Below, one piece after another: positions 1 through 64,000 of a stretch of DNA of 64,000 nt. Numbering within the stretch: the first letter of the stretch is position 1; the number at the start of each line of letters is the position of its first letter. The notes below the pieces were generated by a model. That model was not told the origin of the DNA, ran no database searches, and saw only the letters and a list, made by a program, of their open reading frames with translations. Location of the stretch: the NCBI GenBank assembly GCA_964531275.1, contig CAZHDZ010000004.1:3068-67067 (forward strand), given 5' to 3'. A program made the position numbers and the translations under genes. This DNA comes from an uncultured Gammaproteobacteria bacterium (GTDB taxonomy: Bacteria > Patescibacteriota > Microgenomatia > Levybacterales > GWA1-39-11).

Positions 1-156
1 TCGTTCAATTTCTGGATCCAGTACGCGCGCTTCGCGTATAAGATGTCCCATACTAAAAACGGGAATATTTAGCTTCTGGCTTAGGGGAGTTGTTTGGGTT
101 TCTTTGCCTGAAAAGGGTGCTCCTAAAAAAATTATTATTTCGTGGTTATTTTCCAT
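1..156 (-). CDS. Adenylate-kinase-family NMP kinase, N-terminal fragment (gene runs off the window start)
   Basis: The reverse complement of 1..156 begins ATG at 156 and translates MENNHEIIIFLGAPFSGKETQTTPLSQKLNIPVFSMGHLIREA. This has the P-loop GxPxSGKxTQ and overall pattern of adenylate kinases. It overlaps the stop of the upstream gene by 11 nt. Absent from the ORF track because it is truncated by the window edge. Confidence 0.5.
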   Translation of the reverse strand, partial: MENNHEIIIFLGAPFSGKETQTTPLSQKLNIPVFSMGHLIREARVLDPEIER

Positions 157-715
157 ATGACTCTATAAATTTTTCTAAATCTTTTTTAAATACTTCCAAT
201 GTATCATTGCTATCTATATAAGCATCAGCAAGTGCAATGCACAAAGCTGTTTGAAGACCTGTTATTTTCTCATTAACGCCTAAATCACGCAAGTCTAGGC
301 TATTGAAAAGATCTTGGGTAAGATCTTCTCTCCTCTTAAGCTTTTTAAGTCGTTCAAAACGTACATTGCGATCAGCAACTATCGCAAGGAGTGTGCTTCC
401 AGCATGCTGTCTTAATTCTTCAACTTCACCCAAATTGCGAAGTCCATCTACTACAATTTTTTGATCTCTATTTTGATAGAGCGCTTTCTTCATCAAAATT
501 CCTGCACCATACAAATTTCTCATTTCATTACCTAAATCCTGTAAATTTTGACGAGTGAGAGGCAAACCTCTTAGCATAGCCTCTTTTTCAAGAGACGAAG
601 AAAGAGTCACTATGACATAGCCCTTACTCTTAAAATATTCAGCTGCGGTTGTTTTACCGCTTCCAAATGCACCAGTGATACCGATTATTTTGCGTGGAGT
701 GTTTGAAGATTTCAT
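146..715 (-). CDS. P-loop nucleotide kinase (dephospho-CoA kinase/CoaE-like or dNMP-kinase-like)
   Basis: N-terminus IIGITGAFGSGKTT is a Walker A motif in the style of CoaE and small nucleotide kinases. 189 aa. The family assignment is approximate. Confidence 0.45.
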   Translation of the reverse strand: MKSSNTPRKIIGITGAFGSGKTTAAEYFKSKGYVIVTLSSSLEKEAMLRGLPLTRQNLQDLGNEMRNLYGAGILMKKALYQNRDQKIVVDGLRNLGEVEELRQHAGSTLLAIVADRNVRFERLKKLKRREDLTQDLFNSLDLRDLGVNEKITGLQTALCIALADAYIDSNDTLEVFKKDLEKFIESYGK

Positions 716-1273
716 TTAGGAACGCTTCGAAAGCTCTTCCATAATTTTACTATTAATTTCTTCAATAGGCATCTCTCCATCTATATCGATGATCTTTCCT
801 TTATTGCGATAGAACTCAATTACAGGCTCAGTCTTTTCATGAAATTGGTCGATACGCTTCATGATAGCTTTTAAATTATTATCTTCTCTTACCCCCTCGT
901 CATCACGACCTGCAAGTCTCCATAAAGCTTCTTTGTCAGATACTCGCAGATACACAGCAGCAGTAATACCGTTTTGGAATTGCTCTGCTTGTGGCACCGT
1001 TCTTGGAAATCCATCAAGTATGTACCCTTTGTCATATTCGTCTCGCCCAAGATATTCCTGAACTATTTCAAGAGTTTTTTCATCTGATATTAGATATCCG
1101 GCATTCATAGTCTCTTTAATATAGCGGCCCATTGGGGTTTTTTCCTTTGCCATTTCTCGAAAGATATGACCTGAAGATAGATAAGGGACTGATAATTTCT
1201 CTGAAAGAAGGTTACCCTGCGTGGACTTCCCGCTTCCCTGTATTCCAATTAATATTATTTTCATATATAACAA
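716..1273 (-). CDS. adk: Adenylate kinase
   Basis: Motifs ILIGIQGSGKSTQ (P-loop), GYILDGFPRT (NMP-binding) and a lid region. It sits in the canonical position after secY. Confidence 0.85.
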   Translation of the reverse strand: MLYMKIILIGIQGSGKSTQGNLLSEKLSVPYLSSGHIFREMAKEKTPMGRYIKETMNAGYLISDEKTLEIVQEYLGRDEYDKGYILDGFPRTVPQAEQFQNGITAAVYLRVSDKEALWRLAGRDDEGVREDNNLKAIMKRIDQFHEKTEPVIEFYRNKGKIIDIDGEMPIEEINSKIMEELSKRS

Positions 1274-1330
1274 CCTCCTTTTTGACCAAAAATTAACCCA
1301 GCCGGCAGTTGAAGAAAGAAGGTCTCTTTC

Positions 1331-2617
1331 TTACAAGTTGAATCGCTCATATGAGCGAGTAACAAGCTGAGTTTGAAATATTTTTACCGTTTCGATAACG
1401 ACAGACACCACAATAAGAACACTTGTTCCTCCAACCAAAAGAGCTTGGATGCCGGTAAGAGACTGCAAGACATTAGGCAGCACAGCTACGAGTCCCAAGA
1501 ACAAACCCCCAGCAAGAGTTATGCGAGTCACGATATAGTTAAGATAGCCCGCTGTTGGCTTACCTGGCCTAATTCCAGGGATAAATCCTCCACCTTCTTG
1601 TATATCTTCTGCTACTTTTTGAGGGTTTATAACAATCGCAGTATAAAAATAAGTGAATCCAAAAACCATCAAGAAATAAACCACGTTATAAGCAATACTG
1701 GTAGTTGCAAAATTCACAGCTAAAAACTGACCAATTCCTACCAATGCAGGCGTCTTCGAAGCGAGAAAATAATTAGCAAGTAGTGATGGAAGCAGGACTA
1801 ATGAGATAGCAAATATAATAGGAACAACCCCTGCTGAATTAAGCCTTAATGGTAAAAAAGTTTGCTGTGCACTTTCACTCTTTCCACCTCTAATTCTACG
1901 TGCATAAATAACCGGAACTTTCCTAACGGCTTCAGTAACAAATACGATCGCGCCTACAAGGAGCACTCCAGCTCCTCCGATTAATGCGTAATTTAGATAC
2001 TGCTCTGGAGTTGCCGAAAGCAGAACCTGCACTATTCCTGTCGGAAGAGTCCCCACAATTCCAGCGAATATAATCAAAGATATACCATTACCTATATTTT
2101 GCTCAGAGATAAGTTCTCCAATCCACAGTAGAAGCATTGTGCCTGCAACGAGCGTTGCTATAAAAGTTATAAGAAAAAATGGATTCAACTCTGAAATAAG
2201 ACCTTGGCTTCTTAAAAGAGCATACATACCTATAGACTGAAGAATTCCCAGAGGTAGCGTTATATATCGAGTGTATTGATTGATTTTTTGCTTTCCGTAT
2301 TCGCCTTCCTTTTGAAGCTCTTCTAGCTTTGGATAAATTTGGGCTCCCAACTGCATCACAATTGAAGCATAGATATATGGACCTATCCCAACAGCAAGTA
2401 CTGAGAAATTAGCGAGAGTTCCACCACCTAAAAGATTTATAAGACCAAGAAATTGATTTTGATCAAAAAGTGCCTTGAGTTGATTAATATTTACACCGGA
2501 AACTGGTACGTGTGCGAGAAATCTAAATACTAAAAAGAGGCCTAATACAATGAGGGACTTTTTCCTTAAATCTTTATCTTTGAAGATTTTTTTAAGGACT
2601 GCAAAAAACTTGCTCAT
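1331..2617 (-). CDS. secY: Preprotein translocase subunit SecY
   Basis: 428 aa with 10 TM segments. It follows rplO as in the spc operon. SecY-like hydrophobic profile and conserved loops. Confidence 0.95.
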   Translation of the reverse strand: MSKFFAVLKKIFKDKDLRKKSLIVLGLFLVFRFLAHVPVSGVNINQLKALFDQNQFLGLINLLGGGTLANFSVLAVGIGPYIYASIVMQLGAQIYPKLEELQKEGEYGKQKINQYTRYITLPLGILQSIGMYALLRSQGLISELNPFFLITFIATLVAGTMLLLWIGELISEQNIGNGISLIIFAGIVGTLPTGIVQVLLSATPEQYLNYALIGGAGVLLVGAIVFVTEAVRKVPVIYARRIRGGKSESAQQTFLPLRLNSAGVVPIIFAISLVLLPSLLANYFLASKTPALVGIGQFLAVNFATTSIAYNVVYFLMVFGFTYFYTAIVINPQKVAEDIQEGGGFIPGIRPGKPTAGYLNYIVTRITLAGGLFLGLVAVLPNVLQSLTGIQALLVGGTSVLIVVSVVIETVKIFQTQLVTRSYERFNL

Positions 2618-2625
2618 AAATTCGT

Positions 2626-3054
2626 CTATTCTACCGTGCCACCTGCTGCTTCAACTTTCTTACGCGCGAGATTTGAAATAGGAAGTTTTATAGTTAATGG
2701 ATTCTTAAGTTCGCCATTTCCCAAGATCTTTACCCCTAGTTTTTTTGCATCGGCAGACGTCACTATATTATGTTTTATAAGGGTCTCAATATCAACCACA
2801 GCTTTTGCTGGAAGAAGATTTAACGTATTGAAATTAACCACTATCGGCTTCTTGTTAAGAGAAGGATTTCGTCCTTTACCTCTCATGAAAGGAAGTCTTT
2901 TTATAAGTGGAAGTGCTCCTCCTTCAAAAGAAAGTGCTCTTCTACTACGTGCATTTTGGCCCTTTTGCCCTCGTCCTCCAGTCTTACCACGACCAGATCC
3001 ATGACCTTGCCCAAGACGTCTTAATTTTTTTGTTGTTATTTTTTGTAATTCCAT
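2626..3054 (-). CDS. rplO: 50S ribosomal protein L15
   Basis: Gly/Arg-rich N-terminus GQGHGSGRGKTGGRGQKGQ typical of L15. Operon position between rpsE and secY with no L30 gene. Confidence 0.9.
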   Translation of the reverse strand: MELQKITTKKLRRLGQGHGSGRGKTGGRGQKGQNARSRRALSFEGGALPLIKRLPFMRGKGRNPSLNKKPIVVNFNTLNLLPAKAVVDIETLIKHNIVTSADAKKLGVKILGNGELKNPLTIKLPISNLARKKVEAAGGTVE

Positions 3055-3057
3055 ATG

Positions 3058-3495
3058 TTATTTTTTTCCTCCAAGTTCTCGTAGGGCTGCGAATGTTGCA
3101 TGGACATTACTTCCCTTATTCCCTGTTCCTAGAATTTTTGATGAAATGTTATGGATGCCAGCTGCTTCAACAACGCTTCTTACAGCTCCACCAGCGATAA
3201 TACCAGATCCTTGTGGGGCTGGCTTTAGAAGAACCTCAGCTGCACCCTCTTTAACTCTAATAGAGCGTGGAATTGTTCCATTCTCTATAGGCACATCAAT
3301 AAAATGTTTTTTTGCGTAAGCAATAGCTTTTTGGATTGCAGATGAAACATCGGCTGATTTTCCAAGACCTACACCAACTTTTCCTTTTCTGTCTCCAACT
3401 ACAGCCAAAGCTGAAAATCTCATTTTATTTCCACCTTTAGTTTTTTTAGAAACCCTATTAATCTGTACTATTTTTTCTTCGTATTGATTTTCCAT
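3058..3495 (-). CDS. rpsE: 30S ribosomal protein S5
   Basis: MRFSALAVVGDRKGKVGVGLGKS and the C-terminal GTG..GS motifs of S5. Operon context. Confidence 0.92.
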   Translation of the reverse strand: MENQYEEKIVQINRVSKKTKGGNKMRFSALAVVGDRKGKVGVGLGKSADVSSAIQKAIAYAKKHFIDVPIENGTIPRSIRVKEGAAEVLLKPAPQGSGIIAGGAVRSVVEAAGIHNISSKILGTGNKGSNVHATFAALRELGGKK

Positions 3496-3541
3496 AATTT
3501 TTAAAATACTTTGTTTTATTCTAATCGGTATATTTCACCTT

Positions 3542-3880
3542 CTAAAACTTCAGACCTCCTTCTCGTGCTCCATCAGCCAAAGCCTTTACACGTCCATGAT
3601 ATCTGAAAGATCCCTTATCAAAAACTACTTCGCTTACTTTTGCAGCTAGTCCTTTTTGAGCAATTAGCTTTCCAACTTCTGCTGCTTGTTCTGTCTTTGT
3701 TTTTGCTTTTATCTCTTTAGATGAAGCCGAAACAACTGTTATTGCCTTACTGTCATCAATGATCTGTGCGTAAATATTTACGTTTGATCTAAATACGGTA
3801 AGCCTTGGTCTATCTGACACGAAAGCAATCTTTTTTCGTATTCTTTTTATTCTTCTTGTTTTTTTATCTTGACTTTTCAT
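3542..3880 (-). CDS. rplR: 50S ribosomal protein L18
   Basis: [18 protein letters not shown] signature and operon context. Confidence 0.9.
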
Positions 3881-3927
3881 ATTTTTTAATTAATACACTT
3901 TGCTTAGTGCGCTAGCACAGGCTGTGC

Positions 3928-4467
3928 TTATGCTGCTTTTGCTGCCTTTCCAGCCTTTCGTCTTATCTTTTCACCTTGATACTTAATTCCTTTAGCTTTG
4001 TATGGATCCGGCGGTCTTACTTTTCTTATTTTGCTTGCTATATCTCCAACAATTTGCTTATCGATTCCCGAAACTGTTATTACGTTGTCCTCTACACTAA
4101 AACTTATATTCTCAGGAGCACTAATTTTTACAGGATGAGAAAATCCCAGATTCAGAACTAAATCCCGTCCATCAACCTTTGCTCTATATCCGACTCCAGA
4201 AAGCTCTAATTTCTTATCAAAACCTTTCGAAACTCCAATCACCATATTCGAAATAAGAGATCTAGTAAGTCCATAGAACTTTTCTAGATGATGAGCTTCA
4301 TGCTCTTTCTTGACGATGATAGTCGCTTCTCCGATTTCAATATCGATTCCTGTAGGAATACTCCAGGCAAGCATGCCTTTTGTTCCAGTTACTGTAACGC
4401 TTTTGCCATCCTTTATGATAGCAACTCCTGCTTCAATTGTTATTGGTTGTTTTCCTATGTTTGACAT
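3928..4467 (-). CDS. rplF: 50S ribosomal protein L6
   Basis: Two-domain L6 pattern (VTVTGTKG ... LSGVGYRA) and operon context. Confidence 0.9.
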   Translation of the reverse strand: MSNIGKQPITIEAGVAIIKDGKSVTVTGTKGMLAWSIPTGIDIEIGEATIIVKKEHEAHHLEKFYGLTRSLISNMVIGVSKGFDKKLELSGVGYRAKVDGRDLVLNLGFSHPVKISAPENISFSVEDNVITVSGIDKQIVGDIASKIRKVRPPDPYKAKGIKYQGEKIRRKAGKAAKAA

Positions 4468-4476
4468 ATATTATTT

Positions 4477-4869
4477 TTAGCTTACTCTAGCTAGTAGTTC
4501 TCCACCTATTCCCATTTTTGATGCTTTTCTGTGTGACATTATCCCCTTTGTTGTTGAAAGAATAGCTAGATCGTATTTTGTTGCAGATCTTAGAGCTTTA
4601 GTCTTATCGACATAGGTATGCACAGATGGCTTTGAGATGATTTTCACATCTTTTAGCGCTGCTACATTCTTTCTATAAAGAAGAGTAGCGGTAACAACGT
4701 TCTGCGCGCCCTCAGTCTTTACCTCTTTAATGTCTTTAATGTAACCCTCATCTTTTAGCACTTGGCCAATAGATAAGATCATCTTTGAATGAGGAAAACT
4801 CATTTCATTTTTATTTGCCATATAGGCATTTTTTATTTGTATTAGAAAACTTGCAACAGGATATGTCAT
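4477..4869 (-). CDS. rpsH: 30S ribosomal protein S8
   Basis: DPIAD-like N-terminus (YPVASFLIQIKNA) and overall S8 pattern. Operon context. Confidence 0.9.
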   Translation of the reverse strand: MTYPVASFLIQIKNAYMANKNEMSFPHSKMILSIGQVLKDEGYIKDIKEVKTEGAQNVVTATLLYRKNVAALKDVKIISKPSVHTYVDKTKALRSATKYDLAILSTTKGIMSHRKASKMGIGGELLARVS

Positions 4870-4882
4870 ATTTTTTTATTAT

Positions 4883-5068
4883 TTACCAACTTGCTTTCTT
4901 TACTCCAGGAAATTCGCCCTTAAGAGCTCTTTCCCTAAAACAAATTCTGCAAATACCAAAGACTCTCATAAAAGCTCTTGTTCTTCCGCAAAGCGCACAC
5001 AAATGTACCTCTCGTGTTTTAAACTTTTGTTTTTTACCTAGCTTTACGATTGTCGATTTTTTTGCCAT
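4883..5068 (-). CDS. rpsZ: 30S ribosomal protein S14 type Z (zinc-binding)
   Basis: 61 aa with [23 protein letters not shown] containing a C4 zinc knuckle. It lies between rplE and rpsH. Confidence 0.9.
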
Positions 5069-5070
5069 AG

Positions 5071-5622
5071 TTAATTTTTAGCTACCTCTTTTACAAATGG
5101 CATCCCCATTGCTTCAAGCAATGCTTTTGCCTTCTCGTCATTTCTTGCATTTGTTACGATAGTTACCTGCAAAGATCTTAGAACATCAACTTTTCCGGAA
5201 TCAATTTCTGGAAAAACGAGCTGTTCGTCAAAGCCAACCGATATATTACCTCTTCCATCGAAAGCTTTCAAGTCGACACCACTAAAATCCTTAACACGAG
5301 GAAATACGATTTTTATTAATTTTTCTAAAAAGTCGTACATTCTCTTGCCTCTCAAAGTTGTTGAAAGACCGATTTTGTCTCCTTCTCTTAACTTAAATGT
5401 TGCGATTGAAGTTCTTGCCTTTGATATTTTTGGCTTTTGACCAGTTATAAGAACTAAGTCTTCAATTGCTTTATCAATGTTTTTTCTATCTTTCAAGAAT
5501 TCTCTTGAACTCATATTAACATTGATTTTAACCACTTTAGGTACCGCCATTATAGACTTTACCTTAAGCTTTTCTTTAAGCTCTTTTGTTATTTTTTCGT
5601 CAATATTCTTTTTAAATTCCAT
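5071..5622 (-). CDS. rplE: 50S ribosomal protein L5
   Basis: 183 aa with the L5 pattern ([18 protein letters not shown]). Operon context. Confidence 0.92.
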
Positions 5623-5703
5623 ATTTTTTTATAGCGTTTAGTTATTAGCGTTTAGCGTATAGTTAATGTTAACTAAACCCTAAACCCTTCTTCATCTATA
5701 CCC

Positions 5704-5817
5704 TTATCCCTGACGCTGTTTATGCCTTGGATTTTCACAAATCACAAGAATTCGTCCTTTTCTTTTAACGATTTTACAATTTAAACAACGTTTTTTTACT
5801 GATGCTTGTACTTTCAT
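5704..5817 (-). CDS. rpmJ: 50S ribosomal protein L36
   Basis: Not in the ORF track because it is under 60 aa. The reverse complement translates [37 protein letters not shown], a 37-aa zinc-ribbon L36 consensus (C..C....C....H). Unusual location between rplX and rplE. Confidence 0.8.
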
Positions 5818-5848
5818 AATTACTTTTGCTTGCAAAAGCAAGCTTTGC

Positions 5849-6163
5849 TTATATTTTCTCCTTACTCATTCGACTAATTCTTTCTTTTTGTCCTTTAACG
5901 ACCTTGTAACCTACTCTAGTTGGCTTTTTCTTTTTTGGGTCAATTAAAGCAACTATGCTTGCGTGAAGTGGCTTTGTAATTGTTACTATTTCAGACTGTT
6001 GCCCCTTCATTCTAGACTTTACGTGTCTTTTGAATTGATTAATGTTCTCAACAACAACCATTCGCTTTAAAGGAAGTACTTTTACAACCTCTCCACTCTT
6101 TCCTTTATCCTTACCCATCATAACCTGTACTATATCGCCTTTTTTAATTTTTAGTGTATTCAT
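5849..6163 (-). CDS. rplX: 50S ribosomal protein L24
   Basis: [25 protein letters not shown] motif. Confidence 0.9.
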
Positions 6164-6172
6164 ATTTTTTGT

Positions 6173-6544
6173 TTAAACTACGTTCTTTGCTAATGATGCA
6201 ATCTTTGCAAATCCAGCATCTTTTACTTCCCGGGCTACCGGTCCAAATATGCGGGTCCCTAATGGATCTTTTGTTTTTTCATCAATAACAACTCCTGCAT
6301 TCTCAGAAAATCTTATATATGTTCCGTCTAGTCTTCTTTGCTCTTTACATGCCCTTACGAGAACAACCTTTACTTTGTCTCCTTTTTTAAATTGACCATG
6401 AGGAAGAGCTTTTTTAACAACGCATCCTAATATCTCCCCAAGATAGCCAAAACTTCTTTTGGATCCACCATAAATATGGATTACTTGAAGCTGTTTTGCG
6501 CCGCTATTGTCAGCAACTACCAACATTGTTCTATGTTGTACCAT
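6173..6544 (-). CDS. rplN: 50S ribosomal protein L14
   Basis: MVQHRTMLVVADNSGAK is the highly conserved L14 N-terminus. Confidence 0.93.
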   Translation of the reverse strand: MVQHRTMLVVADNSGAKQLQVIHIYGGSKRSFGYLGEILGCVVKKALPHGQFKKGDKVKVVLVRACKEQRRLDGTYIRFSENAGVVIDEKTKDPLGTRIFGPVAREVKDAGFAKIASLAKNVV

Positions 6545-6903
6545 TATTTAGCCGCTCCCTTCTTTATAACTATAAAGTTTTTATTCTTACTCATTGGTTT
6601 TGCCTGTTGTATTACTACAACGTCTCCATCTTTAAGCTCCATACCATTTGTATCAGCCTTAATTCTCTTCGTTACATTAATAAGTTTTCCATAAAGCTTA
6701 TGTGCAACTTTTCTATGAATTGCAACAACTACAGTTTTTTGCATCTTTGTTGATACAACAGTTCCGCTTAATGTTTGTTTAGATGATTTTACTTCCATAG
6801 TCTTTTTTACTGTCTTTTTTTCAACAGTTTTTACTGCTGGTGCTACAACCACCTTCTTTTCTACTTCCTTTTTTGTTATTGCTTTCTTTACTGTTTTTTC
6901 CAT
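6544..6903 (-). CDS. rpsQ: 30S ribosomal protein S17 (with lysine-rich N-terminal extension)
   Basis: The C-terminal 80 aa (TLSGTVVSTKMQKTVVVAI...DGDVVVIQQAKPMSK) match the S17 OB fold. The N-terminal ~35 aa are a K/V-rich extension. Confidence 0.85.
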   Translation of the reverse strand: MEKTVKKAITKKEVEKKVVVAPAVKTVEKKTVKKTMEVKSSKQTLSGTVVSTKMQKTVVVAIHRKVAHKLYGKLINVTKRIKADTNGMELKDGDVVVIQQAKPMSKNKNFIVIKKGAAK

Positions 6904-6908
6904 AGGTA

Positions 6909-7130
6909 TTATTTAGCCTCCACTACTTCTACATTTTTTGGCTTTTGTGAAAGATATGTCAAAACTCTTGCTATATCTTTCTTTTTTCTATAAAGCTTAT
7001 TTGTATCCTCAACTTTTCCGGTCTTCATGTCAATCGAAAGCTTTGATACCTCCGCTCGAAGATCACGAAGCTCTTTTATAAGCTCGTCTGCTGTCTTTGC
7101 TCTCATTTCCTTTTTTTGTTCTTTTTTCAT
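6909..7130 (-). CDS. rpmC: 50S ribosomal protein L29
   Basis: 73-aa coiled-coil protein (ELIKELRDLRAEVSKL) in the L16-S17 position. Confidence 0.85.
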   Translation of the reverse strand: MKKEQKKEMRAKTADELIKELRDLRAEVSKLSIDMKTGKVEDTNKLYRKKKDIARVLTYLSQKPKNVEVVEAK

Positions 7131-7146
7131 AATTAATGTATTAGTT

Positions 7147-7563
7147 TTAAGCTACGTGCTTTTTAACAAAAGTCGATTTAACTGCCAATTTCATTGATGC
7201 AAGCCTTAATGCTTCTTTTGCTAATGATTCTTCGATTCCACCCATTTCAAAAAGCATTTGTCCAGCACCTACAACTGCAACCCAATGATCAACATCACCT
7301 TTTCCTCCACCCATTCTTGTCTCCGGCGGTTTTTTTGTAATAGGCATCGCAGGAAAAATTCTTATCCAAACCCTTCCGCCTCTTTTGATAGAGTGAACAA
7401 TTGCACGTCTTGCTGCCTCAATTTGGCGACTTGAGATGTGCCCTGATTCATCAGCTTGTAATCCAAATTCTCCAAAGCTAACCCTAGTACCCTTCTTTGC
7501 TGGCCCCGGAAGGTTCCTTGGTTTAAATAATTTTCTATATTTTGTTTTTCTAGGTTGTAACAT
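7147..7563 (-). CDS. rplP: 50S ribosomal protein L16
   Basis: [11 protein letters not shown] ... [10 protein letters not shown] pattern. Confidence 0.92.
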
Positions 7564-7612
7564 ATTTTTATAAAACTACTTTTTACGTCACTTGTGACGA
7601 AGAAGTAACAAG

Positions 7613-8257
7613 TTACTTCTTATTGATCCAAACTTTTACTCCAATGTATCCGCTCTTTGTAAGTGATGGTACGCTTGCAAAATCAATATTCTCACGAATA
7701 GTTGAAAGTGAAACTTTTCCAACTTGAGATCTTTCACGTCTTCCAATTTCTGCTCCATTGATTCTTCCTGAAAGAATTATTCTTGCTCCTTTTGCACCAG
7801 ATTGCATCATGCGATCTAATGACTGCTTTACGACTCTTTTAAATGGCATTCTTCGTGCTAACTGATCTGCAATATTTGTTGCAACCAAGTATGCGGAAAG
7901 GTTAGGCTCCTTGATCGGCTCGACCCTTAACTCAATCTTTTGAGACGACTTACCAGTTGCACCAGGCTCTACCAAAAGTTTGACGATTTCCTTCTTAAGC
8001 TCTTCAAGTCCACTTCCCCCACGTCCTATGACAATTCCAGGTCTCATAACATAAATAATGATCTTAATTGAACTTGCTGATCTTTCAGTAATAACATCTC
8101 CAACACCAGCTGGCTTCAACCTCTTCATAAGAGCCTCGCGGATCATAATATCCTTAAGAACAGTCTTTGCGTACATATTCTTTGGATAATATCCAATACT
8201 CTTAAAATCGTGGTGTATACCAAGACGTAGGGCTATTGGATTAACTTTTTGTCCCAT
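7613..8257 (-). CDS. rpsC: 30S ribosomal protein S3
   Basis: MGQKVNPIALRLGI N-terminus and KH domain. Confidence 0.93.
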   Translation of the reverse strand: MGQKVNPIALRLGIHHDFKSIGYYPKNMYAKTVLKDIMIREALMKRLKPAGVGDVITERSASSIKIIIYVMRPGIVIGRGGSGLEELKKEIVKLLVEPGATGKSSQKIELRVEPIKEPNLSAYLVATNIADQLARRMPFKRVVKQSLDRMMQSGAKGARIILSGRINGAEIGRRERSQVGKVSLSTIRENIDFASVPSLTKSGYIGVKVWINKK

Positions 8258-8303
8258 GTTGTTTTATTTAAAACAAGCTTCACTTAGCGTAGCCAAGTTC
8301 TAC

Positions 8304-8729
8304 TTATTTTTTAGCTCCTTTCTTTACTTCTTTTACTGTTGCCGGTTTGGAATCGGTCACCATTGCTGGCGTGATTACTTCTGGTATTTCAATTTTTACA
8401 TTATCTTCTAGCACAACGTTAATATGACTGGTCTTTTTTACATATGGGCGGGTTCTTCCTCGTCCGGCATAATGAAATCTTTTATATGCTATTCCTTCTG
8501 TAACATTAATTGTTTTAATCTTAAGCTCATCCTTCTTTGCAGATTTGTTATTGACTGCATTTGCCACGGCACTATCTAAAGTTTTCTTCAAAGAAACAGC
8601 TCCTCTTTTTCTACTAACCAAAAGAGCTGTTGTTGCTTGACCAATAGAAAGCTTTCTAATGCTGTCAGCAACAAGCCTCACCTTTCTAGGCGAAACTTTA
8701 ATATTTTTAGCGGTTGCAAAGTATTCCAT
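8304..8729 (-). CDS. rplV: 50S ribosomal protein L22
   Basis: AKNIKVSPRKVRLVADSIR N-terminus. C-terminal K-rich tail. Confidence 0.88.
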   Translation of the reverse strand: MEYFATAKNIKVSPRKVRLVADSIRKLSIGQATTALLVSRKRGAVSLKKTLDSAVANAVNNKSAKKDELKIKTINVTEGIAYKRFHYAGRGRTRPYVKKTSHINVVLEDNVKIEIPEVITPAMVTDSKPATVKEVKKGAKK

Positions 8730-8734
8730 ATATA

Positions 8735-9019
8735 TTAAGTCTTACTTATGTCTCTTGCGACGATTCTTCCATGACCTTTAAAGTGACGTGTTAGTGAAAA
8801 TTCTCCAAGTCTATGTCCAACCATTCCCTCAACAATTTTAACGGTTACGAAATTTTTACCGTTATGAACACCAAAAACATGACCTACAAATTCAGGTGGT
8901 ATCTGACAATCGCGAGCCCAAGTTTTGATGGTATCTCGATTGCTACCTTCTTTCTGTACCATTACTTTTTTAAGTAATCGTTCGTTTATTAATGGTCCTT
9001 TTTTTAGTGATCTACTCAT
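8735..9019 (-). CDS. rpsS: 30S ribosomal protein S19
   Basis: MSRSLKKGP...GHVFGVHNGK..GHRLGEF conserved blocks. Confidence 0.92.
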   Translation of the reverse strand: MSRSLKKGPLINERLLKKVMVQKEGSNRDTIKTWARDCQIPPEFVGHVFGVHNGKNFVTVKIVEGMVGHRLGEFSLTRHFKGHGRIVARDISKT

Positions 9020-9030
9020 AATTTAAAAAA

Positions 9031-9768
9031 CTATACTTTTCTTCTCTTAACAATAAATTTATTGCTATATTTTTTCTTATCTCTTGTTTTTCCAACAGCA
9101 CGTCGACCAGTATAGGTTTTTGGATACTTCAATCCAATGCCGCTTCTACCTTCTCCTCCTCCGTGTGGATGAGACTTTGGATCTTGTGCAACCCCTCTAA
9201 CGGTTGGTCTAATACCCATGTGCCTTTTGGTTCCGGCTTTTCTAAATACCCTATCTTTCCACTCTATGTTTGAAAGCTGGCCAATTGTAGCATAATTATC
9301 GTTCAAAATCCTTCTGATCTCGCCTGAGGGCATTTTGACTTGAACGTATTTTTCTTCTTTAGCAACAATCATTGCTTGATTTCCTGCAGAACGTGCAATT
9401 TGTCCGCCGCGTCCTTTTGTAAGCTCAATATTGTGAACGGGAGTTCCAACTGGAATATTTTTGATTAACATTGCGTTCCCATTTCTTATATCAACTGTCT
9501 CACCTGACACAACTTTGTCACCAAGACTTACATTGGTTGGCCTCAAAATGTATCTTTTTTCCCCATCAGAGTATTGAATGAGCAAAAGATCAACTGAGCG
9601 ATTTGGATCATACTCAATTCCCACTACGACACCTACCATGTCCATTTTGTTTCTCTTAAAGTCAATAACTCTGTAGAATCTTTTTTGTCTTCCACCTTGA
9701 TGTCTCACAACAACACTTCCTGAGTTATTGCGTCCTGAATTTTTCTTTAGAATTACTTTTAATTGCAT
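9031..9768 (-). CDS. rplB: 50S ribosomal protein L2
   Basis: GGGEGRSGIGLKYPKT... and the His-containing C-terminal block. 245 aa. Confidence 0.95.
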   Translation of the reverse strand: MQLKVILKKNSGRNNSGSVVVRHQGGRQKRFYRVIDFKRNKMDMVGVVVGIEYDPNRSVDLLLIQYSDGEKRYILRPTNVSLGDKVVSGETVDIRNGNAMLIKNIPVGTPVHNIELTKGRGGQIARSAGNQAMIVAKEEKYVQVKMPSGEIRRILNDNYATIGQLSNIEWKDRVFRKAGTKRHMGIRPTVRGVAQDPKSHPHGGGEGRSGIGLKYPKTYTGRRAVGKTRDKKKYSNKFIVKRRKV

Positions 9769-9769
9769 A

Positions 9770-10150
9770 CTATTTCTTAGCCTCCTCTTTCTTTACGGTC
9801 TTTTTTGCTTTCTTCTCTTCTTTTGATTTATCTTCTTTCTTACCATCCTGGTTGATTCCTAAGTGTTCATCAAAAATAGCGATCGACTGACCTTTTACAA
9901 GCACAACCCGTGCTTTTTTATCAGCGAACACCTTTACTTTTCGTCCAACTCTTGTATTTTTTGTTGTTGAACCTTTTGTAATATTTGTCATTATCTTTAC
10001 TATTTTTACTTCAAAAACCTCTTCAATAGCCGCTTTAATTTGTGTTTTGTTAGCCTTTTCATTTACTAAAAAGGTATATTTACCCATAACTGCATCCTTC
10101 AATGACTTTTCAGATATGATAGGTTTTATAATAACGTGTTGTGATTGCAT
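9770..10150 (-). CDS. rplW: 50S ribosomal protein L23 (K/E-rich C-terminal tail)
   Basis: L23 core pattern (IIKPIISEKS...KANKTQIKAAIEEVF). C-terminal KEDKSKEEKKAKK tail. Confidence 0.88.
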   Translation of the reverse strand: MQSQHVIIKPIISEKSLKDAVMGKYTFLVNEKANKTQIKAAIEEVFEVKIVKIMTNITKGSTTKNTRVGRKVKVFADKKARVVLVKGQSIAIFDEHLGINQDGKKEDKSKEEKKAKKTVKKEEAKK

Positions 10151-10151
10151 A

Positions 10152-10961
10152 TTAATTTTTTACTAATCTTTTCTCTAATTCTTCGACAGAATTTTTTAAG
10201 AAAATAATATTTTTGCTTACCATAACTATATAGGTAGAAACAGTCGATGCTGTTTCGATCTCAAGACCGCCAATATTATGTGCTCCGCGAGTTGCATTTT
10301 CATTACCATCGGTCACCAAAAGCACTCTTTTTATTTTTCCTTTTGCAGTTAGCTCCATTGCTTTAAAAAGCTTTGCAAATTCTTTTGTCTTTCCTGAGAA
10401 ATCTCCCTCAACAACCCTTATTGCCCCTTCCTGGGCTTTTTGTGACAACGCGCTGATAAGTGCAGCTTTTCTCATTTTCTTCGGAAAATCTAGTCCAAAA
10501 TCATGAGGATGTGGGCCGTGAGCTACGCCTCCTCCAACAAAAATAGGAGCTTTGATTGCTCCATGTCTTGCTCTTCCTGTACCTTTTTGTCTATAAATTT
10601 TTCTCGTTGACCCAATTACTTCTCCTCTTGTTTGGGTGGATGCATTACCTTGCCTTTGATTTGCAAGATAAACTCTTACTGCTTGTGAAATAAGCGCTTT
10701 ATTTGGAATTACTCCAAATATTTCTGATGGTAAAGTCATATTGCCTTTTGCTGCTCCATCTACTCCTACGATTGCAACTTTGACTGATGCTTTAGCTTCT
10801 TTTGAATCAATCCTTCGTGGATTTTTTATATGTAGACCACTTCTATTTTTCATTGTCTTAACAGCTGCTATCTTTTTTGAAGCAACGGGCTTTGCAATTA
10901 CTTTAGCCTCTACCTTCTTCTCAACTACTTTTTTTGTTACTTTTTTCACTGCTTTTTCCAT
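10152..10961 (-). CDS. rplD: 50S ribosomal protein L4 (about 60-aa lysine-rich N-terminal extension)
   Basis: L4 core (GTGRARHGAI...GGGVAHGP). The N-terminus MEKAVKKVTKKVVEKKVEAKV is a low-complexity extension. Confidence 0.9.
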   Translation of the reverse strand: MEKAVKKVTKKVVEKKVEAKVIAKPVASKKIAAVKTMKNRSGLHIKNPRRIDSKEAKASVKVAIVGVDGAAKGNMTLPSEIFGVIPNKALISQAVRVYLANQRQGNASTQTRGEVIGSTRKIYRQKGTGRARHGAIKAPIFVGGGVAHGPHPHDFGLDFPKKMRKAALISALSQKAQEGAIRVVEGDFSGKTKEFAKLFKAMELTAKGKIKRVLLVTDGNENATRGAHNIGGLEIETASTVSTYIVMVSKNIIFLKNSVEELEKRLVKN

Positions 10962-10964
10962 AGA

Positions 10965-11876
10965 TTATTTAACTTCCTCCTTTACTTCTTCTTTTTCCTC
11001 GACTGCTTCAACTGTAGATTCTGCAACTACTGGTTCTTCTTTTGTTTCTACAACTTCCTCTTTTACTTCTTCTGATTGGTTTGCGGTCTGGGAAGCTTCT
11101 TTCTCTGCAATTTCCTCAGCTTTTGCTTCCGCAACAACTTCTGCTTTCATTTCTTCTTGCTCTTCTATAGATGGTCCAATTTCTTCAATTTTTGCCTCCT
11201 CAACAACAGCTTCTTCTGCTACCTCAGTCTTGAAAAGACCTATATGCTTTTTATTTACACCCCGCCTCGTAATTGTAACTATTGAACTTATATGCCCAGG
11301 AACAAGTCCTTTAACAACAAGCACTCCATCCTTAAAGTCGATAACCTCAAGATTTTTAACAGTTACATCTTCTGCACCCATTCTACCGGCCATTCTTTTA
11401 CCCTTGTATACTCTTCCGGGAGTTGTTGACTGTCCAATAGAACCGGGAGCACGATGTCTATCTGACTGACCGTGTGTTTTTGGTCCTCCTTTAAAGTGAT
11501 GCCTTTTGACTACGCCAGCATAACCTTTACCCTTTGATGTACCAGAAACATCAACAATATCTCCAGCTGCTAATACTTCTTCAACAACAACGGAAGAACC
11601 TAATTCCACAGAGTCTATTTTTTCAACTTTTGATTCCTTAAAAAAACGAGGCATTGTTTTGAGCCCCGCTTTTGCTACATGACCTTTGGTTGGCTTGTCT
11701 GCTTTATTATCTGCACCAAAACCTAGCTGAACAGCATCATAGCCATCTTTAGCTGTATTCTTGATCTGGACTACAACATTTGAAGACACATCAATTCTTG
11801 TCATAGGAATTCTTCTTCCGTCCTCCAAAAATCCTTGTGTCTGTCCTAGTTTTTTACCGATTATTGTTGTGAACAT
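10965..11876 (-). CDS. rplC: 50S ribosomal protein L3 with about 100-aa acidic C-terminal tail
   Basis: MFTTIIGKKLGQTQGF is the canonical L3 start (ATG at 11876). The track ORF extends to 11912, but that segment contains a hairpin and is probably leader. The C-terminus after residue ~205 is an E/K/V/A-rich low-complexity tail. Confidence 0.9.
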   Translation of the reverse strand: MFTTIIGKKLGQTQGFLEDGRRIPMTRIDVSSNVVVQIKNTAKDGYDAVQLGFGADNKADKPTKGHVAKAGLKTMPRFFKESKVEKIDSVELGSSVVVEEVLAAGDIVDVSGTSKGKGYAGVVKRHHFKGGPKTHGQSDRHRAPGSIGQSTTPGRVYKGKRMAGRMGAEDVTVKNLEVIDFKDGVLVVKGLVPGHISSIVTITRRGVNKKHIGLFKTEVAEEAVVEEAKIEEIGPSIEEQEEMKAEVVAEAKAEEIAEKEASQTANQSEEVKEEVVETKEEPVVAESTVEAVEEKEEVKEEVK

Positions 11877-11930
11877 ATTTAGATTCAAAAACGCCCGCCT
11901 TGAGCTCGCCAACTACGGCGAGACAGGCAC

Positions 11931-11956
11931 AAAAAAAGCGACTCCTACAGTCGCTT
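11931..11956 (-). terminator. Hairpin plus U-tract (attenuator or terminator-like) in the rplC leader
   Basis: Minus-strand reading: AGCGACU-GUAGG-AGUCGCU (perfect 7-bp stem) followed by UUUUUUU, about 55 nt upstream of the rplC ATG. A second hairpin CTCGCC-N6-GGCGAG lies at 11905..11922. Confidence 0.4.
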
Positions 11957-12423
11957 TTACAATTAGGAATACCTAATTTACATCGCGCTATGTAGTCAAA
12001 CTAACCCTCCTTAAAGTCGTCATTTTGCGTACTGTCAATTATATACGTATTTGAATTCAAATGCAAGAGTTCTAGCCTGATACTTAAATCGAATTCCAGT
12101 GATTAGATCCAAGTGTAAGAGTCCAATTCCTATTCTTAAATCACATTCTTACACTCTCTTAACCAAAAGAAAAGAAAAAAGGAATATTATTGAAAAATAA
12201 CACTATAAAAGAGTTTTTTATCATCTAACCATGAGCAAAATAACTATACTCCGCATAGAAGGACTAAAAGAACACTCCACTAGAGCCTCTCCATAAAAAT
12301 ACGACAGAGAACTGCCCGGATTTAGGAAATATGAAAGATAAGTGCAAAGAGTTTGCTTTCTGAATTTATGAAAAAAAGGAATGAAGAGGCTTCATTTTGA
12401 GTCAGTCAAAATGAAAAGTATCT

Positions 12424-12735
12424 TTACATTTTAATCTCAACATTTACACCTGATGGAAGATCGAGGTGAATGAGATTTTCTATTGTGCTTTCTGTAGGAT
12501 TAATGATATCAATAAGTCTTTTATGAGTCTTTAGCTGAAAATGTTCTCGCGCATCTTTATCAATGAAAGCAGCTTTATTAACAGCAAAAATAGTCCTATT
12601 TGAAGGTAATGGAATAGGACCAACGACCTTTGCACCAGTTCTTAATGCAGTGTCAATGATTTGTTGACAAGTTGAGTCGATGATTCTAGGATCATAACTT
12701 TTCAATTTTACGCGGATGCGTCCTTTTGATGCCAT
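12424..12735 (-). CDS. rpsJ: 30S ribosomal protein S10
   Basis: RIRVKLKSYD...GPIPLP conserved S10 blocks. Confidence 0.93.
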   Translation of the reverse strand: MASKGRIRVKLKSYDPRIIDSTCQQIIDTALRTGAKVVGPIPLPSNRTIFAVNKAAFIDKDAREHFQLKTHKRLIDIINPTESTIENLIHLDLPSGVNVEIKM

Positions 12736-12763
12736 ATATTTTAAATCTAGTGCATTTTAACAC

Positions 12764-12790
12764 AAAAAAACCTGCTCACAAGGTAGCAGG
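12764..12790 (-). terminator. Rho-independent terminator downstream of tuf
   Basis: Minus-strand reading: CCUGCUACCUUGUGAGCAGG hairpin (6-bp GC-rich stem) followed by UUUUUUU. It lies between the tuf stop (12843) and the rpsJ start (12735). Confidence 0.55.
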
Positions 12791-12842
12791 TTCAATTACC
12801 AACGTTCTCATCCTAATTTTCTAATGTGCGATTGATCTCTAA

Positions 12843-14027
12843 TTATTTAGTGATCTTGGTAACAACTCCTGCTCCAACTGTCTTGCCGCCCTCTCGGATA
12901 GCAAATCTCATTCCATCTTCCATAGCTACAGGAACGATAAGTGAAACATTCATTTTTGCATTATCTCCAGGCATAACCATTTCTACACCTTCTTGAAGCT
13001 TGATTTCTCCAGTAACGTCAGTTGTTCTAATGTAGAATTGAGGTCTATATCCTGAGAAGAAAGGTGTGTGTCTTCCGCCTTCTTCTTTGGTAAGAATGTA
13101 GACTTCAGCTTCAAATTCTGTGTGAGGAGTGATAGATCCTGGCTTTGCAAGAACCTGTCCTCTTTCAACATCTTTCTTTTCAACTCCTCTAAGAAGAAGT
13201 CCAGCATTATCTCCTGCTTGTCCCTCGTCAAGTTGTTTTCGGAACATTTCAATTCCGGTTACAATTGTTTTTGATGTAGGCTTGACTCCAACAATTTCTA
13301 GCTCTTCATTAAGCTTTACCACTCCTCTTTCAATTCTTCCTGTTACAACTGTTCCGCGCCCTTTGATTGAGAAAACGTCCTCAACAGGCATAAGGAAAGG
13401 CTTATCGATTGGTCTTTCTGGAGTTGGAATAAATTCATCAACCTTGTCCATAAGATCAAGAATTGCCTGTTCTGCTTCTGGATCACCTTCAATAGCTTTA
13501 AGAGCTGAACCTTTAATGATAGGAGTAGTATCTCCAGGATATTGATATTTAGTCAAAAGTTCTCTTACTTCCATCTCAACAAGCTCCAAAAGTTCTGGAT
13601 CTTGTACCATATCAACTTTATTCATAAATACAACGATTGAAGGCACTCCAACTTGGCGAGCAAGAAGAATATGTTCTCTTGTTTGAGGCATAGGTCCGTC
13701 AGGAGCAGATACAACAAGGATTGCACCGTCCATTTGAGCTGCACCCGTGATCATGTTCTTGATGTAATCAGCATGTCCTGGAGCGTCAATGTGAGCGTAA
13801 TGACGAGTAGCTGTTTCATACTCTTGATGAGAGATATTAATTGTAACTCCTCTTTCTCTTTCTTCAGGAGCATTGTCGATATCTGCGTAATTTCTAGCTT
13901 CTGCTAGCCCCTTTTTTGCAAGCACATGAGTGATTGCTGCAGTTGTAGTGGTTTTACCGTGATCAACGTGACCAATGGTACCAATATTTACGTGTGGTTT
14001 TGTTCTGTCAAATTTTGCTGTTGCCAT
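12843..14027 (-). CDS. tuf: Elongation factor Tu
   Basis: [17 protein letters not shown] and NKVD GTPase motifs. 394 aa. Confidence 0.97.
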
Positions 14028-14071
14028 ATAGTTTTGCCAAAAATAAACACCTGTTTTTTAGGTGTGAAAGA

Positions 14072-14100
14072 ATAATACAATATGTTTTTTCGTGCGTCAA
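14072..14100 (-). promoter_or_regulatory. Putative sigma70-type promoter for tuf
   Basis: Minus-strand reading: TTGACG - 17 nt - TATTAT. Downstream of it, a hairpin ACACCU-AAAAAAC-AGGUGU with a U-tract lies in the leader (14047..14065). Confidence 0.45.
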
Positions 14101-14141
14101 TACCCAATTTTGGGGTAAATTATGTTTGATATACTGTTGAG

Positions 14142-14762
14142 ATGAAAGTTTACTTCGTAAGACATGGACAGACAGAATTCAATGCAAACGATCAATATCA
14201 GCCTTTGGACTCGAGTTTATCTGCAAAAGGCAGACAGCAGGCACAATTTGTAGCAAAAAGGCTTACGGATATACAAATTGACATTATCCTCTCAAGCAAC
14301 TTGAGACGCGCCGTTCAAACTGCTGAAATAATAAATGAAGAACTTCAAAAAGAGCATATTCAACTCCAAGAATTACGCGAAGCCAAACGTCCCTCTACTT
14401 TTATTGGCAAAAATAAAACAGACCATTTCGTTATAGACGTTCTATCTCATATAGAAGACCGAGCAGAAGATCCTTTGTGGCATTATTCGGACGAAGAAAA
14501 TTTTTCAGAAGTTAAATCTCGTGCAATAGGAGCCCTCCACATGATCGCAGATAGAAATGAAAGTCATGTCCTGGTAGTAACGCACGGCGAATTCTTACGT
14601 TTTATCTTAGGAATTCTCCTTATAGGGGAAAGTCTAACATTTCCAGAATACCGACATATTCAAAACGTACTAAAAACTACTAACACTGGCATAACAGTTT
14701 GTCACTATGAAAAAAATGAGTGGAAACTCTTAACATGGAATGATCATGCACACTTACCTTGA
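14142..14762 (+). CDS. Histidine phosphatase superfamily protein (phosphoglycerate mutase-like)
   Basis: N-terminal VYFVRHGQTEFN (RHG catalytic motif). 206 aa. Confidence 0.8.
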   Translation: MKVYFVRHGQTEFNANDQYQPLDSSLSAKGRQQAQFVAKRLTDIQIDIILSSNLRRAVQTAEIINEELQKEHIQLQELREAKRPSTFIGKNKTDHFVIDVLSHIEDRAEDPLWHYSDEENFSEVKSRAIGALHMIADRNESHVLVVTHGEFLRFILGILLIGESLTFPEYRHIQNVLKTTNTGITVCHYEKNEWKLLTWNDHAHLP

Positions 14763-14828
14763 TATGACATCTTCAAAGATGTCTACTTTAGTATTTCGGA
14801 GCTTACTTTAAGATCGTATAATTGGGCA

Positions 14829-15833
14829 ATGTTTTTTATTACTCTTATTGGATTTGGTCTTGCAGCCTTCATCATAGTATTCCTCTATCAACTTATACTT
14901 ACGCACCCGATGGCACTATGGGAAAGAGGAGCCTTCTTTTTTATAGTAACCGGAATTTTAATTACCTCAGCATATATTAGGCTTCAATATATAGAAAGTG
15001 ATACTTTGGAGGCTAAAGTACTAAAGCCCATAGCCTCTCCTATTCAAAAAAGTATAGAAGCAGTAGATACCTTTAGTGAATCGAAAGAGCTTGAAGAAAT
15101 TATTCTTCCATTGATTGAGAATGAACAAGGAACCTACTCTGTAGTAATAAGAAATCTCAAGACAGGAACCCACTATAACTATAAAGAAAGAGAAGTCTAC
15201 TCTTCTGCCAGCCTCTATAAGCTTTGGACCATGGCAACAGTATTTCAGCAAGTAAAAGATAACAAGCTAACTCTAGACAAACCCATTTCTGCAGATATCG
15301 CGATGCTTAATAAAGCATTTGACCTTGGAGAGGATGCAGAGCTATCAGAAGGAACTATTTCAAATACTGTTGAGGGTGCTATTGAGCAAATGATAACTAT
15401 TTCTCACAATTACTCAGCCATTCTCCTTACTTATACGGTAAAAAATTCTTCTGTAAAGCAATTCCTTCTCAATTATCACCTTACTGACTCAAAAACTGGA
15501 TCGCCACCCACAACAACTGCAAATGATATAGCCGATTACTACGAAATGCTCTATAAAAGAGAACTTATTACAAAAGACTTCTCAAATCAGATGATAGAAA
15601 TACTGAAAAGACAAAAACTTAACGACAGGATACCTAAGTATTTACCCGCAGGAGCACCTATTGCCCACAAGACGGGAGAATTGGGAGGAGTAAAACACGA
15701 TGCTGGAATTGTATTTTCGGAAAAGGGAGATTATATAGTTGTACTGATGTCGAATACTAATGCACCACTTAAAGCTGCTGAAGTAGAAGCCAATATCTCA
15801 AAAGTGGTATGGGAATATTTTAACCGATTATAA
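14829..15833 (+). CDS. Membrane-anchored serine hydrolase, class A beta-lactamase-like fold
   Basis: N-terminal TM helix. SxxK (SASLYK), an SDN-like triad (SHN) and KTG (HKTGE) in the expected order and spacing. Confidence 0.55.
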   Translation: MFFITLIGFGLAAFIIVFLYQLILTHPMALWERGAFFFIVTGILITSAYIRLQYIESDTLEAKVLKPIASPIQKSIEAVDTFSESKELEEIILPLIENEQGTYSVVIRNLKTGTHYNYKEREVYSSASLYKLWTMATVFQQVKDNKLTLDKPISADIAMLNKAFDLGEDAELSEGTISNTVEGAIEQMITISHNYSAILLTYTVKNSSVKQFLLNYHLTDSKTGSPPTTTANDIADYYEMLYKRELITKDFSNQMIEILKRQKLNDRIPKYLPAGAPIAHKTGELGGVKHDAGIVFSEKGDYIVVLMSNTNAPLKAAEVEANISKVVWEYFNRL

Positions 15834-15860
15834 AACTGATATAGTTGATCATATTGACTG

Positions 15861-15876
15861 GTGAACGATTGTTCAC
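15861..15876. promoter_or_regulatory. LexA (Cheo-type) SOS box GTGAAC-GATT-GTTCAC
   Basis: Perfect GAAC-N4-GTTC inverted repeat about 190 bp upstream of lexA. It overlaps a candidate -35 TTGACT (15854..15859). Confidence 0.6.
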
Positions 15877-16065
15877 TAAGATTACTTTTGTAAGCTTTAA
15901 TCTCAAAACTAGCAACACTAATATATAAGGTTAGGCTAGGTTTATATTAACTCTTGCTCATTAAAAACTCTTACCACAGTTACTTTCACCAGTTTTTGGT
16001 GAATATAAAACAAAACCCTGGTGAGAGCTTTTGGTACTTTTCTCGGCAGAAAAGTAAAAAAACAT

Positions 16066-16626
16066 ATGAAAGAAACATACATCACTGATTTACAAAGCTT
16101 CTACAAGAAAAATAAGAGACTCCCCTCTTACTCTGAAATGCTAGCCCTATTTGGATTGGCTTCAAAAAATGCAATCCATAAAATTATTAAAAAACTTATT
16201 GAGCAGGGTTATTTAGACAAAATTGCCGGGAAGTTAGCGCCCAGCAATTCTTTCTTCCAAATCCCCCTGTTGGGGTCTGTAAAAGCAGGATTCCCAACGG
16301 GGGCTGAAGAAGACCTCAATTTCATGTCTTTAGACGAATATCTTGTAGATAAGCCTGGATCTTCTTTTATGCTGAGAGTGGCAGGAGACTCTCTTGAAGG
16401 AATAGGTATATATAAAGAGGATATCGTAATTCTGGAAAAAGCAAAATCGGCCAATAGAGGGGAAATTGTACTTGCTCTTATTGATGGAGAGTGGACTTTA
16501 AAAATTATCGAGAAAATCGAAGGCAAAGTGGTTCTCCGATCTGCAAATCCCAAATACCCTGACTTTTATCCTCATTTAAGCTTAGAAATTTTCGGAATTG
16601 TCAAAAGCGTTGTTAGAAAGTACTAA
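16066..16626 (+). CDS. lexA: LexA repressor (S24 peptidase)
   Basis: Winged-helix N-terminus. Autocleavage site VKAG (Ala-Gly), Ser nucleophile in GDSL and Lys in GEWTLK. The track ORF starts at a GTG at 16021. ATG at 16066 (MKETYITD) is the more typical start. Confidence 0.85.
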   Translation: MKETYITDLQSFYKKNKRLPSYSEMLALFGLASKNAIHKIIKKLIEQGYLDKIAGKLAPSNSFFQIPLLGSVKAGFPTGAEEDLNFMSLDEYLVDKPGSSFMLRVAGDSLEGIGIYKEDIVILEKAKSANRGEIVLALIDGEWTLKIIEKIEGKVVLRSANPKYPDFYPHLSLEIFGIVKSVVRKY

Positions 16627-16678
16627 AGTATGGTTAAAAAAAGTCTAAGTCTTATAAGAAGGTTCTTCAAAATGTATT

Positions 16679-17905
16679 ATGATCACCTCATGGCCTGAAG
16701 CAGTCCTCTGTCTAGACGGTGATGCTTTTTTTGCCTCAGTTACCCAAGCCGTACACCCAGAATTAAAAGGTAAGCCTGTAGTTACTGGTTGGGAAAGAGG
16801 AATTGCAACTGCTGTCAGCTACGAAGCGAGAGCTTTAGGAGTAACTCGAGGTATGCGGTGTTGGGAAATAAAAAAACAATTTCCAACTGTCGTAATTACT
16901 ACTTCTGACTACCGCATCTACCATCTATTCTCCGAAAAAATGTTCACTGTTATGCGAAAATACTCTCCGTGCGTTGAAGTCTACTCTGTCGATGAAGGCT
17001 TTGCAGACCTCAAAGGCATGCGCCGCCCCTTACACATGAGCTATGAACAGATCGCTGCTACAATAAAACAAGAAATTGAAAAGTCTCTTGGTATTACAGT
17101 CTCTTTGGGGATCTCCGTAACCAAATCTTTGGCAAAACTTGCCGTTAATAAAAATAAGCCGTCAGGATTAACTGTCTGTGAAGGAAGAAATATAGACAAC
17201 CTCCTCAGAGATACAGAGATAAGCAAGGTCTGGGGAATTGGTCACCAATCAACAGCGCTTCTTAACAAGCTCGGCGTAACAACAGCTTTTGACTTTGCTC
17301 ATAAGTCAGAAGCTTTTATAAAGCAGTATTTCTCAAAACCCTTCCATGAGATTTGGCGCGAGCTTAATGGAGAAATGGTATACGCTGTTAATCCTGATGC
17401 AAAACGTGAATATAAGTCTATAACCCGCTCCCAAACAGTCACCCCTGCAACTAATGACCACGATATTCTTTGGGCACGAATGCTAGGACACGTTGAAGAT
17501 TCTTTTTTCAAAGCGAGAAATTATAATTACGCTGTTAAAAGAGTTTTTATTTACCTGAAGGACCAGTCTTTTCATCACCACGGTATAGAAATAAAACTCC
17601 CCGAAGCAACCTCATATCCTATGGTTATAAGAAAAGAACTTAAAGAAGGATTTGAAAAAATATACAAAAAAAATGTTGCTTTTCGAGCAACGGGCGCAAC
17701 AATTTATGAGTTCTCCGAAAATAAGCAAAAACAAGCTTCTCTATTTTTTGGAAATTCAGATATGGAAGCAAAAGCTAAAAAGCTTTACCCCTCAATTGAA
17801 TCTAAAAAAGTAGATTTTGGAACAAGCCTTTTTGATAGCGATCGGCTAATACGCAAGAAAAAGGAAATCAAGTTATCACTCCCCTTCTTATCTCGCCTAG
17901 AATAG
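16679..17905 (+). CDS. dinB: Y-family DNA polymerase (DinB/Pol IV-like)
   Basis: CLDGDAFFASV (the DMDAFFAS catalytic motif) and SVDEGFADL. 408 aa. Immediately downstream of lexA. Confidence 0.85.
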   Translation: MITSWPEAVLCLDGDAFFASVTQAVHPELKGKPVVTGWERGIATAVSYEARALGVTRGMRCWEIKKQFPTVVITTSDYRIYHLFSEKMFTVMRKYSPCVEVYSVDEGFADLKGMRRPLHMSYEQIAATIKQEIEKSLGITVSLGISVTKSLAKLAVNKNKPSGLTVCEGRNIDNLLRDTEISKVWGIGHQSTALLNKLGVTTAFDFAHKSEAFIKQYFSKPFHEIWRELNGEMVYAVNPDAKREYKSITRSQTVTPATNDHDILWARMLGHVEDSFFKARNYNYAVKRVFIYLKDQSFHHHGIEIKLPEATSYPMVIRKELKEGFEKIYKKNVAFRATGATIYEFSENKQKQASLFFGNSDMEAKAKKLYPSIESKKVDFGTSLFDSDRLIRKKKEIKLSLPFLSRLE

Positions 17906-18535
17906 TTACACTTCGACTATTTGATACCAATCATCTTTTACCTCTATATATTGGTTGTCACGCAGAAGAATTAACTGACTATTCCCCTCATACGCATGTT
18001 CGAGCCTTCGATTAAGATATAGTTCCTTGAAGCTTTTACTTCCCCAGTGGGGCAAGATAGTAAAGTCCACCAATCCATACCCATCGTAACCCTTTAGATT
18101 TGGGGCCAATGAAGCATCATCTAGTCTTAAGGTCGGATAGGTATCTTTACCAGCAATAATAGAACCAGCACTTGTTCCTATATAAATTTTTTCATCTTTC
18201 AAAATTAAATCTCTAATAATTTCCATGAAGCCACTCTGTTGAGATTTTTCGAGAAGATAGAATGTGTTGCCCCCCTCGATATATATAAAATCGTAGTCGT
18301 TCATAAAAGCACGAATCTCATCTGCCTTTTTACCTGCAATTGTGTAGTCTGCCACCTCAAATCCTGCTTTTATTAAGCTGTTACGATCATTTGTCACCCA
18401 AGATGAATCATGCTCCTTATCCTCGGTTGCGGTAGTTACAAAAACCAACTTATTCTTGCCATTTTTAAGATCAAAGTCTTTTGCTATTCGGCTGGCTACT
18501 TTATGAACAGATGATGTTAAGTATAATTTTTTCAT
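17906..18535 (-). CDS. Peptidase S51 family (dipeptidase E/cyanophycinase-like)
   Basis: YIEGGNTFYLL and GTSAGSII motifs of S51 peptidases. Confidence 0.7.
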   Translation of the reverse strand: MKKLYLTSSVHKVASRIAKDFDLKNGKNKLVFVTTATEDKEHDSSWVTNDRNSLIKAGFEVADYTIAGKKADEIRAFMNDYDFIYIEGGNTFYLLEKSQQSGFMEIIRDLILKDEKIYIGTSAGSIIAGKDTYPTLRLDDASLAPNLKGYDGYGLVDFTILPHWGSKSFKELYLNRRLEHAYEGNSQLILLRDNQYIEVKDDWYQIVEV

Positions 18536-18543
18536 TGTATTTA

Positions 18544-19611
18544 TTAATTATATGAATATGCCCAATCAGCTATTTCAAGAATGCCCTTTGACTTGAGAAA
18601 TTGTTTTTTTACGTCTGCAGACTTTGTGTCCTCAAACCACACAGCGTGCCTGTTCCCATCAGCATCGAGATACTTAATAGAAGGTTCTTGCGTTGATGGG
18701 TCCCTCTCAAGGTTACATGAATCATATGCACAATCATTCACGAAATCTTGAATAATCTTATTAGTACTAAGAGGAACTCCTGAAGCAACGGCAGTCCCAT
18801 CGCCACCTACCTGCCAATCATAACCAAAATAGCCGAGTGTCACAACCAGTTTTCTATTATCAACGTCTTTCTGAAAATCTGAAATCATCCTCTCAAAACT
18901 ATACCCATATTCTTCAGTCTCCTTTAGGGGAAAGTTTGGTCCTGGATTACCTCTCGATTTTGAAAAGTCATAAGCCATAATAAGAACTTTGTCAGACAAT
19001 TCCCCTATTTTTTTAATGTCATAAGGACGAGCTCTAAAGTATGTATCACCGTACACGGTCGTATAAAAAAGGAGGTTGCTACTCTTTACCTTTTGCGAAA
19101 CGACTTTGTAGAATGAGCTTATATTATTGGTCGTAGTGTCAAATCCAAAAGCCGAAGTCTCATAATCCAAAAGTACCCCATCAAATCCATTTTCCGTAGC
19201 AAGATTTACTGCCTCAGAAGCAATTTTCTCCTGAACTTCAAGGTTCTTTAAAACCTGAGCATTCACAAATTTATCTGTCATTCTTATTGCTAATATTCGC
19301 TCTGTCGCATTTGGTGTAAGATTTGCAAATGTTTTTAGCTTCAAATACCCGTCTTCCTCTTTATTAACACCTAAATCATTAACGCCTAACCCAAAATATA
19401 TAAGAGCAAAATCACTATCCGTAACTATTGATTTAGTAAAAGACCAATACGGCACAAAAATATATTGTTTTTGCTGGCTCTGCGAAATTGGCTTTGGATT
19501 TACTTTATTTTCTATTGTTTTAATCGTCTGTTTTACCGTCCCTGGCTTTGCGTAATTCCACACAACGATGCCCCCAACAATAGCTACCAAAATTAACAAA
19601 ATCCACTTCAT
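18544..19611 (-). CDS. Membrane-anchored glycoside hydrolase family 18-like protein (putative)
   Basis: N-terminal TM helix. FDGVLLDYE resembles the GH18 DGxDxDWE catalytic motif with the middle Asp replaced. Weak call. Confidence 0.35.
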   Translation of the reverse strand: MKWILLILVAIVGGIVVWNYAKPGTVKQTIKTIENKVNPKPISQSQQKQYIFVPYWSFTKSIVTDSDFALIYFGLGVNDLGVNKEEDGYLKLKTFANLTPNATERILAIRMTDKFVNAQVLKNLEVQEKIASEAVNLATENGFDGVLLDYETSAFGFDTTTNNISSFYKVVSQKVKSSNLLFYTTVYGDTYFRARPYDIKKIGELSDKVLIMAYDFSKSRGNPGPNFPLKETEEYGYSFERMISDFQKDVDNRKLVVTLGYFGYDWQVGGDGTAVASGVPLSTNKIIQDFVNDCAYDSCNLERDPSTQEPSIKYLDADGNRHAVWFEDTKSADVKKQFLKSKGILEIADWAYSYN

Positions 19612-19644
19612 GTTGAGGCTATTGTATCATAGAACGTATTCTTT

Positions 19645-20253
19645 CTAAGGCAGGGGAGTTATTTGGGAGCGACGAAGTTCAGGTATGCGCGCTATCAATT
19701 CGCGTCGAGGAATCTTTGTCATATCAACGCCTGCTTTATTAGCAGCAAGCAGTCCTTCTATTATTTCGCGCGCCTGCCTTGCATCTTTATTCGTTAAGTA
19801 ATTAATTTTTATCTGATTTCTTTGCTGATACCCTAAGTCTAAAAATCTCATAGCTGAGAAGAAGGGCCCCTTTTCAACTACTACGTCCATTATGTCTTTT
19901 ACATTGATGCTTTGCGTTTTACCGGATAGGAAAAAATTTCGTGTAACAACTGTTACTTTTGTGACATCAATTATTAAATCGCTTGGGAAAAATTCAAATG
20001 GGAATACCGTCTTTGCTCTAAAAAGTATAGTTTGAGCTCTTTTAACAACATCATCAAATTTTTCTCCATGTAAATTAAAATCGCGAGTTAAGGTAGTCTG
20101 AGCTTCCTCAAGTCCTTCTTTTTGTATTTTTGGTGGAATTGTATCGCTTAATTTTTGGTCTGCAAAAAATCGAGAAATGCCCTTTCTTGCATTTCTAAAT
20201 TCTCCAAGAAACGAGGCCTTTCCTTTTTTAAGGATAACTGGGTGTTGATACAT
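19645..20253 (-). CDS. Hypothetical protein
   Basis: 202-aa ORF with typical local composition. No recognisable motif. Confidence 0.4.
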   Translation of the reverse strand: MYQHPVILKKGKASFLGEFRNARKGISRFFADQKLSDTIPPKIQKEGLEEAQTTLTRDFNLHGEKFDDVVKRAQTILFRAKTVFPFEFFPSDLIIDVTKVTVVTRNFFLSGKTQSINVKDIMDVVVEKGPFFSAMRFLDLGYQQRNQIKINYLTNKDARQAREIIEGLLAANKAGVDMTKIPRRELIARIPELRRSQITPLP

Positions 20254-20365
20254 TAATTAACTATATTGTTTGTTTGTGAATTTTGAACAAGAAAAGTAAA
20301 AGAGATACAAAAGAGTATATTCATTTGCACATTAGATAAATCGTGATATCATAACACTAAATTTC

Positions 20366-20989
20366 ATGGCAGAAGACACACCTCAAAACGAATCCTTTTT
20401 AAATCCCTCAAGACGCTCTTACGTTTATGAGTCTTCTAAAGGTTCCGGCAACAAAAAAAGAGTAATACTTATTATATTAGGGGTTATTGTGCTTGTAGCA
20501 CTTGTAGCATATGCAGTTATTGCTACTGGCGGAAAAGGAGAATTAGAAGAAGCACTAACTCCTACCCCAACAACAATTCAAGAAACCCCAACTCCAACAA
20601 TTGCTGAAGCAACGCCTACTCCCGAAGTTTCACCAACTCCAACCGGCAAGACTTCTCCCACTCCTTCAAAGGGAACACCCACACCCACCAAAACTTCAGG
20701 ATCTGACCTAGAAAAATCCAATCTGAGCCTTGAAGTATTAAATGGAAGTGGCGTTGCGGGCGCTGCAACAAAAATGTCAGATATACTAAAAAAGCTTGGG
20801 TATGAAGTTGCATCTTCGGGGAATGCTGATAACTTCGAATATGAAAAGACAGAAATTCAACTTAAGAGTACTAAAAAGGCCTATCTTCAAACGCTTAAAG
20901 ACGACTTGGGAGACGACTACACCATTGGTAGTGCAACTTCAGACTACACAGGGGATGCTGATGGCGTTGTCATTGTTGGAAAAGAATAA
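20366..20989 (+). CDS. LytR C-terminal (LytR_C) domain protein with TM anchor and PT-rich linker
   Basis: N-terminal TM helix, a (TPTPT)n linker and a C-terminal LEVLNGSGVAGAATKMSDILKKLGYEV typical of the LytR_C domain. Confidence 0.6.
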   Translation: MAEDTPQNESFLNPSRRSYVYESSKGSGNKKRVILIILGVIVLVALVAYAVIATGGKGELEEALTPTPTTIQETPTPTIAEATPTPEVSPTPTGKTSPTPSKGTPTPTKTSGSDLEKSNLSLEVLNGSGVAGAATKMSDILKKLGYEVASSGNADNFEYEKTEIQLKSTKKAYLQTLKDDLGDDYTIGSATSDYTGDADGVVIVGKE

Positions 20990-20992
20990 GCA

Positions 20993-21113
20993 GGCTTGGC
21001 TGCGCTAAGCAAGCTTGGCTTCGCTAAGAACCTGCTACGCAGAACCTTGGCTGCGCTAAACAGAGTTTGGCTGCGCTAAGAACCTGCTACGCAGAACCTT
21101 GGCTGCGCTAAAC
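20993..21113. repeat. Tandem REP-like repeat array (core CTTGGC[T/t]GCGCTAA[G]; two about 51-bp tandem copies at 21013..21063 and 21064..21114)
   Basis: Direct reading shows 4-5 copies of the core. It contains GCGNAGC/GCTNCGC mini-hairpin motifs. It is the reverse complement of the array at 23253..23400. Confidence 0.8.
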
Positions 21114-21389
21114 TTAAGACGCCGCCTCAATAAAAAATTCTGGAGCCTGATTACCTTCCGAAATAATAAGTGGCTGATTAGTACTAAGGATATTTGGGGC
21201 AACAGCCGGAAGTACATCAAGGGACTCTCCTCTAATTAAAGGAGTACCATCTCCACTCATGCCACGACTTGCCATTCTTTCTGCTTGCCAAATGGCTTCT
21301 TGTTCTGCCATTCTAGCTTCATATCGTGCAGTTCTTTCGTGAAAAAGCTCTAGCGGGTAGGGACCTGTAGGGTTTGTTTCGTGAGCCAA
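21114..21389 (-). CDS. Hypothetical small protein (atypical Ala/Arg/Glu/Pro-rich composition)
   Basis: 91-aa ORF. Its local GC is visibly higher than its surroundings. Its coding status is uncertain. Confidence 0.3.
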   Translation of the reverse strand: MAHETNPTGPYPLELFHERTARYEARMAEQEAIWQAERMASRGMSGDGTPLIRGESLDVLPAVAPNILSTNQPLIISEGNQAPEFFIEAAS

Positions 21390-21471
21390 ATTATGATTTT
21401 ATACCATAAAAAACTCATATGTGTAAAGTGCCAAAAATAATAGTAACTAAGGTATAATTAAGTACGCTCAT

Positions 21472-23241
21472 ATGAAAAATATTGGAAAAATAATTAAGCT
21501 TTCAAAACCGCTTCATCCACTTGTTGTAATCATTGCAATTCTTATTATAGTGAGCTCAGCTCTTCAGCTGGCGACGCCACTTTTCTCCAAATTCATAGTC
21601 GATGAAATAGTTGCTCATCTGGATAACCAATCTGGAGATCTCAATAAGCTAATTACCCTTATTGTGGTTGCTTTTCTTCTTAATGTAATAGGAGTCATAA
21701 CAAATGTAATTACCGATAGACTTGGTGACCATTTTGCGGGTAGACTCCGCCAATTTCTCACCGAAAGGTTCTATGACAAAGTACTCACCCTTCCTCAAAG
21801 TTACTTTGATGGACAGCTTTCAGGAAAAATCATCAATCAACTAAACCGTGGGATAGTAACTGTTTATAGCTTTTTAAATGGTGCCTCAAATTTTATCATC
21901 CCCATGTTCTTGCAAAGCATATTCACAGTTGCTGTGCTTGCCTACTACAACATTCCCATTGCCTTCTTTACTTTTATTTTATTCCCTATTTATTTAATAC
22001 TTTCCTATTATTCGACGGTAAGGTGGGGCAAAGAAGAGGCTAAGAAAAATGCAATCGAGGATGTAACCAGAGGAAGAATTAATGAGGTAATTTCAAACAT
22101 CAGACTGGTTAAGGGGTTCACTCAAGAAAAAAACGAATACAGAATGGTGTCTGACGGGCTTACGAAAATTAATGAAATCTTTGCTAAGCAGAGCTCAACA
22201 TATCATAAATTTGATTTAGCTCGCAACATGTCTCTTATTCTTGTCATGTTCGCAATCAATATATTAGTTTTTTACAACACTTTCATAGGAGTGCTTACTA
22301 TTGGAGAAATGGTATTAATACTACAGCTGTTTAACCAAGCAAGAGTGCCTCTTTTTGCGATGTCATTTATCCTCACTCAAGTACAGCAGGCTGAGCAGGG
22401 TAGTAAAGAATATCTTGAAATTTTACACCTAGATTCTGCAGAAAATTACAAAGAAGGAGGCAGATTTGTTGCAATCAACAATCCATCAATTGAATTTAAG
22501 AATATATCTTTTAAATACGAAGAGTCGGAAAATGTACTCAATGACGTTTCCTTTAAGATCTTACCTCATGAAAAAGTAGCTCTGGTAGGCCATAGTGGAG
22601 CCGGAAAATCTACGATTGTGAACCTTATCATGAAGCTTTATACACCCACATCTGGAGATATCCTGCTAAAAGATAAGAAATACTCATCCTTATCTCACAA
22701 AGCTGTACGAGATAATATCTCTCTTGTCTTTCAGGAAAACGAGCTTTTCTCATCAACAGTTCGTGAGAATGTCGCCTATGGCAAACCTGATGCAACGGAT
22801 AAGGAAGTTATAAATGCTTTAAAATCTGCAAATGCCTATGAATTTGTTATGAAATTTTCCAAGGGATTAGACAGTGAAATTGGAGAACGTGGAGTCAGGC
22901 TATCGGGAGGCCAAAAGCAGAGAATCCAAATTGCTCGAGCCATTCTTCGAAATTCTCCAATACTTATCCTTGACGAAGCGACTTCCTCCTTGGATGCAAA
23001 AAGTGAGTTTGAAGTCCAACAAGCATTGGAAGTCTTAATGAAAAACAGACTCACAATAATTATTGCTCATAGATTCTCGACCATTCAAAATGTAGACAAA
23101 ATAATCGTTATTGAAGACGGAATGATCTCAAACTATGGAACGCCACATGAACTTTCATCGCAAAAAGGGTTGTACTCTGAATTATTAAAATATCAAATAG
23201 AAGGTAACCAAAAACTTCTCGACCAATTTGGTTTACATTAG
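21472..23241 (+). CDS. ABC transporter, fused permease/ATP-binding protein (MsbA/exporter type)
   Basis: Six N-terminal TM helices. Walker A GHSGAGKST, signature LSGGQKQRIQIARA, Walker B ILILDEATSSLD and an H-loop. Confidence 0.88.
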   Translation: MKNIGKIIKLSKPLHPLVVIIAILIIVSSALQLATPLFSKFIVDEIVAHLDNQSGDLNKLITLIVVAFLLNVIGVITNVITDRLGDHFAGRLRQFLTERFYDKVLTLPQSYFDGQLSGKIINQLNRGIVTVYSFLNGASNFIIPMFLQSIFTVAVLAYYNIPIAFFTFILFPIYLILSYYSTVRWGKEEAKKNAIEDVTRGRINEVISNIRLVKGFTQEKNEYRMVSDGLTKINEIFAKQSSTYHKFDLARNMSLILVMFAINILVFYNTFIGVLTIGEMVLILQLFNQARVPLFAMSFILTQVQQAEQGSKEYLEILHLDSAENYKEGGRFVAINNPSIEFKNISFKYEESENVLNDVSFKILPHEKVALVGHSGAGKSTIVNLIMKLYTPTSGDILLKDKKYSSLSHKAVRDNISLVFQENELFSSTVRENVAYGKPDATDKEVINALKSANAYEFVMKFSKGLDSEIGERGVRLSGGQKQRIQIARAILRNSPILILDEATSSLDAKSEFEVQQALEVLMKNRLTIIIAHRFSTIQNVDKIIVIEDGMISNYGTPHELSSQKGLYSELLKYQIEGNQKLLDQFGLH

Positions 23242-23252
23242 TTCAGGCCAAT

Positions 23253-23400
23253 TTAGCGAAGCCAAGGTTCTGCGAAGCAGGTTCTTAGCGAAGCCAAGCT
23301 TGCTTAGCGAAGCCAAGCTTGCTTAGCGAAGCCAAGGTTCTGCGAAGCAGGTTCTTAGCGAAGCCAAGGTTCTGCGAAGCAGGTTCTTAGCGAAGCCAAG
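23253..23400. repeat. Tandem REP-like repeat array (32-nt unit TTAGCGAAGCCAAGGTTCTGCGAAGCAGGTTC, with 19-nt short variants)
   Basis: Six copies of the core TTAGCGAAGCCAAG. Each 32-nt unit carries two GCGAAGC mini-hairpin motifs. It is the reverse complement of the left array at 20993..21113. A 10-bp perfect palindrome AATTAGCCTA-C-TAGGCTAATT follows at 23430..23450. Confidence 0.8.
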
Positions 23401-23439
23401 GTTGCTGTCAAGCAAGCTTAACGCAGTCAAATTAGCCTA

Positions 23440-24720
23440 CTAGGCTAATTTATACCCTCTCGTCTTCACCGTAACAATTTCGTAATCTGAATGAGAGTTT
23501 TTTAGTTTGCCTCTCAATCTCGCTACGAGTCTGTCGACAGCCCAATCAGATACTCCATATGCAGCTGCCTCAGGCCATACACATTCAATTATTTTCTCCC
23601 GTTCACAAAGCGCTCCTCTGTTTTCTTCAAGAATTTTTAGTAGCAAGTGCTCCTTCTTAGATAACTCATGCCTTGTAGAATCCTTTGCAACTTCGCCTTT
23701 ATTTTGTAAATATCGCTCAAAAAGTCTACTAAATACACCCACCTCAGAAAGTATTCCCGTATTCCATAGGTAGTTTGCTCTATCTTTTTCGTCCGGGCCT
23801 ATTTGTTTATTCTTTATGAACCTTAAAAGAACATCTTGCTCCTCAGAAGATAACGATTCCCACAACTCCTCTGACTGAAGAGCAATTCTCTCATCGAAAA
23901 ATAATTCATCCTCAATATTTTGGGCTGAAAAACCATTTTTCTTTTCGTGAAGATAGGAAAGCGAGAACTGAAGATATTGAGTATACCCATCAACAAGTTC
24001 AAGGACTTTTGATTTTATGTTTTCAGGAAAATTGAGGTTGTATCTTCTGCATATCTCATCAAAAACAATTATAGAATCTTCCTTCCTACTTGGAGCTATA
24101 TACATTGTCCTGGCAAATACTGACACTGAGGCTCTTGTAAATACGTCAGGAGACAATGACTCAAGGCTTCTAACACTGGTTATGACATATGATAAATTTT
24201 TATGACTTGCATCAATGAGACCTTGAAGGTTTGCAAAGAATTCAGGAGTTACAACATTTTGCATCCTATCAAATCTTAAGAAGAAAATAGTCGGAGACAC
24301 ATCTTCTCCTACAAGCTTAACTAGGCTTTTTCTAATTGAATCAATTGTGAGAAAAAGATCCTGTGACTGAATACTATCCAAAAAGAGCGCTTCTATATAT
24401 CTCTTAGTCTCTTCTGAGACATTTGAAGCCATAACATTGTCCTCGATTCTTTTAAGGGTAAGCACCCAGAATGGATATAATTCACGTTCAACCAGATCGT
24501 TTAGATCAACGGGTATAAATAGATGGTTTTTATTATCGCCAATATATCGTTTTGCTATACCTTGCTTATTGAGGAAAAAACGGAGGAAATTACTAATTCC
24601 CACCCGCTTCATACCAACCAAGACAACGCTATTTCTATTCTTTATGTAAAGCCCAAGACTTTCTGCATCTTTTTTTCTGAATGACAGGGGATAAACAACT
24701 TCTTCAATTCGGCTTTCCAT
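23440..24720 (-). CDS. Transcriptional regulator: N-terminal degenerate P-loop/STAND-like domain fused to C-terminal OmpR/PhoB-type winged helix
   Basis: The C-terminal 70 aa (CEREKIIECVWPEAAAYGVSDWAVDRLVARLRGKL...VKTRGYKL) match the Trans_reg_C winged helix. The N-terminus has a degenerate Walker-A-like VVLVGMKRVGIS. There is no receiver domain. Confidence 0.6.
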   Translation of the reverse strand: MESRIEEVVYPLSFRKKDAESLGLYIKNRNSVVLVGMKRVGISNFLRFFLNKQGIAKRYIGDNKNHLFIPVDLNDLVERELYPFWVLTLKRIEDNVMASNVSEETKRYIEALFLDSIQSQDLFLTIDSIRKSLVKLVGEDVSPTIFFLRFDRMQNVVTPEFFANLQGLIDASHKNLSYVITSVRSLESLSPDVFTRASVSVFARTMYIAPSRKEDSIIVFDEICRRYNLNFPENIKSKVLELVDGYTQYLQFSLSYLHEKKNGFSAQNIEDELFFDERIALQSEELWESLSSEEQDVLLRFIKNKQIGPDEKDRANYLWNTGILSEVGVFSRLFERYLQNKGEVAKDSTRHELSKKEHLLLKILEENRGALCEREKIIECVWPEAAAYGVSDWAVDRLVARLRGKLKNSHSDYEIVTVKTRGYKLA

Positions 24721-24760
24721 TACGTGAATTTTAGTCTCGACTTCTTACAATTACAAGTTT

Positions 24761-24796
24761 TGTCAGGTAAAAGTCAGGAGGGATCATACTGTCAGG
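24761..24796. promoter_or_regulatory. Direct repeats (T/A)GTCAGG x3 in a divergent promoter region, a candidate operator
   Basis: TGTCAGG at 24761, AGTCAGG at 24772 (11-bp spacing) and TGTCAGG at 24790. They lie between the divergently transcribed regulator gene and the 24863 ORF. Confidence 0.25.
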
Positions 24797-24862
24797 AAAT
24801 TGTCCCAAATAAAGGTGCTTTAAAGTCAAGTTTTGTATTTTCTATCATACTAAACTCTTGTT

Positions 24863-25129
24863 ATGAGTCATGAAACTACAGAACCAACACTCGGCGGAGG
24901 GACAGAGGGAGTTCTTCCGCTGGGAGTTGAGGCAAATACACTAGTTATGAATCGTGGACATCCTGTTTTTTTGAATAGAATCCTGAACATATTACCATGG
25001 AGAAATTCTTCAGAGCCTATATCGCTTGCTGATACTCTTAGATCTGATATCCAAAAAGTTTCGAAACTAAATGGTGTTAATGCAGATCCCTATTGGAACG
25101 AAACAGAAAAAGGAGTACAACATAGTTAG
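24863..25129 (+). CDS. Hypothetical protein
   Basis: 88-aa ORF. It is the only ORF of 60 aa or more in an otherwise gene-free 0.7 kb. Confidence 0.3.
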   Translation: MSHETTEPTLGGGTEGVLPLGVEANTLVMNRGHPVFLNRILNILPWRNSSEPISLADTLRSDIQKVSKLNGVNADPYWNETEKGVQHS

Positions 25130-25143
25130 GTTAAATAAATTTT

Positions 25144-25566
25144 ATGAGTTGGGAAACTTCAATCGATGGCAGATTACACACTGCACTTGGTGAGCGAGTC
25201 GTGCATAATGGATCAGTTTGGATACATGAGACATACATTCAAGGCAGGCATCCACAAATAGGATCTTTGAAAGAAGGTTTAGAAGGAGAAGTAGAAACTG
25301 TCAGGAAAATCTTGCTCCCACTATCTCTTGTGGATTCGCGTATAAAAGTTAACGGTAAAAGTAACGCTTCATATACACATTTAGTGATTGATGAACACAA
25401 GCACCTGCTTGAGCACCCACAAGCAGAACCAGCTCATGAGTTGACCGTAGGAATTACGGCAGCAGTTGCACCAAGTGTTCCTACGGATAGAATGCTAGAT
25501 ATACCACTCCCTGTTCTCCCATTTTTAATTCAGTCCGCCAATTTGCAACCTGTGCCCACGTCATAA
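25144..25566 (+). CDS. Hypothetical protein
   Basis: 140-aa ORF 15 nt downstream of the previous one. Its 3-prime end overlaps the alternative minus ORF 25481..25705. Confidence 0.3.
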   Translation: MSWETSIDGRLHTALGERVVHNGSVWIHETYIQGRHPQIGSLKEGLEGEVETVRKILLPLSLVDSRIKVNGKSNASYTHLVIDEHKHLLEHPQAEPAHELTVGITAAVAPSVPTDRMLDIPLPVLPFLIQSANLQPVPTS

Positions 25567-25676
25567 CTAATTTGTTCACTTCCTCCTGAGAAAGAGCCTG
25601 AAATTTCTTCTTAACTTTACTTGGAATTTTTCTGCCATAAGCTGCTCTATACAGCATCTCAAAGGAGTAGTCACAT

Positions 25677-26822
25677 TCAATCATATTCTGAGTTATCCAT
25701 GCCATTACCCAACGATAATTGTTTGATTGTAGGAAAAGAAGACCCCATAATCCCCTCCAGCTCTCCTGCCAATTTTGCTACACTCATTTGTGCTTTTTCG
25801 ATCTGCATTTCCCGTCTTTTCCATATCCTCTCCATAGATCTTCTTTCGGAATCAAGGTCAATTCTCATCGTTTGAATACTTTCTACATATCCCTCGATCC
25901 TGTGTCTAAATGAATCACTTTGAAGATATTGGTATACCATCTCAAGCGTTTCATCTTTGCTTTCAGCAGCTGATTTCGCAGCAGCAGTTTGCATGATACC
26001 TCGCCTTACAAGAACCGCCAATGAAATGGCAAAACTATAATTAGTAACAAGCACACTTTCTATAAATCCAAAATTTTGGATATCTTTTGGCAATTCTTCA
26101 GATACCAAAATAGATGAAGTTGCACTTACTTTTCTAGCATCTTCTCGAAGCTTTGGCAACCATGCTGGAGACCATTTTGCCCTCTTTGTTTCCCAAAGAA
26201 TGGAACCTGCTACCCGACCCATAGAATTTCTGACAGTCTGGACAATATCTCCTCCCTTTGATCCTTTGGCAACCGGCTCGATTAAGTCTGTCGGAAAAGC
26301 TGCTGAAAGTTGTTCTTCCAAATCAACTTCAAGAACTTCTCCCTGAACCTGCTGACTTACTCCTGAGGCTTTACGATTTGCCTCCTCAAGCATTCTTTTA
26401 AGATTCTCTATCTGTGTCTCTTTTTCTTTTTCCTTAAATCTATGCTTTTCCTCTTCTTCTCGTACTATTTTTTCCTCTATTTTTTTCTTCTCTTCATCCA
26501 TACGTCTTTCGACATCTAACGTGATTTGCTTTTTTTCTTCTTCTACTTTTCTTTTTTCTTCTCGAAGTTCAATTTCTTTCTCACGAAATTCATCATTCTT
26601 CTTCTTTTGATCCATTAACTCTTTTTGCAACTGCTCTAAGTCCTGCGCGCTCTTTTCAGAAAATTCTTTTTTTGCTTTTTCTTCAGCTTCAGCTCTTGCT
26701 CGCTCTATGTCTTTTTTATGTACCATGTCAAATTCTGACTTTGCTTCTTCCTTCACCTGATGCAGTAATGCTTCAGAAAGTTCCATTTCTTTTCCGCAAT
26801 GCTTGCAAGTAATTGTATTCAT
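25677..26822 (-). CDS. DUF2130-like protein (N-terminal Cys zinc ribbon plus long coiled coil)
   Basis: N-terminus ITCKHCGKEMEL followed by a roughly 150-aa E/K-rich coiled coil and a conserved C-terminal domain. The architecture and N-terminus recall DUF2130. Confidence 0.55.
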   Translation of the reverse strand: MNTITCKHCGKEMELSEALLHQVKEEAKSEFDMVHKKDIERARAEAEEKAKKEFSEKSAQDLEQLQKELMDQKKKNDEFREKEIELREEKRKVEEEKKQITLDVERRMDEEKKKIEEKIVREEEEKHRFKEKEKETQIENLKRMLEEANRKASGVSQQVQGEVLEVDLEEQLSAAFPTDLIEPVAKGSKGGDIVQTVRNSMGRVAGSILWETKRAKWSPAWLPKLREDARKVSATSSILVSEELPKDIQNFGFIESVLVTNYSFAISLAVLVRRGIMQTAAAKSAAESKDETLEMVYQYLQSDSFRHRIEGYVESIQTMRIDLDSERRSMERIWKRREMQIEKAQMSVAKLAGELEGIMGSSFPTIKQLSLGNGMDNSEYD

Positions 26823-26878
26823 AAGAACGTCAGTGTACTACCCAATGAAAATACTGTCAATTAAGTTATGATAATTAA

Positions 26879-28384
26879 ATGAAAGATAAAATATTAGCAG
26901 CTCTTTGTGCCATTTACTTACTCATTACGTCCTTTAATTTAACGCTTCTTCCTATTTTCAATGATGAAAGCATCTATCTTGATTGGGGAATACGAGCAAC
27001 AACCCAGCCGGGGATGCTTTATTACTCAGTGTATGACGGCAAACCGCCTCTTATGATTTGGTTTTTTGGAATTTTTGAGCAGCTTTTGCCAGACCCGTTG
27101 TTAGCTGGACGGCTTGTTTCGATCATTTTTGGCCTTGCAACTCTTCTTGGGATCTTTTCTCTTAGTAAATTTCTTTTTGGCAAAAAAACGGCATATATAA
27201 CGAGCGTTCTTTATATATTCTCCCCGCTTATCTTTTTCTTTAATCGTCAAGCCCTTATGGAATCTGGTGTTGCTGCCACTGGAGTCTGGTCGACATATTT
27301 CTTTATTCGATTTCTAAAGTCTAATATGCCAAAGCACGCCTTCTATTCAGGTCTAATTTCAGGCATTGGACTTTTTATTAAAACCAACGCGACATTTTTT
27401 CTCATTGTGTCTCTTGTAGCAGGTACGTATAGAGCTTATAAAACTAAAAGTAGCATTACGGTAAAATCACTATTTCTCATGATTGCTGCATTTTGTGGCG
27501 GTTCAATTCTTCTTCTCATAAATCCCGACTTTTGGGCAACAATGCACCGAAATGCTCGATACGGAATGACTTTGTCTGAGCTATTACGCTTTCCTATTGG
27601 AATCTGGGCAAATAGTCTTTATATAAATAGCCTGATTTTATTAACAACCATTACACCATTTATATTAATAGCTTCTATATATGGACTTATTCAATGGAGG
27701 AAAAAATACGCCCTATTCATACTTCTCATTGTATCTCCAATCATTCTAGAGACTCTAACCGTAAGACAGCCTGTTCAGAGGTATCTCGTAAGCTATACCC
27801 CGTTACTGCTTATTCCAGCAGGATTTGTCTTTTCAAATCTTATTAATAATAAAAAACCCCTAGGCTTTATAGTCTTTCTAGTTTCCATCTTACCCGCATT
27901 ATATTTGGTGTGTTTACAGATTTTTTCACCAGTTACATACTTTCACACAACGCGCCTTGTCCCTAACATTACTGATAATGGATATATTGCAGGTCAATTA
28001 TCAGGGTACGGAGTAAATGCTCTTGTCCCCAAGATAAATGCTCTTGCAGATAAAAAAATTCTTGTAATGTTTGCTGAAAATACAGGGAATCCTGAGAGTG
28101 CAGTCAATATATATTTTGAAAAAAATAAGAATATACAGACAGGATACATGCAAAGCAGCTACTTTGGAGATCAATTAAAAAACTATACCTGCATTATTGA
28201 GAAAAATGGAACACCTATGTATTTCGTTAGTAGATCTTCATATTTAGCTGGCCTTGAAAAATTCATAACTCAAATCGATACAATCAAACTTCCTGAGTCT
28301 CAAGAGTTTATTGGGATATACAGAGTAAATAATGACTGTCCAAAAGAGAAAAGCCTTATAGTGGAGCCTGTAATGAGTCCTTAG
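26879..28384 (+). CDS. GT-C fold glycosyltransferase (ArnT/PMT-like, family GT39/GT83-like)
   Basis: 501 aa with about 11 TM helices. A DE motif in the first loop (FNDESIYLDWG), as in ArnT/PMT_2 enzymes. Confidence 0.65.
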   Translation: MKDKILAALCAIYLLITSFNLTLLPIFNDESIYLDWGIRATTQPGMLYYSVYDGKPPLMIWFFGIFEQLLPDPLLAGRLVSIIFGLATLLGIFSLSKFLFGKKTAYITSVLYIFSPLIFFFNRQALMESGVAATGVWSTYFFIRFLKSNMPKHAFYSGLISGIGLFIKTNATFFLIVSLVAGTYRAYKTKSSITVKSLFLMIAAFCGGSILLLINPDFWATMHRNARYGMTLSELLRFPIGIWANSLYINSLILLTTITPFILIASIYGLIQWRKKYALFILLIVSPIILETLTVRQPVQRYLVSYTPLLLIPAGFVFSNLINNKKPLGFIVFLVSILPALYLVCLQIFSPVTYFHTTRLVPNITDNGYIAGQLSGYGVNALVPKINALADKKILVMFAENTGNPESAVNIYFEKNKNIQTGYMQSSYFGDQLKNYTCIIEKNGTPMYFVSRSSYLAGLEKFITQIDTIKLPESQEFIGIYRVNNDCPKEKSLIVEPVMSP

Positions 28385-28731
28385 TCAACTATTTTTCCTT
28401 CGACATATTTACCATGCGAATAAGTTTCAAGAATTTTTACATTTTTAGCATTTGCTTTATAAGCTACATCAAAAATGACCCCGAGGAATGGGATAAGTCC
28501 CACGATAAAGTCAATGGCAATATTAAGAAGCATTTTTAGAAAATCTGTTTTTGAAACTCCAACTTTGTAAGCTGTGTGCAAAATAAAAAGACTAAGGAGT
28601 GTACCGATGATATCACCGACCCAAGGAATAATATTAATAATCGGATCGAGGCCAAATCGCACACCACTAATATTGAACTGTGAGTCCAATAATTTTGCGA
28701 GCATTCTAGCTGTTCGTATTCGTTTGTCCAT
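28381..28731 (-). CDS. DUF4112-like small membrane protein
   Basis: RFGLDPIINIIPWVGDIIGTLLSLFIL pattern typical of DUF4112. Two TM helices. Confidence 0.5.
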   Translation of the reverse strand: MDKRIRTARMLAKLLDSQFNISGVRFGLDPIINIIPWVGDIIGTLLSLFILHTAYKVGVSKTDFLKMLLNIAIDFIVGLIPFLGVIFDVAYKANAKNVKILETYSHGKYVEGKIVD

Positions 28732-29008
28732 TAATTAAAAAAGTGTTAATTTCAGAGAGCAGTTCGTTTTGTCCATTATCAAGCTTAGGGGACGTTGGAT
28801 CAATACCACATTCTGTAAGAAAACCATCATTAATGTTGTTAAAAATTTTGTAAAGATCGTAATCTGTAGGCAAATCCAACCCATCAAAGCTTCTACCTGA
28901 AAGAAAATAGTAGTATTGACCTTTTCTGAGGGGATGTTCCCGAAGACGTTCTTCTAATGGTTCGGCGTCCGATACTACAACAGCATTCTTAGGGATCTCG
29001 ACGTTCAT
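28706..29008 (-). CDS. Hypothetical protein
   Basis: 100-aa ORF. It overlaps the downstream gene by 26 nt. Confidence 0.35.
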   Translation of the reverse strand: MNVEIPKNAVVVSDAEPLEERLREHPLRKGQYYYFLSGRSFDGLDLPTDYDLYKIFNNINDGFLTECGIDPTSPKLDNGQNELLSEINTFLINGQTNTNS

Positions 29009-29051
29009 TTTAAAAAATATATCACAAGAAAAGTTGCTATATCAAGAAGGA

Positions 29052-29315
29052 TTATTGCCGTACGTTTTGAGGAAAACCGGCTATTAACTCTGCTAACCTT
29101 TCTGCCTCTGTGAGAGGAGGAATCTGCAACAAAGCTTCAGTTGCCTCATGATCTTTACATGCTCCAAATCTATATTCCGGCCTTTGTCCTCCTTCAGTTT
29201 TGTCTACATAATTCGTGAGAGGGGTTTCTCTTATTCTTTTCTCATAAGGTTCATATGTGCATACCCACACCTGTCCTGTCGTTGCGTCAAATGATGGAAT
29301 TTGTCTTTCTGCCAT
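29052..29315 (-). CDS. Hypothetical protein
   Basis: 87-aa ORF. No recognisable motif. Confidence 0.35.
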   Translation of the reverse strand: MAERQIPSFDATTGQVWVCTYEPYEKRIRETPLTNYVDKTEGGQRPEYRFGACKDHEATEALLQIPPLTEAERLAELIAGFPQNVRQ

Positions 29316-29355
29316 GAATGAAATTGTACCAGAAAGATACAGTAATGCAATGAGT

Positions 29356-30096
29356 CTAGCTTATTTTCAGATGGTACTTAAGGGTAAATATCCAGTCTTC
29401 GTCAAAATAGTCACTATTTAATTTTTGCTCCAACATCCATTCCAAATAATTTTTGTCGTAAGAGAGAACTTCTTCTATTTTTTTACCTTTGTGCTTACCG
29501 TAGTTAAATATTCGCAGAAGCAAGGGCTTTTCTGAAATTTCCATCATTTCATTCAAAATATTTTCCTCGCTGTGCCCTTCATCTTTCATACGCTTGTAGA
29601 GATATTCAAATAATTTCTCAAGCACAATAACATCCCCTTCAGCATCGTGCGCAACAGCCTTAACATTGAAATCTAAATAATACCTGAGATATTGCAAGCC
29701 GTATTCAGGAATTTCGTTATCCAAATCCAAAAATCTAATAATCTTTAACGTATCAATAAATCTTTTAACCGATATTCCTTCTTTATACAGCATCTCCACG
29801 TCAAAAGAAGCATTGTGAGCAACAAGGATATTCTCATCTAAGATGTTTTGTAAATCCTTCTTCATCTGAGAAGAAAAGAATGGCTCTGAATTCTTCACCA
29901 TTTCATTAGTTATATGGGAGATGCTCATAGACTTAACAGAAATTGGAATTTCTGGCTTGAAATATGAAGATACAATCGTCCCTTGGAATTTATAAGCGAC
30001 CTGGGTAAGCCTATCTACAAGGAAATCTATACCCGTCGTTTCTGTATCAAGATATACAACTTTATCCATTATATTGAGGCTAATTGTATCATACAA
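29356..30096 (-). CDS. DEDDh 3-prime-5-prime exonuclease (DnaQ-like) with C-terminal DUF3820-like domain
   Basis: Exo I YLDTETTG, Exo II AHNASFD and Exo III HDAEGD motifs. C-terminus FNYGKHKGKKIEEVLSYDKNYLEWM. Confidence 0.75.
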   Translation of the reverse strand: MYDTISLNIMDKVVYLDTETTGIDFLVDRLTQVAYKFQGTIVSSYFKPEIPISVKSMSISHITNEMVKNSEPFFSSQMKKDLQNILDENILVAHNASFDVEMLYKEGISVKRFIDTLKIIRFLDLDNEIPEYGLQYLRYYLDFNVKAVAHDAEGDVIVLEKLFEYLYKRMKDEGHSEENILNEMMEISEKPLLLRIFNYGKHKGKKIEEVLSYDKNYLEWMLEQKLNSDYFDEDWIFTLKYHLKIS

Positions 30097-30119
30097 TGAA
30101 GGTTTTCGAAGATTTTAGA

Positions 30120-30659
30120 CTAAAGCAATCCTAACTTTTTAGAACATCCTCCCCATGGACCCCATCCACGGCGGGACTGAAGAAGCTTACCTTTTGATAT
30201 TTGCTCTTCGGCAGACGCATCCGATGGTTTCCCGATTCCACCTACAGAGGCCCATGCACCAAGAGAAAATTGAAGACCTCCATAATATCCGTTCCCTGTA
30301 TCAGACTTCCAATTTCTATGAGATTCACAATCTGCAATCTTATACCAAATCTCATCGCTTGAAGCATTAACAATAGGAGTTGGTGTGGGGGTCACTTTGT
30401 CTACTTCAAAACTCATTGCAATTATTTTCTCTTCATTAGGTGCTTGCGGAGGATTTATAACTTCACGTTTTGTTGCCCCAAGACCTGCTCCCAGAAAAAC
30501 ACTTTCCTGACGATATTTAACGTCTGACTCAGAATGAGCTACCCGAGCAGTATGGGTTATCAAAAAACCAGCAGATATTAGCACTATTGAGACGATAAAA
30601 CATACTCTAAAAACGAGGGACGTGAAGAAACTAGGCACTATCGGTTGTGCACTTTCCAT
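30120..30659 (-). CDS. Resuscitation-promoting-factor-like transglycosylase (secreted/anchored)
   Basis: TM/signal anchor. C-terminal WYKIADCESHRNWKSDTGNGYYGGLQFSLGAW matches the Rpf/transglycosylase-like domain including the catalytic Glu. Confidence 0.7.
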   Translation of the reverse strand: MESAQPIVPSFFTSLVFRVCFIVSIVLISAGFLITHTARVAHSESDVKYRQESVFLGAGLGATKREVINPPQAPNEEKIIAMSFEVDKVTPTPTPIVNASSDEIWYKIADCESHRNWKSDTGNGYYGGLQFSLGAWASVGGIGKPSDASAEEQISKGKLLQSRRGWGPWGGCSKKLGLL

Positions 30660-30753
30660 CTTTGTAAATTATACTGACACTGAACCTATGATGCAAATTT
30701 GAAGCTATTTTTGATGTATTGACATATCCCAATACTGGTATATAAATAGTTAT

Positions 30754-31884
30754 ATGCGCTCTCAACTGTCCAAAGTGCTTTCTGCTTTTTTGTTTGTAAT
30801 CCTTGCAATTCTTCTCATAATTAACGCTCCCGATGCGAAAGCTGCAACAGCAAATTCAGTTGTTATCTCAGAAATTCAAGTAGGTGTGGCCGGCACTGGA
30901 AACTCTACTCAAGAATTCATTGAACTTTATAATCCAACAGATTCAGATGTTAATTTAAGTAATTGGAAAATTGCTAGAAAAACACAGGGTGGCGGTTCTG
31001 ATATTCCAGTTTCCCCATTGGTAGGAGTTATAAAATCCCACGGCTATTATCTTGTAGCACACATTGATTATTCGGGTACTCCAGCCGCTGACATTGAATA
31101 CTTCGAACAAGAACCCATTGCTCCAAATAACACTATTTTGCTTTATGGTGGAGCCGATGGTACAACATTAGTAGATAAGGTGGGAATAGGAACAGCTACA
31201 GACAAAGAAGCGTCAGCTGCACCGGCCCTTACTAATAATGGAAATAGTGTAGAAAGAAAGGCTAATGCCTCCTCTACGATTGAAACCATGACAACTGGAG
31301 CCGACATGCTTATGGGCAACGGTGAAGATACTAATAATAATGCTTCTGATTTTATTATGAGGACAGTTTCAAACCCTCAAAATTCATCAAGTTCAGTTGA
31401 GCCAGTACCCACAGCTACTCCTACGTTAACAACGACACCTACTGCTACCATGACGCCAACAGCAACCCCAACAGTAACTGTTACTCCTACAGCTACTCCA
31501 ACCCCAACAATGACTGCAACCCCGACTCCAACTGCAACGATCACACCAACAATCACAATGACGCCAACAACAACACCCACGGTAACCGCTACCCCCACAG
31601 CTACCCCAACACCTACTGTGACAACCACTCCTACAGCTACAGTGACCCCAACTGTAACTGTCACACCAACCGCTACTCCAACTCCTACTGTCACAATAAC
31701 TCCAACAGCAACACCTACTCCAACTGTTACAATGACTATCACTCCAACAACAACAGTAACTCCAACTCCTATTGCTACATTCCCAACATTTAAAGTCGTT
31801 TGCACAAATAAAATTCTTAGCTTCAATATTCTCTCTATGCACTTCAGTGTGCCCCTACTTACCTGCAACGTAGTCAAACTCTAA
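30754..31884 (+). CDS. Secreted lamin-tail-domain (LTD) protein with long Thr-Pro repeat region
   Basis: Signal peptide. [38 protein letters not shown] is the LTD signature. Then about 130 aa of (TPTxT)n. A likely promoter TTGACA-16-TATAAA sits immediately upstream. Confidence 0.65.
31395..31790 (+). repeat. Coding low-complexity repeat (ACN-CCN)n encoding TPT/TVT linker
   Basis: Degenerate period of about 15-18 nt. It generates spurious antisense ORFs (VGV repeats). Confidence 0.8.
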
Positions 31885-31929
31885 TTCTTGTAGTCAAGCC
31901 TCAAATACTGTACGCTTTTAATATTATCA

Positions 31930-32976
31930 ATGGACAAGTTAGATAAAGATCTTATTGAAGACTTAAAGTCAGAATCCTTGCGGTATATCTCCGATAGTAA
32001 TCCTGGTTTTTTTAGGCAAAAGAATCGAAATACTTTTTCGTACTATGATACCTATGGCAATAAGATTAAAGATGATAAAACACTCACCAGAATTCAAAAA
32101 CTAGTAATTCCGCCTGCGTGGAGGCATGTATGGATTTGCCCACAGGCAAATGGACATTTACAAGCGACAGGAATAGACGAGAAGGGCCGAAAACAATACA
32201 TTTATCACGAAGACTGGGTAAAGATAACTCAGCAGAATAAATTCTCTAAAATGATCGATTTTGGATTATCCTTGCCATTGATCCGTCAGAAGGTACGACA
32301 TGATATGAATATGTCTGGAATGGACAAGAGGCAAATAATAGCAACTATTATCTGGTTACTAGAGCACACATTTGTTAGGATTGGCAATGAAGAATATAAA
32401 AAAGAGAATGACTCTTACGGCTTAACAACTCTTCACAACCGTCATGTAAAAGTTAAAGGAAATGAAATGGTATTTAGGTTCCGCGGCAAGCATGGAGTTG
32501 AAAGTATCATTGAAGTTACAAATCCAACAATTGCCAAAACAATTAAAAAGTGCATAGAGCTTCCGGGCTATGAGCTCTTTCAATATATAGACGAAGATGG
32601 AAGAAAGCATGTTGTAGACTCGCAGGATGTAAATGAATTTCTTAAGGAAATTACCAACGATGAATTTACAGCAAAAGACTTCAGGACTTGGGGTGCAACA
32701 AATTTATCTTCAAAAATTCTTAATACAATTGGGGAAGCTGAAAATAAAATAATGCTTCAAAAGAACGTACGCTCAATGGTGAAAGAAGTAGCTTCGCATT
32801 TAAATAACACAGTGAATGTATGTAGAAATTACTACATACATCCGACCGTTATCAAAACGTACTCAAAAAGAATACTCGTACCACATTTCGCTAATCACAA
32901 AGGGAAAAAGCCCAATATTAAAGGCCTTACATGGAGCGAAGAGGCTCTAGTTAAATTACTACAGAAATATTCGTAA
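31930..32976 (+). CDS. DNA topoisomerase IB (bacterial/poxvirus-type)
   Basis: IPPAWRHVWICP, FRFRGKHGVE and KDFRTWGAT blocks in the order characteristic of bacterial TopIB. Confidence 0.8.
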   Translation: MDKLDKDLIEDLKSESLRYISDSNPGFFRQKNRNTFSYYDTYGNKIKDDKTLTRIQKLVIPPAWRHVWICPQANGHLQATGIDEKGRKQYIYHEDWVKITQQNKFSKMIDFGLSLPLIRQKVRHDMNMSGMDKRQIIATIIWLLEHTFVRIGNEEYKKENDSYGLTTLHNRHVKVKGNEMVFRFRGKHGVESIIEVTNPTIAKTIKKCIELPGYELFQYIDEDGRKHVVDSQDVNEFLKEITNDEFTAKDFRTWGATNLSSKILNTIGEAENKIMLQKNVRSMVKEVASHLNNTVNVCRNYYIHPTVIKTYSKRILVPHFANHKGKKPNIKGLTWSEEALVKLLQKYS

Positions 32977-32978
32977 TT

Positions 32979-33401
32979 CTAGAACCCCTCGCCATCTTCC
33001 TTCTTCATAGCACCTTCTGCATTGTGAGAGACATTTCCATCCATGTCTACTGAATCACCATTTTGAAGCAAAACCTCTTTACCATCTTTTTGTGTTATTT
33101 TTCCCTCAGAATTAATCTTATCTCCATTGGTAAATGACATTTCGCTATCCAAAGTACTCATAACGCCATTTTGGATTACCCAAATAACATTATCTTTCAT
33201 AACCACTCTGTTAGCATCAGATTTAACTTTCTCCATGGTCTTATCTTTTTCTGCAACCATTTTATTCAATTCAAGAATTTGTGGTTTGTACTTTGCACGT
33301 GCAACTAAATATCCACCCGCAAAAGCGATTATAAGAGCTACAACGACCATTATCTTCATAGACTTATCTTTATCAGCAACTGTACTTTTTTTACTAGCCA
33401 T
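32979..33401 (-). CDS. Hypothetical membrane-anchored protein
   Basis: 140 aa with an N-terminal TM helix. Confidence 0.4.
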   Translation of the reverse strand: MASKKSTVADKDKSMKIMVVVALIIAFAGGYLVARAKYKPQILELNKMVAEKDKTMEKVKSDANRVVMKDNVIWVIQNGVMSTLDSEMSFTNGDKINSEGKITQKDGKEVLLQNGDSVDMDGNVSHNAEGAMKKEDGEGF

Positions 33402-33499
33402 AATAATTCACCACCTTTCTTAACTAAATTGATACTTATTATTTAATAGTTATTTACTGGGGGATGTCAAGGAGAGGAGGGGGACTTTATCACTCAAAG

Positions 33500-34303
33500 C
33501 TATTGCAAGGGAAAATACTCACGCACTATCTTTACAGATTTGGCAATGTCCCTGTAGTATTTTTCTCGGGCATTGAGTATGCGTGGACACAGCTCTAGAT
33601 TTATAAGTCCATCATATTTTGTTTCTTTAAGATATGTTAAAAAACTATGGTAATTAAGATCTCCATCTCCAAGCCCCATATGCTCTTTCTTTTTCGTGTA
33701 ATCAGATAAGTGAATGTTTTTTAAATACGGACTTATTTCAGCGAATCCATCTGCCTTATGAGGCTCTGGCTCCATTAGATGCGATATATCTAGAGTAAAA
33801 CCAAAATTATATTTCTTACATAATGTATCGAAGTACTCAAGGTCTGTTGCGCTATCATGATGTTTCTTGCTTACATAGTGGAACATTGGCATCAACTGAT
33901 AAACATTTGTCATATTTTCTATCAGAATATCAACTTCATACTTTTTCCTCATTTCAACAAGCCATTTATAATATGCTTTCGATTTATCTGAATTGAGATG
34001 CTGATTAACTAAGGGATGAGCAACAAATTTAGCATCAAATTTCTTTGCAAAATACATTGCTTTCTCGTCCTGCCAATAACCTGCAACTGACCATGCTGGC
34101 TGATGAATAGAAAGAATAGGCACACTGTACCTTTTAGAAAGTCTGACAAGCTTACTAAGATAAAATCGAGTTTTCCACCCAATAACAACTTCAAGTCCTA
34201 CTTTTAGATGAGAGGCGAGCAGAAAATATTCTTCAAGAGCAATACCGAGGGGAATATCTGCAATTGAAAAAGTCAGAGAAGGACCTTTCTTTGGTGAATC
34301 CAT
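33500..34303 (-). CDS. Xylose-isomerase-like TIM-barrel protein (sugar phosphate isomerase/epimerase or AP endonuclease 2 family)
   Basis: ILIENM, LDISHL, HLSD and GxGDGDL metal-binding blocks. The start is taken at MDSPKK (34303) to avoid a 5-prime overlap with the divergent gene. The track ORF extends to 34363. Confidence 0.6.
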   Translation of the reverse strand: MDSPKKGPSLTFSIADIPLGIALEEYFLLASHLKVGLEVVIGWKTRFYLSKLVRLSKRYSVPILSIHQPAWSVAGYWQDEKAMYFAKKFDAKFVAHPLVNQHLNSDKSKAYYKWLVEMRKKYEVDILIENMTNVYQLMPMFHYVSKKHHDSATDLEYFDTLCKKYNFGFTLDISHLMEPEPHKADGFAEISPYLKNIHLSDYTKKKEHMGLGDGDLNYHSFLTYLKETKYDGLINLELCPRILNAREKYYRDIAKSVKIVREYFPLQ

Positions 34304-34339
34304 ATCATATTCTACCACTAAAAGTTGTATACTAGCCTC

Positions 34340-34939
34340 ATGTATTCCCAAGCAATCTCCCACTTTAGAAAAGCAGACCCATTACTTTACGAGTTGGCAA
34401 AAAGCATTGATCCATTTGTTCTTGAAAAAAGCCCAAACCACTTTATAAGACTCGTACGAACAATTGTCGGCCAACAACTATCGGTTAAGGCTGCTTCTAC
34501 TATATTTGGTAGATTTGAGAAATTATTTAAGGACGAAATTAATGCAGCAGAAATTCTAGAACTTAAAGACGCTGACATGAGAGCATGTGGAATTTCATAT
34601 CCAAAGATTAAATACATAAAAGATCTTTCTGATAAAGTACATACGAAAGAACTGCTACTCGAGACTTTTGAAGAGGCAGACGAAACTACTATTATTGAAA
34701 ATCTCACTCAGGTTAAGGGTATCGGGACTTGGTCTGCAGAAATGTTCTTAATGTTTGCGCTTGCTCGTCCTGATGTATTTTCCGTAGGAGATTTGGGCCT
34801 TCGAAATGCAATGATAAAGTTGTATGGACTAACAAAGCCTACCAATGAAGAATTGCTAAAAATAGCTGAAAAGTGGAGTCCTTACAGAACGTATGCGTGC
34901 AGAATTTTATGGCAAAGTCTCAATAACTCTCCAAAATAA
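34340..34939 (+). CDS. HhH-GPD DNA glycosylase (AlkA-like 3-methyladenine glycosylase II)
   Basis: VKGIGTWSAEMFLMF (HhH) followed by VFSVGDLGLRNA (GPD with catalytic Asp). The track ORF starts at TTG 34325. ATG at 34340. Confidence 0.8.
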   Translation: MYSQAISHFRKADPLLYELAKSIDPFVLEKSPNHFIRLVRTIVGQQLSVKAASTIFGRFEKLFKDEINAAEILELKDADMRACGISYPKIKYIKDLSDKVHTKELLLETFEEADETTIIENLTQVKGIGTWSAEMFLMFALARPDVFSVGDLGLRNAMIKLYGLTKPTNEELLKIAEKWSPYRTYACRILWQSLNNSPK

Positions 34940-35368
34940 CTAGTACCCTATTTTCTTAAGGATTTTCATATAAGCTTTTGTCGGAACAGAAAGATCCATC
35001 TTGCTCATTTCAGCAAGACTGAACCATGCGAGCGCACTGCATTTTTCTGGTTCTTTAATGAATGGCTTTCCTTTCTTTATTTTTGCTATGAACCCTGATG
35101 TTATCCAGTGTTGGCCCTCTTCTTTTATAATATGGTCAAGAACAGGTAGCTGTTCATAGGTTGTTATCTCTATCCCCAGCTCTTCTTTCATCTCGCGCTT
35201 AATGGTAGCCTCCATTGTATCCCCAAACTCTACCCCTCCACCGGGAAATTCCCACTTTCCCCGCTCATTTTTAGCTTTAGGACCACGTTGAGAAAGTAGT
35301 ATCTTGCCATTCTTATCAACTATTACTGCTCCAATTCCTACACCAATATAATCAATTCCTTTTTTCAT
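34940..35368 (-). CDS. NUDIX hydrolase
   Basis: Nudix box GGGVEFGDTMEATIKREMKEELGIE. The probable start is MKKGIDY (35368). The track ORF continues to 35470 through a GC-rich repeat element. Confidence 0.75.
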   Translation of the reverse strand: MKKGIDYIGVGIGAVIVDKNGKILLSQRGPKAKNERGKWEFPGGGVEFGDTMEATIKREMKEELGIEITTYEQLPVLDHIIKEEGQHWITSGFIAKIKKGKPFIKEPEKCSALAWFSLAEMSKMDLSVPTKAYMKILKKIGY

Positions 35369-35535
35369 ACCACAAATATACCACACTACCAAGGGATGAA
35401 CTAGTGATTGATGGGTAGTGATTAGTGGCAGGGTAGCATAGCATTGGGACCTATTGAGAATACGACGCAAGCATATGATTAACGAGCAGAGCGGGCGGAT
35501 GTATTCGCGAGATGGGAGAATACGATGACAGGACC

Positions 35536-36501
35536 CTAGACAATCTCTACTTCCACTTCAGGGGTGAATCCGAAGGATTCTTGCATCTCTTCTTCAATTT
35601 CAGCAATTATTGATTTCACGTCCTGAGCCTTTGCTCCTCCCATATTTACGATAAAATTCTGATGCTTCTCGCTTACCTTTGCAGCGCCTACCTGTTTTCC
35701 TTTAAAACCGAGTCTATCAATTATGTAACCCATGCTTACTTTTCCATGCCATTTACCATCCACCAATTCTCGAATATCACTCCAAGACTCTAAAATTCTA
35801 TCAACCTCTTCCTTTTTTGAAATATTCTTAAATACACTTCCACAATTTGGATAATCCAGTGGGTGCTTGTCTTGACGATAAGTTATATTTTCAAAATATT
35901 TCTCGTGCGCATTTAGCAATTCTTCTTGAGTCCCGTCACGCAGACGAAATTGAGCTGATATAACGATTAACTTTTCTTTCTTAACTTTACTTGAGCGATA
36001 CTCAAATTCCATCTCATCATGATTTAAAGTAAGTTCTTCATAACTTCCGTCCTCCTGCAGTCTTATGCAATGTGCTTTTACAAAAACATCTTTTATCTCG
36101 CCTCCAAAAGCTCCTACATTTCCTCGTACTGCAGCACCAACCGTACCCGGAAGTCCTCCCGCCCATTCAAGACCCACAAGGCCTAATTCAAATTGTGCTT
36201 GGATTACACTATCAAGAAATTCTCCTGCAAAGCTTTCGATTAATCCATTTTCCAAAAATCTTACACCCTGCCCATCATCTTGAGACTGAAATCTAATAAC
36301 AACCCCATCAAAACCCTCATCCGGAAAAAGAAGGTTTGATCCAAGGCCTAGTACAAAGACATTGGTAATATTATTTTGCTTTATATAGGAAAGTGCTTCG
36401 TAGACATCTTCTTTTGAAGCCACATCGATAACAATTTTGGCTACACCACCAATTTGATACCAGAGAATAGTTGAGAGTAGAACGTTATTGTAAATTTGCA
36501 T
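35536..36501 (-). CDS. murB: UDP-N-acetylenolpyruvoylglucosamine reductase
   Basis: FAD-binding N-terminal domain (VLGLGSNLL) and C-terminal NCGSVFKN motif of MurB. Confidence 0.85.
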   Translation of the reverse strand: MQIYNNVLLSTILWYQIGGVAKIVIDVASKEDVYEALSYIKQNNITNVFVLGLGSNLLFPDEGFDGVVIRFQSQDDGQGVRFLENGLIESFAGEFLDSVIQAQFELGLVGLEWAGGLPGTVGAAVRGNVGAFGGEIKDVFVKAHCIRLQEDGSYEELTLNHDEMEFEYRSSKVKKEKLIVISAQFRLRDGTQEELLNAHEKYFENITYRQDKHPLDYPNCGSVFKNISKKEEVDRILESWSDIRELVDGKWHGKVSMGYIIDRLGFKGKQVGAAKVSEKHQNFIVNMGGAKAQDVKSIIAEIEEEMQESFGFTPEVEVEIV

Positions 36502-38269
36502 CTGCTACGTCGTCCTCGGAAAGTCTGAGGAGCCCTTCATCGAGCCTTTTTTGATCGAGGTAATGGGCAATAAATCCGACTGAACGAGACAATACGAATA
36601 GAGCATTAAAGAACTCTTGCTCAATTAATTCATAGAGCTGCTCATCACTATATCCTTCTTTCTCTGAGAGATAATCCAAAAGAAGGGCCGCAATCGTACC
36701 ATCAACATTGAGTATTAAATTTCCTTTTTTCTCAGTTGTAACTTTTTCAACCTCAAGAGCAAAAGTCGTAAATCTTTTTGTACTTAACCTATCCAAAAAA
36801 ACCTTTAGTGCTGCTACTCTTGGATCAGGCATGTCCGTTCTGTATTTCTTGTGTCCAATTCCCTGAATATATTGTTTTTTAACGGCAAATTCTTCAACGT
36901 AAGAGGATGCATTTTTACCGTCAACAACCCCCGAGAACCAGTTGCGGGCAGCCTCATTGAGAGCTCCTCCAAAGCGAGGACCTATTGTCAAAAGCCCAGA
37001 GGATAATGAACTAACAAGATCTTTACCAGCACGAGCACTTACTATAGTATTAAGTGCACCTGATACATATGGTCCGTGATCTACGCTTATCTTTAAAATA
37101 AAATCTACTAACTCTTCAGTGTCTTGAGACTGGATTTTTTTGCCTAAGAACATTGAAGCAATTATCTTAGGAAATCCATTATTATTTGCAAAACTAAGCA
37201 AGTCTTCACCTAGCACCTGGACTTCCCCATCAACATCTTTTGAAATACTTGATGAAATTAATGCGTGTTTTCGATCGTCCATATTTTCAATTGTACCATT
37301 GGACTTATCAAAGCCAAAGTCTGAAAGATTTTGTATCATCTTAACAAATTCAGAAAAACTCTCAGGCACTTGTGCCCCCGCCTTCTTAAGTGCTTCTCTT
37401 TTTTCTTTTGCACCTTCAGCACGAGTCCCTGCCATAGCTTTTGCATGACCAAATTGCGGCGGGGTCTCAAAGAGATCCGAAATAGTACCTGCTACATAAC
37501 AAATTACCGGCTTTGTAATATGTCCTACTTCTAATAGCTTTGCTAATTTGTATTCATCCTCACCACCAAGCTCCCCATAATAAACAATGGCTTTCGTTGC
37601 ATCATCTTTTTGCGCTGCCATGAGTGCATCTACTGGCTCAAAGAGCGGAAATCTATCTCCCCCAAAAGATAAAGAGAAACTTACCTTGTTATGTGTCCTG
37701 TTAACAGTATTTATAATCTCGTTAACCATCCCACCGGATGCAGAAAGCACACAAACTCCCCCTGAGGAAAGTAAGCCAGAACTTATTATTTGTTTTTGAC
37801 TAACTCCACCAATAGCACCCACCTTAAAACTACCCGGAACCACTAACCCCACACTTGAAGGGCCAATGATTGACACATTTTTGCTCTTGGCATACTCAAA
37901 GAGTTCTATGGCGTGTTTTTCAGGAACTCCCTCTGCAAAAACAGTCCCAAATATAAGCTTAGGAAGCGTATTCATTGCCTCAATCATCGATGTAAGCACT
38001 CTTCTTCCAGAACTCACATTAAGCACTGTATTTATCTGACCCTTAAATGCTTGTGGAAGACGATTTAAAGTAGGGTAGACTGGCAACAAAATTTCCTTCT
38101 TGCCAAAAAAGTATCTATTAAAATTTCTCCCATTGGCAACAATTGCAATAATTGATGGGGAAGTACGACCTATCAAGAAATCGTAATCAAGCATTGACTG
38201 AATAATCCCAGCATGATTGCCAATAACTACTATCTTTAATGATGTCTCTCTCAGTTTTTGTATATCCAT
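36485..38269 (-). CDS. aclA: ATP-citrate lyase, large subunit (CoA-ligase alpha-like plus citrate-synthase-like domain)
   Basis: QFGHAKAMAG catalytic-His loop, ISVDHGPYVSGALNTIVSARAGKDLVSSLSSGLLTIGPRFGGA, GIGHKKY, LILNVDG and GFIAHYLDQKRL. These align closely with the C-terminal two thirds of ACLY. Confidence 0.85.
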   Translation of the reverse strand: MDIQKLRETSLKIVVIGNHAGIIQSMLDYDFLIGRTSPSIIAIVANGRNFNRYFFGKKEILLPVYPTLNRLPQAFKGQINTVLNVSSGRRVLTSMIEAMNTLPKLIFGTVFAEGVPEKHAIELFEYAKSKNVSIIGPSSVGLVVPGSFKVGAIGGVSQKQIISSGLLSSGGVCVLSASGGMVNEIINTVNRTHNKVSFSLSFGGDRFPLFEPVDALMAAQKDDATKAIVYYGELGGEDEYKLAKLLEVGHITKPVICYVAGTISDLFETPPQFGHAKAMAGTRAEGAKEKREALKKAGAQVPESFSEFVKMIQNLSDFGFDKSNGTIENMDDRKHALISSSISKDVDGEVQVLGEDLLSFANNNGFPKIIASMFLGKKIQSQDTEELVDFILKISVDHGPYVSGALNTIVSARAGKDLVSSLSSGLLTIGPRFGGALNEAARNWFSGVVDGKNASSYVEEFAVKKQYIQGIGHKKYRTDMPDPRVAALKVFLDRLSTKRFTTFALEVEKVTTEKKGNLILNVDGTIAALLLDYLSEKEGYSDEQLYELIEQEFFNALFVLSRSVGFIAHYLDQKRLDEGLLRLSEDDVADANLQ

Positions 38270-38335
38270 ATCTATTTAAAATCCAAATTCAAAACTCCAA
38301 TTTTCAAATGATCATTGGTACTTGATCATTGGTCC

Positions 38336-39520
38336 TTATTTTACCCACTCGAGGGCGGGTTCTACTATATCAGTAAGTATCAACTCTGGACCATGAATCT
38401 CTCCCAACAATTCAGTCTTTTCTAAGAAAGCTTTCATCATAGAAAGCCCTTCTTCCTGATGAGGACCTCCACGTCTTACAAAAATTTTCACATTTTGAGA
38501 TTTCAAATCCGTTGATACCTCTCCCAACGCTCGAATAATGCCTTTAAAAGTTATTCTAACGTCCGTAAAATTCGCCACACCCCCAGAAATAATGATTGAT
38601 TTATTATGGGATGTAGAGCGGAGTAGGGCAGTCAAAATATTCTTAACATACAGATAGGTCTCTTCTTCTGTAGGACTTCCACTATATTCACCATAATTAG
38701 CAAGTAAATCCCCTTTTCCCTTTTGGTAAATTTCATCAGCAGTCACCAAAGACGCCCCTCCTCCTGAAAGCAGGACAAAAATAGAGCCATTTGGATTAAG
38801 GACTTGATAACTCAGTGCTGCTGGAGTTGTTTCTTTTAATGCTTCTATCGCTTTTTCTTCTTCTGTTTTAACTTTCTTACTTCCCTCACGAAAATCATCC
38901 TTACTCCATGCACCTTCTACAAAGAATGCTGCTTCGCTATCTACTTCAACTGCTGTGTCTAAGAAATAAAATGTATCGTCTTTTACAACCAATGGATTGA
39001 TCTCTAAAAATGAAAAATAATACTCATCAAATGCAGTAATGATACTTTCAAGGGTTTCAACAGAGATTTTTAATGTAGTGGCAATATCTTTGTACTGTGA
39101 GTATCCAGTTAAAATTGATGAAGTAACAGAGTCTTTATTAGATTCAATTTCTATTCCACCTTGAGCTGAATAATGAACCATCTTGCCTTCTCGTACCCGC
39201 TCGATTGCAAAGTAAAATTCTCCACCTTCATGCTCAACAAACTCCTCCAAAATAAAATAGTTAAAGCCTTTTTCCTTTAACTTTTCTATTTCAGCCTTAA
39301 CATTTGTCCTATTTACATCAAGCACTACAAGCCCATTTTTCTTTCTCTGCTTTACACCCTGATCAACCTTCAGAACATATCGTATACCCTCTTCCATCTT
39401 TGAAAGTAGGTCTTCTACGTAATCATCATTTGTATTAATAGTAATACCTTTATAGGGAAGCTCTAAGAAAGAATACAATATTCTTTTTGCTGCAAATTCG
39501 GAGATTTTTTTCCTAGCCAT
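38336..39520 (-). CDS. aclB: ATP-citrate lyase, small subunit (ATP-grasp, succinyl-CoA-synthetase beta-like)
   Basis: YFSFLEINPLVV, LNPNGSIFVLLSGGGASLV, ANYGEYSGSPTEEETY, GGVANFTDVRITFKGIIRA and FVRRGGPHQEEGL. These match the N-terminal ACLY/AclB consensus almost block for block. Confidence 0.85.
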   Translation of the reverse strand: MARKKISEFAAKRILYSFLELPYKGITINTNDDYVEDLLSKMEEGIRYVLKVDQGVKQRKKNGLVVLDVNRTNVKAEIEKLKEKGFNYFILEEFVEHEGGEFYFAIERVREGKMVHYSAQGGIEIESNKDSVTSSILTGYSQYKDIATTLKISVETLESIITAFDEYYFSFLEINPLVVKDDTFYFLDTAVEVDSEAAFFVEGAWSKDDFREGSKKVKTEEEKAIEALKETTPAALSYQVLNPNGSIFVLLSGGGASLVTADEIYQKGKGDLLANYGEYSGSPTEEETYLYVKNILTALLRSTSHNKSIIISGGVANFTDVRITFKGIIRALGEVSTDLKSQNVKIFVRRGGPHQEEGLSMMKAFLEKTELLGEIHGPELILTDIVEPALEWVK

Positions 39521-39618
39521 ATTTTACGATTATACTAAATTATTCAACATGTTGGGGGTGACGCGACTGGGGGACCCACATTGTGAATCGCAATCCTGAT
39601 CGAAGCGAATGGTGAGAA

Positions 39619-40461
39619 TCACGAATGGGGGTGAGGAGCGGCAGGACCCCGTCGTAATAACTCCTCTATCAAATACGCCACGCCATCTTCTTCTTGCCGT
39701 GGCACTATGACATCTGAAATTGCCTTAAGTTCTTCCCTAGCATTGCCCATAGCAACCTTAAATCCACATGCTTCCATTAAGGGAAAGTCGTTGTATCCGT
39801 CCCCTACTCCAACGACCTCTTCCCGCTCAAGCTTTAACAATTTTATCAATTCAAGGACTGAGAGATTTTTTGTTGCACTTTTTGAGGTCACATCCAAGGA
39901 TTTTCCAAGATCATTATAACTTCTTACAATATTCAGTTGTGGATACATATCAATCAACAGATTTACAAATTTTTCAAATTCTTCAATAGTCCTATTCCCT
40001 AGTGGCACGTTCACCTTAGGCGCATCTTGGTGGGAAAAATCTTCGGCCTTTTTCATAATCAAGTGCTGATACATTGAAATATCATATTCGTAAGAACCAT
40101 AGAGGGCATTATCTTTCTCTATCATGAAATCATAATTACTTGAGACTAAAGTCTTTGTAAAATCAGCAAGAGTATCAGCATCAATATTTTGTGAATATAG
40201 TACATTGTCTGTCACTGGATCAATAATTTCAGAACCCCCCCTTACAATAACTGGCATTGTTATTTCTAGATTCTTAATATCATTTTTAAGCATGAAATAC
40301 TGCCGACCGGATGCAATCGTGAACAATCTTCCATTGTTCTGCCAGTTCTTAATAGCAATGGTGTTCTTATCTGAAATTATTCTGTCTCGACCCATCAGAG
40401 TACCGTCTACATCACTTACGATGAGCTTGAATTTTGATGTGTCCTGAGGGAAATGGTCCAT
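39619..40461 (-). CDS. HAD-IIB (Cof-type) phosphatase
   Basis: Motif I LIVSDVDGTL and motif IV GDGYNDFPLM. Confidence 0.8.
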   Translation of the reverse strand: MDHFPQDTSKFKLIVSDVDGTLMGRDRIISDKNTIAIKNWQNNGRLFTIASGRQYFMLKNDIKNLEITMPVIVRGGSEIIDPVTDNVLYSQNIDADTLADFTKTLVSSNYDFMIEKDNALYGSYEYDISMYQHLIMKKAEDFSHQDAPKVNVPLGNRTIEEFEKFVNLLIDMYPQLNIVRSYNDLGKSLDVTSKSATKNLSVLELIKLLKLEREEVVGVGDGYNDFPLMEACGFKVAMGNAREELKAISDVIVPRQEEDGVAYLIEELLRRGPAAPHPHS

Positions 40462-40536
40462 GCAACATTATACATCTCCCCGGTAGTAAGGTCGAGATTT
40501 CTTCACATTCAATTTGTCGTTATAATAGAATTTACA

Positions 40537-40917
40537 ATGTTTAGGGCAATTCATCATGTAGCAATAATTTGTTCTGACTACGAGATTTCTAAGAAATTCT
40601 ATACAGAAATTTTAGGGTTTGAAATTATTAAAGAAACATTCCGCGAAGAGAGAAATTCCCATAAGCTCGATCTTAGAATGGGAGATATTCAAATAGAACT
40701 CTTCTCTTTTCCAGAGCCACCAAGAAGACTTTCGTATCCAGAGGCGGCGGGTCTTCGCCACTTGGCATTTAGTGTAAAAAATATTCAGGAAACTAAATTA
40801 GAACTTGAAGAAAAGAAAATAAAAGTAGAAGAGATAAGAATAGATGAGCAAACAGGAAAAAAATACACATTCTTTCAAGATCCAGATGCTCTTCCAATAG
40901 AGATCTATGAAATTTAA
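40537..40917 (+). CDS. VOC/glyoxalase-family protein
   Basis: MFRAIHHVAIICSDYEISKKFYTEILGFEI is the canonical glyoxalase/bleomycin-resistance N-terminus. The ATG is at 40537 and the track ORF starts at 40453. Confidence 0.7.
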   Translation: MFRAIHHVAIICSDYEISKKFYTEILGFEIIKETFREERNSHKLDLRMGDIQIELFSFPEPPRRLSYPEAAGLRHLAFSVKNIQETKLELEEKKIKVEEIRIDEQTGKKYTFFQDPDALPIEIYEI

Positions 40918-40954
40918 GAGATATTAGTGAAGCGACTGGCTAGAAGCGAAACAA

Positions 40955-43096
40955 TTATTCTTCTTTAGGAACGAAGTTAGACTTTGATTTGATTTGCTCT
41001 TGGATCTGCAATGGCACTTCTTCATAGTGAGAAGGCTCCATGTATGCATTTGCACGACCCTGAGTAAGAGATCGGAGAGTCGTAATGTATCCTGAAAGTT
41101 CTGCAAGAGGAACAGTTGCAAGAATGATTCTTGAATTTCCTCTTTCTTCTGATCCTGAAATCTGAGCTCTCTTTGCAGAAAGATCTCCGATAACATCTCC
41201 CATAAATTCATCAGGAGTTGTAACTTCTACTTTCATTATAGGCTCAAGGAGTGTTACTTCTGCTTTTCTAGCACCTTGTTGGAATGCTTGTGATCCAGCG
41301 ATCTTAAATGCGATTTCCGAAGAGTCAACGTCATGGTAGGTTCCGTCATATAGTGTTACTTTTACATCAACCACTGGATATCCGAAAGCAACTCCACGCT
41401 CCATAGCTTCCTTAATACCCTTTTCAACTGGTGGTATAAATTCTGCAGGAATAGCTCCTCCCTTAATCGCATTTACAAATTCAAATCCTTCTCCTCGTGG
41501 CTTTGATTCAACAGTTATAAGAACGTGACCGTATTGTCCTCTTCCCCCCGTTTGTTTGATGTACTTAAATTCTGCGTTAGCTTTACCCTTGATTGTCTCC
41601 TTATATGCTACTTGAGGAGCACCAACATTTGCTTCAACTCCCATTTCTCTTTTCATACGCTCAACCATAATTTCAAGCTGAAGCTCTCCAACACCTGACA
41701 TGATTGTTTGTCCTGTCTCATGATTGATCTTAACGGTAAAGGTAGGATCTTCCTCCATGAGTCTTTTCATTGCTGCTCCCAATTTTTCTTGATCAGACTT
41801 AGTCTTAGGCTCAATAGCTAGTGAAATAACTGGATCTCTAAAGGTAATTTTCTGAAGAACGATTGGCTTTGCTTCATCACAAAGAGTATCTCCGGTTATT
41901 GTGTCTTTAAATCCAACGATAGCCACAATTTCTCCAGCAAAAGCTTCTTTAATTTCTTCTCTTTGATTTGCGTGCATAAGAAGAAGCCTTCCTACGCGCT
42001 CTTTGATGTCCTTTGTTGAGTTAAATGCATAGCTTCCAGATACGATCTTCCCCGAATAAATTCTGACGTAAGTAATTTTTCCTACATGAGGATCAACCTG
42101 AACTTTAAATGCAAATCCGGTAAATGCTTCTTCAGGATTTAAGTTTCTTGTCTCTTCTTGCTCGGTCTTTGGGTTCATTCCAGTTACTGTTTTAAGATCA
42201 AAAGGAGATGGTAGAAAGTCGATTACAGCGTCTAGAAGAGGCTGAACACCTTTATTTCGTAGAGAAGTTCCTGCAAAAACAGGAACAACTTTGTAAGCAA
42301 TAGTTGCTGCTCTTAATGCGGCTTTTAGTTCATCGTAACCAATTTCTTCTCCGTTGAGGTATTTTTCAAGTAAGGCGTCGTCAGTCTCAGCAATCTTTTC
42401 AATCATCTGTTCTCGGTATTTTTTAACCATGTCTGCCATTCCTTCAGGAATTTCATCTAGAACCTCAAAGCTAGCTCCCAATTCTTCTCCGCTCCAAATG
42501 TATGACTTCTCATCAAGAACATGATAAATTCCTTTAAAATCATTTTCTGCGCCAATTGGAAGTCCAATTGTGATCGGGTTTGCACCTAGTCTGTCTATAA
42601 CTGATTGGATTGTCTTTTCGTAATCAGCTCCTAATTTGTCCATTTTGTTAATAAAACAAATTCTAGGAACGTTGTATTTATCAGCCTGTCTCCAAACTGT
42701 TTCTGACTGTGACTGAACACCTTCTTCAGCATCAAGAACAGTAATTGCTCCGTCAAGAACACGAAGAGATCTTTCAACTTCAGCTGTAAAGTCTACGTGA
42801 CCGGGGGTATCAATAAGGTTGAATCTGTGGTCTTTCCAAAAAGTAGTAGTTGCAGCTGACACGATGGTGATTCCTCTTTCTCTCTCTTGGTCCATCCAGT
42901 CCATAGTTGCTGCTCCTTCATGAACTTCACCAATTTTATAAGTACGTCCCGTATAGTAAAGAATACGCTCAGAAGTTGTTGTTTTACCTGCGTCGATGTG
43001 CGCGATAATTCCAAAATTTCTAATTTTATCGAGTGCGACATTTCTGTCTTTTGTTACTGTTGTTTGTGGGGCTGTGCCTGCCATATTTTTAGTCAA
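40955..43096 (-). CDS. fusA: Elongation factor G
   Basis: [19 protein letters not shown] and DTPGHVDF. 713 aa across five domains. Confidence 0.97.
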
Positions 43097-43099
43097 AAA

Positions 43100-43125
43100 A
43101 ACGACCTCGAAAGGTCTTATGAGTT
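43100..43125 (-). terminator. Hairpin plus U-tract between the upstream ORF and fusA
   Basis: Minus-strand reading: AGACCUUUCGAGGUCG hairpin followed by UUUUUUU, immediately upstream of the fusA start. Confidence 0.35.
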
Positions 43126-43169
43126 ATTCTAACAAATTGAGGTTAAAAAAGAAAGTGGAAATTGATTTA

Positions 43170-43991
43170 TTAACCTGTCTGATCAACCGGTCTTGTTGGC
43201 TGACCAAATAATAATGCGTTGGTGTGAGTAAAATGCGCAACATGATCATATGGGACACCAGTTTCGCTTCGAACTGTTGCAACCAAATTATCAATGGAAG
43301 TTCTACTAATATTCTTCTCGAGGGTCATTCGATCAAGTTCACTTAAAGGACTTTTAGAACCTATTCTTTTATCATAAAACTCTTGAAGTGCTTCAATTTC
43401 ATAAGGCATCCAAGTACGAAGAGAGTGGGAAGCAGGCATTGCAATTGCACATGCTCGATAAAAATCCTCAATGGAACCCTCACCCCACAACAGAGAAACA
43501 TCTCTAATTGATTTTGATGAAGGGTAACCCTTACCGTAGTGGTAAAGATAAGATAGCGCTGCTTCCGTGAATGTGTCCCTCACATCTATTGCTTCTCCTC
43601 TCGCATCAGAAAGAGCCATTTCGGTTCTCATAGCCCTTAAGCTCCTACTAACGTCTGCATCAACTATGTCTAACTCATTAGCTATTCCACGGGAAAAATT
43701 TACTGTAGAAAGATGACCTTGCTGATTAGTTCCACGCACATGAACACCAACGTCTGCCAAGTGCTTATAGAATAGATCCTTTTTCGCTGAATTTCCTCTC
43801 AAAATCTCAGTCATTTCAAGCCTTGAACTAATTTTGTCCCCGCTTTTGAGTCCTGATCTAACTTGATAGACTGCATCTCTACCAACCATGACTCCCTTAT
43901 CTCGCATCATTTCAACAACACGAGCTGCCTCAATACTTTTGTTAGTTATAGGTATTCCCGCTTTTTTTTCAACTTCTTGAATTCGACTCAT
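43170..43991 (-). CDS. Hypothetical protein
   Basis: 273-aa ORF with no motif I recognise. It occupies the slot upstream of fusA where rpsG would normally be. Confidence 0.45.
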   Translation of the reverse strand: MSRIQEVEKKAGIPITNKSIEAARVVEMMRDKGVMVGRDAVYQVRSGLKSGDKISSRLEMTEILRGNSAKKDLFYKHLADVGVHVRGTNQQGHLSTVNFSRGIANELDIVDADVSRSLRAMRTEMALSDARGEAIDVRDTFTEAALSYLYHYGKGYPSSKSIRDVSLLWGEGSIEDFYRACAIAMPASHSLRTWMPYEIEALQEFYDKRIGSKSPLSELDRMTLEKNISRTSIDNLVATVRSETGVPYDHVAHFTHTNALLFGQPTRPVDQTG

Positions 43992-44120
43992 AGCCCGAGA
44001 TTATACCAAGGAATATTAAAAAAATAAACTATAGGTTAGTGAACTTCTTGATCCTTTCTCGAGTTCATAATCGGATAACGCGAGTTGCAAACTCGAATTA
44101 GGCGAGTATATACTACTTGC

Positions 44121-44429
44121 ATGGCCAACGTAATCCAGACATGTACTACCTGCTCTAATCAATTTCTTGTAATAGACCAGGAGCAAGCTTTTCTCCGTCA
44201 AAAAGGCTTACCAAATCCAACAAATTGCCCAAAGTGCCGTCAGGCTAGACGGCTTAAGCTTCGAGGAGAAAGAGTGCTTTACAAAACAGACTGTCAACAA
44301 TGCGGAAAGGAAATTGTGGTTTCGTACGACCCATCCAAAGTTACAAATAAAATACTTTGTAAAGAAGATTACGAAAAGTATTATGAAGAGCATGACCCAA
44401 TGATCACAGATCCCCTACCACAACTATGA
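44121..44429 (+). CDS. Zinc-ribbon protein (paired CxxC motifs)
   Basis: CTTCSN..17..CPKCRQ and a second pair ..CQQCGK..C. The ATG is at 44121 and the track ORF starts at TTG 44085. It overlaps the next gene with ATGA. Confidence 0.45.
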   Translation: MANVIQTCTTCSNQFLVIDQEQAFLRQKGLPNPTNCPKCRQARRLKLRGERVLYKTDCQQCGKEIVVSYDPSKVTNKILCKEDYEKYYEEHDPMITDPLPQL

Positions 44430-45346
44430 CAGCCGACACATTTTTTCTCGAATTACAAAAACTCATCACTCAGCAGCCGAAAAGACCTTCAAATACATTA
44501 AATTCCGAAGATTGCAAATATACAAATTTCGTCTATTACAGTACGGAGCTTACTAACTGCTTTGACTGTACTAATTCAACAAATGGAATATATCTTTATG
44601 ACTCTCACAACTGTGCAAATTGTGCTGATATGAATTTTTCCTTTGAGACAGAACTTTCCTATGAATGTGTAGACGCCTTTAAATGTTTTAATTGCAGCTA
44701 CATTGATGATTGTGGCAACATGACTGATTCTGACTTTAGCACCTGGTGCCTCAACTGCCATGATGTATTTGGTTGCTTTAAGCTCAAAAATAAATCGTTC
44801 TGCATATTTAACAGACAATTTACGGAAGAGGAATATCACGAAAAAGTAAAATATCTCAAGACTCTTCCTCCAGAGAAAATCCTTGCTGAGGTTGAAAAAA
44901 TAGCACTAACTCACCCCATAACTCAGACTAATGAGCATGATAATGAAAATTCAAGCTTCGGCAATTACATTTACTTTTGTAAAAATTGCTATCTCTGCTT
45001 TGATTCGACACACAATCAAGATTGTGGATACACGTATGACTCTAGCTATAATTCTAATTCTTTTGATATCTTACAGTCGGGCAATTCAGAACTATCCTAT
45101 CAAGTTTCAGATTCAGGTCAGATCTTTAATTCTGCATATGTCTTGTGGTCAAAGAATTGTCAGGACAGCATGTATCTTATTGATTGCCTGGACGTTAAAA
45201 ATTCAATGGGATGTGTTGCACTAAGCCACAAAGAGTATTGCTTCTTAAATCGACAACTTTCAAAAGAGGAATATGAAGCAATTACAAAACCATTACGTGA
45301 AGAATTAAAAACAAAATACTTCGAGTGGGGCAACTTAATCTACTAA
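44426..45346 (+). CDS. Cysteine-rich repeat protein (internal duplication; 24 Cys)
   Basis: Repeats of about 20-25 aa carry CxxC/CxNC pairs. Two halves end in similar modules (KNKSFCIFNRQFTEEEYHEKVKYL versus SHKEYCFLNRQLSKEEYEAITKPL). Confidence 0.5.
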   Translation: MTADTFFLELQKLITQQPKRPSNTLNSEDCKYTNFVYYSTELTNCFDCTNSTNGIYLYDSHNCANCADMNFSFETELSYECVDAFKCFNCSYIDDCGNMTDSDFSTWCLNCHDVFGCFKLKNKSFCIFNRQFTEEEYHEKVKYLKTLPPEKILAEVEKIALTHPITQTNEHDNENSSFGNYIYFCKNCYLCFDSTHNQDCGYTYDSSYNSNSFDILQSGNSELSYQVSDSGQIFNSAYVLWSKNCQDSMYLIDCLDVKNSMGCVALSHKEYCFLNRQLSKEEYEAITKPLREELKTKYFEWGNLIY

Positions 45347-47667
45347 ATAATAGGCTCAGGAAATTCCTCAGAAGAACTACCAGAAGCTCTTGCTGCAACT
45401 TTTCCACTGGTCCATCTCTGAATTTCATTCTCAACAGCAACTCTATTTTTGCTGTATGTCACTCGAGACTTATCAACGATTTCAATTGAGTAATCAAAAG
45501 TTGGCTTTGGAACACTAATCGTATTTGCTGAAAATGGCGTAGTTAACTTTCCATCAACGGACATTTTTACGTACATTTCTCGAGTATTAAGATTTATCAT
45601 GTCATCAGGCTTAAAGGTTGGAGAAAATTCTTTTGCCAAATACGCTGCGTCATCTCCCCCAACAGCAAAGACCACCATTGATCCTACGTTGCCAAATGCT
45701 GTGGCCTTTACTTCATCTGGAAGCTGCGCAATGTACTGGTGTGCAATCGTTAGATCCAAATGATATTTTCGAGCCTCGGAAAGGATACTCGAGAAAGCGT
45801 CCGTTGCAAAATTCTGGAATTCATCAACATAAAAGTAAAAATCACGCCTTTCCTCTTCCTTCATCTTCGCACGCGCTAAAGCTGCCTGCTGAATTTTTGT
45901 AATGAACATTGACCCTAAAAGTGCGGCGTTCTCATCTCCCAACTTTCCTTTTGAAATATTAATAAGAACAATTTTTCCCTCATTCATGAATTTTTCAAAA
46001 TCTAATGCATTCTTTTGTTGGCCAATCATATTCCTAACTATTGGATTTGAAATAAATTGCCCTACTTTATTAAGAATAGGAACAATAGCCTCATTGGAAA
46101 ACTGCTGGTTATAAGTCGCAAATTCATTTGTCCAAAAAGCTTTCACTACTGGGTCTTTTATTTGCATAACCACCTGCTGACGATAAGCAGTATCGGACAA
46201 AATTCTTGGAATACCTAAAATATTTGAGTCCGGGGTTTCAAGTAGTGCAAGCGTAATGTATCGAATAAGATGCTCCATACGTGAATTCCAAGTTGCAGCA
46301 AACAACTTCTTAAATATTGCTATAAAAAATACTGATAAATGTTGCCTTGCCTCATAGTCAGCAATAGGCTCAAGAGGATTAAACCCAATAGGAAAATCGC
46401 GGTCTGTAGGGTTGATATATACAACATCTTTTATTCTGTCCTTTGGAACATACATTAAAAGCTCATCTGCTAAATCTCCATGGGGATCTAAAAGACAACA
46501 TCCGTGTCCATTTTGTATATCTGAAATAAGCAGTAATTCCAAAAGCCTACTTTTACCACTTCCAGTTTTTCCAACTACATATAAATGTCTGCGTCTATCT
46601 AGCCGTTTTATTCCAAACTCCTTACCATCATTTCTATAATTAGTTACTCCAAATACGGACATTTCATTTGATTTAGTTTGGCCTACTATCGGCAAAATGT
46701 CTGGTGCCGGTGCTCTTTTTGACGTCGTATTAACAACGCTGCTAACAATAGCCCCTTTGTATGGGAAGTGATAGATAGTTGCAATCTCTGGAGTGGACCA
46801 CAAGTCCCCTTTCTCAAACGTACGGAATTTAAATTTCTTTGATGACTCAATACTCCATATTCCTGCTTTTTTAAGCTCATTTGTTGTACTTTTTAAGCTC
46901 TTAAGTAAATTTACCACACTCTCAAGCTTTGTCTTTGCAATCTGATGATCAACCGCCATATAGACAATTCTTAATTCTCCTTGGTACAGGCTGTGTGTAA
47001 GTTTTGCCTTCCCGGGATGGCCAGCTTCATAATTTCTAGACATAAGCTTAAATAGTGCCACATGAGAACCACGCTGCCACCATTTTGAGCCAACTCTTTT
47101 TAGTACCAATTGAATTGCAACTTGTTCTCCCCGATCGATCTTTGAGAACATTGCCGACAAATTTTTCAAAAGATCTTCTTCTAAATACTTGTATGTACTA
47201 ATTGGATACATACTCCCTTTTTTAAAATTTAGACCTGCAACGACAGATTTTTCAGGCTTAAAACTTTCAAAATAATCCGGAACAATTTCAATCTCAGCAT
47301 CTGCATATTGGGCATAGAGCTGGGATTCAATTGCGTTTTTCTGAACCTCAGGAAGAACAATATAAAAACTTAAGAACTGATTTATCGAAACCATCTCAAA
47401 GCTTATATGTGATCCTTGAGGCAATAATCTATGAATTGAGCGCAAGAAGCCTTCCATAGCATCTTCTTTTTGCTCATTTGATGGAGGAATTTTGACAAGA
47501 AGAACTACGTCCTTAAATTTCTCTTTTCTTTCTATTTCTTTTTTCAATTGTCTTTTTCTAAATAGGGGCTTGAGTGCGAAACCGAGGATAATTAGTGTAG
47601 CAATTGAGAAAATAAATACGCCTACTGATATGAAAGCTGTGAGCACTAAATCCAATACCTGTTGCAT
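45343..47667 (-). CDS. Membrane-anchored VirD4/TraG-family (type IV coupling protein-like) ATPase
   Basis: Two N-terminal TM helices. Walker A VVGKTGSGKS followed by LLDPHGDL, and Walker B FYVDEFQNF. 774 aa. Confidence 0.6.
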   Translation of the reverse strand: MQQVLDLVLTAFISVGVFIFSIATLIILGFALKPLFRKRQLKKEIERKEKFKDVVLLVKIPPSNEQKEDAMEGFLRSIHRLLPQGSHISFEMVSINQFLSFYIVLPEVQKNAIESQLYAQYADAEIEIVPDYFESFKPEKSVVAGLNFKKGSMYPISTYKYLEEDLLKNLSAMFSKIDRGEQVAIQLVLKRVGSKWWQRGSHVALFKLMSRNYEAGHPGKAKLTHSLYQGELRIVYMAVDHQIAKTKLESVVNLLKSLKSTTNELKKAGIWSIESSKKFKFRTFEKGDLWSTPEIATIYHFPYKGAIVSSVVNTTSKRAPAPDILPIVGQTKSNEMSVFGVTNYRNDGKEFGIKRLDRRRHLYVVGKTGSGKSRLLELLLISDIQNGHGCCLLDPHGDLADELLMYVPKDRIKDVVYINPTDRDFPIGFNPLEPIADYEARQHLSVFFIAIFKKLFAATWNSRMEHLIRYITLALLETPDSNILGIPRILSDTAYRQQVVMQIKDPVVKAFWTNEFATYNQQFSNEAIVPILNKVGQFISNPIVRNMIGQQKNALDFEKFMNEGKIVLINISKGKLGDENAALLGSMFITKIQQAALARAKMKEEERRDFYFYVDEFQNFATDAFSSILSEARKYHLDLTIAHQYIAQLPDEVKATAFGNVGSMVVFAVGGDDAAYLAKEFSPTFKPDDMINLNTREMYVKMSVDGKLTTPFSANTISVPKPTFDYSIEIVDKSRVTYSKNRVAVENEIQRWTSGKVAARASGSSSEEFPEPII

Positions 47668-47698
47668 TATCTAAGTATACAACGGACCCACACACTTC

Positions 47699-49228
47699 TC
47701 ACTCCCACTCCATTGTGGCCGGAGGCTTTGTTGAAATATCGTATACAACCCTGCTGACATCTGGCACTTCATTGACAATTCTTGATGAAATAGCCTGAAG
47801 GACATCATAGGGTAATTTTGCCCATGTGGATGTCATAACATCATTACTCTCAACAACCCTCAGAGCAACAACTTCAGAAAAGCTTCTCCCATCTCCCTTC
47901 ACAGCCGTAGACATTGCCCCCGTCATAACCGGAAATGAAATAAATACTTTATCCAAGATTTTTGCCTTTTCTAATTCCTCAAGAACTATAATGTCTGCTT
48001 TTTCCTCCATCATAAGTCTTGCTTCTGTTACCTCGCCACGAATTCTGACAGCATATCCTGGACCAGGAAAAGGTTGCTTATATACAAATTCTTTAGGTAG
48101 GTCCATCTTAAGCCCAATTGCCCTTACTTCATCTTTGTAAAATTCTCTTACCGGCTCAAGCAACTTCATTCTCATATGCTTTGGGAGTCCCCCGACATTG
48201 TGGTGTGATTTTATCCTTGCGGCATGTTTTGTGCCTTTACTCTCAATAACGTCTGAATAGATGGTTCCTTGCATCAAAAACTCTGGTTTTATTCCGCTTT
48301 TTTCAAGCCGATCCAACTCCCTTTCAAATATTTCGACATAATGTCTTCCAATGATTTTTCGTTTTGTTTCTGAATCTTTAATACCTTTTAAAAGAATTAG
48401 CATTTCTGCCCTAACGTCAATTATTGTAGGTTTTATTCCGATATGTTCAAAAATTGCTTTTACATGCTCTGTTGTACCATGACGCATAAGTCCGTTATCA
48501 ACATATATCGGGTAAAAATGGTCTCCGATAGCTTTTGCGGTTATAACGGCAGCGACGGTGCTATCAACTCCGCCGCTTACGGCACCAATCACATAACTAT
48601 CTCCAACTTTTTCCTTTATGTCTTCTACCAATGCAAAAGGGGAAATTGTTTGCTTGCCAACTTTAATGCCACAAATGCCTATAAAATTTCTGAGAAGCTC
48701 TAACCCAAAATCCGTATGCTCTACTTCAGGATGAAATTGAAGCCCAAATACCTTTTTCTTTACATCCCCAACAATCGCAAATTTCATATTCTTTGTAGTA
48801 CCAAAAACTTTCATGCCATTTGGCACCTTTACTATTTCGTCTCCATGGCTCATCCAAGCTGTAAATCTAGGCAATACGTTTTTGCATAGTTGAGCCTCTT
48901 TTCCTCGAATTGAAAGGTCTACCTTGACCGGACCATACTCTTTTCTTCCCTGGACTACTTTTCCTCCATTTAAATGCGAAATGAGCTGCAAGCCATAACA
49001 AATACCAAGAAGGGGAATGCCAAGTGAAAAAATTGCAGGATCAATTGTTGGAGCACCATTTTCATATACAGATGCGGGGCCACCAGACAATATAATACCT
49101 TCAGGCTCTGGATACATGCCAAGACGGAATTTATGAGGCTCAGTTATTGTAACCTGCACACCTAATTCCTTTATCCGTCGCGCAATTAAATGAGTTGTTT
49201 GGGATCCAAAATCAATAATTAAAATCAT
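47699..49228 (-). CDS. guaA: GMP synthase (glutamine-hydrolysing)
   Basis: Class I GATase N-terminus (GICYG) and ATP-PPase SGGVDSTV motif. Confidence 0.93.
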   Translation of the reverse strand: MILIIDFGSQTTHLIARRIKELGVQVTITEPHKFRLGMYPEPEGIILSGGPASVYENGAPTIDPAIFSLGIPLLGICYGLQLISHLNGGKVVQGRKEYGPVKVDLSIRGKEAQLCKNVLPRFTAWMSHGDEIVKVPNGMKVFGTTKNMKFAIVGDVKKKVFGLQFHPEVEHTDFGLELLRNFIGICGIKVGKQTISPFALVEDIKEKVGDSYVIGAVSGGVDSTVAAVITAKAIGDHFYPIYVDNGLMRHGTTEHVKAIFEHIGIKPTIIDVRAEMLILLKGIKDSETKRKIIGRHYVEIFERELDRLEKSGIKPEFLMQGTIYSDVIESKGTKHAARIKSHHNVGGLPKHMRMKLLEPVREFYKDEVRAIGLKMDLPKEFVYKQPFPGPGYAVRIRGEVTEARLMMEEKADIIVLEELEKAKILDKVFISFPVMTGAMSTAVKGDGRSFSEVVALRVVESNDVMTSTWAKLPYDVLQAISSRIVNEVPDVSRVVYDISTKPPATMEWE

Positions 49229-49321
49229 AATGGGGGACAGAGAAAATGGAGCGTTTCATAATTTAATATATTCGAATCACATATCTGTGTCAATTGCGTA
49301 TGTGTTTGGTACAATACCTCT

Positions 49322-50419
49322 ATGTTTGAAAGTAGAATAAGACTTCTTCAAGATGCCCTTTCTGATCACGAAATAGACGCTCTTCTTATTACATCTTCTT
49401 ATAATATTGCGTACCTTTCGGGTATCAATGCGTTTTCCGTTGAAGAACGTGAAGCAAAAATACTTATAACAAAGACCTCCATATACCTTTTTACCGACGC
49501 ACGATATACGGAAATGGTCAAAGAAAAAGCACCATTTATAGAACTTTCTGAAATTTCCTCAAATAATCCTTTTTCCAAGGCATTTCAAAAAGTAGTTGAT
49601 AAAGAACATCTTAAAGAAATCGGCTTTGAAGAGGAGTCAATAACGTATAAAGAAGCTGCTGATCTGGAGGAGAAATTTGGCAACTTGGAATTTATTCCAA
49701 CAGTTGACGTTGTAGAGAATATACGAACAGTAAAAGATGGTGAGGAGGCAGAACATGTTAAAAAAGCTTGCGCTCTTACTGACAAAGCGTATTCATTTAT
49801 CCTTAACTCTCTTGTTCCTGGCGTTACTGAAACTGAAGTCAAGGCACAATTAGAAAATTTTATGCGGCTTGAAGGAGGAGATCTTGCTTTTTCCTCAATC
49901 GTTGCCTTTGGGAAAAATTCAGCAATACCTCACCATTTATCTGATGAAACAAAACTTCAAGATCAAGACGTTGTACTTCTTGATTTCGGGGCAAAAATTG
50001 GCGGATATTGTAGCGATATGACTCGCACTGTATTTGTTGGAAAACCGACTGAAGACATGCACAAGATTTACCATGCAACCCTTGAAGCACAAGAAGTTGC
50101 AATTGATTATATCCGTACTCACATGGATGAAGGTTTTGAACTCAAAAAAGCTCACGAACTTGCAAATAGTCATCTTAATAAGCTTGAATTCCCTGATATC
50201 CCACATAGCTTAGGGCATGGTGTTGGGCTACAAGTCCATGAAATGCCAGTAGTATCACCTTATTCTGATGAAAAATTAGTCCCGGGAATGGTAATTACCA
50301 TTGAACCTGGTATATATATGCCAGGTCTTGGCGGTGTAAGAATTGAAGATACAGCAATCATTACAAGTGATGGCATTGAACTTCTCACAAAATCCCCTAA
50401 AGGGTTGACTGCCATTTAG
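49322..50419 (+). CDS. pepP: M24 family Xaa-Pro aminopeptidase
   Basis: Metal-ligand blocks DFGAKIGGYCSDMTRT, HSLGHGVGLQVHE and the IEPGIY region. Confidence 0.85.
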   Translation: MFESRIRLLQDALSDHEIDALLITSSYNIAYLSGINAFSVEEREAKILITKTSIYLFTDARYTEMVKEKAPFIELSEISSNNPFSKAFQKVVDKEHLKEIGFEEESITYKEAADLEEKFGNLEFIPTVDVVENIRTVKDGEEAEHVKKACALTDKAYSFILNSLVPGVTETEVKAQLENFMRLEGGDLAFSSIVAFGKNSAIPHHLSDETKLQDQDVVLLDFGAKIGGYCSDMTRTVFVGKPTEDMHKIYHATLEAQEVAIDYIRTHMDEGFELKKAHELANSHLNKLEFPDIPHSLGHGVGLQVHEMPVVSPYSDEKLVPGMVITIEPGIYMPGLGGVRIEDTAIITSDGIELLTKSPKGLTAI

Positions 50420-50440
50420 AATTGTTGTATTTTAATTGAC

Positions 50441-51136
50441 GTGAACAAAGTCCCATTTGTCGTTATAGGCATACTCTTATTAACAGCAGTTTTTGTTGCA
50501 GCATTCTCAAGCAATGACGGGAAAAATCCTTTAGACGCATTGGGAGATGTGTCTCCAACTCCAGCACTTAAGCTTAATAACACTCAAACAGATCAAAACG
50601 CACAGCAACAAGCCCAACAGCAACAGCAGCAACAAGCCCAAACCCCACAAGTTGTTCCAACCACACCACTATCTGATATACTATCTGCCACAGTGGTTAC
50701 CATACATACAGCAAAAGGAGACATTGTTCTTGACCTATATCCAAATGATGCTCCAAAAACAGTTCAAAATTTCGCAACACATGCCAAAAAAGGCTACTAC
50801 AATGGTCTTACATTCCATAGGGTAGAACCTGGATTTGTTATTCAAGGAGGGGATCCAAATGGCAATGGAACAGGAGGCTACTCTATTTTTGGCGCAACTT
50901 TTGCGGATGAATTAAATCCTGATACTGAAAGTTACAAAGCTGGCTATCAAGAAGGAGTACTTGCCATGGCAAATAGAGGACCAAATACTAATGGATCACA
51001 ATTTTTCATTATGCTTGCAGACAATACAACGCTCCCTAAAAATTACACAATATTCGGCAAAGTTAAGGAAGGTATGGATGTAGTTAAGCAAATCGTAAAA
51101 GGAGATAAAATGACCTCAGTTGAAGTAATCGAATAG
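50441..51136 (+). CDS. ppiB: Cyclophilin-type peptidyl-prolyl isomerase, membrane-anchored with Q-rich linker
   Basis: [15 protein letters not shown] and [14 protein letters not shown] motifs. N-terminal TM helix and a poly-Gln (CAG/CAA) stretch. GTG start. Confidence 0.85.
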
Positions 51137-51209
51137 GAAGTCATTGTTGTCCTTCGGACAGAATTTGTCCTGCGGCCATAAACTGCCCAGCGTTGAAGTA
51201 ATTGAATAG

Positions 51210-51650
51210 TTACTGAAACAAGAATTTTACAAAGAACCACACCGAAGTAATTACCCCAATAACACTTAATGATTGCCAGGTCGTCTGCATAATGATCCAA
51301 GACTCTTCGCCCTTAAACCACTTTTTTGGCCACAATGTATGAGGAGCATTTCTATGTGCGTGTGCAAATTGCTCCAAGAACCAATAGATTTGTTCACCGA
51401 TTGAACGAACTGTCCAGAAAACTGAAAAAATAAGGAGAAAAAGACTCCATTGCTGGAAAAGAAGACAAAAAAGTGTAACTACGGCAAAGAAAAGTCCAAA
51501 TACGACAGCGTCAATCCACACAAATACCCCAATAGGCAAGAACCATCTTACCAATCCAAAAGGATTCTTCTTTTTTCTTATGCCAAGAACAAGTGCAACT
51601 ACCGAATAACAAAAGAAGACCACAAGAAATATATTTGAAAAAATATTCAT
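51210..51650 (-). CDS. Hypothetical integral membrane protein
   Basis: 146 aa with four predicted TM helices. Confidence 0.4.
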   Translation of the reverse strand: MNIFSNIFLVVFFCYSVVALVLGIRKKKNPFGLVRWFLPIGVFVWIDAVVFGLFFAVVTLFCLLFQQWSLFLLIFSVFWTVRSIGEQIYWFLEQFAHAHRNAPHTLWPKKWFKGEESWIIMQTTWQSLSVIGVITSVWFFVKFLFQ

Positions 51651-51748
51651 AAAGTAAGGGGAATTATATCAAAAATGCGGTTTTGTTAGGTTTTTGTGAG
51701 GTAGCGGTGAAGCACAGCCCTACCCTCGGGCATACAATAGCCTTAATT

Positions 51749-53407
51749 ATGAGTGAATTCGCACCAACCATAGCACAACAACCAATAACAAATGGTGCTC
51801 CCATTCGACCTATGGGAGCTGAGAATTTTTCCGGCTTTTCCTCGAAGGGAATGTTCAAGGATATCCGCTCTAATTCAAGTGAAGGAATTATTGACATCAA
51901 TAATGGAATGGGCAAAGATTCCGAATTTCAAAGATCAGAATCTTTTGAATCCCAGGCCCAAGACAGCCAATCACTTTTTGACACCTCAAACCCTTATCAA
52001 GAGCAAGGAATTGGAAATTTTGATCAGCCCACACAAAGTACTGAAACTAGCTCAATCCAATCTATAGAAGAGCCAGCAAACGTCTCTAGAAATAAAGATA
52101 AGGAGTTCACCGACATGCTTTCTAACTCGACAGTGCTCTGGGAAAGTCCAACTTCAAAATTAAAAGGATACGGGACTCAAGAGGTGCCTGCTCAAAGAGT
52201 GGAAAAACCAACTCTTCTAAAAGAAAACGCAGAACACAGCATTCAGTCATCAGCGGGAGCTCACATAGAGACATCAAATAAGGGTTTGGTAGAGACTACA
52301 GCGGTGCCTGAGGGCCATGCAGAAGCATCTCCACAACAAGAAGCTGCAACAACAGGAAGAATTGTTACTATTCCAACGGAATCTGAACAAACTCCTACCT
52401 TACAAGCTCCAGTTGAAACAATGGATCAAAAAAAGGCTGAAGCCACCCAGACACAACCTGAAGGTGGTATTTCAACACAAACCGAAACTGAGAATACAGC
52501 ACTTTCTCAATCTCAACCAGAAACAAACATCAAAGAAAAATCAAAAACAATAACCAATGGCATAGCTATTACGGAAATAAATACTAAGCCAACAACTGCG
52601 CCCCAACTTCAACCTGAAGTTCGTACGCAAACAGAAACCACAACAACTACCACAGCTCTTGAAGCAGTAAGAGAAGAGGTAAGGCTAATGCCCGATACAA
52701 AAGAGGTAACAGTTACTCTCACTCAACCGTTGCCGGAGTTACAAAAACAAACAAAAACCCAAGTAATGGATAAAGAGGCTCTTGAGAAAATACTCGCAAC
52801 AGAAAAAGTTCAAAAAACTAAGGCTCAAACCGAAAAGGAGATTGATACAAAAGCAACTCCTACCATGAAAGGGGAAGAGGCAGCAGATCCTGAAAAAGAG
52901 GATGAAGATGAGACAACTATTAAGATTACAAAAGCTTGGTTTGAAGAAGATGTGGTAGCCAATAAAAATAGGAGACTAGAAATAGTTAAGGCATACGCTC
53001 TAGTGCACTATAAGTGGCTTAGACAGTACATTTCAAGAATCGATGGGTCAACGGTAGCTGATACTATTAAAAAACATCGGGATCGCGAAAAACTAGAGAG
53101 TCAATCGATAAAGCGTATTCAACGGGATGGTTCAGTTGATCCATTTGCAGAAACCATTGAAAAAGCAAAGGATATTGAAGCACTAGATGAATTAGATTCA
53201 TTATTGGACGATGCCGAGAGAGAATTCTCCGGGACTAACTTTACCGCTAAACCAACTCAAGAAATTATGGATGGAGAACAAATAGATCGTGTTCACAACG
53301 GAGAAGAGGAATTCTATGCAAATCTTGACGGAGAAGAAGTAAAAGTCATCATGAATGGAGCAAGAAATGCCAAAAAACCTACGTTTATAAGGGTCGAAAT
53401 GGAATAA
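51749..53407 (+). CDS. Hypothetical acidic low-complexity protein (Q/E/T-rich)
   Basis: The track ORF starts at TTG 51683. The ATG at 51749 is preceded by TACAAT. The middle is low-complexity and the C-terminal about 160 aa is more complex. Confidence 0.45.
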   Translation: MSEFAPTIAQQPITNGAPIRPMGAENFSGFSSKGMFKDIRSNSSEGIIDINNGMGKDSEFQRSESFESQAQDSQSLFDTSNPYQEQGIGNFDQPTQSTETSSIQSIEEPANVSRNKDKEFTDMLSNSTVLWESPTSKLKGYGTQEVPAQRVEKPTLLKENAEHSIQSSAGAHIETSNKGLVETTAVPEGHAEASPQQEAATTGRIVTIPTESEQTPTLQAPVETMDQKKAEATQTQPEGGISTQTETENTALSQSQPETNIKEKSKTITNGIAITEINTKPTTAPQLQPEVRTQTETTTTTTALEAVREEVRLMPDTKEVTVTLTQPLPELQKQTKTQVMDKEALEKILATEKVQKTKAQTEKEIDTKATPTMKGEEAADPEKEDEDETTIKITKAWFEEDVVANKNRRLEIVKAYALVHYKWLRQYISRIDGSTVADTIKKHRDREKLESQSIKRIQRDGSVDPFAETIEKAKDIEALDELDSLLDDAEREFSGTNFTAKPTQEIMDGEQIDRVHNGEEEFYANLDGEEVKVIMNGARNAKKPTFIRVEME

Positions 53408-53419
53408 AAATCAGGAAAT

Positions 53420-53899
53420 CTAGAATCTGAAGTGAGCGAATGCTTTGTTGGCATCTGCCATTTTATGTACTGAATCTCTCTTTCTTACAGCTTCTCCTTC
53501 ATTATTAAGAGCAGCAATTATTTCTGAAGCTAATTTTTCTGAAAAAGTCTTGTAATCAGTGTTTGGTTTCTTTCTTGTAGCGTCCAAAAGCCATCGGATT
53601 GAAAGAGAAATTTTTCTAGCTCCTCTTACTTCCATAGGAACCTGATATGCAGCTCCTCCTACTCTTTTTGCTCTTACTTCTTGCTTAGGTGCTATTGATT
53701 CAAGAGCTTTTTCAAAAGATTGAATTGGGTCCATACCTTTTTCCTTGAGGATATCGAGCGCATTATATACATTCTTCTGAGCAACGGTCTTCTTACCGTC
53801 TTCCATCACATTATTGATAAATTTTGTAAGTAATGTAGATCCATAAATAGGATCTGGGATCATTTTTCTTTTTTCAACTGTTTTATGTCCTCTTGGCAT
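53420..53899 (-). CDS. rpsG: 30S ribosomal protein S7
   Basis: MPRGHKTVEKRKMIPDPIYGS N-terminus and overall S7 pattern. Confidence 0.93.
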   Translation of the reverse strand: MPRGHKTVEKRKMIPDPIYGSTLLTKFINNVMEDGKKTVAQKNVYNALDILKEKGMDPIQSFEKALESIAPKQEVRAKRVGGAAYQVPMEVRGARKISLSIRWLLDATRKKPNTDYKTFSEKLASEIIAALNNEGEAVRKRDSVHKMADANKAFAHFRF

Positions 53900-53986
53900 A
53901 TTTTATAGGCAATTTTCAAATTTCAAATTCCAATTTTCAAACTATTGGTTTGATCAATTGGTATTTAGTTATTGATTATTTACAGC

Positions 53987-54412
53987 TCAAGCTTGAGCTG
54001 CGCCGCCTCCTTTCTTTGCTCCATACTTACTTCTCGAAGTCTTTCTTCCCTGAACTCCAGCAAGATCAAATTTACCTCTTACTAAATGGTATTTTACACC
54101 TGGCAAATCCTTTACACGACCGCCACGTACTAATACGATTCCGTGCTCAGCTAGATTGTGTCCAACACCCTGGATGTATGCTGTTACTTCTTCTCTATTT
54201 GAAAGCTTTACTCTTGCTACTTTTCTAAGAGCTGAATTAGGTTTTTTTGGAGTCATTGTTCTTACCAAAGTCACAACCCCTCTTTTTTGTGGAGATGGAT
54301 TTTCTGTATATGCTCTATTTTTTGCATTAAAAATAGTTCGCAAACCAGTTGCTTTGATTTTCTTGCCTTTTTTGGCTCTTCCTTTTTTAACTAATTGATT
54401 AAGTGTTGGCAT
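53987..54412 (-). CDS. rpsL: 30S ribosomal protein S12
   Basis: [12 protein letters not shown] ... [11 protein letters not shown] ... conserved blocks. Confidence 0.95.
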
Positions 54413-54493
54413 ATATCTCTTTTAACTAGGGTTTAGTTTTTAGGGTTTAGTTCTAAACGCTAAGCGCTAAACGCTTGAGTTGTATTATATCTC

Positions 54494-57400
54494 TTACTCT
54501 GAAGTATTTCCAGCCTCAGGGTCTTCTTTAGTAGCCTCAGCTGCTTCTTCAACAGCGGCTTCATCAGATGGAGCAGTATCCTCAGCAGATGCTTCAGTTG
54601 GTATGTCTTCTTTTTCAGCTTCTTCTACGATCGCCTCGTCAACAGCAGCTTCTGTTTCTTTTTCAACTTCATCAGACTTTGCTTCAGCCTCAATTTCTGG
54701 CTTTTCTTCTACAACAACTTCCTCAACTGGAGGGATGTAATTATCCATCAAATGTTCTCTTACAGGTATAAGTCTTCCAACGATAACATTTTCTTTAAGA
54801 CCGATAAGATTATCTACTTTACCCTCCAAAGAAGCGTCAGTGAGAACCTGTGTTGTTTCTTGGAATGATGCTGCTGACAACCATGAGTCAGTAACAAGTG
54901 CTGATTTTGTGACACCAAGCATTGTTTCTCTTGCTGTAGCTGGCTCTCCGCCCTCAGCAATACCTGCTGCATTCTCATCTTCAAATCTAAGCTTTGAGAT
55001 AAGATCTCCAGGTAGAAGAGATGTGTCTCCTGCTGTTTCGATCATAACCTTGTCAGACATCTTTCTAACAATAGTCTCAAAGTGCTTATAGTGAATTGAG
55101 ATACCCTGTGACTCGTACACGTATTGGATCTGATTGATCAGATATTGTTGAGCTTTTTCAAGGCCACCAACCTTAAGAACATCTTTTGGATCCAAATGTC
55201 CTTCACAAAGTTGTGTTCCGGCAACTACTTGCTCTCCATCTTCAACCAAAAGGCTTGATGCAAGAGGAACAAAATATTCTCTTTCCTCAACTGGTTTTAC
55301 CTTTGTATTCTTAACCTTAACAATATATCCGTCCTCTACCTTCTCAACGCTTACCTTACCGGTGATTTCAGCAACTGGTGCCAAATTCTTTGGACGTCTT
55401 ACCTCAAATAGTTCTTCCACACGAGGTAGACCTTGTGTAACGTCAGACATAACAACTCCTCCAAAGTGCTTAACACGCATAGTAAGCTGAGTTCCAGGCT
55501 CTCCGATTGATTGAGCAGCTATAACTCCAACTGGTGTTCCTAGATCTGCTCTCTTATATGAAGAAAGATCCCATCCATAACATGCTGCACACATTCCATA
55601 TTTGAGTCTGCAGTACATAGGGGTTCTGATATCTGCTGAAAGAACTGAGTCATCCTTAAGGATTTCATTCAATTTCTCATGATCAATATCTTCACCCTTC
55701 TTTACGTATACTTTCTTGCTCTTTTTTGAAGCAATATCTTTCAAAGCAACTCTTCCCAAAAGCATATTAACAATTGGAGTTACATTCTCACGATTCTCTA
55801 ATGGAATATGATATCCCATTGTTGTTCCGCAATCTGCTTCACGGATAATAACGTCATGAGTAACGTCAACGAGACGTCGAGTTAGGTATCCTGCATCTGC
55901 TGTCTTAAGAGCTGAGTCAGTAAGACCTTTTCTTGATCCTCTAGCAGAGTTTACATATTCAAAGATTGAAAGACCTTCTCTAAAGTTAGACTTAATTGGA
56001 AGCTCAACGATACGTCCTAGTGGATCGTAAATAAGACCTCTCATAGCAGCAAGCTGTTTGATCTGATCTTTTCCTGCACGGGCTCCTCCTGAATCAGCAA
56101 TTATTCTAACAATGTCATTCTTAGCAAAAAGATCCCATGTAAGATTTGCCATCTTTTCTGTTACTTCAAGCCATACATGATTCATAAGTCTTTTCTGCTC
56201 AGTAAGAGTGATAAGACCCTGTTGATATTCGTTTTCGATATTTTGAATTTGCTTTTCAGCAGCATCGATAAGAGTATTTTTGTTATCAAGCATCTTCAAA
56301 TCGAATGTTGATACTGAAATTCCTGAAATTGTTGCTGCGTAGAATCCAATTCCCTTAATTCTGTCTATTAGATTTGCAACTTCAACTTCTGAAATATCAA
56401 CCATTGCACGTGTAATAATTTCTCTAATTGTTGAAGCTTTTATTTCTTCATTTACAAAACGCATGCTTTCAGGCAAAGCTTCGTTGAACATGATTCTTCC
56501 CAAAGTTGTTTCAAGAATTTTTCCATCAAACCTGATCATGATCGGCTCTCTTAAAGTAATCATCTTAAGAGAAAGAGCAAGATACCCTTCAGATGGATCT
56601 GAGAACATAGGAAGTGTCTCTTTTCTCTTTGATTCGTCAATGCTTGTAAGATAGAACGTACCAAGAGCCATTTCCTTGTTTGGAAGGGTTATTGGATTAC
56701 CATCAGCTGGTTTCAAAAGATTTGATGCAGGCATCATAAGCTGGATAGCCTCATCTTGAGCTCTTTGTGAAAGAGGTACGTGAATAGCCATTTGATCTCC
56801 GTCAAAGTCAGCATTGTAACCTGCGCAAACACAAGGATGGATCTTAATAGCACTTCCCTCAACTAACACAGGATAGAAAGCCTGGATACCGAGTTTGTGA
56901 AGGGTGGGGGCACGATTCAAAAGAACTGGGTGATTTCTTGTGATTTCTTCCAAGATATCAAACACTTCTGGTGGTCTCTTTTCAATATATCTCTTTGCAG
57001 CCTTTGCATTTGGAGTTGTAAGTCCTCGTGCAATAACTTCACGGATAACAAAAGGCTTAAATAATTCAAGTGCCATTTCCTTTGGAAGTCCGCACTGATT
57101 AAGAGACAATTCAGGTCCAACGATAATAACTGAACGTCCTGAGTAATCTACACGCTTTCCAAGAAGGTTCTTTCTAAAACGTCCCTGCTTTCCACGGAGC
57201 ACGTCAGAAAGTGACTTAAATTGTCTTTGAGTCGAAGAAGCCCTTATTGATGTGTCGATAAGGTAATCAACTGATTCCTGAAGCATTCTCTTCTCATTTC
57301 TTAAAATGATTTCTGGCGCTCCAAGAGAAATAAGATGGTTAAGTCTGTTATTTCTATTGATTACTCTTCTATATAGATCGTTAAGATCAGAAGTAGCAAA

Positions 57401-58498
57401 TCTTCCTCCGTTAAGTTGAACCATAGGACGAAGATCTGGTGGCAATACAGGAAGAACCCGAAGAACCATTGATGAAAGGTCAAATCCTGCTTCATTTATA
57501 GCCTCGATAAGATGGAGTCTCTTAAGTAATTTCAATTGCTTTTGGCCTGAAGACTTTCCTTCTTCTTCTCTTAGTTCTCCAATGATCTTTGGAATATCCA
57601 TCTGCTCGATTGCATGAAGGATGGCACCAGCTCCTGTTTCTACCTCAAAGAAGATGATTACATCATATTCAAGTAGTCTTACATATTCTTCTTCTGAAAG
57701 AACGTTCCAGGTCTTAAGACCTTTTACGATATCACCGATTCTGTCAAAAATTTCTTCAATGCGTGAGCCTTCATTTTCTAGTCTCTTATCAAGAGCTGCA
57801 TTCTTCTGCTTGTAGTTAACTCTTTGCTCTTCAAGAACTAGTTCTTTTCTCTCTTTCTTAAGAGTAGATTCTGTATCTTTGAATTTTTCTTTTTCTTCAG
57901 CAGAAAGTCTAGCTTTTTCATCTTCAATGGTCTTTTTAAGATCATCTAGTCTCATTTGTTTTGCTTCTTCAAGCTTAGACTGTGCTTCTTTTCTCTTTTC
58001 TTCATCAATTGTTGTTACCAAGTAACTTGCGTAATAAATAATTGATTCAAGCTCTTTTTGAGATGTTCCAAGAAGAGTTGAAAGCTTTGAAGGTGATCCC
58101 TTTGAGAACCATACATGAATTACAGGTGCTGCAAGGGTAATATGACCCATTCTTTCACGTCTTACGCGAGAGTAAGTAACTTCTACTCCACATCGGTCGC
58201 AGACAATTCCCTTATAACGAATTCTCTTGTACTTTCCGCAATAACATTCGAAGTCACGCGTAGGTCCAAAGATTCTCTCGTCAAAAAGTCCGTCTTTTTC
58301 AGCCCTGAAGGTTCTGTAATTAATTGTTTCTGGCTTAGTAACTTCTCCATATGACCAATTCTTTATGTCGTCTGGAGATGCTACGGTAATTCTAAGACCT
58401 TCAAAGTCTGAAATATTAATCACATCATTTCTTCGATGTGTTACTTTTGGAGCGAATGCTCCATCTCTATATTGTTGATTTCCGTCTTGTGGTTCCAT
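54494..58498 (-). CDS. rpoC: DNA-directed RNA polymerase subunit beta-prime
   Basis: Zinc finger CYCGKYKRIRYKGIVCDRCGVEV, the NADFDGD active site and an acidic C-terminal tail. Confidence 0.97.
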   Translation of the reverse strand: MEPQDGNQQYRDGAFAPKVTHRRNDVINISDFEGLRITVASPDDIKNWSYGEVTKPETINYRTFRAEKDGLFDERIFGPTRDFECYCGKYKRIRYKGIVCDRCGVEVTYSRVRRERMGHITLAAPVIHVWFSKGSPSKLSTLLGTSQKELESIIYYASYLVTTIDEEKRKEAQSKLEEAKQMRLDDLKKTIEDEKARLSAEEKEKFKDTESTLKKERKELVLEEQRVNYKQKNAALDKRLENEGSRIEEIFDRIGDIVKGLKTWNVLSEEEYVRLLEYDVIIFFEVETGAGAILHAIEQMDIPKIIGELREEEGKSSGQKQLKLLKRLHLIEAINEAGFDLSSMVLRVLPVLPPDLRPMVQLNGGRFATSDLNDLYRRVINRNNRLNHLISLGAPEIILRNEKRMLQESVDYLIDTSIRASSTQRQFKSLSDVLRGKQGRFRKNLLGKRVDYSGRSVIIVGPELSLNQCGLPKEMALELFKPFVIREVIARGLTTPNAKAAKRYIEKRPPEVFDILEEITRNHPVLLNRAPTLHKLGIQAFYPVLVEGSAIKIHPCVCAGYNADFDGDQMAIHVPLSQRAQDEAIQLMMPASNLLKPADGNPITLPNKEMALGTFYLTSIDESKRKETLPMFSDPSEGYLALSLKMITLREPIMIRFDGKILETTLGRIMFNEALPESMRFVNEEIKASTIREIITRAMVDISEVEVANLIDRIKGIGFYAATISGISVSTFDLKMLDNKNTLIDAAEKQIQNIENEYQQGLITLTEQKRLMNHVWLEVTEKMANLTWDLFAKNDIVRIIADSGGARAGKDQIKQLAAMRGLIYDPLGRIVELPIKSNFREGLSIFEYVNSARGSRKGLTDSALKTADAGYLTRRLVDVTHDVIIREADCGTTMGYHIPLENRENVTPIVNMLLGRVALKDIASKKSKKVYVKKGEDIDHEKLNEILKDDSVLSADIRTPMYCRLKYGMCAACYGWDLSSYKRADLGTPVGVIAAQSIGEPGTQLTMRVKHFGGVVMSDVTQGLPRVEELFEVRRPKNLAPVAEITGKVSVEKVEDGYIVKVKNTKVKPVEEREYFVPLASSLLVEDGEQVVAGTQLCEGHLDPKDVLKVGGLEKAQQYLINQIQYVYESQGISIHYKHFETIVRKMSDKVMIETAGDTSLLPGDLISKLRFEDENAAGIAEGGEPATARETMLGVTKSALVTDSWLSAASFQETTQVLTDASLEGKVDNLIGLKENVIVGRLIPVREHLMDNYIPPVEEVVVEEKPEIEAEAKSDEVEKETEAAVDEAIVEEAEKEDIPTEASAEDTAPSDEAAVEEAAEATKEDPEAGNTSE

Positions 58499-58504
58499 AG
58501 TAAT

Positions 58505-61500
58505 TTAGTTCTCCTCTCCTTCTGTTGGCGCTACGAGATCTTCCTCTGTTGGTTCTGTCTGTTGGACTGACTCTACTATAAGCTCTGCTTCAGGAGTTAG
58601 GACATCATCTGTCTCAGTTGTCTCAACGGCTGAACTCTCAAGTACTTCCTTTAATTCTTCAGCTTCTTTCTTAACTTCCTCGCTTGCTTCCACTTCATCT
58701 TCTTCAGGTGCAACGACCGCTGCTGTAGGTTGAATATTCATACCCAATGATTGAAGTTCTCGGATAAGAACCTTGAATGATTCAGGCACTTTAGGTGTTG
58801 GGATATCTACACCTTTAATAATAGCTTCAAATGCCTTGGCCCTGCCTGCAACGTCATCTGATTTAATTGTTAACATTTCCTGAAGTGTATAAGCTGCTCG
58901 ATGTGACTCAAGAGCCCAAACTTCCATCTCTCCAAGTCTCTGTCCTCCCATTTGAGCCTTTCCTCCGAGAGGCTGTTGGGTAACAAGAGAGTATGGACCT
59001 GTAGATCTAGCATGTGTCTTATCCTCAACCATGTGGATAAGCTTCATGATATATCCGATTCCAACAACTACATTATTCTCGTATGCGTCTCCAGTTCTTG
59101 CATCATACATTTTCACTTTTGCATCCGCTGGAATTCCAGCTTCTTTCATGAGCGCAAAAAGTCTTTCCTCTTCTGTCTTTTCAAATACTGGAACTGCTAT
59201 TTTATCACCTAATCTCTTCGCTGCCCACCCTGCATGTGCTTCAAGCAATTGTCCTAGATTCATACGACCAAGCACTGAGATAGGTGAAATCATAATATCA
59301 ACTGGTGTTCCGTCTTCTAGATAAGGCATGTCAGATTGTGGAACGATCTTTGAGATAACACCCTTATTTCCATGACGTCCAGCAAGTTTGTCTCCAACAA
59401 CAACGTGTCTTAATTGAGCAACTTCGATATGAAGTTTTCTAATAGTGCCTGGCTCTAACTCATCACCCTTGTCACGATCAAGAACCTGAATGCTTGTAAC
59501 AATTCCGTGCTCTCCGTGTGGCATTCTCAAAGATGTGTCTCGTACTTCACGAGCCTTTTCTCCAAAGATTGCTCGAAGCAATCTTTCTTCTGCTGTAAGT
59601 TCAGTTTCTCCTTTTGGAGCAATCTTACCAACCAAGATGTCTCCTGGGTTAACTTCAGATCCAACTACAACAATTCCCTCTTCATCAAGATTTGCAAGAT
59701 CTTCTTCAGCTACATTTGGAATGTCTCTTGTTGTTTCTTCTGGACCTAGCTTTGTATCAACAACAGTTGCTTCATATTTTTCTATATGAACAGAGCTTAG
59801 CTCATCATCTTTTACAAGTCTGTCCGAAATAACGATAGCGTCCTCGTATCCAAGTCCATCATAAGATGCGTATGCAATGAGGAGATTCTTACCTAGTGCC
59901 AATTCTCCATTGTCAGTTGCAGGTCCGTCAACAAGAACGTCTCCCTTTTTAACTTTTTGGCCTGTAAATACAACTGGTTTTTCTGAGAAATAAGTATTTT
60001 GAGCAGTTCTTTTGAATTTTTCGACATCAAATTCAACTTTTCCGTCTTTACCTTCAAGAATAACCTTATTTGCGTCTACGAAGCTTATTTCACCGTCGAA
60101 TGGAGCTTTTACAACTCTACCCAAGGCTTCAGCAACTGTTGCTTCCATACCTGTTCCAACAACTGGAGACTCAGTCTTAATTAATGGCACAGCCTGACAT
60201 TGCATGTGTGTTCCCATCAGTGCACGGTTTGCTTCGTCATGGTCAACAAAAGGAATAAGCGAAGCAGAAGTTCCAACTACCTGACGTGGAATAACGTCAA
60301 TATATTGTATCTTTGATCGCTCTACTTCGAGATATTCTCCACGATGTCTTGCAGGAACAAGCTCATCAACGATATAACCATCGTCATCGATAGCAATATC
60401 AGCATGTGTGATAAATTTATCTGCCTCAACATCAGCATCAAGGTAAACGATCTCACTTGTTACCTTTGTAACTGTCTTGCTTCCCTTTTTCTCTTGGACA
60501 ACAACTCTATATGGAGCTTCTAAGAAACCGAATTCATTAACCCGCGCATAGAGAGCAAGGTAAGTAACAAGTCCGATATTTGGACCTTCAGGGCTTCTTA
60601 CAGGACAAATCTTAGAATACTGGGAAGCGTTGATGTCACGAATTGAGAATGAGGCTCTTTCTCTTGAGATACCACCAGTACCCATAACGGTAAGACGTCT
60701 TAAATTGTCAATTTCTGCAAGTGGATTTGTCTGATCAAGAATAGCTGAAAGTTGAGAGGTTCGGAAAAATTCATTAATTGCTGCAATTATTGGATGAGCG
60801 TTAATAAAATGTGATGGCGAATAAATTTCATCAGTAGAAGTCAAAGACATCTTTTCTTTAATAATTCTCTCAAGTCGTAGTGCACCAACTCTAAATGCCG
60901 TTGTCTGAACTAATTCTCCAACGCTTCTAATACGTCTGTTTGCCAAGTGGTCGATATCATCAACTTTACCTTTGCCCTGTGAAAGTCCAATAAGGTACTT
61001 CATGATACCGATTATGTCTTCTACTGCAAGCGTTACTACCTCTGTATCAACATCTTTATTAAGTCCATCAAGCTTCTTATTGATCTTGTATCTTCCGACT
61101 CTTGAAAGGTCATATCTTCTTCTGTCAAAGAATGTGTCTCTGAAATTCTGTCTTATTGTGTCAATAACAACTGGTTCTCCTGGGTTAAGTTTTTTAAATA
61201 TTTCAATAAGTGCATCGGTTGAACCCTTTGCTTCATCTTTTTCAAGAGTATTTTTGAGGATAATGTCAGCACCTTCTGTGTCTGCAAATTTTTCGTAAAT
61301 TTCTTCATTTGTTTCGATGCCTAATGATTTTAGGAAAACTGTTGCGAGGAATTTCTTTCTTCTATCAATTCTTACGACAATCATGTCGGTTCTGGTTGTT
61401 GAGATTTCGAGCCATGATCCATGAACAGGTCTTAACTCTGCTGTATATAGGGTTTTTCCGGTAATTGGATCTTCAGCTCCAGTGAAAAATACCCCTGGGC

Positions 61501-61906
61501 TTCTTACGATTTGGTTAACGATAACTCTTTCAATACCATTTACGATAAATGTTGCACGATCAGTCATCTTTGGTACTTCACCAAGAAAAACTTCTTGAGT
61601 TACTTTCTTTCCGGTCTTTTTATTGAGGAGGGTTGCTTCTACTGTTAATGGAGAGAAGAACGTGAGACCTTTTCTCATTGCCAATTCTTCTGTGATTTTA
61701 GGTTCGCCGAGCTTATATTCTGAAAGACTTAGTTCCCAGTTCTTGCCTGTAAAGTCTTCTATTGGGGAAATTTCATTAATAACTTCTTCTACTCCTTCGC
61801 GGATGAACCACTTGTAAGATGCCTTTTGAATCCCCAAAAGATCCATTTCTGGGAGCTTTGCTACCTGCTTGCCCCAATATTGTCTTATTTTAGTTTGTTT
61901 GATCAT
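58505..61906 (-). CDS. rpoB: DNA-directed RNA polymerase subunit beta
   Basis: Conserved beta-subunit blocks throughout. The start is taken at MIKQTKIRQYWGK (61906). The track ORF extends to 61966 across a leader hairpin. Confidence 0.97.
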   Translation of the reverse strand: MIKQTKIRQYWGKQVAKLPEMDLLGIQKASYKWFIREGVEEVINEISPIEDFTGKNWELSLSEYKLGEPKITEELAMRKGLTFFSPLTVEATLLNKKTGKKVTQEVFLGEVPKMTDRATFIVNGIERVIVNQIVRSPGVFFTGAEDPITGKTLYTAELRPVHGSWLEISTTRTDMIVVRIDRRKKFLATVFLKSLGIETNEEIYEKFADTEGADIILKNTLEKDEAKGSTDALIEIFKKLNPGEPVVIDTIRQNFRDTFFDRRRYDLSRVGRYKINKKLDGLNKDVDTEVVTLAVEDIIGIMKYLIGLSQGKGKVDDIDHLANRRIRSVGELVQTTAFRVGALRLERIIKEKMSLTSTDEIYSPSHFINAHPIIAAINEFFRTSQLSAILDQTNPLAEIDNLRRLTVMGTGGISRERASFSIRDINASQYSKICPVRSPEGPNIGLVTYLALYARVNEFGFLEAPYRVVVQEKKGSKTVTKVTSEIVYLDADVEADKFITHADIAIDDDGYIVDELVPARHRGEYLEVERSKIQYIDVIPRQVVGTSASLIPFVDHDEANRALMGTHMQCQAVPLIKTESPVVGTGMEATVAEALGRVVKAPFDGEISFVDANKVILEGKDGKVEFDVEKFKRTAQNTYFSEKPVVFTGQKVKKGDVLVDGPATDNGELALGKNLLIAYASYDGLGYEDAIVISDRLVKDDELSSVHIEKYEATVVDTKLGPEETTRDIPNVAEEDLANLDEEGIVVVGSEVNPGDILVGKIAPKGETELTAEERLLRAIFGEKAREVRDTSLRMPHGEHGIVTSIQVLDRDKGDELEPGTIRKLHIEVAQLRHVVVGDKLAGRHGNKGVISKIVPQSDMPYLEDGTPVDIMISPISVLGRMNLGQLLEAHAGWAAKRLGDKIAVPVFEKTEEERLFALMKEAGIPADAKVKMYDARTGDAYENNVVVGIGYIMKLIHMVEDKTHARSTGPYSLVTQQPLGGKAQMGGQRLGEMEVWALESHRAAYTLQEMLTIKSDDVAGRAKAFEAIIKGVDIPTPKVPESFKVLIRELQSLGMNIQPTAAVVAPEEDEVEASEEVKKEAEELKEVLESSAVETTETDDVLTPEAELIVESVQQTEPTEEDLVAPTEGEEN

Positions 61907-61940
61907 CGGAAATAAAATTGAAGTTGGCTTCCAACTCACG

Positions 61941-61979
61941 AAAAAAAACGATGAGTGTACAAACACCCATCTTTTTTTA
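61941..61979 (-). terminator. Hairpin flanked by A- and U-tracts (terminator/attenuator) between mltG and rpoB
   Basis: Minus-strand reading: GAUGGGUGUUUGUACACUCAUC with UUUUUUUU, about 35 nt upstream of the rpoB ATG. A possible TTGACA-17-TATATG promoter lies at 62019..61991. Confidence 0.4.
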
Positions 61980-62046
61980 CATGTTGTTTACATATACAGG
62001 ATATAAAAAGCTTTGTCAATACCATACTTGAGACCTAGCCTCAAGA

Positions 62047-62997
62047 TTAGTTCAAATATCTCTCTATATTTTGATTATGCTCGGAAAGTGTCTTTGAAAA
62101 ATGCACATTTCCCTTGGTGTCATGGATGTAATAATAGTAACCACTTGAGGCTGGCTCTTTTGCTGCTTTTATAGCCTCGATTCCTGGATTTGCTATTGCT
62201 CCAGGAGGTGTACCTGCATTCTTATATGTATTATATGGCGAATCAATCTGTCGATCGATCCCCATTGGCACTGACCACCACTTACCCTGGGCGTTCTTTC
62301 CCTTGGCGTACTGAAGCGTTGCATCTATATCAAGAGCCATTCCATCATTGAGTCTATTGTAAAGAACTGATGCTATGAGTGGCTTTTCATCATCTCGCAA
62401 CGCCTCACGTTCAATCAAAGAGGCTAGTATAATAATCTCATCAAGCTTAGGGTCTTCGGAAGAAAGACCTATTTCTTCAATTTTTCTTGTAAAATTCCCT
62501 TTCAAGATAGAGATAACAGCCGCTGCATCTGCGTCTTTTGGAATTAAATACGTATCAGGAAATAGATATCCTTCCTCTGCTTTTAGAGTTGCTATCCAAC
62601 TAGGATCATATGTAGGAATTTCGCGCTGTAAAATCTCTGCTATCTCCTCAGAGCGCAAACCTTCTGGAATTGTCACCCATGTATCAACAGTTCCGTGCCT
62701 AATTGTATCCATAATTTTAGGTAAATCCATTGAAGGAGATAATTTATAAGAGCCTGCCTGAATTGCCTGATCCATATTGTTCTGCTTGATATATATGAAG
62801 AAGACCACTGGGTCCTTAATGAGACCTTGGGTTTTAAGTTCATTTCCAACCGTACGAACCGCAGCCCCTTTTGGAATAACAAATACTTTACTTGTTGTGT
62901 CTTTTGAATTGACAGCAGCAAGGCCATTTTTCCACCACAATGAAAATATACCGAAAATAATAATGCCAATAATAATAACAGTGAGGAGTTTTCGCAT
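62047..62997 (-). CDS. mltG: Endolytic murein transglycosylase MltG (YceG-like)
   Basis: N-terminal TM helix. C-terminal SSGYYYYIHDTKGNVHFSKTLSEHNQNI is the YceG signature. Confidence 0.85.
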   Translation of the reverse strand: MRKLLTVIIIGIIIFGIFSLWWKNGLAAVNSKDTTSKVFVIPKGAAVRTVGNELKTQGLIKDPVVFFIYIKQNNMDQAIQAGSYKLSPSMDLPKIMDTIRHGTVDTWVTIPEGLRSEEIAEILQREIPTYDPSWIATLKAEEGYLFPDTYLIPKDADAAAVISILKGNFTRKIEEIGLSSEDPKLDEIIILASLIEREALRDDEKPLIASVLYNRLNDGMALDIDATLQYAKGKNAQGKWWSVPMGIDRQIDSPYNTYKNAGTPPGAIANPGIEAIKAAKEPASSGYYYYIHDTKGNVHFSKTLSEHNQNIERYLN

Positions 62998-63030
62998 GAA
63001 TCTTTTCTATTCTAACATAAACACTAAATA

Positions 63031-63660
63031 CTACTTTGAGCTTGAGAACGCTACTTTTATTCCAAGAAGAATTAAGGCTACGCCAATAAATCTCTCGGCA
63101 ACATGTTGCACTTTACGGATTTTGCTTTTAAATAAATGATGAGAAAAAATAAACGCTATGAACATGAACCAAATCGCAGTGGCAATAGACATCTCAGCAC
63201 CCATAATAAGTTTTACAAAAAGTGGCGTCTGAGGCTCAATAACTAAGGTGAAAAGACTTAAGAAAAATAGAGTTGCTTTCGGATTAAGAACATTTGTCAA
63301 AAATCCAATACGAACTGCTTTTAAAGAAGATATATCCTCCTGTATAACGACTTCGCTGTCTTTCTCTTTTTTTGACTTTGCAGTTAACGATTTGTAGCCG
63401 ATATATATAAGATAAGCAGCTCCAAGATATTTAATAATCGAGAATAGAACAACAGACTGAGAGATAATAAGCCCAATTCCTATCAGAGAGTATGCAACAT
63501 GAACCAAAATTCCAAGACCTAACCCTATAGCTGAATACATTCCTGTCTTTCTTGAATACACAAGACTGCTTCTTGTTATCATCATAAAATCAGGGCCAGG
63601 ACTAATAACGGCAAGGAGATGAATAACAGCAACGGTTAGAATAATCGATACATATTCCAT
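63031..63660 (-). CDS. LysE/RhtB-family amino-acid exporter
   Basis: N-terminal AVISPGPDF motif. 209 aa with six TM helices. Confidence 0.7.
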   Translation of the reverse strand: MEYVSIILTVAVIHLLAVISPGPDFMMITRSSLVYSRKTGMYSAIGLGLGILVHVAYSLIGIGLIISQSVVLFSIIKYLGAAYLIYIGYKSLTAKSKKEKDSEVVIQEDISSLKAVRIGFLTNVLNPKATLFFLSLFTLVIEPQTPLFVKLIMGAEMSIATAIWFMFIAFIFSHHLFKSKIRKVQHVAERFIGVALILLGIKVAFSSSK

Positions 63661-63688
63661 GAATTAATTTTAACATAGGCTTGAAATG

Positions 63689-63982
63689 CTATCTGATAAC
63701 AACAGCCCCACTAGCTTCGGGGACCTTTTTAAATAATATATATCTCTTACCTACCAAAATTCTTACAAAATTATTCTCAACTATATCTGCCTTGGGAATT
63801 GCCTCAATACTGCCGTATTGCTCTTTTAAAGCAATACCAGATGCAGTAATCTCTTTTTCTGCTTGCAGAATTCTTTGGTCTGCCTCATTTAACTGCACAG
63901 GAATAACTTCTCCGTTAAGCGTGAACTCTTCAATTACTTTTCTTGTATCTTTCAATTTCTTATCGGTTCTTGCAAATTTCAA
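63689..63982 (-). CDS. Hypothetical protein
   Basis: 97-aa ORF near the window end. It competes with a plus-strand ORF at 63681..63992. Confidence 0.3.
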   Translation of the reverse strand: MKFARTDKKLKDTRKVIEEFTLNGEVIPVQLNEADQRILQAEKEITASGIALKEQYGSIEAIPKADIVENNFVRILVGKRYILFKKVPEASGAVVIR

Positions 63983-64000
63983 TCCATCATAGTGATCACG

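Follow-up and report, generated by a model that had tools for sequence, protein, structure and literature searches.

The two arrays of short hairpins that bracket an ABC exporter gene in the window (the whole 64-kb stretch of DNA analysed here) probably represent a REP/BIME-like family of hairpin repeats, restricted to one lineage, of which they are local clusters and which occupies very short intergenic gaps in a narrow sub-clade of Levybacteria (CPR). An earlier note on this DNA had proposed, among other readings, that the arrays are recombination substrates mobilising an exporter cassette; comparison with relatives shows instead that the ABC gene is neither delimited, mobilised nor inverted by them. 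Coordinates are collected in Table 1.

Table 1. Repeat units, arrays and neighbouring genes in the window
Feature	Position	Strand	Remarks
rpsC (S3)	7613-8257	-	
Solitary A unit CTTAGCGTAGCCAAG	8283..8297	+	Loop GTA; in the 46-nt rplV-rpsC spacer, S10 operon
rplV (L22)	8304-8729	-	
LytR_C-domain gene	20366..20989	+	Convergent with ORF91 across left array; syntenic in relatives
Left array	20993..21113	-	Fills gap between LytR_C stop (20987-20989) and ORF91 stop (21114-21116)
Left array, A units CTTGGCTNCGCTAAG	starts 20995, 21014, 21046, 21066, 21098		
Left array, B units AACCTGCTACGCAGAACC	starts 21029, 21081		
ORF91 (91 aa)	21114..21389	-	TTG start, no Shine-Dalgarno sequence
ABC exporter	21472..23241	+	Fused ABC_membrane + ABC_tran, MsbA-like
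Right array	23252..23406	+	Begins 10 nt past ABC stop codon
Right array, A units TTAGCGAAGCCAAG	starts 23252/3, 23284, 23303, 23322, 23354, 23386		
Right array, B units	starts 23266, 23336, 23368		
Degenerate tail of right array	23407..23431	+	Includes decayed A-like unit
Decayed A-like unit TTTGACTGCGTTAAG	23417-23431	-	Matches A core with 3 mismatches
Palindrome AAATTAGCCTA-C-TAGGCTAATTT	23429..23451	.	Perfect, 11-bp arms, central C
Regulator	23440..24720	-	AAA-like N-terminal region + OmpR/PhoB-type winged-helix (Trans_reg_C); syntenic in relatives

Three modules make up the family: A (CTTAGC-GNA-GCCAAG), whose stem has a fixed A.C mismatch; B ((T)CTGC-GNA-GCAG(G)); and C (GCGTAAAC-GAA-GTTTGCGC), seen in relatives. 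Units are hairpins of 15-19 nt, every copy is intergenic, and all three modules carry a C-GNA-G triloop on the same strand. Five A and two B units form the left array, which reads on the minus strand, in GNA orientation, A(GCA)-B(GTA)-A(GCA)-linker-A(GCA)-B(GTA)-A(GAA)-linker-A(GCA). The right array, in the opposite orientation, holds six A and three B units in the order A-B-A-A-A-B-A-B-A, with GAA in every loop. Both stand where the earlier note placed them, at the convergent junctions LytR_C/ORF91 (left) and ABC/regulator (right), and they are mutually reverse complementary over 74 nt (95% complementarity); GCGNAGC likewise recurs in each unit, in 11/11 A and 5/5 B units of the two arrays. 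Its account of the right array as six 32-nt units needs correction, as there are three 32-nt A-B units and three 19-nt A-only units. Units thus recur with 19- and 32-nt periods. A CRISPR array was considered and rejected: between A units stand B repeats or 4-5-nt linkers, not unique spacers. The palindrome beyond the right array does overlap the regulator stop codon (23440-23442), although its arms measure 11 bp and not the 10 first reported; one arm comprises the regulator's final codons and stop, and the other their inverted copy. It is imperfect in the related contig L008 and absent in L017, L010 and L012. Other convergent gene pairs, in the window as in relatives, abut or overlap and lack an intervening hairpin, a sign that the repeats are dispensable.

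The A core, allowing up to 3 mismatches, gave 13 matches against 0.86 expected, the B core 5 against 0.01, and GCGNAGC 27 against 10.4. The GCGNAGC excess falls wholly in repeat loci; the remaining 10 matches equal the chance expectation, and outside the repeat family there is no enrichment. An assembly artefact is ruled out by two contigs. L018, an independent assembly, matches the left flanks at 100% and carries a left array exactly one 52-nt period shorter, and L037 matches the window at 100% over 23374-29142 and terminates within the right array. The arrays therefore exist, while the precise number of copies in them is either uncertain or polymorphic. Short-read contigs are broken by arrays, and contig L009 also terminates in one.

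The same units stand at 10 or more unrelated intergenic sites in at least five genomes. The window holds three loci, and at least four contig ends in the MAG CAZEEU carry units. The two-unit pattern matched seven stretches in three other MAGs, four of the seven at contig ends; these sites adjoin unrelated housekeeping genes, namely lepA, rpmG, rpsU/ybeY, a DsbD-like gene and an xerD-like gene. One 32-nt A-B unit recurs unchanged in different genomes. The third locus of the window is a solitary A unit, again containing GCGNAGC, across which the S10 operon mRNA reads CUUGGCUACGCUAAG; most of the relatives fetched have no such spacer (0 nt), their L22 stop abutting or overlapping the start of S3, and lack the unit. 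About 180 kb of slightly more distant relatives (~130 kb in L019-L036 and ~50 kb in L010-L013) contain no units, and neither do the viral contigs, phages and plasmids searched. Rfam gave no match at gathering score across the window and none at E <= 1 in 20800-23600. The earlier note's statement that no described repeat family has such a unit holds as far as checked, in Rfam and further searches. Its link between arrays and cassette does not: the outcome that the note itself named as refuting it has essentially come about, with units at unrelated loci that have no tie to this cassette.

Orthologous junctions illustrate how clusters change. At the right junction the window carries 6A+3B units, L008 has 2A+1B (A-B-A) plus other hairpins, L017 has three A units with different spacers, and L010, L012 and L013 have gaps of 0-27 nt with no units. 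At the left junction of relatives the gap or the units are absent. The right array is old, since it is common to L008 and L017, in which it is the only array present; the left array is specific to the window lineage, and the two took neighbouring convergent junctions independently. Once a module is at a site, the cluster grows or shrinks by local tandem duplication, sometimes together with adjacent unique DNA. For example, L004 has a 29-nt direct repeat (100% identical) around an array, L006 has duplicated lepA 3'-end fragments, and the repeated units of L017 take in the regulator's 3' end. At the hairpins, slippage during replication or template switching may drive these changes in size.

The stems of A and B are invariant, and variation is almost entirely at the middle loop base (A16/T14/C7; 37 A and 13 B units). 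Identity of ABC third codon positions to the window is 57% in L008 and 41% in L017, and the stems are identical across genomes with third-codon identity of only 41-57%. A-B-A is 96% identical between the window and L008, and over 23401-23439 the tail shares 92% identity with that of L008. Since no stem shows variation, compensatory covariation is nil, and structure is supported solely by the loop type common to three different stems. Conservation far above neutral, with a fixed mismatch, fits sequence-specific protein recognition, or recent copying from a master element, no less well than it fits a generic RNA stem-loop.

The genes between the arrays bear on whether these bound a mobile or invertible ABC-exporter cassette. 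The inverted arrays do bracket 2.1 kb, such that RecA-mediated inversion is conceivable in principle, and what lies between LytR_C and ABC varies among relatives, being either carAB or a small ORF. With more than 100 full-length orthologs (69-94% identity), however, the MsbA-like ABC exporter belongs to the conserved core genes of Levybacteria, and a domain scan of its protein found no N-terminal C39 peptidase domain of the kind that bacteriocin exporters have. Its place and orientation between LytR_C and the regulator are unchanged in L008, L010-L013 and L017, as in all relatives fetched, even unit-free ones; in none of them is the gene absent, relocated or inverted. L008 and L017 carry the right array alone, L018 keeps an identical left-junction arrangement, and the repeat lies at many loci without an ABC gene. 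Nor does ORF91 look like cargo. Its amino-acid composition is atypical, as the earlier note held of its composition at large, but its GC3 is host-like (GC1/2/3 = 0.60/0.48/0.27), which argues against a foreign origin. Among 1.84 billion representative proteins it matched, besides itself, only one weak 31-residue segment; a 93-aa ORF in L011 is a weak positional homolog (E = 1e-4), and comparison with carAB and the repeat units revealed no similarity. ORF91 is probably a resident, fast-evolving small gene rather than repeat-derived cargo. On these comparisons the cassette reading is already largely refuted, and we find it barely credible. A MITE remnant fares no better: flanks compared all-against-all (+/-400 nt) are unrelated between loci and share no common body, terminal inverted repeats and target-site duplications were not found, and direct repeats near arrays vary widely (about 13, 29 and about 80 nt) and are part of the tandemly repeated unit.

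Hairpins, to which the earlier note had pointed, are predicted by folding. On the CUUGGC...GCUAAG strand the z-score is -3.9 for the right array and -2.5 for the left; on the GNA strand the values are -1.75 and -0.4. For one A unit taken alone the folding energy is -7.5 kcal/mol on the former strand versus -3.2 kcal/mol on the latter, B and C pair better on the GNA strand (U.G wobble), the reverse of A, and A-B-A can form one long hairpin with symmetric internal loops. The mRNA strand is CUUGGC...GCUAAG at 4/4 co-directional and 2/3 one-sided sites, an orientation bias that draws on at most 7 informative sites and is confounded with replication direction. If the repeats have any role at all, it is probably that of RNA stem-loops at gene ends. 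Once transcribed, the strand reading CUUGGCUNCGCUAAG would form stable stem-loops, or a long nested A-B-A hairpin. Situated at 3' ends or between cistrons, these RNA structures would most likely curb exonuclease decay, or read-through from one tightly packed gene into the next. Such hairpins would be tolerated or mildly useful, not essential. Of the earlier note's three options, REP-like bidirectional terminators or insulators fit the data best, though only in part: this is a dispersed intergenic hairpin family, but REP-defining features and a U-tract are missing, and a terminator scan made no call at either array, with no T-run after the stems.

A true REP/REPIN system would consist of non-autonomous hairpins that a RAYT (TnpA_REP) or other HUH enzyme, encoded elsewhere in the genome, copies in single-stranded form, with the fixed mismatch and GNA loop as recognition determinants. 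Conservation of both arms and the A.C mismatch far beyond neutral expectation is consistent with this, as are the identical 32-nt A-B unit in different genomes and the REPIN-like long hairpin of A-B-A; moreover, E. coli REPs need a conserved stem mismatch for TnpA_REP activity (PMC8266576), and REP clusters are known as tandem reiterations with flanking DNA (PMC3733652). REPs, however, carry a conserved tetranucleotide, GTAG or CGTC, beside the stem (PMC3733652, PMC8266576). When GTAG, CGTC or their complements were sought within 7 nt outside the unit, 2 of 37 units scored, which is the chance level, and GTAG occurs only inside the loop, when N = T. The units also lie head-to-tail within an array, which is rare for REPs (PMC3733652), and at 15-19 nt fall below typical REP length. 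A scan of proteins from the 64-kb window and of annotated ORFs in the ~40 kb flanking arrays in other genomes, equivalent to about 10% of a genome, turned up no Y1/HUH transposase and no RAYT. We regard a true REP/REPIN system as unlikely. It is likewise doubtful, if worth spelling out, that A, B and C belong, as cis-elements, to a single-stranded-DNA hairpin system of CPR bacteria not described before, with a putative sequence-specific enzyme or binding protein copying them between loci and genomes. That protein (HUH-type or other) would recognise C-GNA-G mini-hairpins with a fixed stem mismatch, making the system a tag-less, head-to-tail counterpart of REP/RAYT with the d(GCGNAGC) fold as its recognition structure. 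Such a system would explain identical units despite near-saturated synonymous sites, and equally the variation of loop N alone and the common loop type on one strand across unrelated stems.

Alternatively, the C-GNA-G mini-hairpins might work in the DNA itself wherever it is transiently single-stranded, exploiting the extraordinary stability of d(GCGNAGC). They could then signal priming or SSB exclusion, mark replication pause sites or form nuclease-resistant caps. Three different stems carry the C-GNA-G triloop on the same strand with N alone varying, which fits the rule that any N leaves d(GCGNAGC) stable (Tm 70-76 C), its RNA versions being much weaker, and such hairpins are found at the phage G4 origin and ssiA priming sites (PMC13037366). 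Nearest-neighbour energy models, which give the DNA mini-hairpin only -2 to -3 kcal/mol, miss this stability (PMC13037366), and a DNA-level role is under-weighted by our folds. Yet in the window GNA keeps to no single replication strand, lying on the plus strand for the solitary unit and right array and on the minus strand for the left array, GCGNAGC is not enriched beyond the family, the A-stem mismatch weakens the GNA-strand hairpin past the first two G-C pairs, and elements missing in close relatives cannot have an essential role; we consider a DNA-level function quite improbable. The arrays could also be tandem protein-binding sites, whether of a centromere-like kind or as the operator of the winged-helix regulator next to them. 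Regularly spaced short palindromes would suit such sites, the right array abuts the Trans_reg_C gene, and sequence is conserved, not structure alone. The arrays sit at gene 3' ends rather than promoters, however, units occur at many regulator-unrelated loci, including singly within an operon, and regulator orthologs exist in unit-free relatives, making this proposal very unlikely.

Lineage-restricted hairpin repeats of the kind we favour share traits with several known systems. Rho-independent terminators are likewise GC-rich stem-loops directly after stop codons, also between convergent genes; unlike them, the array stems have no U-tract on either strand, and one unit copy lies within an essential operon. 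The BOX elements of Streptococcus pneumoniae, like the STAR repeats of Staphylococcus aureus, populate low-GC genomes as short repeats that are modular (A/B/C-type) or GC-rich. They are intergenic, contain modules reiterated in tandem, vary in copy number among strains and have no linked transposase. They have no known sequence relationship to the present modules, which are much shorter and are each a triloop hairpin. The d(GCGNAGC) motif of Hirao and colleagues (PMC13037366) is present in every A and B unit, with N (A, C or T here) the only freely variable position. It is a biophysical structure and not a repeat family, whereas here it is embedded in longer stems; for A the complement is the better-folding RNA strand, and the hairpin in vivo is putative.

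The REP/BIME elements of Proteobacteria are likewise short GC-rich imperfect palindromes, intergenic and mostly just past stop codons, that occur as singletons and as clusters reiterated in tandem with flanking DNA. They too have a conserved stem mismatch, vary in presence and copy number among close relatives, and break short-read assemblies. A genome with REPs typically holds tens to hundreds of them. The present units differ in being 15-19 nt long against the usual 20-50 nt, in lacking the tag, in keeping one orientation per array instead of alternating REP/iREP, in having no RAYT nearby in the scanned loci, and in residing at apparently low density (3 loci in 64 kb) in a reduced CPR genome. 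As for REPINs, there is no inverted doublet with a spacer, nor a RAYT in the scanned loci, but A-B-A as a single long hairpin, which arises because each unit is itself palindromic, resembles their doublet.

The two arrays on either side of the ABC exporter gene very probably belong to a dispersed repeat family. Both are present as the earlier note described them, with counts far above chance, and its observation that they are reverse complements of each other stands (inverted, 74 nt at 95% complementarity). Tandem Repeats Finder returns periods of 19 and 52 nt for the left array and of 32, 51 and 70 nt for the right, and we divided both into two hairpin modules, A and B. By the order of its units, the right array resolves into three A-B units of 32 nt and three A-only units of 19 nt, rather than the six 32-nt copies originally counted. 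In the window, the A core has 13 matches against 0.86 expected, and the B core five against 0.01; GCGNAGC occurs 27 times against an expected 10.4, with the excess confined to repeat loci and the remaining 10 at chance level. Among the compared stretches (L001-L037, from relatives, other assemblies or metagenomes), L007 and L008 carry a third module, C. The stems of A, B and C are unrelated, yet all three present a C-GNA-G triloop on the same strand, here called the GNA strand. The palindrome noted at the regulator stop codon is also real, with 11-bp rather than 10-bp arms, and is an inverted copy of the regulator's final 11 nt. GNA loops are not in excess among 97 perfect triloop hairpins, ruling out a general use of such hairpins in the window.

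Coordinates and make-up of the repeat units, neighbouring genes and other features (window positions unless a compared stretch is named)
Feature	Position	Strand	Description
A unit			15 nt; CTTAGC-GNA-GCCAAG on one strand, CTTGGC-TNC-GCTAAG on the other
B unit			18 nt; GTTCTGC-GNA-GCAGGTTC
C unit			GCGTAAAC-GAA-GTTTGCGC; third module
Left array	20993-21113		5 A + 2 B units
Right array	23252-23406		6 A + 3 B units, order A-B-A-A-A-B-A-B-A
Solitary A unit	8283-8297		In 46-nt spacer between rplV and rpsC
Palindrome	23429-23451		At regulator stop
LytR_C-domain gene	20366-20989	+
ORF91	21114-21389	-	91-aa ORF
ABC exporter	21472-23241	+	Fused ABC_membrane + ABC_tran
Regulator	23440-24720	-	AAA-like + Trans_reg_C
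LytR_C-ABC slot	20990-21471; L008:5571-9862; L012:4532-8823; L010:8377-8722
L004 direct repeat	L004:6058-6086 and 6213-6241		29 nt, 100% identity
lepA 3'-end fragments	L006:1343-1402 and 1429-1510		92% and 83% identical
lepA locus of L002	L002:73-165		Intact lepA after an A-B array at contig start
Variant 18-nt array	L016:735-795		(ATTAGCGGAGCCAAGCTA)x3, loop GGA
Heptamer hairpins	5632-5688; 54427-54475; L034:605-675; L019:5431-5461; L021:2114-2144		(TAGGGTT)n ... (CTAAACG)n
Lamin-tail-domain gene	30754-31884		Imperfect 36- to 42-nt coding repeats at 31456-31771
ATP-citrate lyase subunit-like genes	36485-39520		Two adjacent genes: Citrate_bind and ATP-grasp; CoA-ligase and citrate-synthase C-terminal domain
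774-aa protein gene	45343-47667		HerA/DUF87 and TraG/TrwB-type coupling-protein domains
Small genes	44085-45346		Function not assigned; one with treble-clef zinc finger

A two-unit pattern scan of the genome collection places the family in three other MAGs, on seven stretches, four of them at contig ends. The adjoining genes are unrelated housekeeping genes (lepA and murJ; rpmG; rpsU and ybeY; and those for a DsbD-like thiol-disulfide protein, a xerC/D-like recombinase, a PAP2 protein and a PKD-domain protein), the ABC exporter is at none of them, and flanks are unrelated from locus to locus except at orthologous junctions. The range is narrow: no unit occurs in roughly 130 kb of sequence from relatives whose S3 is 90-93% identical, nor in about 50 kb of L010-L013, and in nearly all relatives the stop of L22 directly adjoins or overlaps the start of S3, as against the spacer and A unit of the window. 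Searches of phage records, plasmid records and viral contigs gave no match. A metagenome scan gave four matches, including L014, L015 and L016. L014 and L015 are false positives from pentapeptide-repeat genes of high-GC organisms, since CTTAGCGGAGCCAAC encodes LSGAN with a 15-nt period; the L016 array, left out of the family-member count, lies on a contig of 47% GC beside an apparent tRNA gene (judged by eye) and may be a distant relative of the A unit. The family-bearing MAGs CAZEEU, CAZEGF and CAZDED (L001-L007) are titled 'uncultured Gammaproteobacteria bacterium', a label that may be wrong, since GC at their loci is 36-44% and the repeat they carry was elsewhere seen only in Levybacteria contigs. 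For the window, the names of homologs indicate Candidatus Levybacteria, of the Patescibacteria/CPR group.

The earlier note had raised, among other options, that the arrays bound a mobile exporter cassette, with copies at dozens of unrelated loci, unlinked to it, as the observation that would speak against this; copies at unrelated loci are found. The idea is tempting, but orthologous loci argue against it. The order LytR_C, ABC(+), regulator(-) and the orientation of the ABC gene are unchanged in relatives with or without units, so the predicted absence or inversion of the 2.1-kb segment is not seen for the exporter. In L008 (ABC 93.5% identical at the amino-acid level) the ABC-regulator junction holds only a short A-B-A cluster and other hairpins; in L017 (75.6%) it holds three A units with different spacers; and in L010/L011 (85%) and L012/L013 (83%) it measures 0 and 27 nt, respectively, and contains no units. 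Because junction contents differ in this way, the right array marks an old, variably filled site, and the left array is specific to the window lineage. The cassette-boundary model thus fails a defining feature, as do the MITE model, also suggested at the outset, and CRISPR. Integron attC or Xer sites came under consideration since the L007 array abuts the xerC/D-like gene, and are rejected because the gene meets that array at its 3' end and no recombinase is present at the other loci. A DNA-uptake sequence is likewise ruled out: density is far too low, every copy is intergenic and GCGNAGC is unenriched outside the family.

Full-length orthologs of the ABC protein number over 100 and share 69-94% identity with it. 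The protein is MsbA-like (MsbA is the best named model, under its cutoff) and is not a bacteriocin exporter: a C39 peptidase domain is absent, and alignment to such exporters begins past that N-terminal domain. A search of 1.84 billion representative proteins detects no homolog of ORF91 besides itself and one weak match; a 93-aa ORF of L011, in equal position and orientation, matches it weakly (E = 1e-4, single comparison). Its atypical composition, flagged earlier, is upheld; a foreign origin is not, for codon-position GC is 0.60/0.48/0.27 and GC3 resembles that of neighbouring genes. Descent from carA/carB is excluded by absent nucleotide and protein similarity, and descent from decayed repeat units by best matches carrying at least 7 mismatches. 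We read ORF91 as a resident, fast-evolving small gene whose composition stems from amino-acid content. The slot between LytR_C and ABC varies by presence and absence, holding carB-carA (carbamoyl-phosphate synthase) in L008, L012 and L013, and a minus-strand small ORF of about 91-93 aa in the window and L010/L011. Exact look-ups found the ORF91 and regulator proteins on record, yielding L018 and L037, and none for the window ABC, S3 or LytR_C proteins.

The units themselves are tightly conserved. Among 37 A units from 10 loci, positions 2, 3, 6 and 9-14 are invariant, and at position 8, the loop N, 16 units carry A, 14 carry T and 7 carry C; the 13 B units vary at loop N only. Between the window and L008, A-B-A is 96% identical with differences solely at N, and the tail 92%; at third codon positions, the ABC gene shares 57% identity with L008 and 41% with L017. 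The units are far more conserved than these positions, and therefore either evolve under purifying selection on their sequence or were copied recently. Covariation analysis is uninformative, the stems being invariant. In DNA, d(GCGNAGC) has unusual stability whatever the base at N, and RNA forms are much weaker (PMC13037366); the C-GNA-G triloop common to A, B and C fits that rule.

Evidence on which strand matters is mixed. The A unit's fixed mismatch, A.C on the GNA strand, becomes G.U on the opposite one, which reads CUUGGC...GCUAAG as RNA; a single A unit folds at -7.5 kcal/mol on the latter and -3.2 on the former, and array folds reach z of -3.9 and -2.5 against -1.75 and -0.4. Energy models, for their part, under-rate GNA DNA hairpins (PMC13037366). 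In a small sample, CUUGGC...GCUAAG is the mRNA strand in all four co-directional contexts (window 8283, two L004 sites and L007) and in two of three one-sided contexts; B and C units pair slightly better on the GNA strand, counter to a role in RNA. A-B-A can also fold into one long nested hairpin. An intrinsic terminator, as the earlier note suggested for the arrays, lacks its defining feature, for no U-tract follows the stems and a terminator scan made no call at either array. Other convergent gene pairs, in the window and in relatives, abut or overlap without a hairpin, so the elements are dispensable. We favour the reading that the units, when transcribed, act as a gene-end stem-loop, and give it a chance approaching, or at best reaching, even.

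Copy number at one site differs between relatives, and also from one assembly to another of the same population: in L018 both flanks are 100% identical to the window and the array is one 52-nt period shorter. L037, 100% identical over 5.8 kb, stops within the right array, and L009 also stops within an array; arrays break short-read MAG assemblies, and copy numbers from these are not trustworthy. Several arrays are flanked by direct duplications of neighbouring unique DNA, such as the L004 repeat. Its copies bracket a segment of about 125 nt with a two-unit A array, immediately upstream of rpsU-ybeY, and the repeat is promoter-like (TTGAAA-17 nt-TATAAT in its downstream copy). In L017, each repeated unit contains the regulator's 3' end. 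Two diverged lepA 3'-end fragments adjoin an A-B array at the end of L006; this contig and L002, of the same MAG, are probably adjacent, the array continuing to the intact lepA, which would therefore mean repeated duplication of the lepA 3' end together with hairpins. These duplications and the palindrome bear the marks of tandem and inverted copying of local DNA, for which slippage or template switching could be the driver. We commit to growth of clusters by local duplication, and hold any specific spreading mechanism with low confidence.

Heptamers in tandem, imperfectly inverted and with a fixed G.G/C.C mismatch, make up a second, unrelated hairpin family. It occupies intra-operon junctions of ribosomal and RNA-polymerase operons (L24-L5, rpoC-S12, L22-S3, L3-L4), its two window copies have opposite orientations relative to transcription, and in L034 it fills the L22-S3 junction, site of the solitary A unit in the window. 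Elsewhere in the window, the ATP-citrate lyase subunit-like genes are unexpected for a reduced CPR genome, and the gene for the 774-aa protein, with the small genes that follow it, may be left over from a conjugative or DNA-translocation system. The lamin-tail gene repeats are Thr/Pro-rich by hand translation of repeat units, and orthologs in relatives vary from 315 to 376 aa.

CPR/Patescibacteria genomes are small and tightly packed. Here at least two hairpin-repeat families, conserved far beyond neutral sites, occupy gaps otherwise of 0-30 nt, ribosomal-protein operons included. In the paper collection searched in full text, no interspersed repeat family of CPR bacteria is described; the family has no Rfam match, and no description of it turned up in those papers, in keeping with the initial impression of novelty. 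The analysis gives an initial view of such repeats in a CPR genome of reduced size, and does away with the attractive but mistaken idea of a mobile exporter cassette. The arrays are useful as fine-scale lineage markers, offer a compact case for studying the spread of small palindromic repeats where no transposase is apparent, and make it worth asking whether the d(GCGNAGC) mini-hairpin serves a purpose in nature, of which they may be an instance.

The closest known kind is REP/BIME, and this part of the original REP-like suggestion holds: both are short GC-rich imperfect palindromes that directly follow stop codons, occur singly or in clusters, conserve a mismatch in the stem and are patchily distributed. 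A RAYT was not found in the window or near any array, which together cover a fraction of a genome. Unlike REPs proper, the units have no GTAG/CGTC tag (2 of 37 units) and run head-to-tail rather than as alternating REP/iREP. The arrays represent a variant of REP-like hairpin repeats that is assembled from C-GNA-G triloop modules, lacks a tag, runs head-to-tail and is restricted to one lineage.

Follow-up and report, generated by a model that had tools for sequence, protein, structure and literature searches.

Two adjacent open reading frames on the minus strand of the window, by which we mean the whole 64-kb stretch of DNA analysed here, are predicted to encode the two subunits of an ATP-citrate lyase (ACL). 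The first, aclB (38336..39520), encodes the putative small subunit AclB of 394 aa, which combines ATP-grasp and citrate-binding domains. The second, aclA (36485..38269), encodes the putative large subunit AclA of 594 aa, in which a CoA-ligase domain with the phospho-histidine loop is fused to a citrate-synthase-homology (citryl-CoA lyase) module. A first-pass annotation had placed both frames and their flanking genes correctly, and the six motifs that it quoted all occur in the two translations: YFSFLEINPLVV, ANYGEYSGSPTEEETY and FVRRGGPHQEEGL at residues 168, 274 and 347 of AclB, and QFGHAKAMAG, LILNVDG and GFIAHYLDQKRL at residues 272, 518 and 565 of AclA. The next gene after aclA in the same orientation is murB (35536..36501), encoding UDP-N-acetylmuramate dehydrogenase (NCBIfam TIGR00179, 192 bits, cutoff 144.5); since the first 17 nt of murB lie within the 3' end of aclA, the two genes are probably co-transcribed. 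A gene for a Cof-type HAD-IIB phosphatase (39619..40461, minus strand; TIGR00099, 148 bits, cutoff 137) is located 98 bp upstream of aclB and is a possible member of the operon, seen in close relatives only. Downstream of murB, a minus-strand Nudix hydrolase gene (34940..35470; Pfam PF00293, with all MutT-like NCBIfam matches below threshold) is weakly linked to aclBA.

AclB matched PF24948 (1.8e-29, 103 bits, cutoff 83) and PF16114 (6.3e-55, 186 bits, cutoff 26.8), both over the full profile length, and AclA matched PF00549 (1.6e-10) and PF00285 (1.2e-21, residues 363-582). When the PDB was searched with phmmer, the best-scoring solved structures for both subunits were eukaryotic ACLY. AclA matched human ACLY with 376 bits (E = 2.9e-111) and Methanosaeta (Methanothrix) concilii ACLY-B with 370 bits (E = 1.3e-109), and AclB matched ACLY and the M. 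concilii protein with ~200 bits (E ~1e-58). Residues 9-589 of AclA corresponded to residues 11-607 of ACLY-B in a single alignment, and its citrate-synthase-homology module aligned to human ACLY 863-1092; residues 2-390 of AclB corresponded to human ACLY 2-419, and residues 1-391 aligned to ACLY-A. The NCBIfam models for succinyl-CoA synthetase stayed far below their cutoffs, at 58 and 55 bits for SucC (cutoffs 376 and 370) and at 115 and 108 bits for SucD (cutoffs 336 and 353). Citryl-CoA synthetase and citryl-CoA lyase (CcsAB and Ccl) were rejected as well, as the lyase module is fused to AclA and the CCS/CCL structures reached 56-76 bits compared with 370-376 bits for ACLY. Taken together, the Pfam, NCBIfam and PDB matches indicate that the two frames very probably encode an intact two-subunit ATP-citrate lyase (EC 2.3.3.8) in the order aclB-aclA, in agreement with the first-pass annotation, and not a succinyl-CoA synthetase or a CCS/CCL system.

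In the alignment to human ACLY, AclB carries the equivalents of G309, N346, F347, T348 and R379, and we take G309, N346, T348 and R379 to be citrate ligands in the human enzyme (3MWD structure). Among 62 CPR-type AclB sequences, G309, N346 and R379 were invariant and T348 was kept in 61. The AclA equivalents of E599, H760, H900, H975, D1026 and R1065 (human numbering) were invariant in 137 homologues, with H760 corresponding to AclA residue 275 in QFGH and E599 to residue 113 in FAEGVPE, so that the catalytic His and Asp are intact. The equivalent of human R976 is Lys in our AclA and in 97 of the 137 homologues. Functional roles of H760, E599, F347, D1026, H900, R976 and R1065 were taken from PMC10115795. 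Judged from the translations, AclB and AclA probably form a functional heteromeric enzyme of the ACLY / M. concilii type; a literature search found no characterised CPR-type ACL.

The host is a member of Candidatus Levybacteria, a CPR bacterium with a reduced (tiny) genome. At 90% clustering, the RpoC of the window groups with a protein of Candidatus Levybacteria, the named homologues are from Levybacteria, and L15 comes immediately after S5 without an L30, which bears out the CPR-like character noted earlier. In a distance-based (neighbour-joining, NJ) tree of AclA, the CPR-type clade was split from the eukaryotic, Chlorobium and all other clades in 100/100 bootstraps, and Levybacteria were recovered in 97/100; its named members are Levybacteria, Dojkabacteria and 'Patescibacteria group'. 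Membership in the Chlorobium-type (classical rTCA) AclAB was rejected, with 31% identity to a Chlorobiaceae AclA (P0193) and no grouping with Chlorobi, Campylobacterota or Nitrospirota AclA in the tree. The sequence had been described as near to ACLY, and this holds insofar as ACLY and M. concilii outscore Chlorobium, but it is overstated, as AclA is only ~37-39% identical to eukaryotic sequences in the trimmed alignment and belongs to a clade of its own.

What the present analysis adds is the genomic context of CPR-type aclBA. An acetyl/acyltransferase, GlmS, GlmM or MurB was encoded no more than two genes from aclBA in 48 of 74 CPR-type loci, the taxonomy of most metagenomic 'CPR-type' loci being given only by the best match to reference AclA sequences. 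Acetyltransferases accounted for 17 of 239 near genes versus 3 of 593 far genes, and GlmS/GlmM/MurB for 38 of 239 versus 5 of 593; this enrichment is biased upward, since the seed families were picked for recurring near aclBA and many loci share ancestry. Of the 33 loci that carry murB, 32 have it downstream of aclA in the same orientation, 20 of them with an overlap or a gap shorter than 150 bp, and this linkage probably reflects a single ancestral event. The gene immediately before aclB, in the same orientation, codes for an Acyl_transf_3 protein in 5 loci (three distinct clusters in total) and for a GNAT in 6, and the gene immediately after aclA codes in 5 loci for GlmS, with 507 bits to the E. 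coli protein, or GlmM, with 318 bits. In locus L034, aclBA is flanked by genes for a WlbB/QdtC-like nucleotide-sugar N-acetyltransferase and an epimerase within a 20-kb glycan cluster. GlmU, the acetyl-CoA-consuming step of UDP-GlcNAc synthesis, was not found adjoining aclBA. The Cof-type phosphatase cluster was present at 10 loci, most of which have an AclA that shares 68% identity or more with that of the window, and the Nudix gene held the matching position in ~6 closely related loci only. Thus, of the operon partners proposed in the first-pass annotation, murB is broadly conserved, but the Cof and Nudix genes are confined to close relatives. Further, tdh-kbl immediately precedes aclB at five loci of one Levybacteria subclade, its orthologues (46-47% identity) adjoin aclBA in a DPANN archaeon, and a two-subunit OFOR gene pair is divergently adjacent to aclBA in one archaeal locus.

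We propose, with a probability of roughly 60% for the reading as a whole, that the CPR-type ACL cleaves citrate and supplies acetyl-CoA for biosynthetic acetylation. Because the neighbours of aclBA are genes for cell-wall sugars and acetyl transfer rather than genes of the Krebs cycle, the acetyl-CoA would most likely be drawn from scavenged citrate, with no CO2 fixation. By analogy with the characterised enzyme, ATP would phosphorylate the conserved His (the H760 equivalent, AclA residue 275), citrate bound to AclB would be converted to citryl-phosphate and then to citryl-CoA, and the latter would be split into acetyl-CoA and oxaloacetate. The flux most likely runs in the direction of cleavage, as in eukaryotic cytosolic ACLY, with citrate supplied by the environment or a host. 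The anabolic role of the acetyl-CoA supply is, by itself, only slightly favoured; N- and O-acetylation of cell-envelope amino sugars would then be the main acetyl-CoA sinks, with the route from UDP-GlcNAc to UDP-MurNAc, whose murB is probably co-transcribed with aclA here, as the sink pathway. In some relatives, Tdh and Kbl may provide a second, neighbouring source of acetyl-CoA from threonine. Two negative results weigh against the proposal, as neither GlmU nor a citrate transporter was found beside aclBA.

The reading that competes best with this proposal, though we regard it as unlikely, is that the ACL is reversed in vivo and makes citrate with a gain of ATP (acetyl-CoA + oxaloacetate + ADP + Pi -> citrate + CoA + ATP). 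It would conserve the thioester energy of acetyl-CoA from catabolic Tdh-Kbl or a 2-oxoacid:ferredoxin oxidoreductase, and the acetyl-CoA producers beside aclBA, namely Tdh-Kbl, which forms acetyl-CoA from threonine, and the OFOR of the archaeal locus, suit an acetyl-CoA-consuming ACL equally well. The ACL of Desulfobacter postgatei is a precedent for ATP-forming citrate synthesis that Moller, Schauder, Fuchs and Thauer are said to have described in 1987; it reportedly works in the oxidative direction, outside autotrophy, and as part of a full citric acid cycle, which consumes the citrate, whereas no such cycle is evident for the CPR-type ACL. Aconitase or isocitrate dehydrogenase (IDH) genes that could drain citrate were found near aclBA in none of the 74 CPR-type loci, and the recurrent neighbours mostly belong to amino-sugar pathways or use acetyl-CoA in biosynthesis, rather than being catabolic. 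Moreover, one oxaloacetate would be spent per ATP with no cycle to regenerate it, while acetate-forming routes yield equal ATP without this cost (textbook biochemistry).

It is improbable that the ACL fold was kept for a substrate other than citrate (another hydroxy-tricarboxylate or a dicarboxylate), or that the enzyme mainly supplies oxaloacetate rather than acetyl-CoA. Consistent with such a shift, none of the loci showed a citrate transporter gene close to aclBA, nor was another citrate-metabolising gene found nearby, and the position of human R976 is taken by Lys in the majority of homologues. However, the citrate-binding and catalytic residues that we checked are all invariant or nearly so, the recurrent neighbours consume acetyl-CoA and not oxaloacetate, and the sole neighbour of the class-I/II aminotransferase fold is Kbl, with no aspartate aminotransferase among them.

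The first-pass annotation had framed ACL as a hallmark of the reductive TCA cycle, and aclAB is indeed the usual rTCA marker gene and is used as such in surveys. Autotrophic CO2 fixation with ACL as the key enzyme is very improbable in this host. HMMs built from aconitase and IDH genes detected neither in the window, which covers 64 kb of the 137.9-kb contig. Of the window ORFs, 49 were scanned with Pfam, including 25 outside the core ribosomal-protein and RNA-polymerase genes, and none matched aconitase, IDH, 2-oxoglutarate:ferredoxin oxidoreductase (OGOR), fumarate reductase or PFOR; of the OGOR, fumarate reductase, aconitase and IDH that accompany ACL in the pathway, none was found in the window. 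Aconitase and IDH genes accompany aclBA in another ACL clade but in none of the 74 CPR-type loci, and the low identity to Chlorobiaceae AclA and the separate clade also argue against the rTCA framing. A published Patescibacteria MAG with aclAB likewise lacks other rTCA genes (PMC9671151, citing Probst 2017), and the same was noted in PMC12577380 and bioRxiv 10.1101/2022.10.25.513756. The presence of aclAB in Patescibacteria is thus not new by itself, because it is already in the literature, and the earlier remark that it is unexpected in a CPR genome went too far.

The acl genes are native to this genome. Their GC contents (0.393 and 0.365) are close to the window mean of 0.378 +/- 0.025, and their GC3 and codon-usage distance fall inside the range of the window. 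Across loci, the identity of AclA to the window copy tracks that of AclB, MurB, EF-G and HhH-GPD (r = 0.95-0.98), and AclA is still 57% identical in loci where MurB is down to 47-51%. These patterns show vertical inheritance within Levybacteria and agree with the earlier view that the genes are integrated and not a recent insertion. An origin of the genes in a eukaryote, in Chlorobi or in some other rTCA organism, whether through contamination during assembly or binning or through recent horizontal insertion, as might be suspected from the eukaryotic ACLY among the top-scoring structures, has a negligible probability, given that aclB and aclA lie on one contig between fusA, murB and the ribosomal and RNA-polymerase operons, that the order fusA-aclB-aclA-murB is common to many MAGs, and that their clade stands apart from those of eukaryotes and Chlorobi.

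Compared with known systems, CcsAB (6HXQ) and Ccl (6HXP) of Hydrogenobacter thermophilus consist of homologous modules and carry out the same two chemical steps, but Ccl is a separate protein, whereas the lyase is fused to the large subunit here, and the matches reached 76, 58 and 56 bits. AclB/AclA of Chlorobium limicola (6HXJ) shares the two-subunit architecture, gene order, nomenclature and reaction chemistry; however, Chlorobium AclA is far more distant (235 bits) and acts in a complete rTCA cycle, while the CPR-type genes have no accompanying TCA genes. A metagenomic prokaryotic ACL clade (L091-L121) belongs to the same family and has a two-subunit aclB-aclA, with AclA 51-63% identical to eukaryote-type representatives. 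In this clade, aconitase or IDH lies no more than two genes away in 19 of 27 loci, within TCA gene clusters, and acetyltransferase and GlmS/GlmM/MurB families occur in 0 of 27, in contrast to the CPR-type clade, where aclBA adjoins acetyltransferase and amino-sugar genes. ACLY-A/ACLY-B of M. concilii (6HXI, 6ZNW) and human ACLY (for example 6HXH, 6UUZ) have the same domain order, align with both of our subunits end to end, and share the equivalents of E599, H760, H900, H975, D1026, R1065, G309, N346, F347, T348 and R379. Their identity to our sequences is only ~37-41% in the trimmed alignment, and the CPR-type clade is separate from them. M. concilii has two subunits as here, while animal ACLY is a fused protein with a regulatory linker, and human ACLY has R976 in place of our Lys. 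The CPR-type enzyme also differs in its setting, a reduced CPR bacterium with murB, glmS, glmM and acetyltransferase genes in the context. Even so, cytosolic ACLY offers a parallel to the role proposed here for the CPR-type enzyme, namely the supply of acetyl-CoA for biosynthetic acetylation outside the TCA cycle.

The two neighbouring minus-strand ORFs that the first-pass annotation had read as ATP-citrate lyase (ACL) were found exactly where it had placed them, aclB at 38336-39520 (394 aa) and aclA at 36485-38269 (594 aa), with 66 bp between them, and all six peptide motifs that it had quoted were present in the translations. Pfam assigned the ACL ATP-grasp (PF24948) and citrate-binding (PF16114) domains to AclB, and the CoA-ligase (PF00549) and citrate-synthase (PF00285) domains to AclA. 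When the large protein was compared with all PDB sequences, the top match was human ACLY (376 bits, in two stretches spanning both modules); Methanosaeta concilii ACLY-B aligned as a single stretch at 370 bits (residues 9-589 on 11-607), and Chlorobium limicola AclA scored 235 bits. Residues 2-390 of the small protein aligned to residues 2-419 of human ACLY, and the protein also matched M. concilii ACLY-A at about 200 bits. Judged by these alignments, the window ACL is an enzyme of the ACLY/M. concilii type with an intact sequence. The earlier description "near-ACLY" was apt for the type of enzyme, which is not that of Chlorobium, and otherwise too strong: in the trimmed alignment, the query AclA was 37-39% identical to fused eukaryotic ACLY, 40-41% to archaeal/DPANN sequences and 31% to Chlorobiaceae AclA. 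Two other identities were rejected, namely citryl-CoA synthetase and citryl-CoA lyase, which reached 76 and 56 bits against the 370-376 bits of the ACLY-type structures in the same comparison, and succinyl-CoA synthetase (SCS), whose alpha subunit scored at most 89 bits and whose NCBIfam models gave the window proteins scores far under the cutoffs.

Residue numbers of human ACLY were transferred from pairwise alignments with the window proteins. AclB keeps G309, N346, F347, T348 and R379, of which G309, N346, T348 and R379 are citrate ligands in the 3MWD structure; among 62 CPR-type AclB sequences, G309, N346 and R379 were invariant and T348 was present in 61. In AclA, the equivalents of the phospho-histidine H760 (residue 275, in QFGH) and of the catalytic E599 (residue 113, in FAEGVPE) are kept, and so are H900, H975, D1026 and R1065 in the module homologous to citrate synthase. 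All six positions were invariant in an alignment of 137 AclA homologues. The sole difference noted was at R976, which is Lys in the query and in 97 of the 137 homologues. Roles have been described for H760, E599, F347, D1026, H900, R976 and R1065, and R976 of human ACLY binds a "non-productive" CoA (PMC10115795).

The surrounding genes include the S10-spc ribosomal operon, secY, adk, tuf, fusA and rpoBC. The genes for S5 (3058-3495) and L15 (2626-3054) are separated by 3 bp with no L30 gene between them, a direct adjacency that is a known trait of CPR bacteria and bears out the missing L30 listed earlier among the CPR-like signatures. The window RpoC fell into a 90%-identity cluster holding a protein from a Candidatus Levybacteria bacterium, and the named AclA homologues at 57-77% identity came from Levybacteria, Levyibacteriota or the "Patescibacteria group". 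Many related MAG records (loci L002-L024) are titled "uncultured Gammaproteobacteria bacterium" and carry Levybacteria-type synteny, with EF-G identity to the window of up to 98%; such titles seem to be placeholders or taxonomic errors.

Both genes have the composition of their host. The GC content was 0.393 for aclA and 0.365 for aclB (window genes, 0.378 +/- 0.025), GC3 was 0.301 and 0.278 (0.288 +/- 0.043), and the codon-usage distance was 0.099 and 0.096 (0.113 +/- 0.020 for window genes encoding 250 aa or more). In a comparison of about 25 genome loci, the identity of AclA to the window copy tracked that of AclB, MurB, EF-G and the HhH-GPD glycosylase (Pearson r 0.95-0.98). AclA was still about 57% identical at loci where MurB was down to 47-51%, indicating strong purifying selection on AclA. 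In a neighbour-joining (NJ) tree of 63 AclA representatives (50% clustering), the query formed a clade with Levybacteria and six deeper representatives (including one named Dojkabacteria) in 100/100 bootstraps, and Levybacteria by themselves were grouped in 97/100. Because of the host-typical composition, the co-divergence with neighbouring genes and the separate clade, contamination and recent transfer are excluded as sources of aclBA, and the earlier suggestion of housekeeping integration rather than recent insertion holds on both composition and co-divergence. The first-pass annotation had named best matches to other enzymes, loss of catalytic residues and a contaminant contig as evidence against its own reading; what was found is best matches to ACLY, retained catalytic residues and a native locus. 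As a separate observation, the query aligned in four segments to the 1003-aa AclA homologue representative P0128, whose N-terminus corresponds to the N-terminal region of AclA (468 bits, 36% identity). The architecture of P0128 is neither that of the two-subunit enzymes nor that of the classical fused ACLY.

We then considered the gene neighbourhood in Levybacteria. In the window, murB starts 17 nt ahead of the aclA stop codon. Of the 33 loci that have murB, 32 carry it 3' of aclA in the same orientation, and in 20 the two genes overlap or are under 150 bp apart; in some others a small ORF intervenes. Its product is either a 116-aa member of the 23S rRNA-intervening-sequence family PF05635 (L003, L004, L010, L011, L021 and L055; e.g. 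L010:11911-12261) or a protein of 111 aa that has three hydrophobic segments and matches no Pfam family (L014, L016, L023, L058 and L072; e.g. L023:8402-8737). The murB-aclA linkage probably goes back to one ancestral event. Upstream of aclBA, fusA is found in many loci, and a GNAT acetyltransferase gene adjoins murB in five. The operon proposed earlier, with a Cof-type phosphatase, murB and a Nudix hydrolase, is thus widely kept as to murB, while the phosphatase and the Nudix hydrolase lie near aclBA in closer relatives only. The one-strand order greA - tdh - kbl - aclB - aclA - murB is seen in a deeper subclade of Levybacteria, whose AclA shares 57-60% identity with that of the window. The tdh product scored 352 bits on the L-threonine 3-dehydrogenase equivalog, just under the cutoff of 380, and the kbl product 457 bits on the NCBIfam glycine C-acetyltransferase equivalog, just under the cutoff of 460. 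Together, Tdh and Kbl convert threonine to glycine and acetyl-CoA. This Kbl score also disposed of an oxaloacetate-using aspartate aminotransferase as the identity of the same neighbour cluster, which has a class-I/II aminotransferase fold. A recurrent 397-aa neighbour was rejected as a transporter, having no predicted TM segment and no match in a Pfam scan; it looks like a secreted surface protein. Promoter and terminator scans of 34800-43300 gave no excess over shuffled sequence (28 versus 22.7 +/- 4.9 and 7 versus 5.9 +/- 2.5, respectively) and are therefore uninformative on operon boundaries; neither the tRNA nor the Rfam scan of the window gave a match.

About 90 further loci, obtained from contig look-ups and one metagenome scan, extended the comparison beyond Levybacteria. 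Among CPR-type loci, the gene immediately 5' of aclB in the same orientation encodes an Acyl_transf_3 membrane acyltransferase in five, a family that adjoins aclBA as three separate protein clusters, and a GNAT in six. One GNAT cluster just 5' of aclB matched GlcN-6-P N-acetyltransferases weakly (E about 1e-6), among many other GNATs. Directly downstream of aclA, GlmS is encoded in three CPR-type loci (507 bits, end-to-end with E. coli GlmS) and GlmM in two (318 bits to phosphoglucosamine mutases versus at most 156 for generic PGM/PMM). RmlA-like, RmlD, ManC-like and epimerase/dehydratase genes are also common near CPR-type aclBA; two nucleotidyltransferase clusters, one of which has a mannose-1-phosphate guanylyltransferase as its PDB match, were counted as other sugar-nucleotide genes, outside the UDP-GlcNAc pathway. 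At locus L034, from a neighbouring clade, aclBA is flanked by genes for a DegT-type sugar aminotransferase and a hexapeptide-repeat N-acetyltransferase, and by an epimerase gene opposite, all on a single strand; the surrounding 20-kb glycan cluster also encodes glycosyltransferases and a flippase. The best PDB matches of the acetyltransferase were WlbB, QdtC and related nucleotide-sugar N-acetyltransferases.

The tdh-kbl pair, which lies directly 5' of aclB in the Levybacteria loci L013, L017, L019, L020 and L022 (e.g. L019:6597-8815), recurs beside aclBA in a second domain of life. In a DPANN archaeon (Norongarragalinales; L036:7340-9779), aclBA adjoins, in another arrangement, orthologues of the Levybacteria kbl (47% identity) and tdh (46%). 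A two-subunit 2-oxoacid:ferredoxin oxidoreductase (OFOR) is divergently upstream on an archaeal contig (L039, with PcrB and Rpr2), where the gene 5' of aclA is a 93-aa fragment with the citrate-binding domain only (L039:4042-4323), and aclB may be frameshifted or split.

To compare clades, HMMs built from annotated clusters were applied alike to all loci, near meaning within 2 genes of aclBA and far at least 4 genes away. In CPR-type loci (n=74), acetyl/acyltransferases accounted for 17/239 near versus 3/593 far, and GlmS, GlmM or MurB for 38/239 versus 5/593, enrichments whose statistics are optimistic because the seed families were chosen for recurring near aclBA, many of these loci are related by descent, and metagenomic loci were placed in clades by best match only. 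At least one acetyltransferase, GlmS, GlmM or MurB gene lay within 2 genes in 48 of the 74. In the other clade of prokaryotic ACLs (n=27; AclA identity of 51-63% to representatives of the eukaryote type), both groups gave 0/86 near and 0/133 far; there, aconitase or IDH (monomeric or Iso_dh type) accounted for 27/86 versus 1/133 and was found within 2 genes at 19 of the 27 loci. The same HMMs detected neither aconitase nor IDH in the 74 CPR-type neighbourhoods (0/239 near, 0/593 far). This contrast between clades under identical HMMs is the robust result.

Taken together, these results place the window ACL outside any TCA or rTCA cycle, so that the rTCA framing of the first-pass annotation is inapplicable. 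What the partners of CPR-type aclBA share is the acetyl-CoA pool: the N- and O-acetyltransferases would consume acetyl-CoA in envelope biosynthesis, the amino-sugar route of GlmS, GlmM and MurB would need it, and Tdh-Kbl and OFOR would make it. We propose, with a probability of about 0.55-0.6, that the window ACL supplies acetyl-CoA by cleaving citrate, turning citrate, ATP and CoA into acetyl-CoA and oxaloacetate. This direction is favoured because ACL lies within biosynthetic operons, which a supplier fits, and because no citrate-removing enzyme is present near aclBA. No citrate transporter was identified near aclBA in any locus. Running the enzyme backwards as an ATP-yielding citrate synthase is chemically possible and agrees with the acetyl-CoA-making Tdh-Kbl and OFOR neighbours, but it would demand stoichiometric oxaloacetate and a citrate sink, and we consider it unlikely. 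Little is left for an rTCA role, for contamination or for an altered substrate, given the neighbourhoods, the host-typical composition and the retained catalytic residues, respectively.

Several other genes of the window were recorded. A bacterial type IB topoisomerase (PF01028 and PF21338) adjoins a lamin-tail-domain protein (31930-32976 and 30754-31884); the synteny of the topoisomerase is kept in related Levybacteria loci, and the lamin-tail gene has the top GC (0.43) and the greatest codon-usage distance (0.161) of the window's long genes. Between fusA and guaA, a block at 43170-47667, missing there in most related loci, comprises two ORFs without a Pfam match and genes for a treble-clef zinc-finger protein and a 774-aa VirD4/TraG-like coupling ATPase with the domains DUF87, TrwB_AAD_bind and TraG-D_C. 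The block may represent a module for secretion, conjugation or a competence-type function. The ORF at 51683-53407 (574 aa, TTG start codon) matched no PDB chain at E <= 1e-5. After secY, tandem nucleotide-kinase-like genes (146-1273) encode adenylate kinase (716-1273) and a P-loop kinase-like protein (146-715); a matching 2.9-kb contig (L123) has a further ADK-family gene ahead of the methionine aminopeptidase gene. Envelope-related genes are dispersed at 14829-15833, 18544-19611, 20366-20989, 26879-28384 and 30120-30659 (class-A beta-lactamase-like protein, GH18 hydrolase, LytR_C protein, PMT_2 glycosyltransferase and transglycosylase-like protein), none of them in the partner families adjoining aclBA elsewhere.

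The presence of aclAB in CPR genomes is already known: the genes have been reported from Patescibacteria (Probst et al. 2017, as cited in PMC9671151), in MAGs that lack the other rTCA genes (PMC9671151), they are enriched in Saccharimonadia (PMC12577380), and the citrate-cleavage homologues found in CPR and DPANN frequently carry an erroneous annotation as SCS or CS (bioRxiv preprint 10.1101/2022.10.25.513756). The surprise voiced in the first reading was thus only partly justified. Our literature search found no paper joining Levybacteria and ATP citrate lyase, and no study of ACL function in CPR-type organisms or of an acetyl-CoA role based on context. What is new here is a consistent, clade-specific genomic context that yields a testable hypothesis for ACL in TCA-less ultra-small bacteria. 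It bears on the source of acetyl-CoA for peptidoglycan and surface glycans in such host-dependent cells, with citrate, and threonine, as candidate cross-fed metabolites. Metagenome surveys routinely take aclAB as a marker for autotrophic fixation of CO2, and the context of the CPR-type clade also warns against doing so automatically.

More tentatively, and with slightly less than even odds, CPR-type ACLs, perhaps with their DPANN relatives, might form a distinct functional class of dedicated anabolic acetyl-CoA generators for envelope amino-sugar synthesis and acetylation, partnered with murB, glmS, glmM, Acyl_transf_3, GNAT and LbH acetyltransferases and sometimes paired with a Tdh-Kbl module. 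If so, citrate would be a key metabolite scavenged by ultra-small TCA-less cells from hosts or surroundings, and the class would be a prokaryotic counterpart of the nucleocytosolic ACLY of eukaryotes. Because eukaryotic ACLA/B is reported to branch with DPANN sequences (PMC11976288), an ACL serving biosynthetic acetyl-CoA in reduced prokaryotes would bear on the origin of the eukaryotic cytosolic role, which the role proposed here for the CPR-type enzymes, acetyl-CoA supply by citrate cleavage, resembles.

Follow-up and report, generated by a model that had tools for sequence, protein, structure and literature searches.

A zinc-finger/solenoid protein pair encoded beside a divergent VirD4/TrwB-type coupling ATPase in Patescibacteria

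Coupling proteins and related motors

Coupling proteins (T4CPs) such as TrwB of R388, VirD4, TraD and DotL combine a P-loop nucleotide-binding domain, with Walker A, D-P-x-G-D and Walker B motifs, with an N-terminal membrane anchor and a conserved C-terminal tail that follows an acidic linker. The tail of the F-plasmid TraD docks on TraM, and that of DotL binds adaptors, among them the zinc protein DotN. The same architecture is found in a 774-aa ATPase encoded in the window, as we call the whole 64-kb stretch of DNA analyzed here, which comes from an ultra-small bacterium of the Patescibacteria (CPR). However, this ATPase is very remote from the T4CPs, has one hydrophobic segment where these typically have two transmembrane (TM) helices, contains an extra N-domain of ~290 aa (DUF8128), and has no relaxase, VirB4 or type IV secretion system (T4SS) genes nearby. 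Moreover, its candidate partner, a zinc-finger protein plus a solenoid protein, is seen with no known T4CP. No VirB4, other T4SS or relaxase gene is present among the large ORFs of the window, and neither virB4 nor a relaxase gene recurs in 81 loci around solenoid genes.

According to the parts of the literature drawn on here, VirD4-type homologues are abundant in Patescibacteria (5,713 in 2,918 genomes), and 148 of the 5,713 lie near virB4 (Quinonero-Coronel et al. 2025, PMC12102498). The window ATPase is close in kind to these "orphan" homologues, which are mostly far from virB4. From the same parts, T4SSs are widespread in Patescibacteria and essential in one cultured species, and their cluster contains no recognisable coupling protein (PMC10633639; PMC12102498). 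The initial annotation of the window regarded such ATPases as often the only remnant of a DNA-transfer machine, a view that does not fit the wide distribution of T4SS loci in Patescibacteria, where coupling homologues are usually located elsewhere (PMC12102498, in the part used). No neighbour of zinc-finger or solenoid type is mentioned in that part of PMC12102498; what the present analysis adds is the conserved candidate partner, the FPEPII tail and the ATPases that bear a zinc finger.

ATPases of Bacillus phages (phage G gp156, SPO1 gp27.4 and phrog_5156) are homologous to the window ATPase over the N-domain and the nucleotide-binding domain. With the ATPase as query, the alignment to phage G gp156 covers 85% at 25% identity (E 7e-36), and phrog_5156 matches with an E-value of 4e-83. 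However, beside these phage genes lies a gene for either a VirB4/TraG-like ATPase, as in phage G (gp155), or a Replic_Relax protein, as in SPO1 (gp27.3), and phage genomes yielded no solenoid homologue. HerA-partner assemblies (HerA-NurA, and HerA-Sir2 or HerA-DUF4297 in defence) follow a similar logic, that of a hexameric pump with one dedicated partner gene, and DUF87 scores above its cut-off in the window ATPase too. In contrast to these systems, the window module has no NurA, Sir2 or DUF4297 partner and lies in the conserved core genome, and T4CP models fit its ATPase at least equally well.

The phage homologues beside relaxase-like or VirB4-like genes, the PHROGs families matching both the ATPase and the solenoid protein, and weak PADLOC matches of the ATPase (mad8, E 3.9e-11; HerA, E 6e-7) could indicate a module for anti-phage defence or of a mobile element, with a HerA/FtsK-like ATPase as its basis. 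We consider this very unlikely, because the genes have a core-genome location and are conserved at close to the level of EF-G, no nuclease or other effector domain was found, PADLOC detected no known defence-system component beyond the ATPase matches, and the solenoid protein had no match in 50,697 phage genomes or IMG/VR.

Gene layout and the coupling-type ATPase

The three annotated ORFs are all present in the window. On the plus strand, the gene for a 102-aa zinc-finger protein (zf102; 44121..44429) and that for the 306-aa solenoid protein (44426..45346) share the ATGA start/stop overlap described previously, located at 44426-44429, which is predicted to couple their translation. The ATPase gene (45343..47667) is encoded on the minus strand. 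It had been described as meeting the solenoid gene head-to-head with a 4-nt overlap; the overlap exists, formed by the TAA stop of the solenoid gene (plus strand, 45344-45346) and the TAG stop of the ATPase gene (minus strand, 45343-45345), but the genes are convergent and meet tail-to-tail. The window ATPase and solenoid genes are therefore not co-transcribed.

An alternative upstream start for zf102, TTG at 44085, was rejected in favour of ATG 44121, which gives 102 aa, as in homologues. The TTG falls within a promoter-like -35 element. The element in question, TTGCAA-18-TATACT (44085..44114, plus strand; consensus match only), stops just 6 nt 5' of this ATG, so that the zf102 mRNA may be leaderless, and an imperfect 25-nt inverted repeat (44062-44086 / 44090-44114) overlaps it. 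Another promoter-like match, GTGAGA-17-TATACT (47674..47702, minus strand; also by consensus only), is located 6 nt 5' of the ATPase ATG. Across the region, matches of this kind are as frequent as chance predicts.

Judged by its sequence, the 774-aa protein is a divergent coupling ATPase of the VirD4/TrwB type, in line with the VirD4/TraG-type assignment made earlier. Three Pfam models score above their cut-offs: DUF87 (38.5 bits, cut-off 23.2), TrwB_AAD_bind (30.6 bits, cut-off 20.5) and TraG-D_C (22.7 bits, cut-off 22), and T4SS-DNA_transf passes in paralogues. When the family profile was compared with the PDB, TrwB was the closest solved structure (E 1.9e-5 over ~40 residues), and DotL was also among the best matches. 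The best score against the NCBIfam VirD4-like CD1115/TraD families was 53.8 bits, far under their cut-offs of 250-650 (250 for the family concerned). In public records, orthologues are named [quoted passage not shown] or "DUF87 domain-containing protein". The nucleotide-binding domain (45448..46605, minus strand) contains the annotated Walker A GKTGSGKS at residue 366 (nt 46549-46572, minus strand), DPHGD at 394 (nt 46474-46488, minus strand) and Walker B DEFQNF at 615 (nt 45808-45825, minus strand), and all three are invariant in 36 homologues.

Instead of the two TM segments annotated before, the N-terminus contains one continuous hydrophobic segment (residues ~4-37), enough for one helix; a Kyte-Doolittle scan places the anchor at residues ~5-36 (47560..47655, minus strand). 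It is followed by the basic stretch RKRQLKKEIERKEKFK, which, by the positive-inside rule, points to a cytoplasmic location of the remainder. The DUF8128 N-domain (PF26449; residues ~55-340; 46648..47505, minus strand), placed from the Pfam record of the 100%-identical protein P0310, is also found in Bacillus phage G gp156, but other Patescibacteria have soluble ~500-aa paralogues that lack it. Many of the ATPases of group 2 are without a membrane anchor, and a membrane-coupling role would therefore not be general. At the other end of the protein, a variable acidic linker leads to the C-terminal tail FPEPII-COOH (45346..45363, minus strand). The pattern [DE]FPEP[ILM][ILV] forms the C-terminal end of 23 of the 24 group-1 ATPases, and ..EP[LM][IV] that of the soluble group-2 ATPases; the tail looks like a candidate short docking motif.

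The zinc-finger and solenoid proteins

The zf102 protein is basic (pI 8.2), and its residues 7-44 match zf_Tbcl in Pfam (PF13451; E 1.4e-8, 34.9 bits versus a cut-off of 24). The paired CxxC motifs reported before correspond to C8/C11 and C36/C39, which are predicted to form a treble-clef zinc finger, and are followed by C58/C61 and C80. These last three cysteines belong to a degenerate CxxC-x17-CxxC-like finger in the second half of the protein, in which Asp replaces the fourth Cys. This half resembles the zf_Tbcl_2/TIGR04272 finger, but its scores are under the cut-offs of both zf_Tbcl_2 (PF23477; 18.6 bits versus 27 in Pfam) and TIGR04272 (15.8 bits versus 36 in NCBIfam).

The 306-aa protein is acidic (pI 4.7, net charge -19) and contains 21 cysteines (6.9%) rather than 24 as first counted. 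It consists of two homologous modules with an 18-residue repeat, separated by a helical linker, and self-alignment bears out the internal duplication noticed previously (residues 146-291 versus 1-146, 31% identity, E 5e-18). In the N-module solenoid (residues 28-117 in the 18-residue register; 44507..44776, plus strand), five 18-residue rungs of the form x-D-C-x14-C create an Asp ladder at position 2, with Cys or Ser at every third position; its AF2 pLDDT is 80-93. The family's most conserved stretch is cap motif 1, FGC-x8-C-IFNRQ-x2-E-x2-Y, which was defined by conservation (residues 115-137; 44768..44836, plus strand) and has the invariant columns F115, G116, C117, K123, C126, I127, F128, N129, R130, Q131, E134 and Y137, with Cys conservation of 99% at C117 and 100% at C126. 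The N-module is duplicated in the C-module solenoid with cap motif 2 (residues 171-283; 44936..45274, plus strand), whose cap is GC263-x8-C272-FLNRQ..KEEY. The two caps read KNKSFCIFNRQFTEEEY and SHKEYCFLNRQLSKEEY.

The initial annotation could not place this protein in any family, and we likewise found no Pfam, NCBIfam, PADLOC or PDB sequence match, and no significant Foldseek match in PDB or BFVD. A known ferredoxin or DnaJ-type family did not appear in Pfam or NCBIfam at E-values up to 1, while a genuine DnaJ of a related locus, used as positive control, was readily detected. The non-significant Foldseek lists are filled by LpxA, LpxD, GlmU, gamma-carbonic anhydrase and the insect antifreeze protein TmAFP (1ezg), a beta-helix with Cys ladders. 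The solenoid shares with left-handed beta-helices (hexapeptide repeats) and TmAFP an 18-residue turn of three 6-residue sides and small Cys/Ser residues in stacked ladders; it differs from them in its two-module structure and in the unique FGC..C.FNRQ..EEY cap that each module carries. Foldseek comparisons with beta-helix folds gave E-values of at least 0.05 and TM scores of at most 0.15 (E at least 3.5 for LpxA, LpxD and GlmU), and Pfam detected no Hexapep. A hexapeptide-repeat left-handed beta-helix was rejected as the identity of the solenoid, the 18-residue period alone being in common. An earlier suggestion that the protein is a surface component is unlikely, as neither a signal peptide nor a hydrophobic segment is present (maximum KD19 0.9), and in a cytoplasmic protein disulfide ladders are improbable.

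The proposal that this is a metal-binding repeat protein would hold at best by half. Against it speak the CxxC pairs of the rungs: most of these solenoid Cys columns are 50-75% Cys, with Ser, Ala or Thr as substitutes in homologues, and the four cysteines of neighbouring pairs showed none of the covariation across solenoid homologues that CxxC...CxxC metal sites should have. In its favour are ~11 cysteines that are 81-100% conserved and grouped at the two module caps (C96, C108, C111, C117 and C126; C188, C191, C245, C254, C263 and C272), among which C254, C263 and C272 tend to be present or absent together (phi up to 0.82). These cap cysteines, the total of 21 in spite of a cytoplasmic location, and the CutA1 genes (a divalent-ion tolerance family) that adjoin ATPases in 4 loci are consistent with a protein devoted chiefly to metal, as a zinc or iron-sulfur store, chaperone or redox protein. 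Given the freely exchanged, non-covarying rung sites and the lack of a match to ferredoxin, DnaJ or another metal-site family, such a main function is nevertheless improbable.

Conserved linkage and possible function

The zf102 and 306-aa proteins are the split form of a large family of about 3,000 clusters at 50% identity, which also includes zf+solenoid fusions, found in five independent clusters (P0005, P0273, P0122, P0274 and P0276), and ~560-aa zf-solenoid-zf proteins. In an AF2 model of one fusion (pTM 0.77), a pLDDT of 90-93 continues unbroken from the second finger into the first solenoid rungs. All 80 genome loci recovered are from Patescibacteria. Identities among orthologues are 59-74% for the ATPase, 54-71% for zf102 (directly 5' of the solenoid gene in group-1 loci) and 43-65% for the solenoid protein, whose length is fixed at 305-309 aa; EF-G of the same genomes is 72-76% identical. 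By this comparison, the trio appears to be under strong purifying selection. Solenoid-family paralogues are old (median identity 39%) and form tandem arrays of 2-5 in Paceibacteria-type genomes.

The neighbourhood might have proved unconserved, but in relatives the linkage to the ATPase is strongly conserved. The ATPase gene lies at most 6 kb from a solenoid gene in 47 of 81 non-redundant loci, a count that overstates the independent observations because the loci are phylogenetically related. Besides the zf/solenoid family, the ATPase family alone recurs in these 81 loci. Within the window's clade it is convergent within 200 nt in 20/24 loci, 15 with the identical 4-nt stop overlap, and all neighbours other than the trio change. 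Starting from the ATPase, three of three orthologues adjoin a 306/307-aa gene and a zf gene, with every other neighbour different. In other Patescibacteria, genes for ~560-aa zf-solenoid-zf proteins form compact cassettes with one or two paralogous ATPase genes in the same orientation. Some of these ATPases bear a zf_Tbcl_2/TIGR04272 finger (E 1.5e-9), the type of finger that flanks the solenoids. It is this linkage that is new, the abundance of coupling-type ATPases in Patescibacteria being known already, and it provides a candidate partner for many of the "orphan" coupling ATPases.

The adjacency could be without functional meaning, the solenoid protein being an independent housekeeping factor (for example in scaffolding or assembly) encoded in compact core operons. 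The window genes are convergent and their trio sits in the core rpoBC-rpsLG...fusA region; the long form of the solenoid gene is found between purL and purQ of a purL-purQ-purF operon in 6 loci, none of which has an ATPase gene inside 6 kb, and also between dnaK and dnaJ. The purL-purQ loci suggest that the solenoid family may not need the ATPase, or may rely on a copy encoded at a distance. Yet an ATPase gene would be expected in only ~2% of loci by a rough estimate (random 12-kb window, 1-Mb genome, about two copies), compared with 47/81 observed, the trio stays together while all other neighbours change, and the linkage is kept in two gene orientations with a finger type in common. We therefore find a meaningless adjacency doubtful.

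In our preferred reading, which we hold tentatively, the zf/solenoid pair would serve as the dedicated cytoplasmic partner of the ATPase in a Patescibacteria-specific three-gene module. The ATPase, presumably hexameric like its family, would be held at the inner membrane face by its single N-terminal helix, and zf102 and the acidic solenoid protein, a single chain elsewhere, would form one cytoplasmic unit. As a receptor or adaptor, this unit may recognise the cargo of the ATPase, be it protein or nucleic acid, and hand it over to the motor, with contact through the zinc-finger modules and/or the FPEPII tail.

Alternatively, the zf/solenoid proteins could themselves be the cargo, as effectors or substrates recruited by the ATPase and exported via the T4SS of Patescibacteria. 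The ATPase is of the coupling-protein type, the paralogues in tandem arrays of 2-5 might represent a set of effectors, and, in the parts of the papers cited, the widespread T4SS, essential in one cultured species, has a cluster without recognisable coupling protein (PMC10633639; PMC12102498). We nonetheless judge export unlikely: both sequence and length show high conservation and the paralogues are old rather than fast-evolving, folded, Cys-rich proteins with predicted bound zinc fit poorly with an unfolding-dependent channel, a signal peptide is lacking, the ATPase partner is soluble in many cases, and 148/5,713 coupling homologues lie near virB4 (PMC12102498, in the part used). The slow, length-constrained evolution seen in the sequences favours an adaptor or partner over a secreted substrate.

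More speculatively, and with considerable doubt, the zf/solenoid proteins and coupling-type ATPases could constitute an unrecognised, T4SS-independent machine, found in Patescibacteria only in this sampling, in which interchangeable solenoid adaptors of a new fold class, capped by zinc fingers, direct a motor of the FtsK/VirD4 superfamily to nucleic-acid or protein clients. The dnaK-dnaJ, purL-purQ and fusA settings hint that, in such reduced cells, the machine could serve core housekeeping.

Gene layout and genomic setting

The genes encoding the 102-aa zinc-finger protein (zf102), the 306-aa cysteine-rich repeat protein (the solenoid) and the 774-aa ATPase are located at positions 44121-44429 (plus strand), 44426-45346 (plus strand) and 45343-47667 (minus strand), respectively, in agreement with the ORFs proposed in the initial annotation. 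The best start of the zf102 gene is the ATG at 44121, giving 102 aa, because orthologues have the same length and the TTG at 44085 lies inside a promoter-like -35 hexamer. The TGA of zf102 and the ATG of the solenoid gene overlap as ATGA (44426-44429). The solenoid and ATPase genes lie tail-to-tail, with stop codons TAA at 45344-45346 (plus) and TAG at 45343-45345 (minus), and hence are convergent, not “head-to-head” as they had been described.

Two divergently placed promoter-like elements are present at 44062-44114 and 47674-47702. Both contain the -10 hexamer TATACT exactly 6 nt before an ATG, and therefore both mRNAs may be leaderless. In front of the zinc-finger gene, an imperfect inverted repeat of 25 nt and CGAGTT direct repeats overlap the element and could serve as an operator. 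No CIRCE heat-shock operator was detected within the window, and no Rfam RNA in the region 43000-48000.

The window has a GC content of about 38% and carries rpoB-rpoC-rpsL-rpsG, fusA, tuf and the S10-spc ribosomal gene set. The three-gene module is part of the core genome; it lies next to guaA, in the stretch from rpsG to fusA. We considered whether it might be a defence system, which is unlikely given its core-genome location and its high conservation, and this reading was set aside.

The str operon is split in the window (40955-54412): rpsL-rpsG (53420-54412) and fusA (40955-43096) are separated by a gap of about 10 kb that holds, besides guaA and the module, a gene for a 574-aa low-complexity Thr/Gln/Glu-rich protein (51683-53407), a cyclophilin-like gene and a Xaa-Pro peptidase-like gene. 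Between fusA and the module lies a 273-aa ORF (43170-43991, minus), also present in an identical Logan contig, for which neither a family match nor a homologue in any related locus was found; it was rejected as a part of the module and is apparently an orphan gene specific to its lineage. At a distance of 18 kb from the module (25677-26822, minus) lies the gene of a 381-aa DUF2130 protein with a CxxC motif at its start; in one related locus (L003) the equivalent gene (245-1390) immediately precedes the zinc-finger gene.

The 80 homologous genome loci all come from Patescibacteria (CPR) MAGs. Such records are often titled “uncultured Gammaproteobacteria bacterium” or “Candidatus Saccharibacteria” (loci L007, L009, L012, L013, L017, L019, L021, L024, L026 and L028), and these titles are unreliable for taxonomy; we take the Gammaproteobacteria-titled records to be mislabelled bins.

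The zinc-finger and solenoid proteins

Residues 7-44 of zf102, a basic protein (pI 8.2), match the Pfam family zf_Tbcl (PF13451, “probable treble clef”) above its cut-off (E 1.4e-8), with C8, C11, C36 and C39 as the cysteines of this first finger. The second finger is degenerate and resembles zf_Tbcl_2 / TIGR04272 (CxxC-x17-CxxC), scoring below the cut-offs; it retains C58, C61 and C80, and its fourth position is Asp.

The initial annotation could not place the 306-aa protein in any family, and our searches led to the same outcome: there was no match in Pfam, NCBIfam or PADLOC, and none for a 34-sequence profile against PDB sequences, even at E up to 10. Foldseek searches with two AF2 models (pLDDT 68 and 77) against the PDB, and with the second model against BFVD, did not give significant matches either; only the zinc-finger part on its own resembled phage “zinc-ribbon” proteins. 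The protein has many relatives. The 90% cluster database contains 283 close ones, all annotated as “hypothetical”, which nearly all have a length of 305-309 aa and an identity of about 50%. When 1.84 billion cluster representatives were searched with a profile, 3,084 representatives matched at E up to 1e-3; the family is thus very large (about 3,000 clusters at 50% identity), and it has no Pfam model. Many of the matching representatives are long forms of 540-600 aa, composed of an N-terminal zf_Tbcl-type finger, a double solenoid, a conserved segment “EWGEFFP..SPFGYNET” and a C-terminal zf_Tbcl/zf_Tbcl_2 finger pair. Moreover, in five clusters (P0005, P0273, P0122, P0274 and P0276) the 102-aa and 306-aa proteins are fused exactly into one chain of 408-412 aa. 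Together with the long forms, these fusions show that the pair in the window is a split form of a zf-solenoid protein.

Residues 39-285 of the solenoid also match the PHROGs family phrog_15341, whose function is unassigned (E 1.9e-6); a tblastn search of 50,697 GenBank phage genomes and a pattern scan of IMG/VR found no solenoid. A reading as a ZPR1-like chaperone, which combines a zinc finger with a repeat domain, was dropped for want of sequence support.

The internal duplication noticed earlier in the 306-aa protein was recovered (residues 146-291 against 1-146, 31% identity, E 5e-18); its cysteines number 21 instead of 24. In the N-terminal half, rungs begin at residues 28, 46, 64, 82 and 100 in a clean 18-residue register with the pattern x-D-C-x14-C, that is, an Asp ladder with Cys/Ser at each third position. 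Each half is closed by a cap motif, FGC117-x8-C126-IFNRQ-x2-E-x2-Y and its twin GC263-x8-C272-FLNRQ..KEEY, and these are the most conserved motifs of the family.

Among 95 homologues the rung cysteines are Cys in 50-75%, the alternatives being Ser, Ala and Thr, and they lack the covariation expected of CxxC...CxxC metal sites, a negative result for stacked metal sites in the rungs. Eleven cysteines are 81-100% conserved in the same set (C96, C108, C111, C117, C126, C188, C191, C245, C254, C263 and C272), and C254, C263 and C272 covary. We therefore read the 306-aa protein as a probable narrow solenoid in which small Cys/Ser residues line the core; each cap may hold a genuine metal site. Its earlier description as a metal-binding repeat protein would apply, at most, to the conserved caps rather than to the replaceable rung cysteines, and there is only partial support for a role purely as a metal protein.

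The protein contains neither a signal peptide nor a hydrophobic segment. With a pI of 4.7 and a net charge of -19 it is acidic; the idea that it might act as a DNA mimic regulating a DNA pump was considered and set aside. AF2 modelling reached a pLDDT of 68 with 34 sequences, and a pLDDT of 77 with a pTM of 0.77 for the natural fusion P0005 (96 sequences); in the latter model, the second finger and the first rungs form one unbroken stretch with a pLDDT of 90-93.

The ATPase and its relatives

The 774-aa protein is, by its profile matches, a divergent VirD4/TrwB-type ATPase. It passes the Pfam cut-offs for DUF87 (38.5 bits), TrwB_AAD_bind (30.6) and TraG-D_C (22.7), its paralogues additionally pass T4SS-DNA_transf, and scores against the T4CP equivalogs of NCBIfam fall far short of the cut-offs. 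The best solved relatives of a 36-sequence ATPase profile are TrwB (E 1.9e-5), HerA (6.5e-4) and DotL (7.5e-4). These results uphold the VirD4/TraG-type assignment made from the sequence, as do the motifs on which it was based (Walker A GKTGSGKS at 366, DPHGD at 394 and DEFQNF at 615), which are invariant across 36 homologues. The two transmembrane segments proposed were not recovered: there is a single hydrophobic stretch at residues about 4-37. The ~290-aa domain between this anchor and the NBD is PF26449 (DUF8128) on the record for an identical protein. In public records, orthologues are named [quoted passage not shown] or “DUF87 domain-containing protein”.

A variable acidic linker followed by the peptide [DE]FPEP[ILM][ILV]-COOH closes almost every anchor-bearing ATPase; in the window the peptide is FPEPII-COOH (45346-45363, minus), and a C-terminal peptide of this kind is near-invariant in the family (L001-L031, L030-L080). 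Soluble ATPases of ~500 aa end in ..EP[LM][IV]-COOH, likewise after a variable acidic linker, and the zinc-finger-bearing paralogues end in ..VPEDVLRKILE instead. The FPEPII-COOH tail looks like a candidate docking peptide.

Orphan homologues of this kind have been noticed before, and the ATPase belongs to that class. One survey (Quinonero-Coronel et al. 2025, PMC12102498) reports 5,713 VirD4-type homologues in 2,918 patescibacterial genomes, about two per genome, most of them away from secretion genes and only 148 of the 5,713 near virB4; the Southlakia homologue is not essential, and these ATPases may, in the authors' words, be “exapted for other functions”. An essential T4SS cluster without a recognisable coupling protein has been described (Wang et al. 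2023, PMC10633639). The published orphans are consistent with our assignment of a divergent coupling-type ATPase.

Homologues that include the N-domain are also encoded by Bacillus phages. Phage G gp156 is 25% identical to the ATPase over 85% of the query (E 7e-36), and SPO1 gp27.4 and phrog_5156 (E 4e-83) are further examples. The phage G gene lies beside that of a TraG/VirB4-like P-loop protein (L087, gp155-gp156), and the SPO1 gene beside that of a Replic_Relax (relaxase-like) protein (L088, gp27.4-gp27.3). The function of these phage genes is apparently unannotated.

Linkage and a candidate partnership

All ORFs of 81 non-redundant loci around solenoid genes were clustered. The only widely recurring families were the zf/solenoid family (196 members) and the ATPase (56 members, in 47 of the 81 loci); the compared loci are related to one another, so these counts are not independent events. 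In the window clade (solenoid 43-65% identical), the ATPase gene is convergent within 200 nt in 20/24 loci, with the identical 4-nt stop overlap in 15, confirming that the neighbourhood is conserved in relatives. Searching from the ATPase side, all three orthologues examined (3/3) were adjoined by 306/307-aa and zinc-finger genes, and all other neighbours differed. The three-gene unit is therefore conserved. Identity among orthologues is 59-74% for the ATPase and 54-71% for the zinc-finger protein, compared with 72-76% for EF-G in the same genomes.

Paceibacteria-type genomes keep the linkage although the architecture has changed. There, one or two ATPase genes share their strand with the genes of two to five long-form paralogues, which have a median identity of 39% and are therefore old duplicates. 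The ATPases are often soluble, ~500 aa, and lack the anchor and N-domain. Others, of ~700-770 aa, have a C-terminal extension with a zf_Tbcl_2 / TIGR04272 finger (E 1.5e-9); fingers of this type also flank the solenoids. In one clade the cassette adjoins chaperone genes in 7 loci (L040, L056, L057, L065, L067, L078 and L080), with all genes on one strand. The gene for DnaK (Hsp70) precedes that of the zinc-finger-bearing ATPase in L040, L065, L067 and L078, and the gene for DnaJ immediately follows that of the short ATPase in L056, L057, L065, L067, L078 and L080. L065, L067 and L078 have the complete arrangement DnaK - ATPase-zf - solenoids - ATPase - DnaJ, and the other four have DnaK or DnaJ at only one end. 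A 90-aa winged-helix protein is encoded inside the cassette in L057, L065, L067 and L080.

From the conserved linkage we infer that the zf/solenoid unit would be the ATPase's dedicated cytoplasmic partner, acting as an adaptor or receptor for a cargo that may be DNA, RNA or protein; the fingers and/or the FPEPII tail may provide the contact. The tail of TraD binds TraM, and DotL binds adaptors that include the zinc protein DotN; both cases are precedents for this proposal. Other observations argue against a partnership: the window genes are convergent; no VirB4, relaxase, pilin or competence gene was found among the large ORFs of the 64-kb window; and in six loci (L035, L043, L050, L051, L054 and L082), which lack an ATPase within 6 kb, one to three long-form zf-solenoid-zf genes separate purL from purQ in a purL-purQ-purF-purN operon. 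That the zf/solenoid proteins are secreted cargo is less likely, in view of their slow evolution, their predicted zinc-bound fold and the existence of soluble ATPase variants. It is doubtful that they and the ATPase form an autonomous, previously unrecognised machine.

Patescibacteria make up a large share of bacterial diversity and are the most poorly annotated bacterial phylum. Literature searches on DUF8128, zf_Tbcl/PF13451 and zinc-ribbon or cysteine-rich proteins of Patescibacteria found nothing relevant, and the literature that can be searched contains no description of the zf/solenoid family, of its fold or of its conserved coupling to these ATPases. The orphan coupling ATPases thereby gain a specific, testable candidate partner in a large undescribed family, and the question of their role is now open to direct experiment. 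If the pair is an adaptor-motor system, it would represent a new way of targeting an FtsK/VirD4-type pump.

Other neighbours were also seen. In cassettes with long forms and ATPase paralogues, a small gene of the divalent-ion tolerance family CutA1 (L030, L036, L037 and L061) or a DUF5674 gene (L056, L063 and L078) is often located immediately upstream of an ATPase paralogue. The window module adjoins guaA and that of L001 adjoins carA/carB; like purL-purQ, these are nucleotide-synthesis amidotransferase genes.
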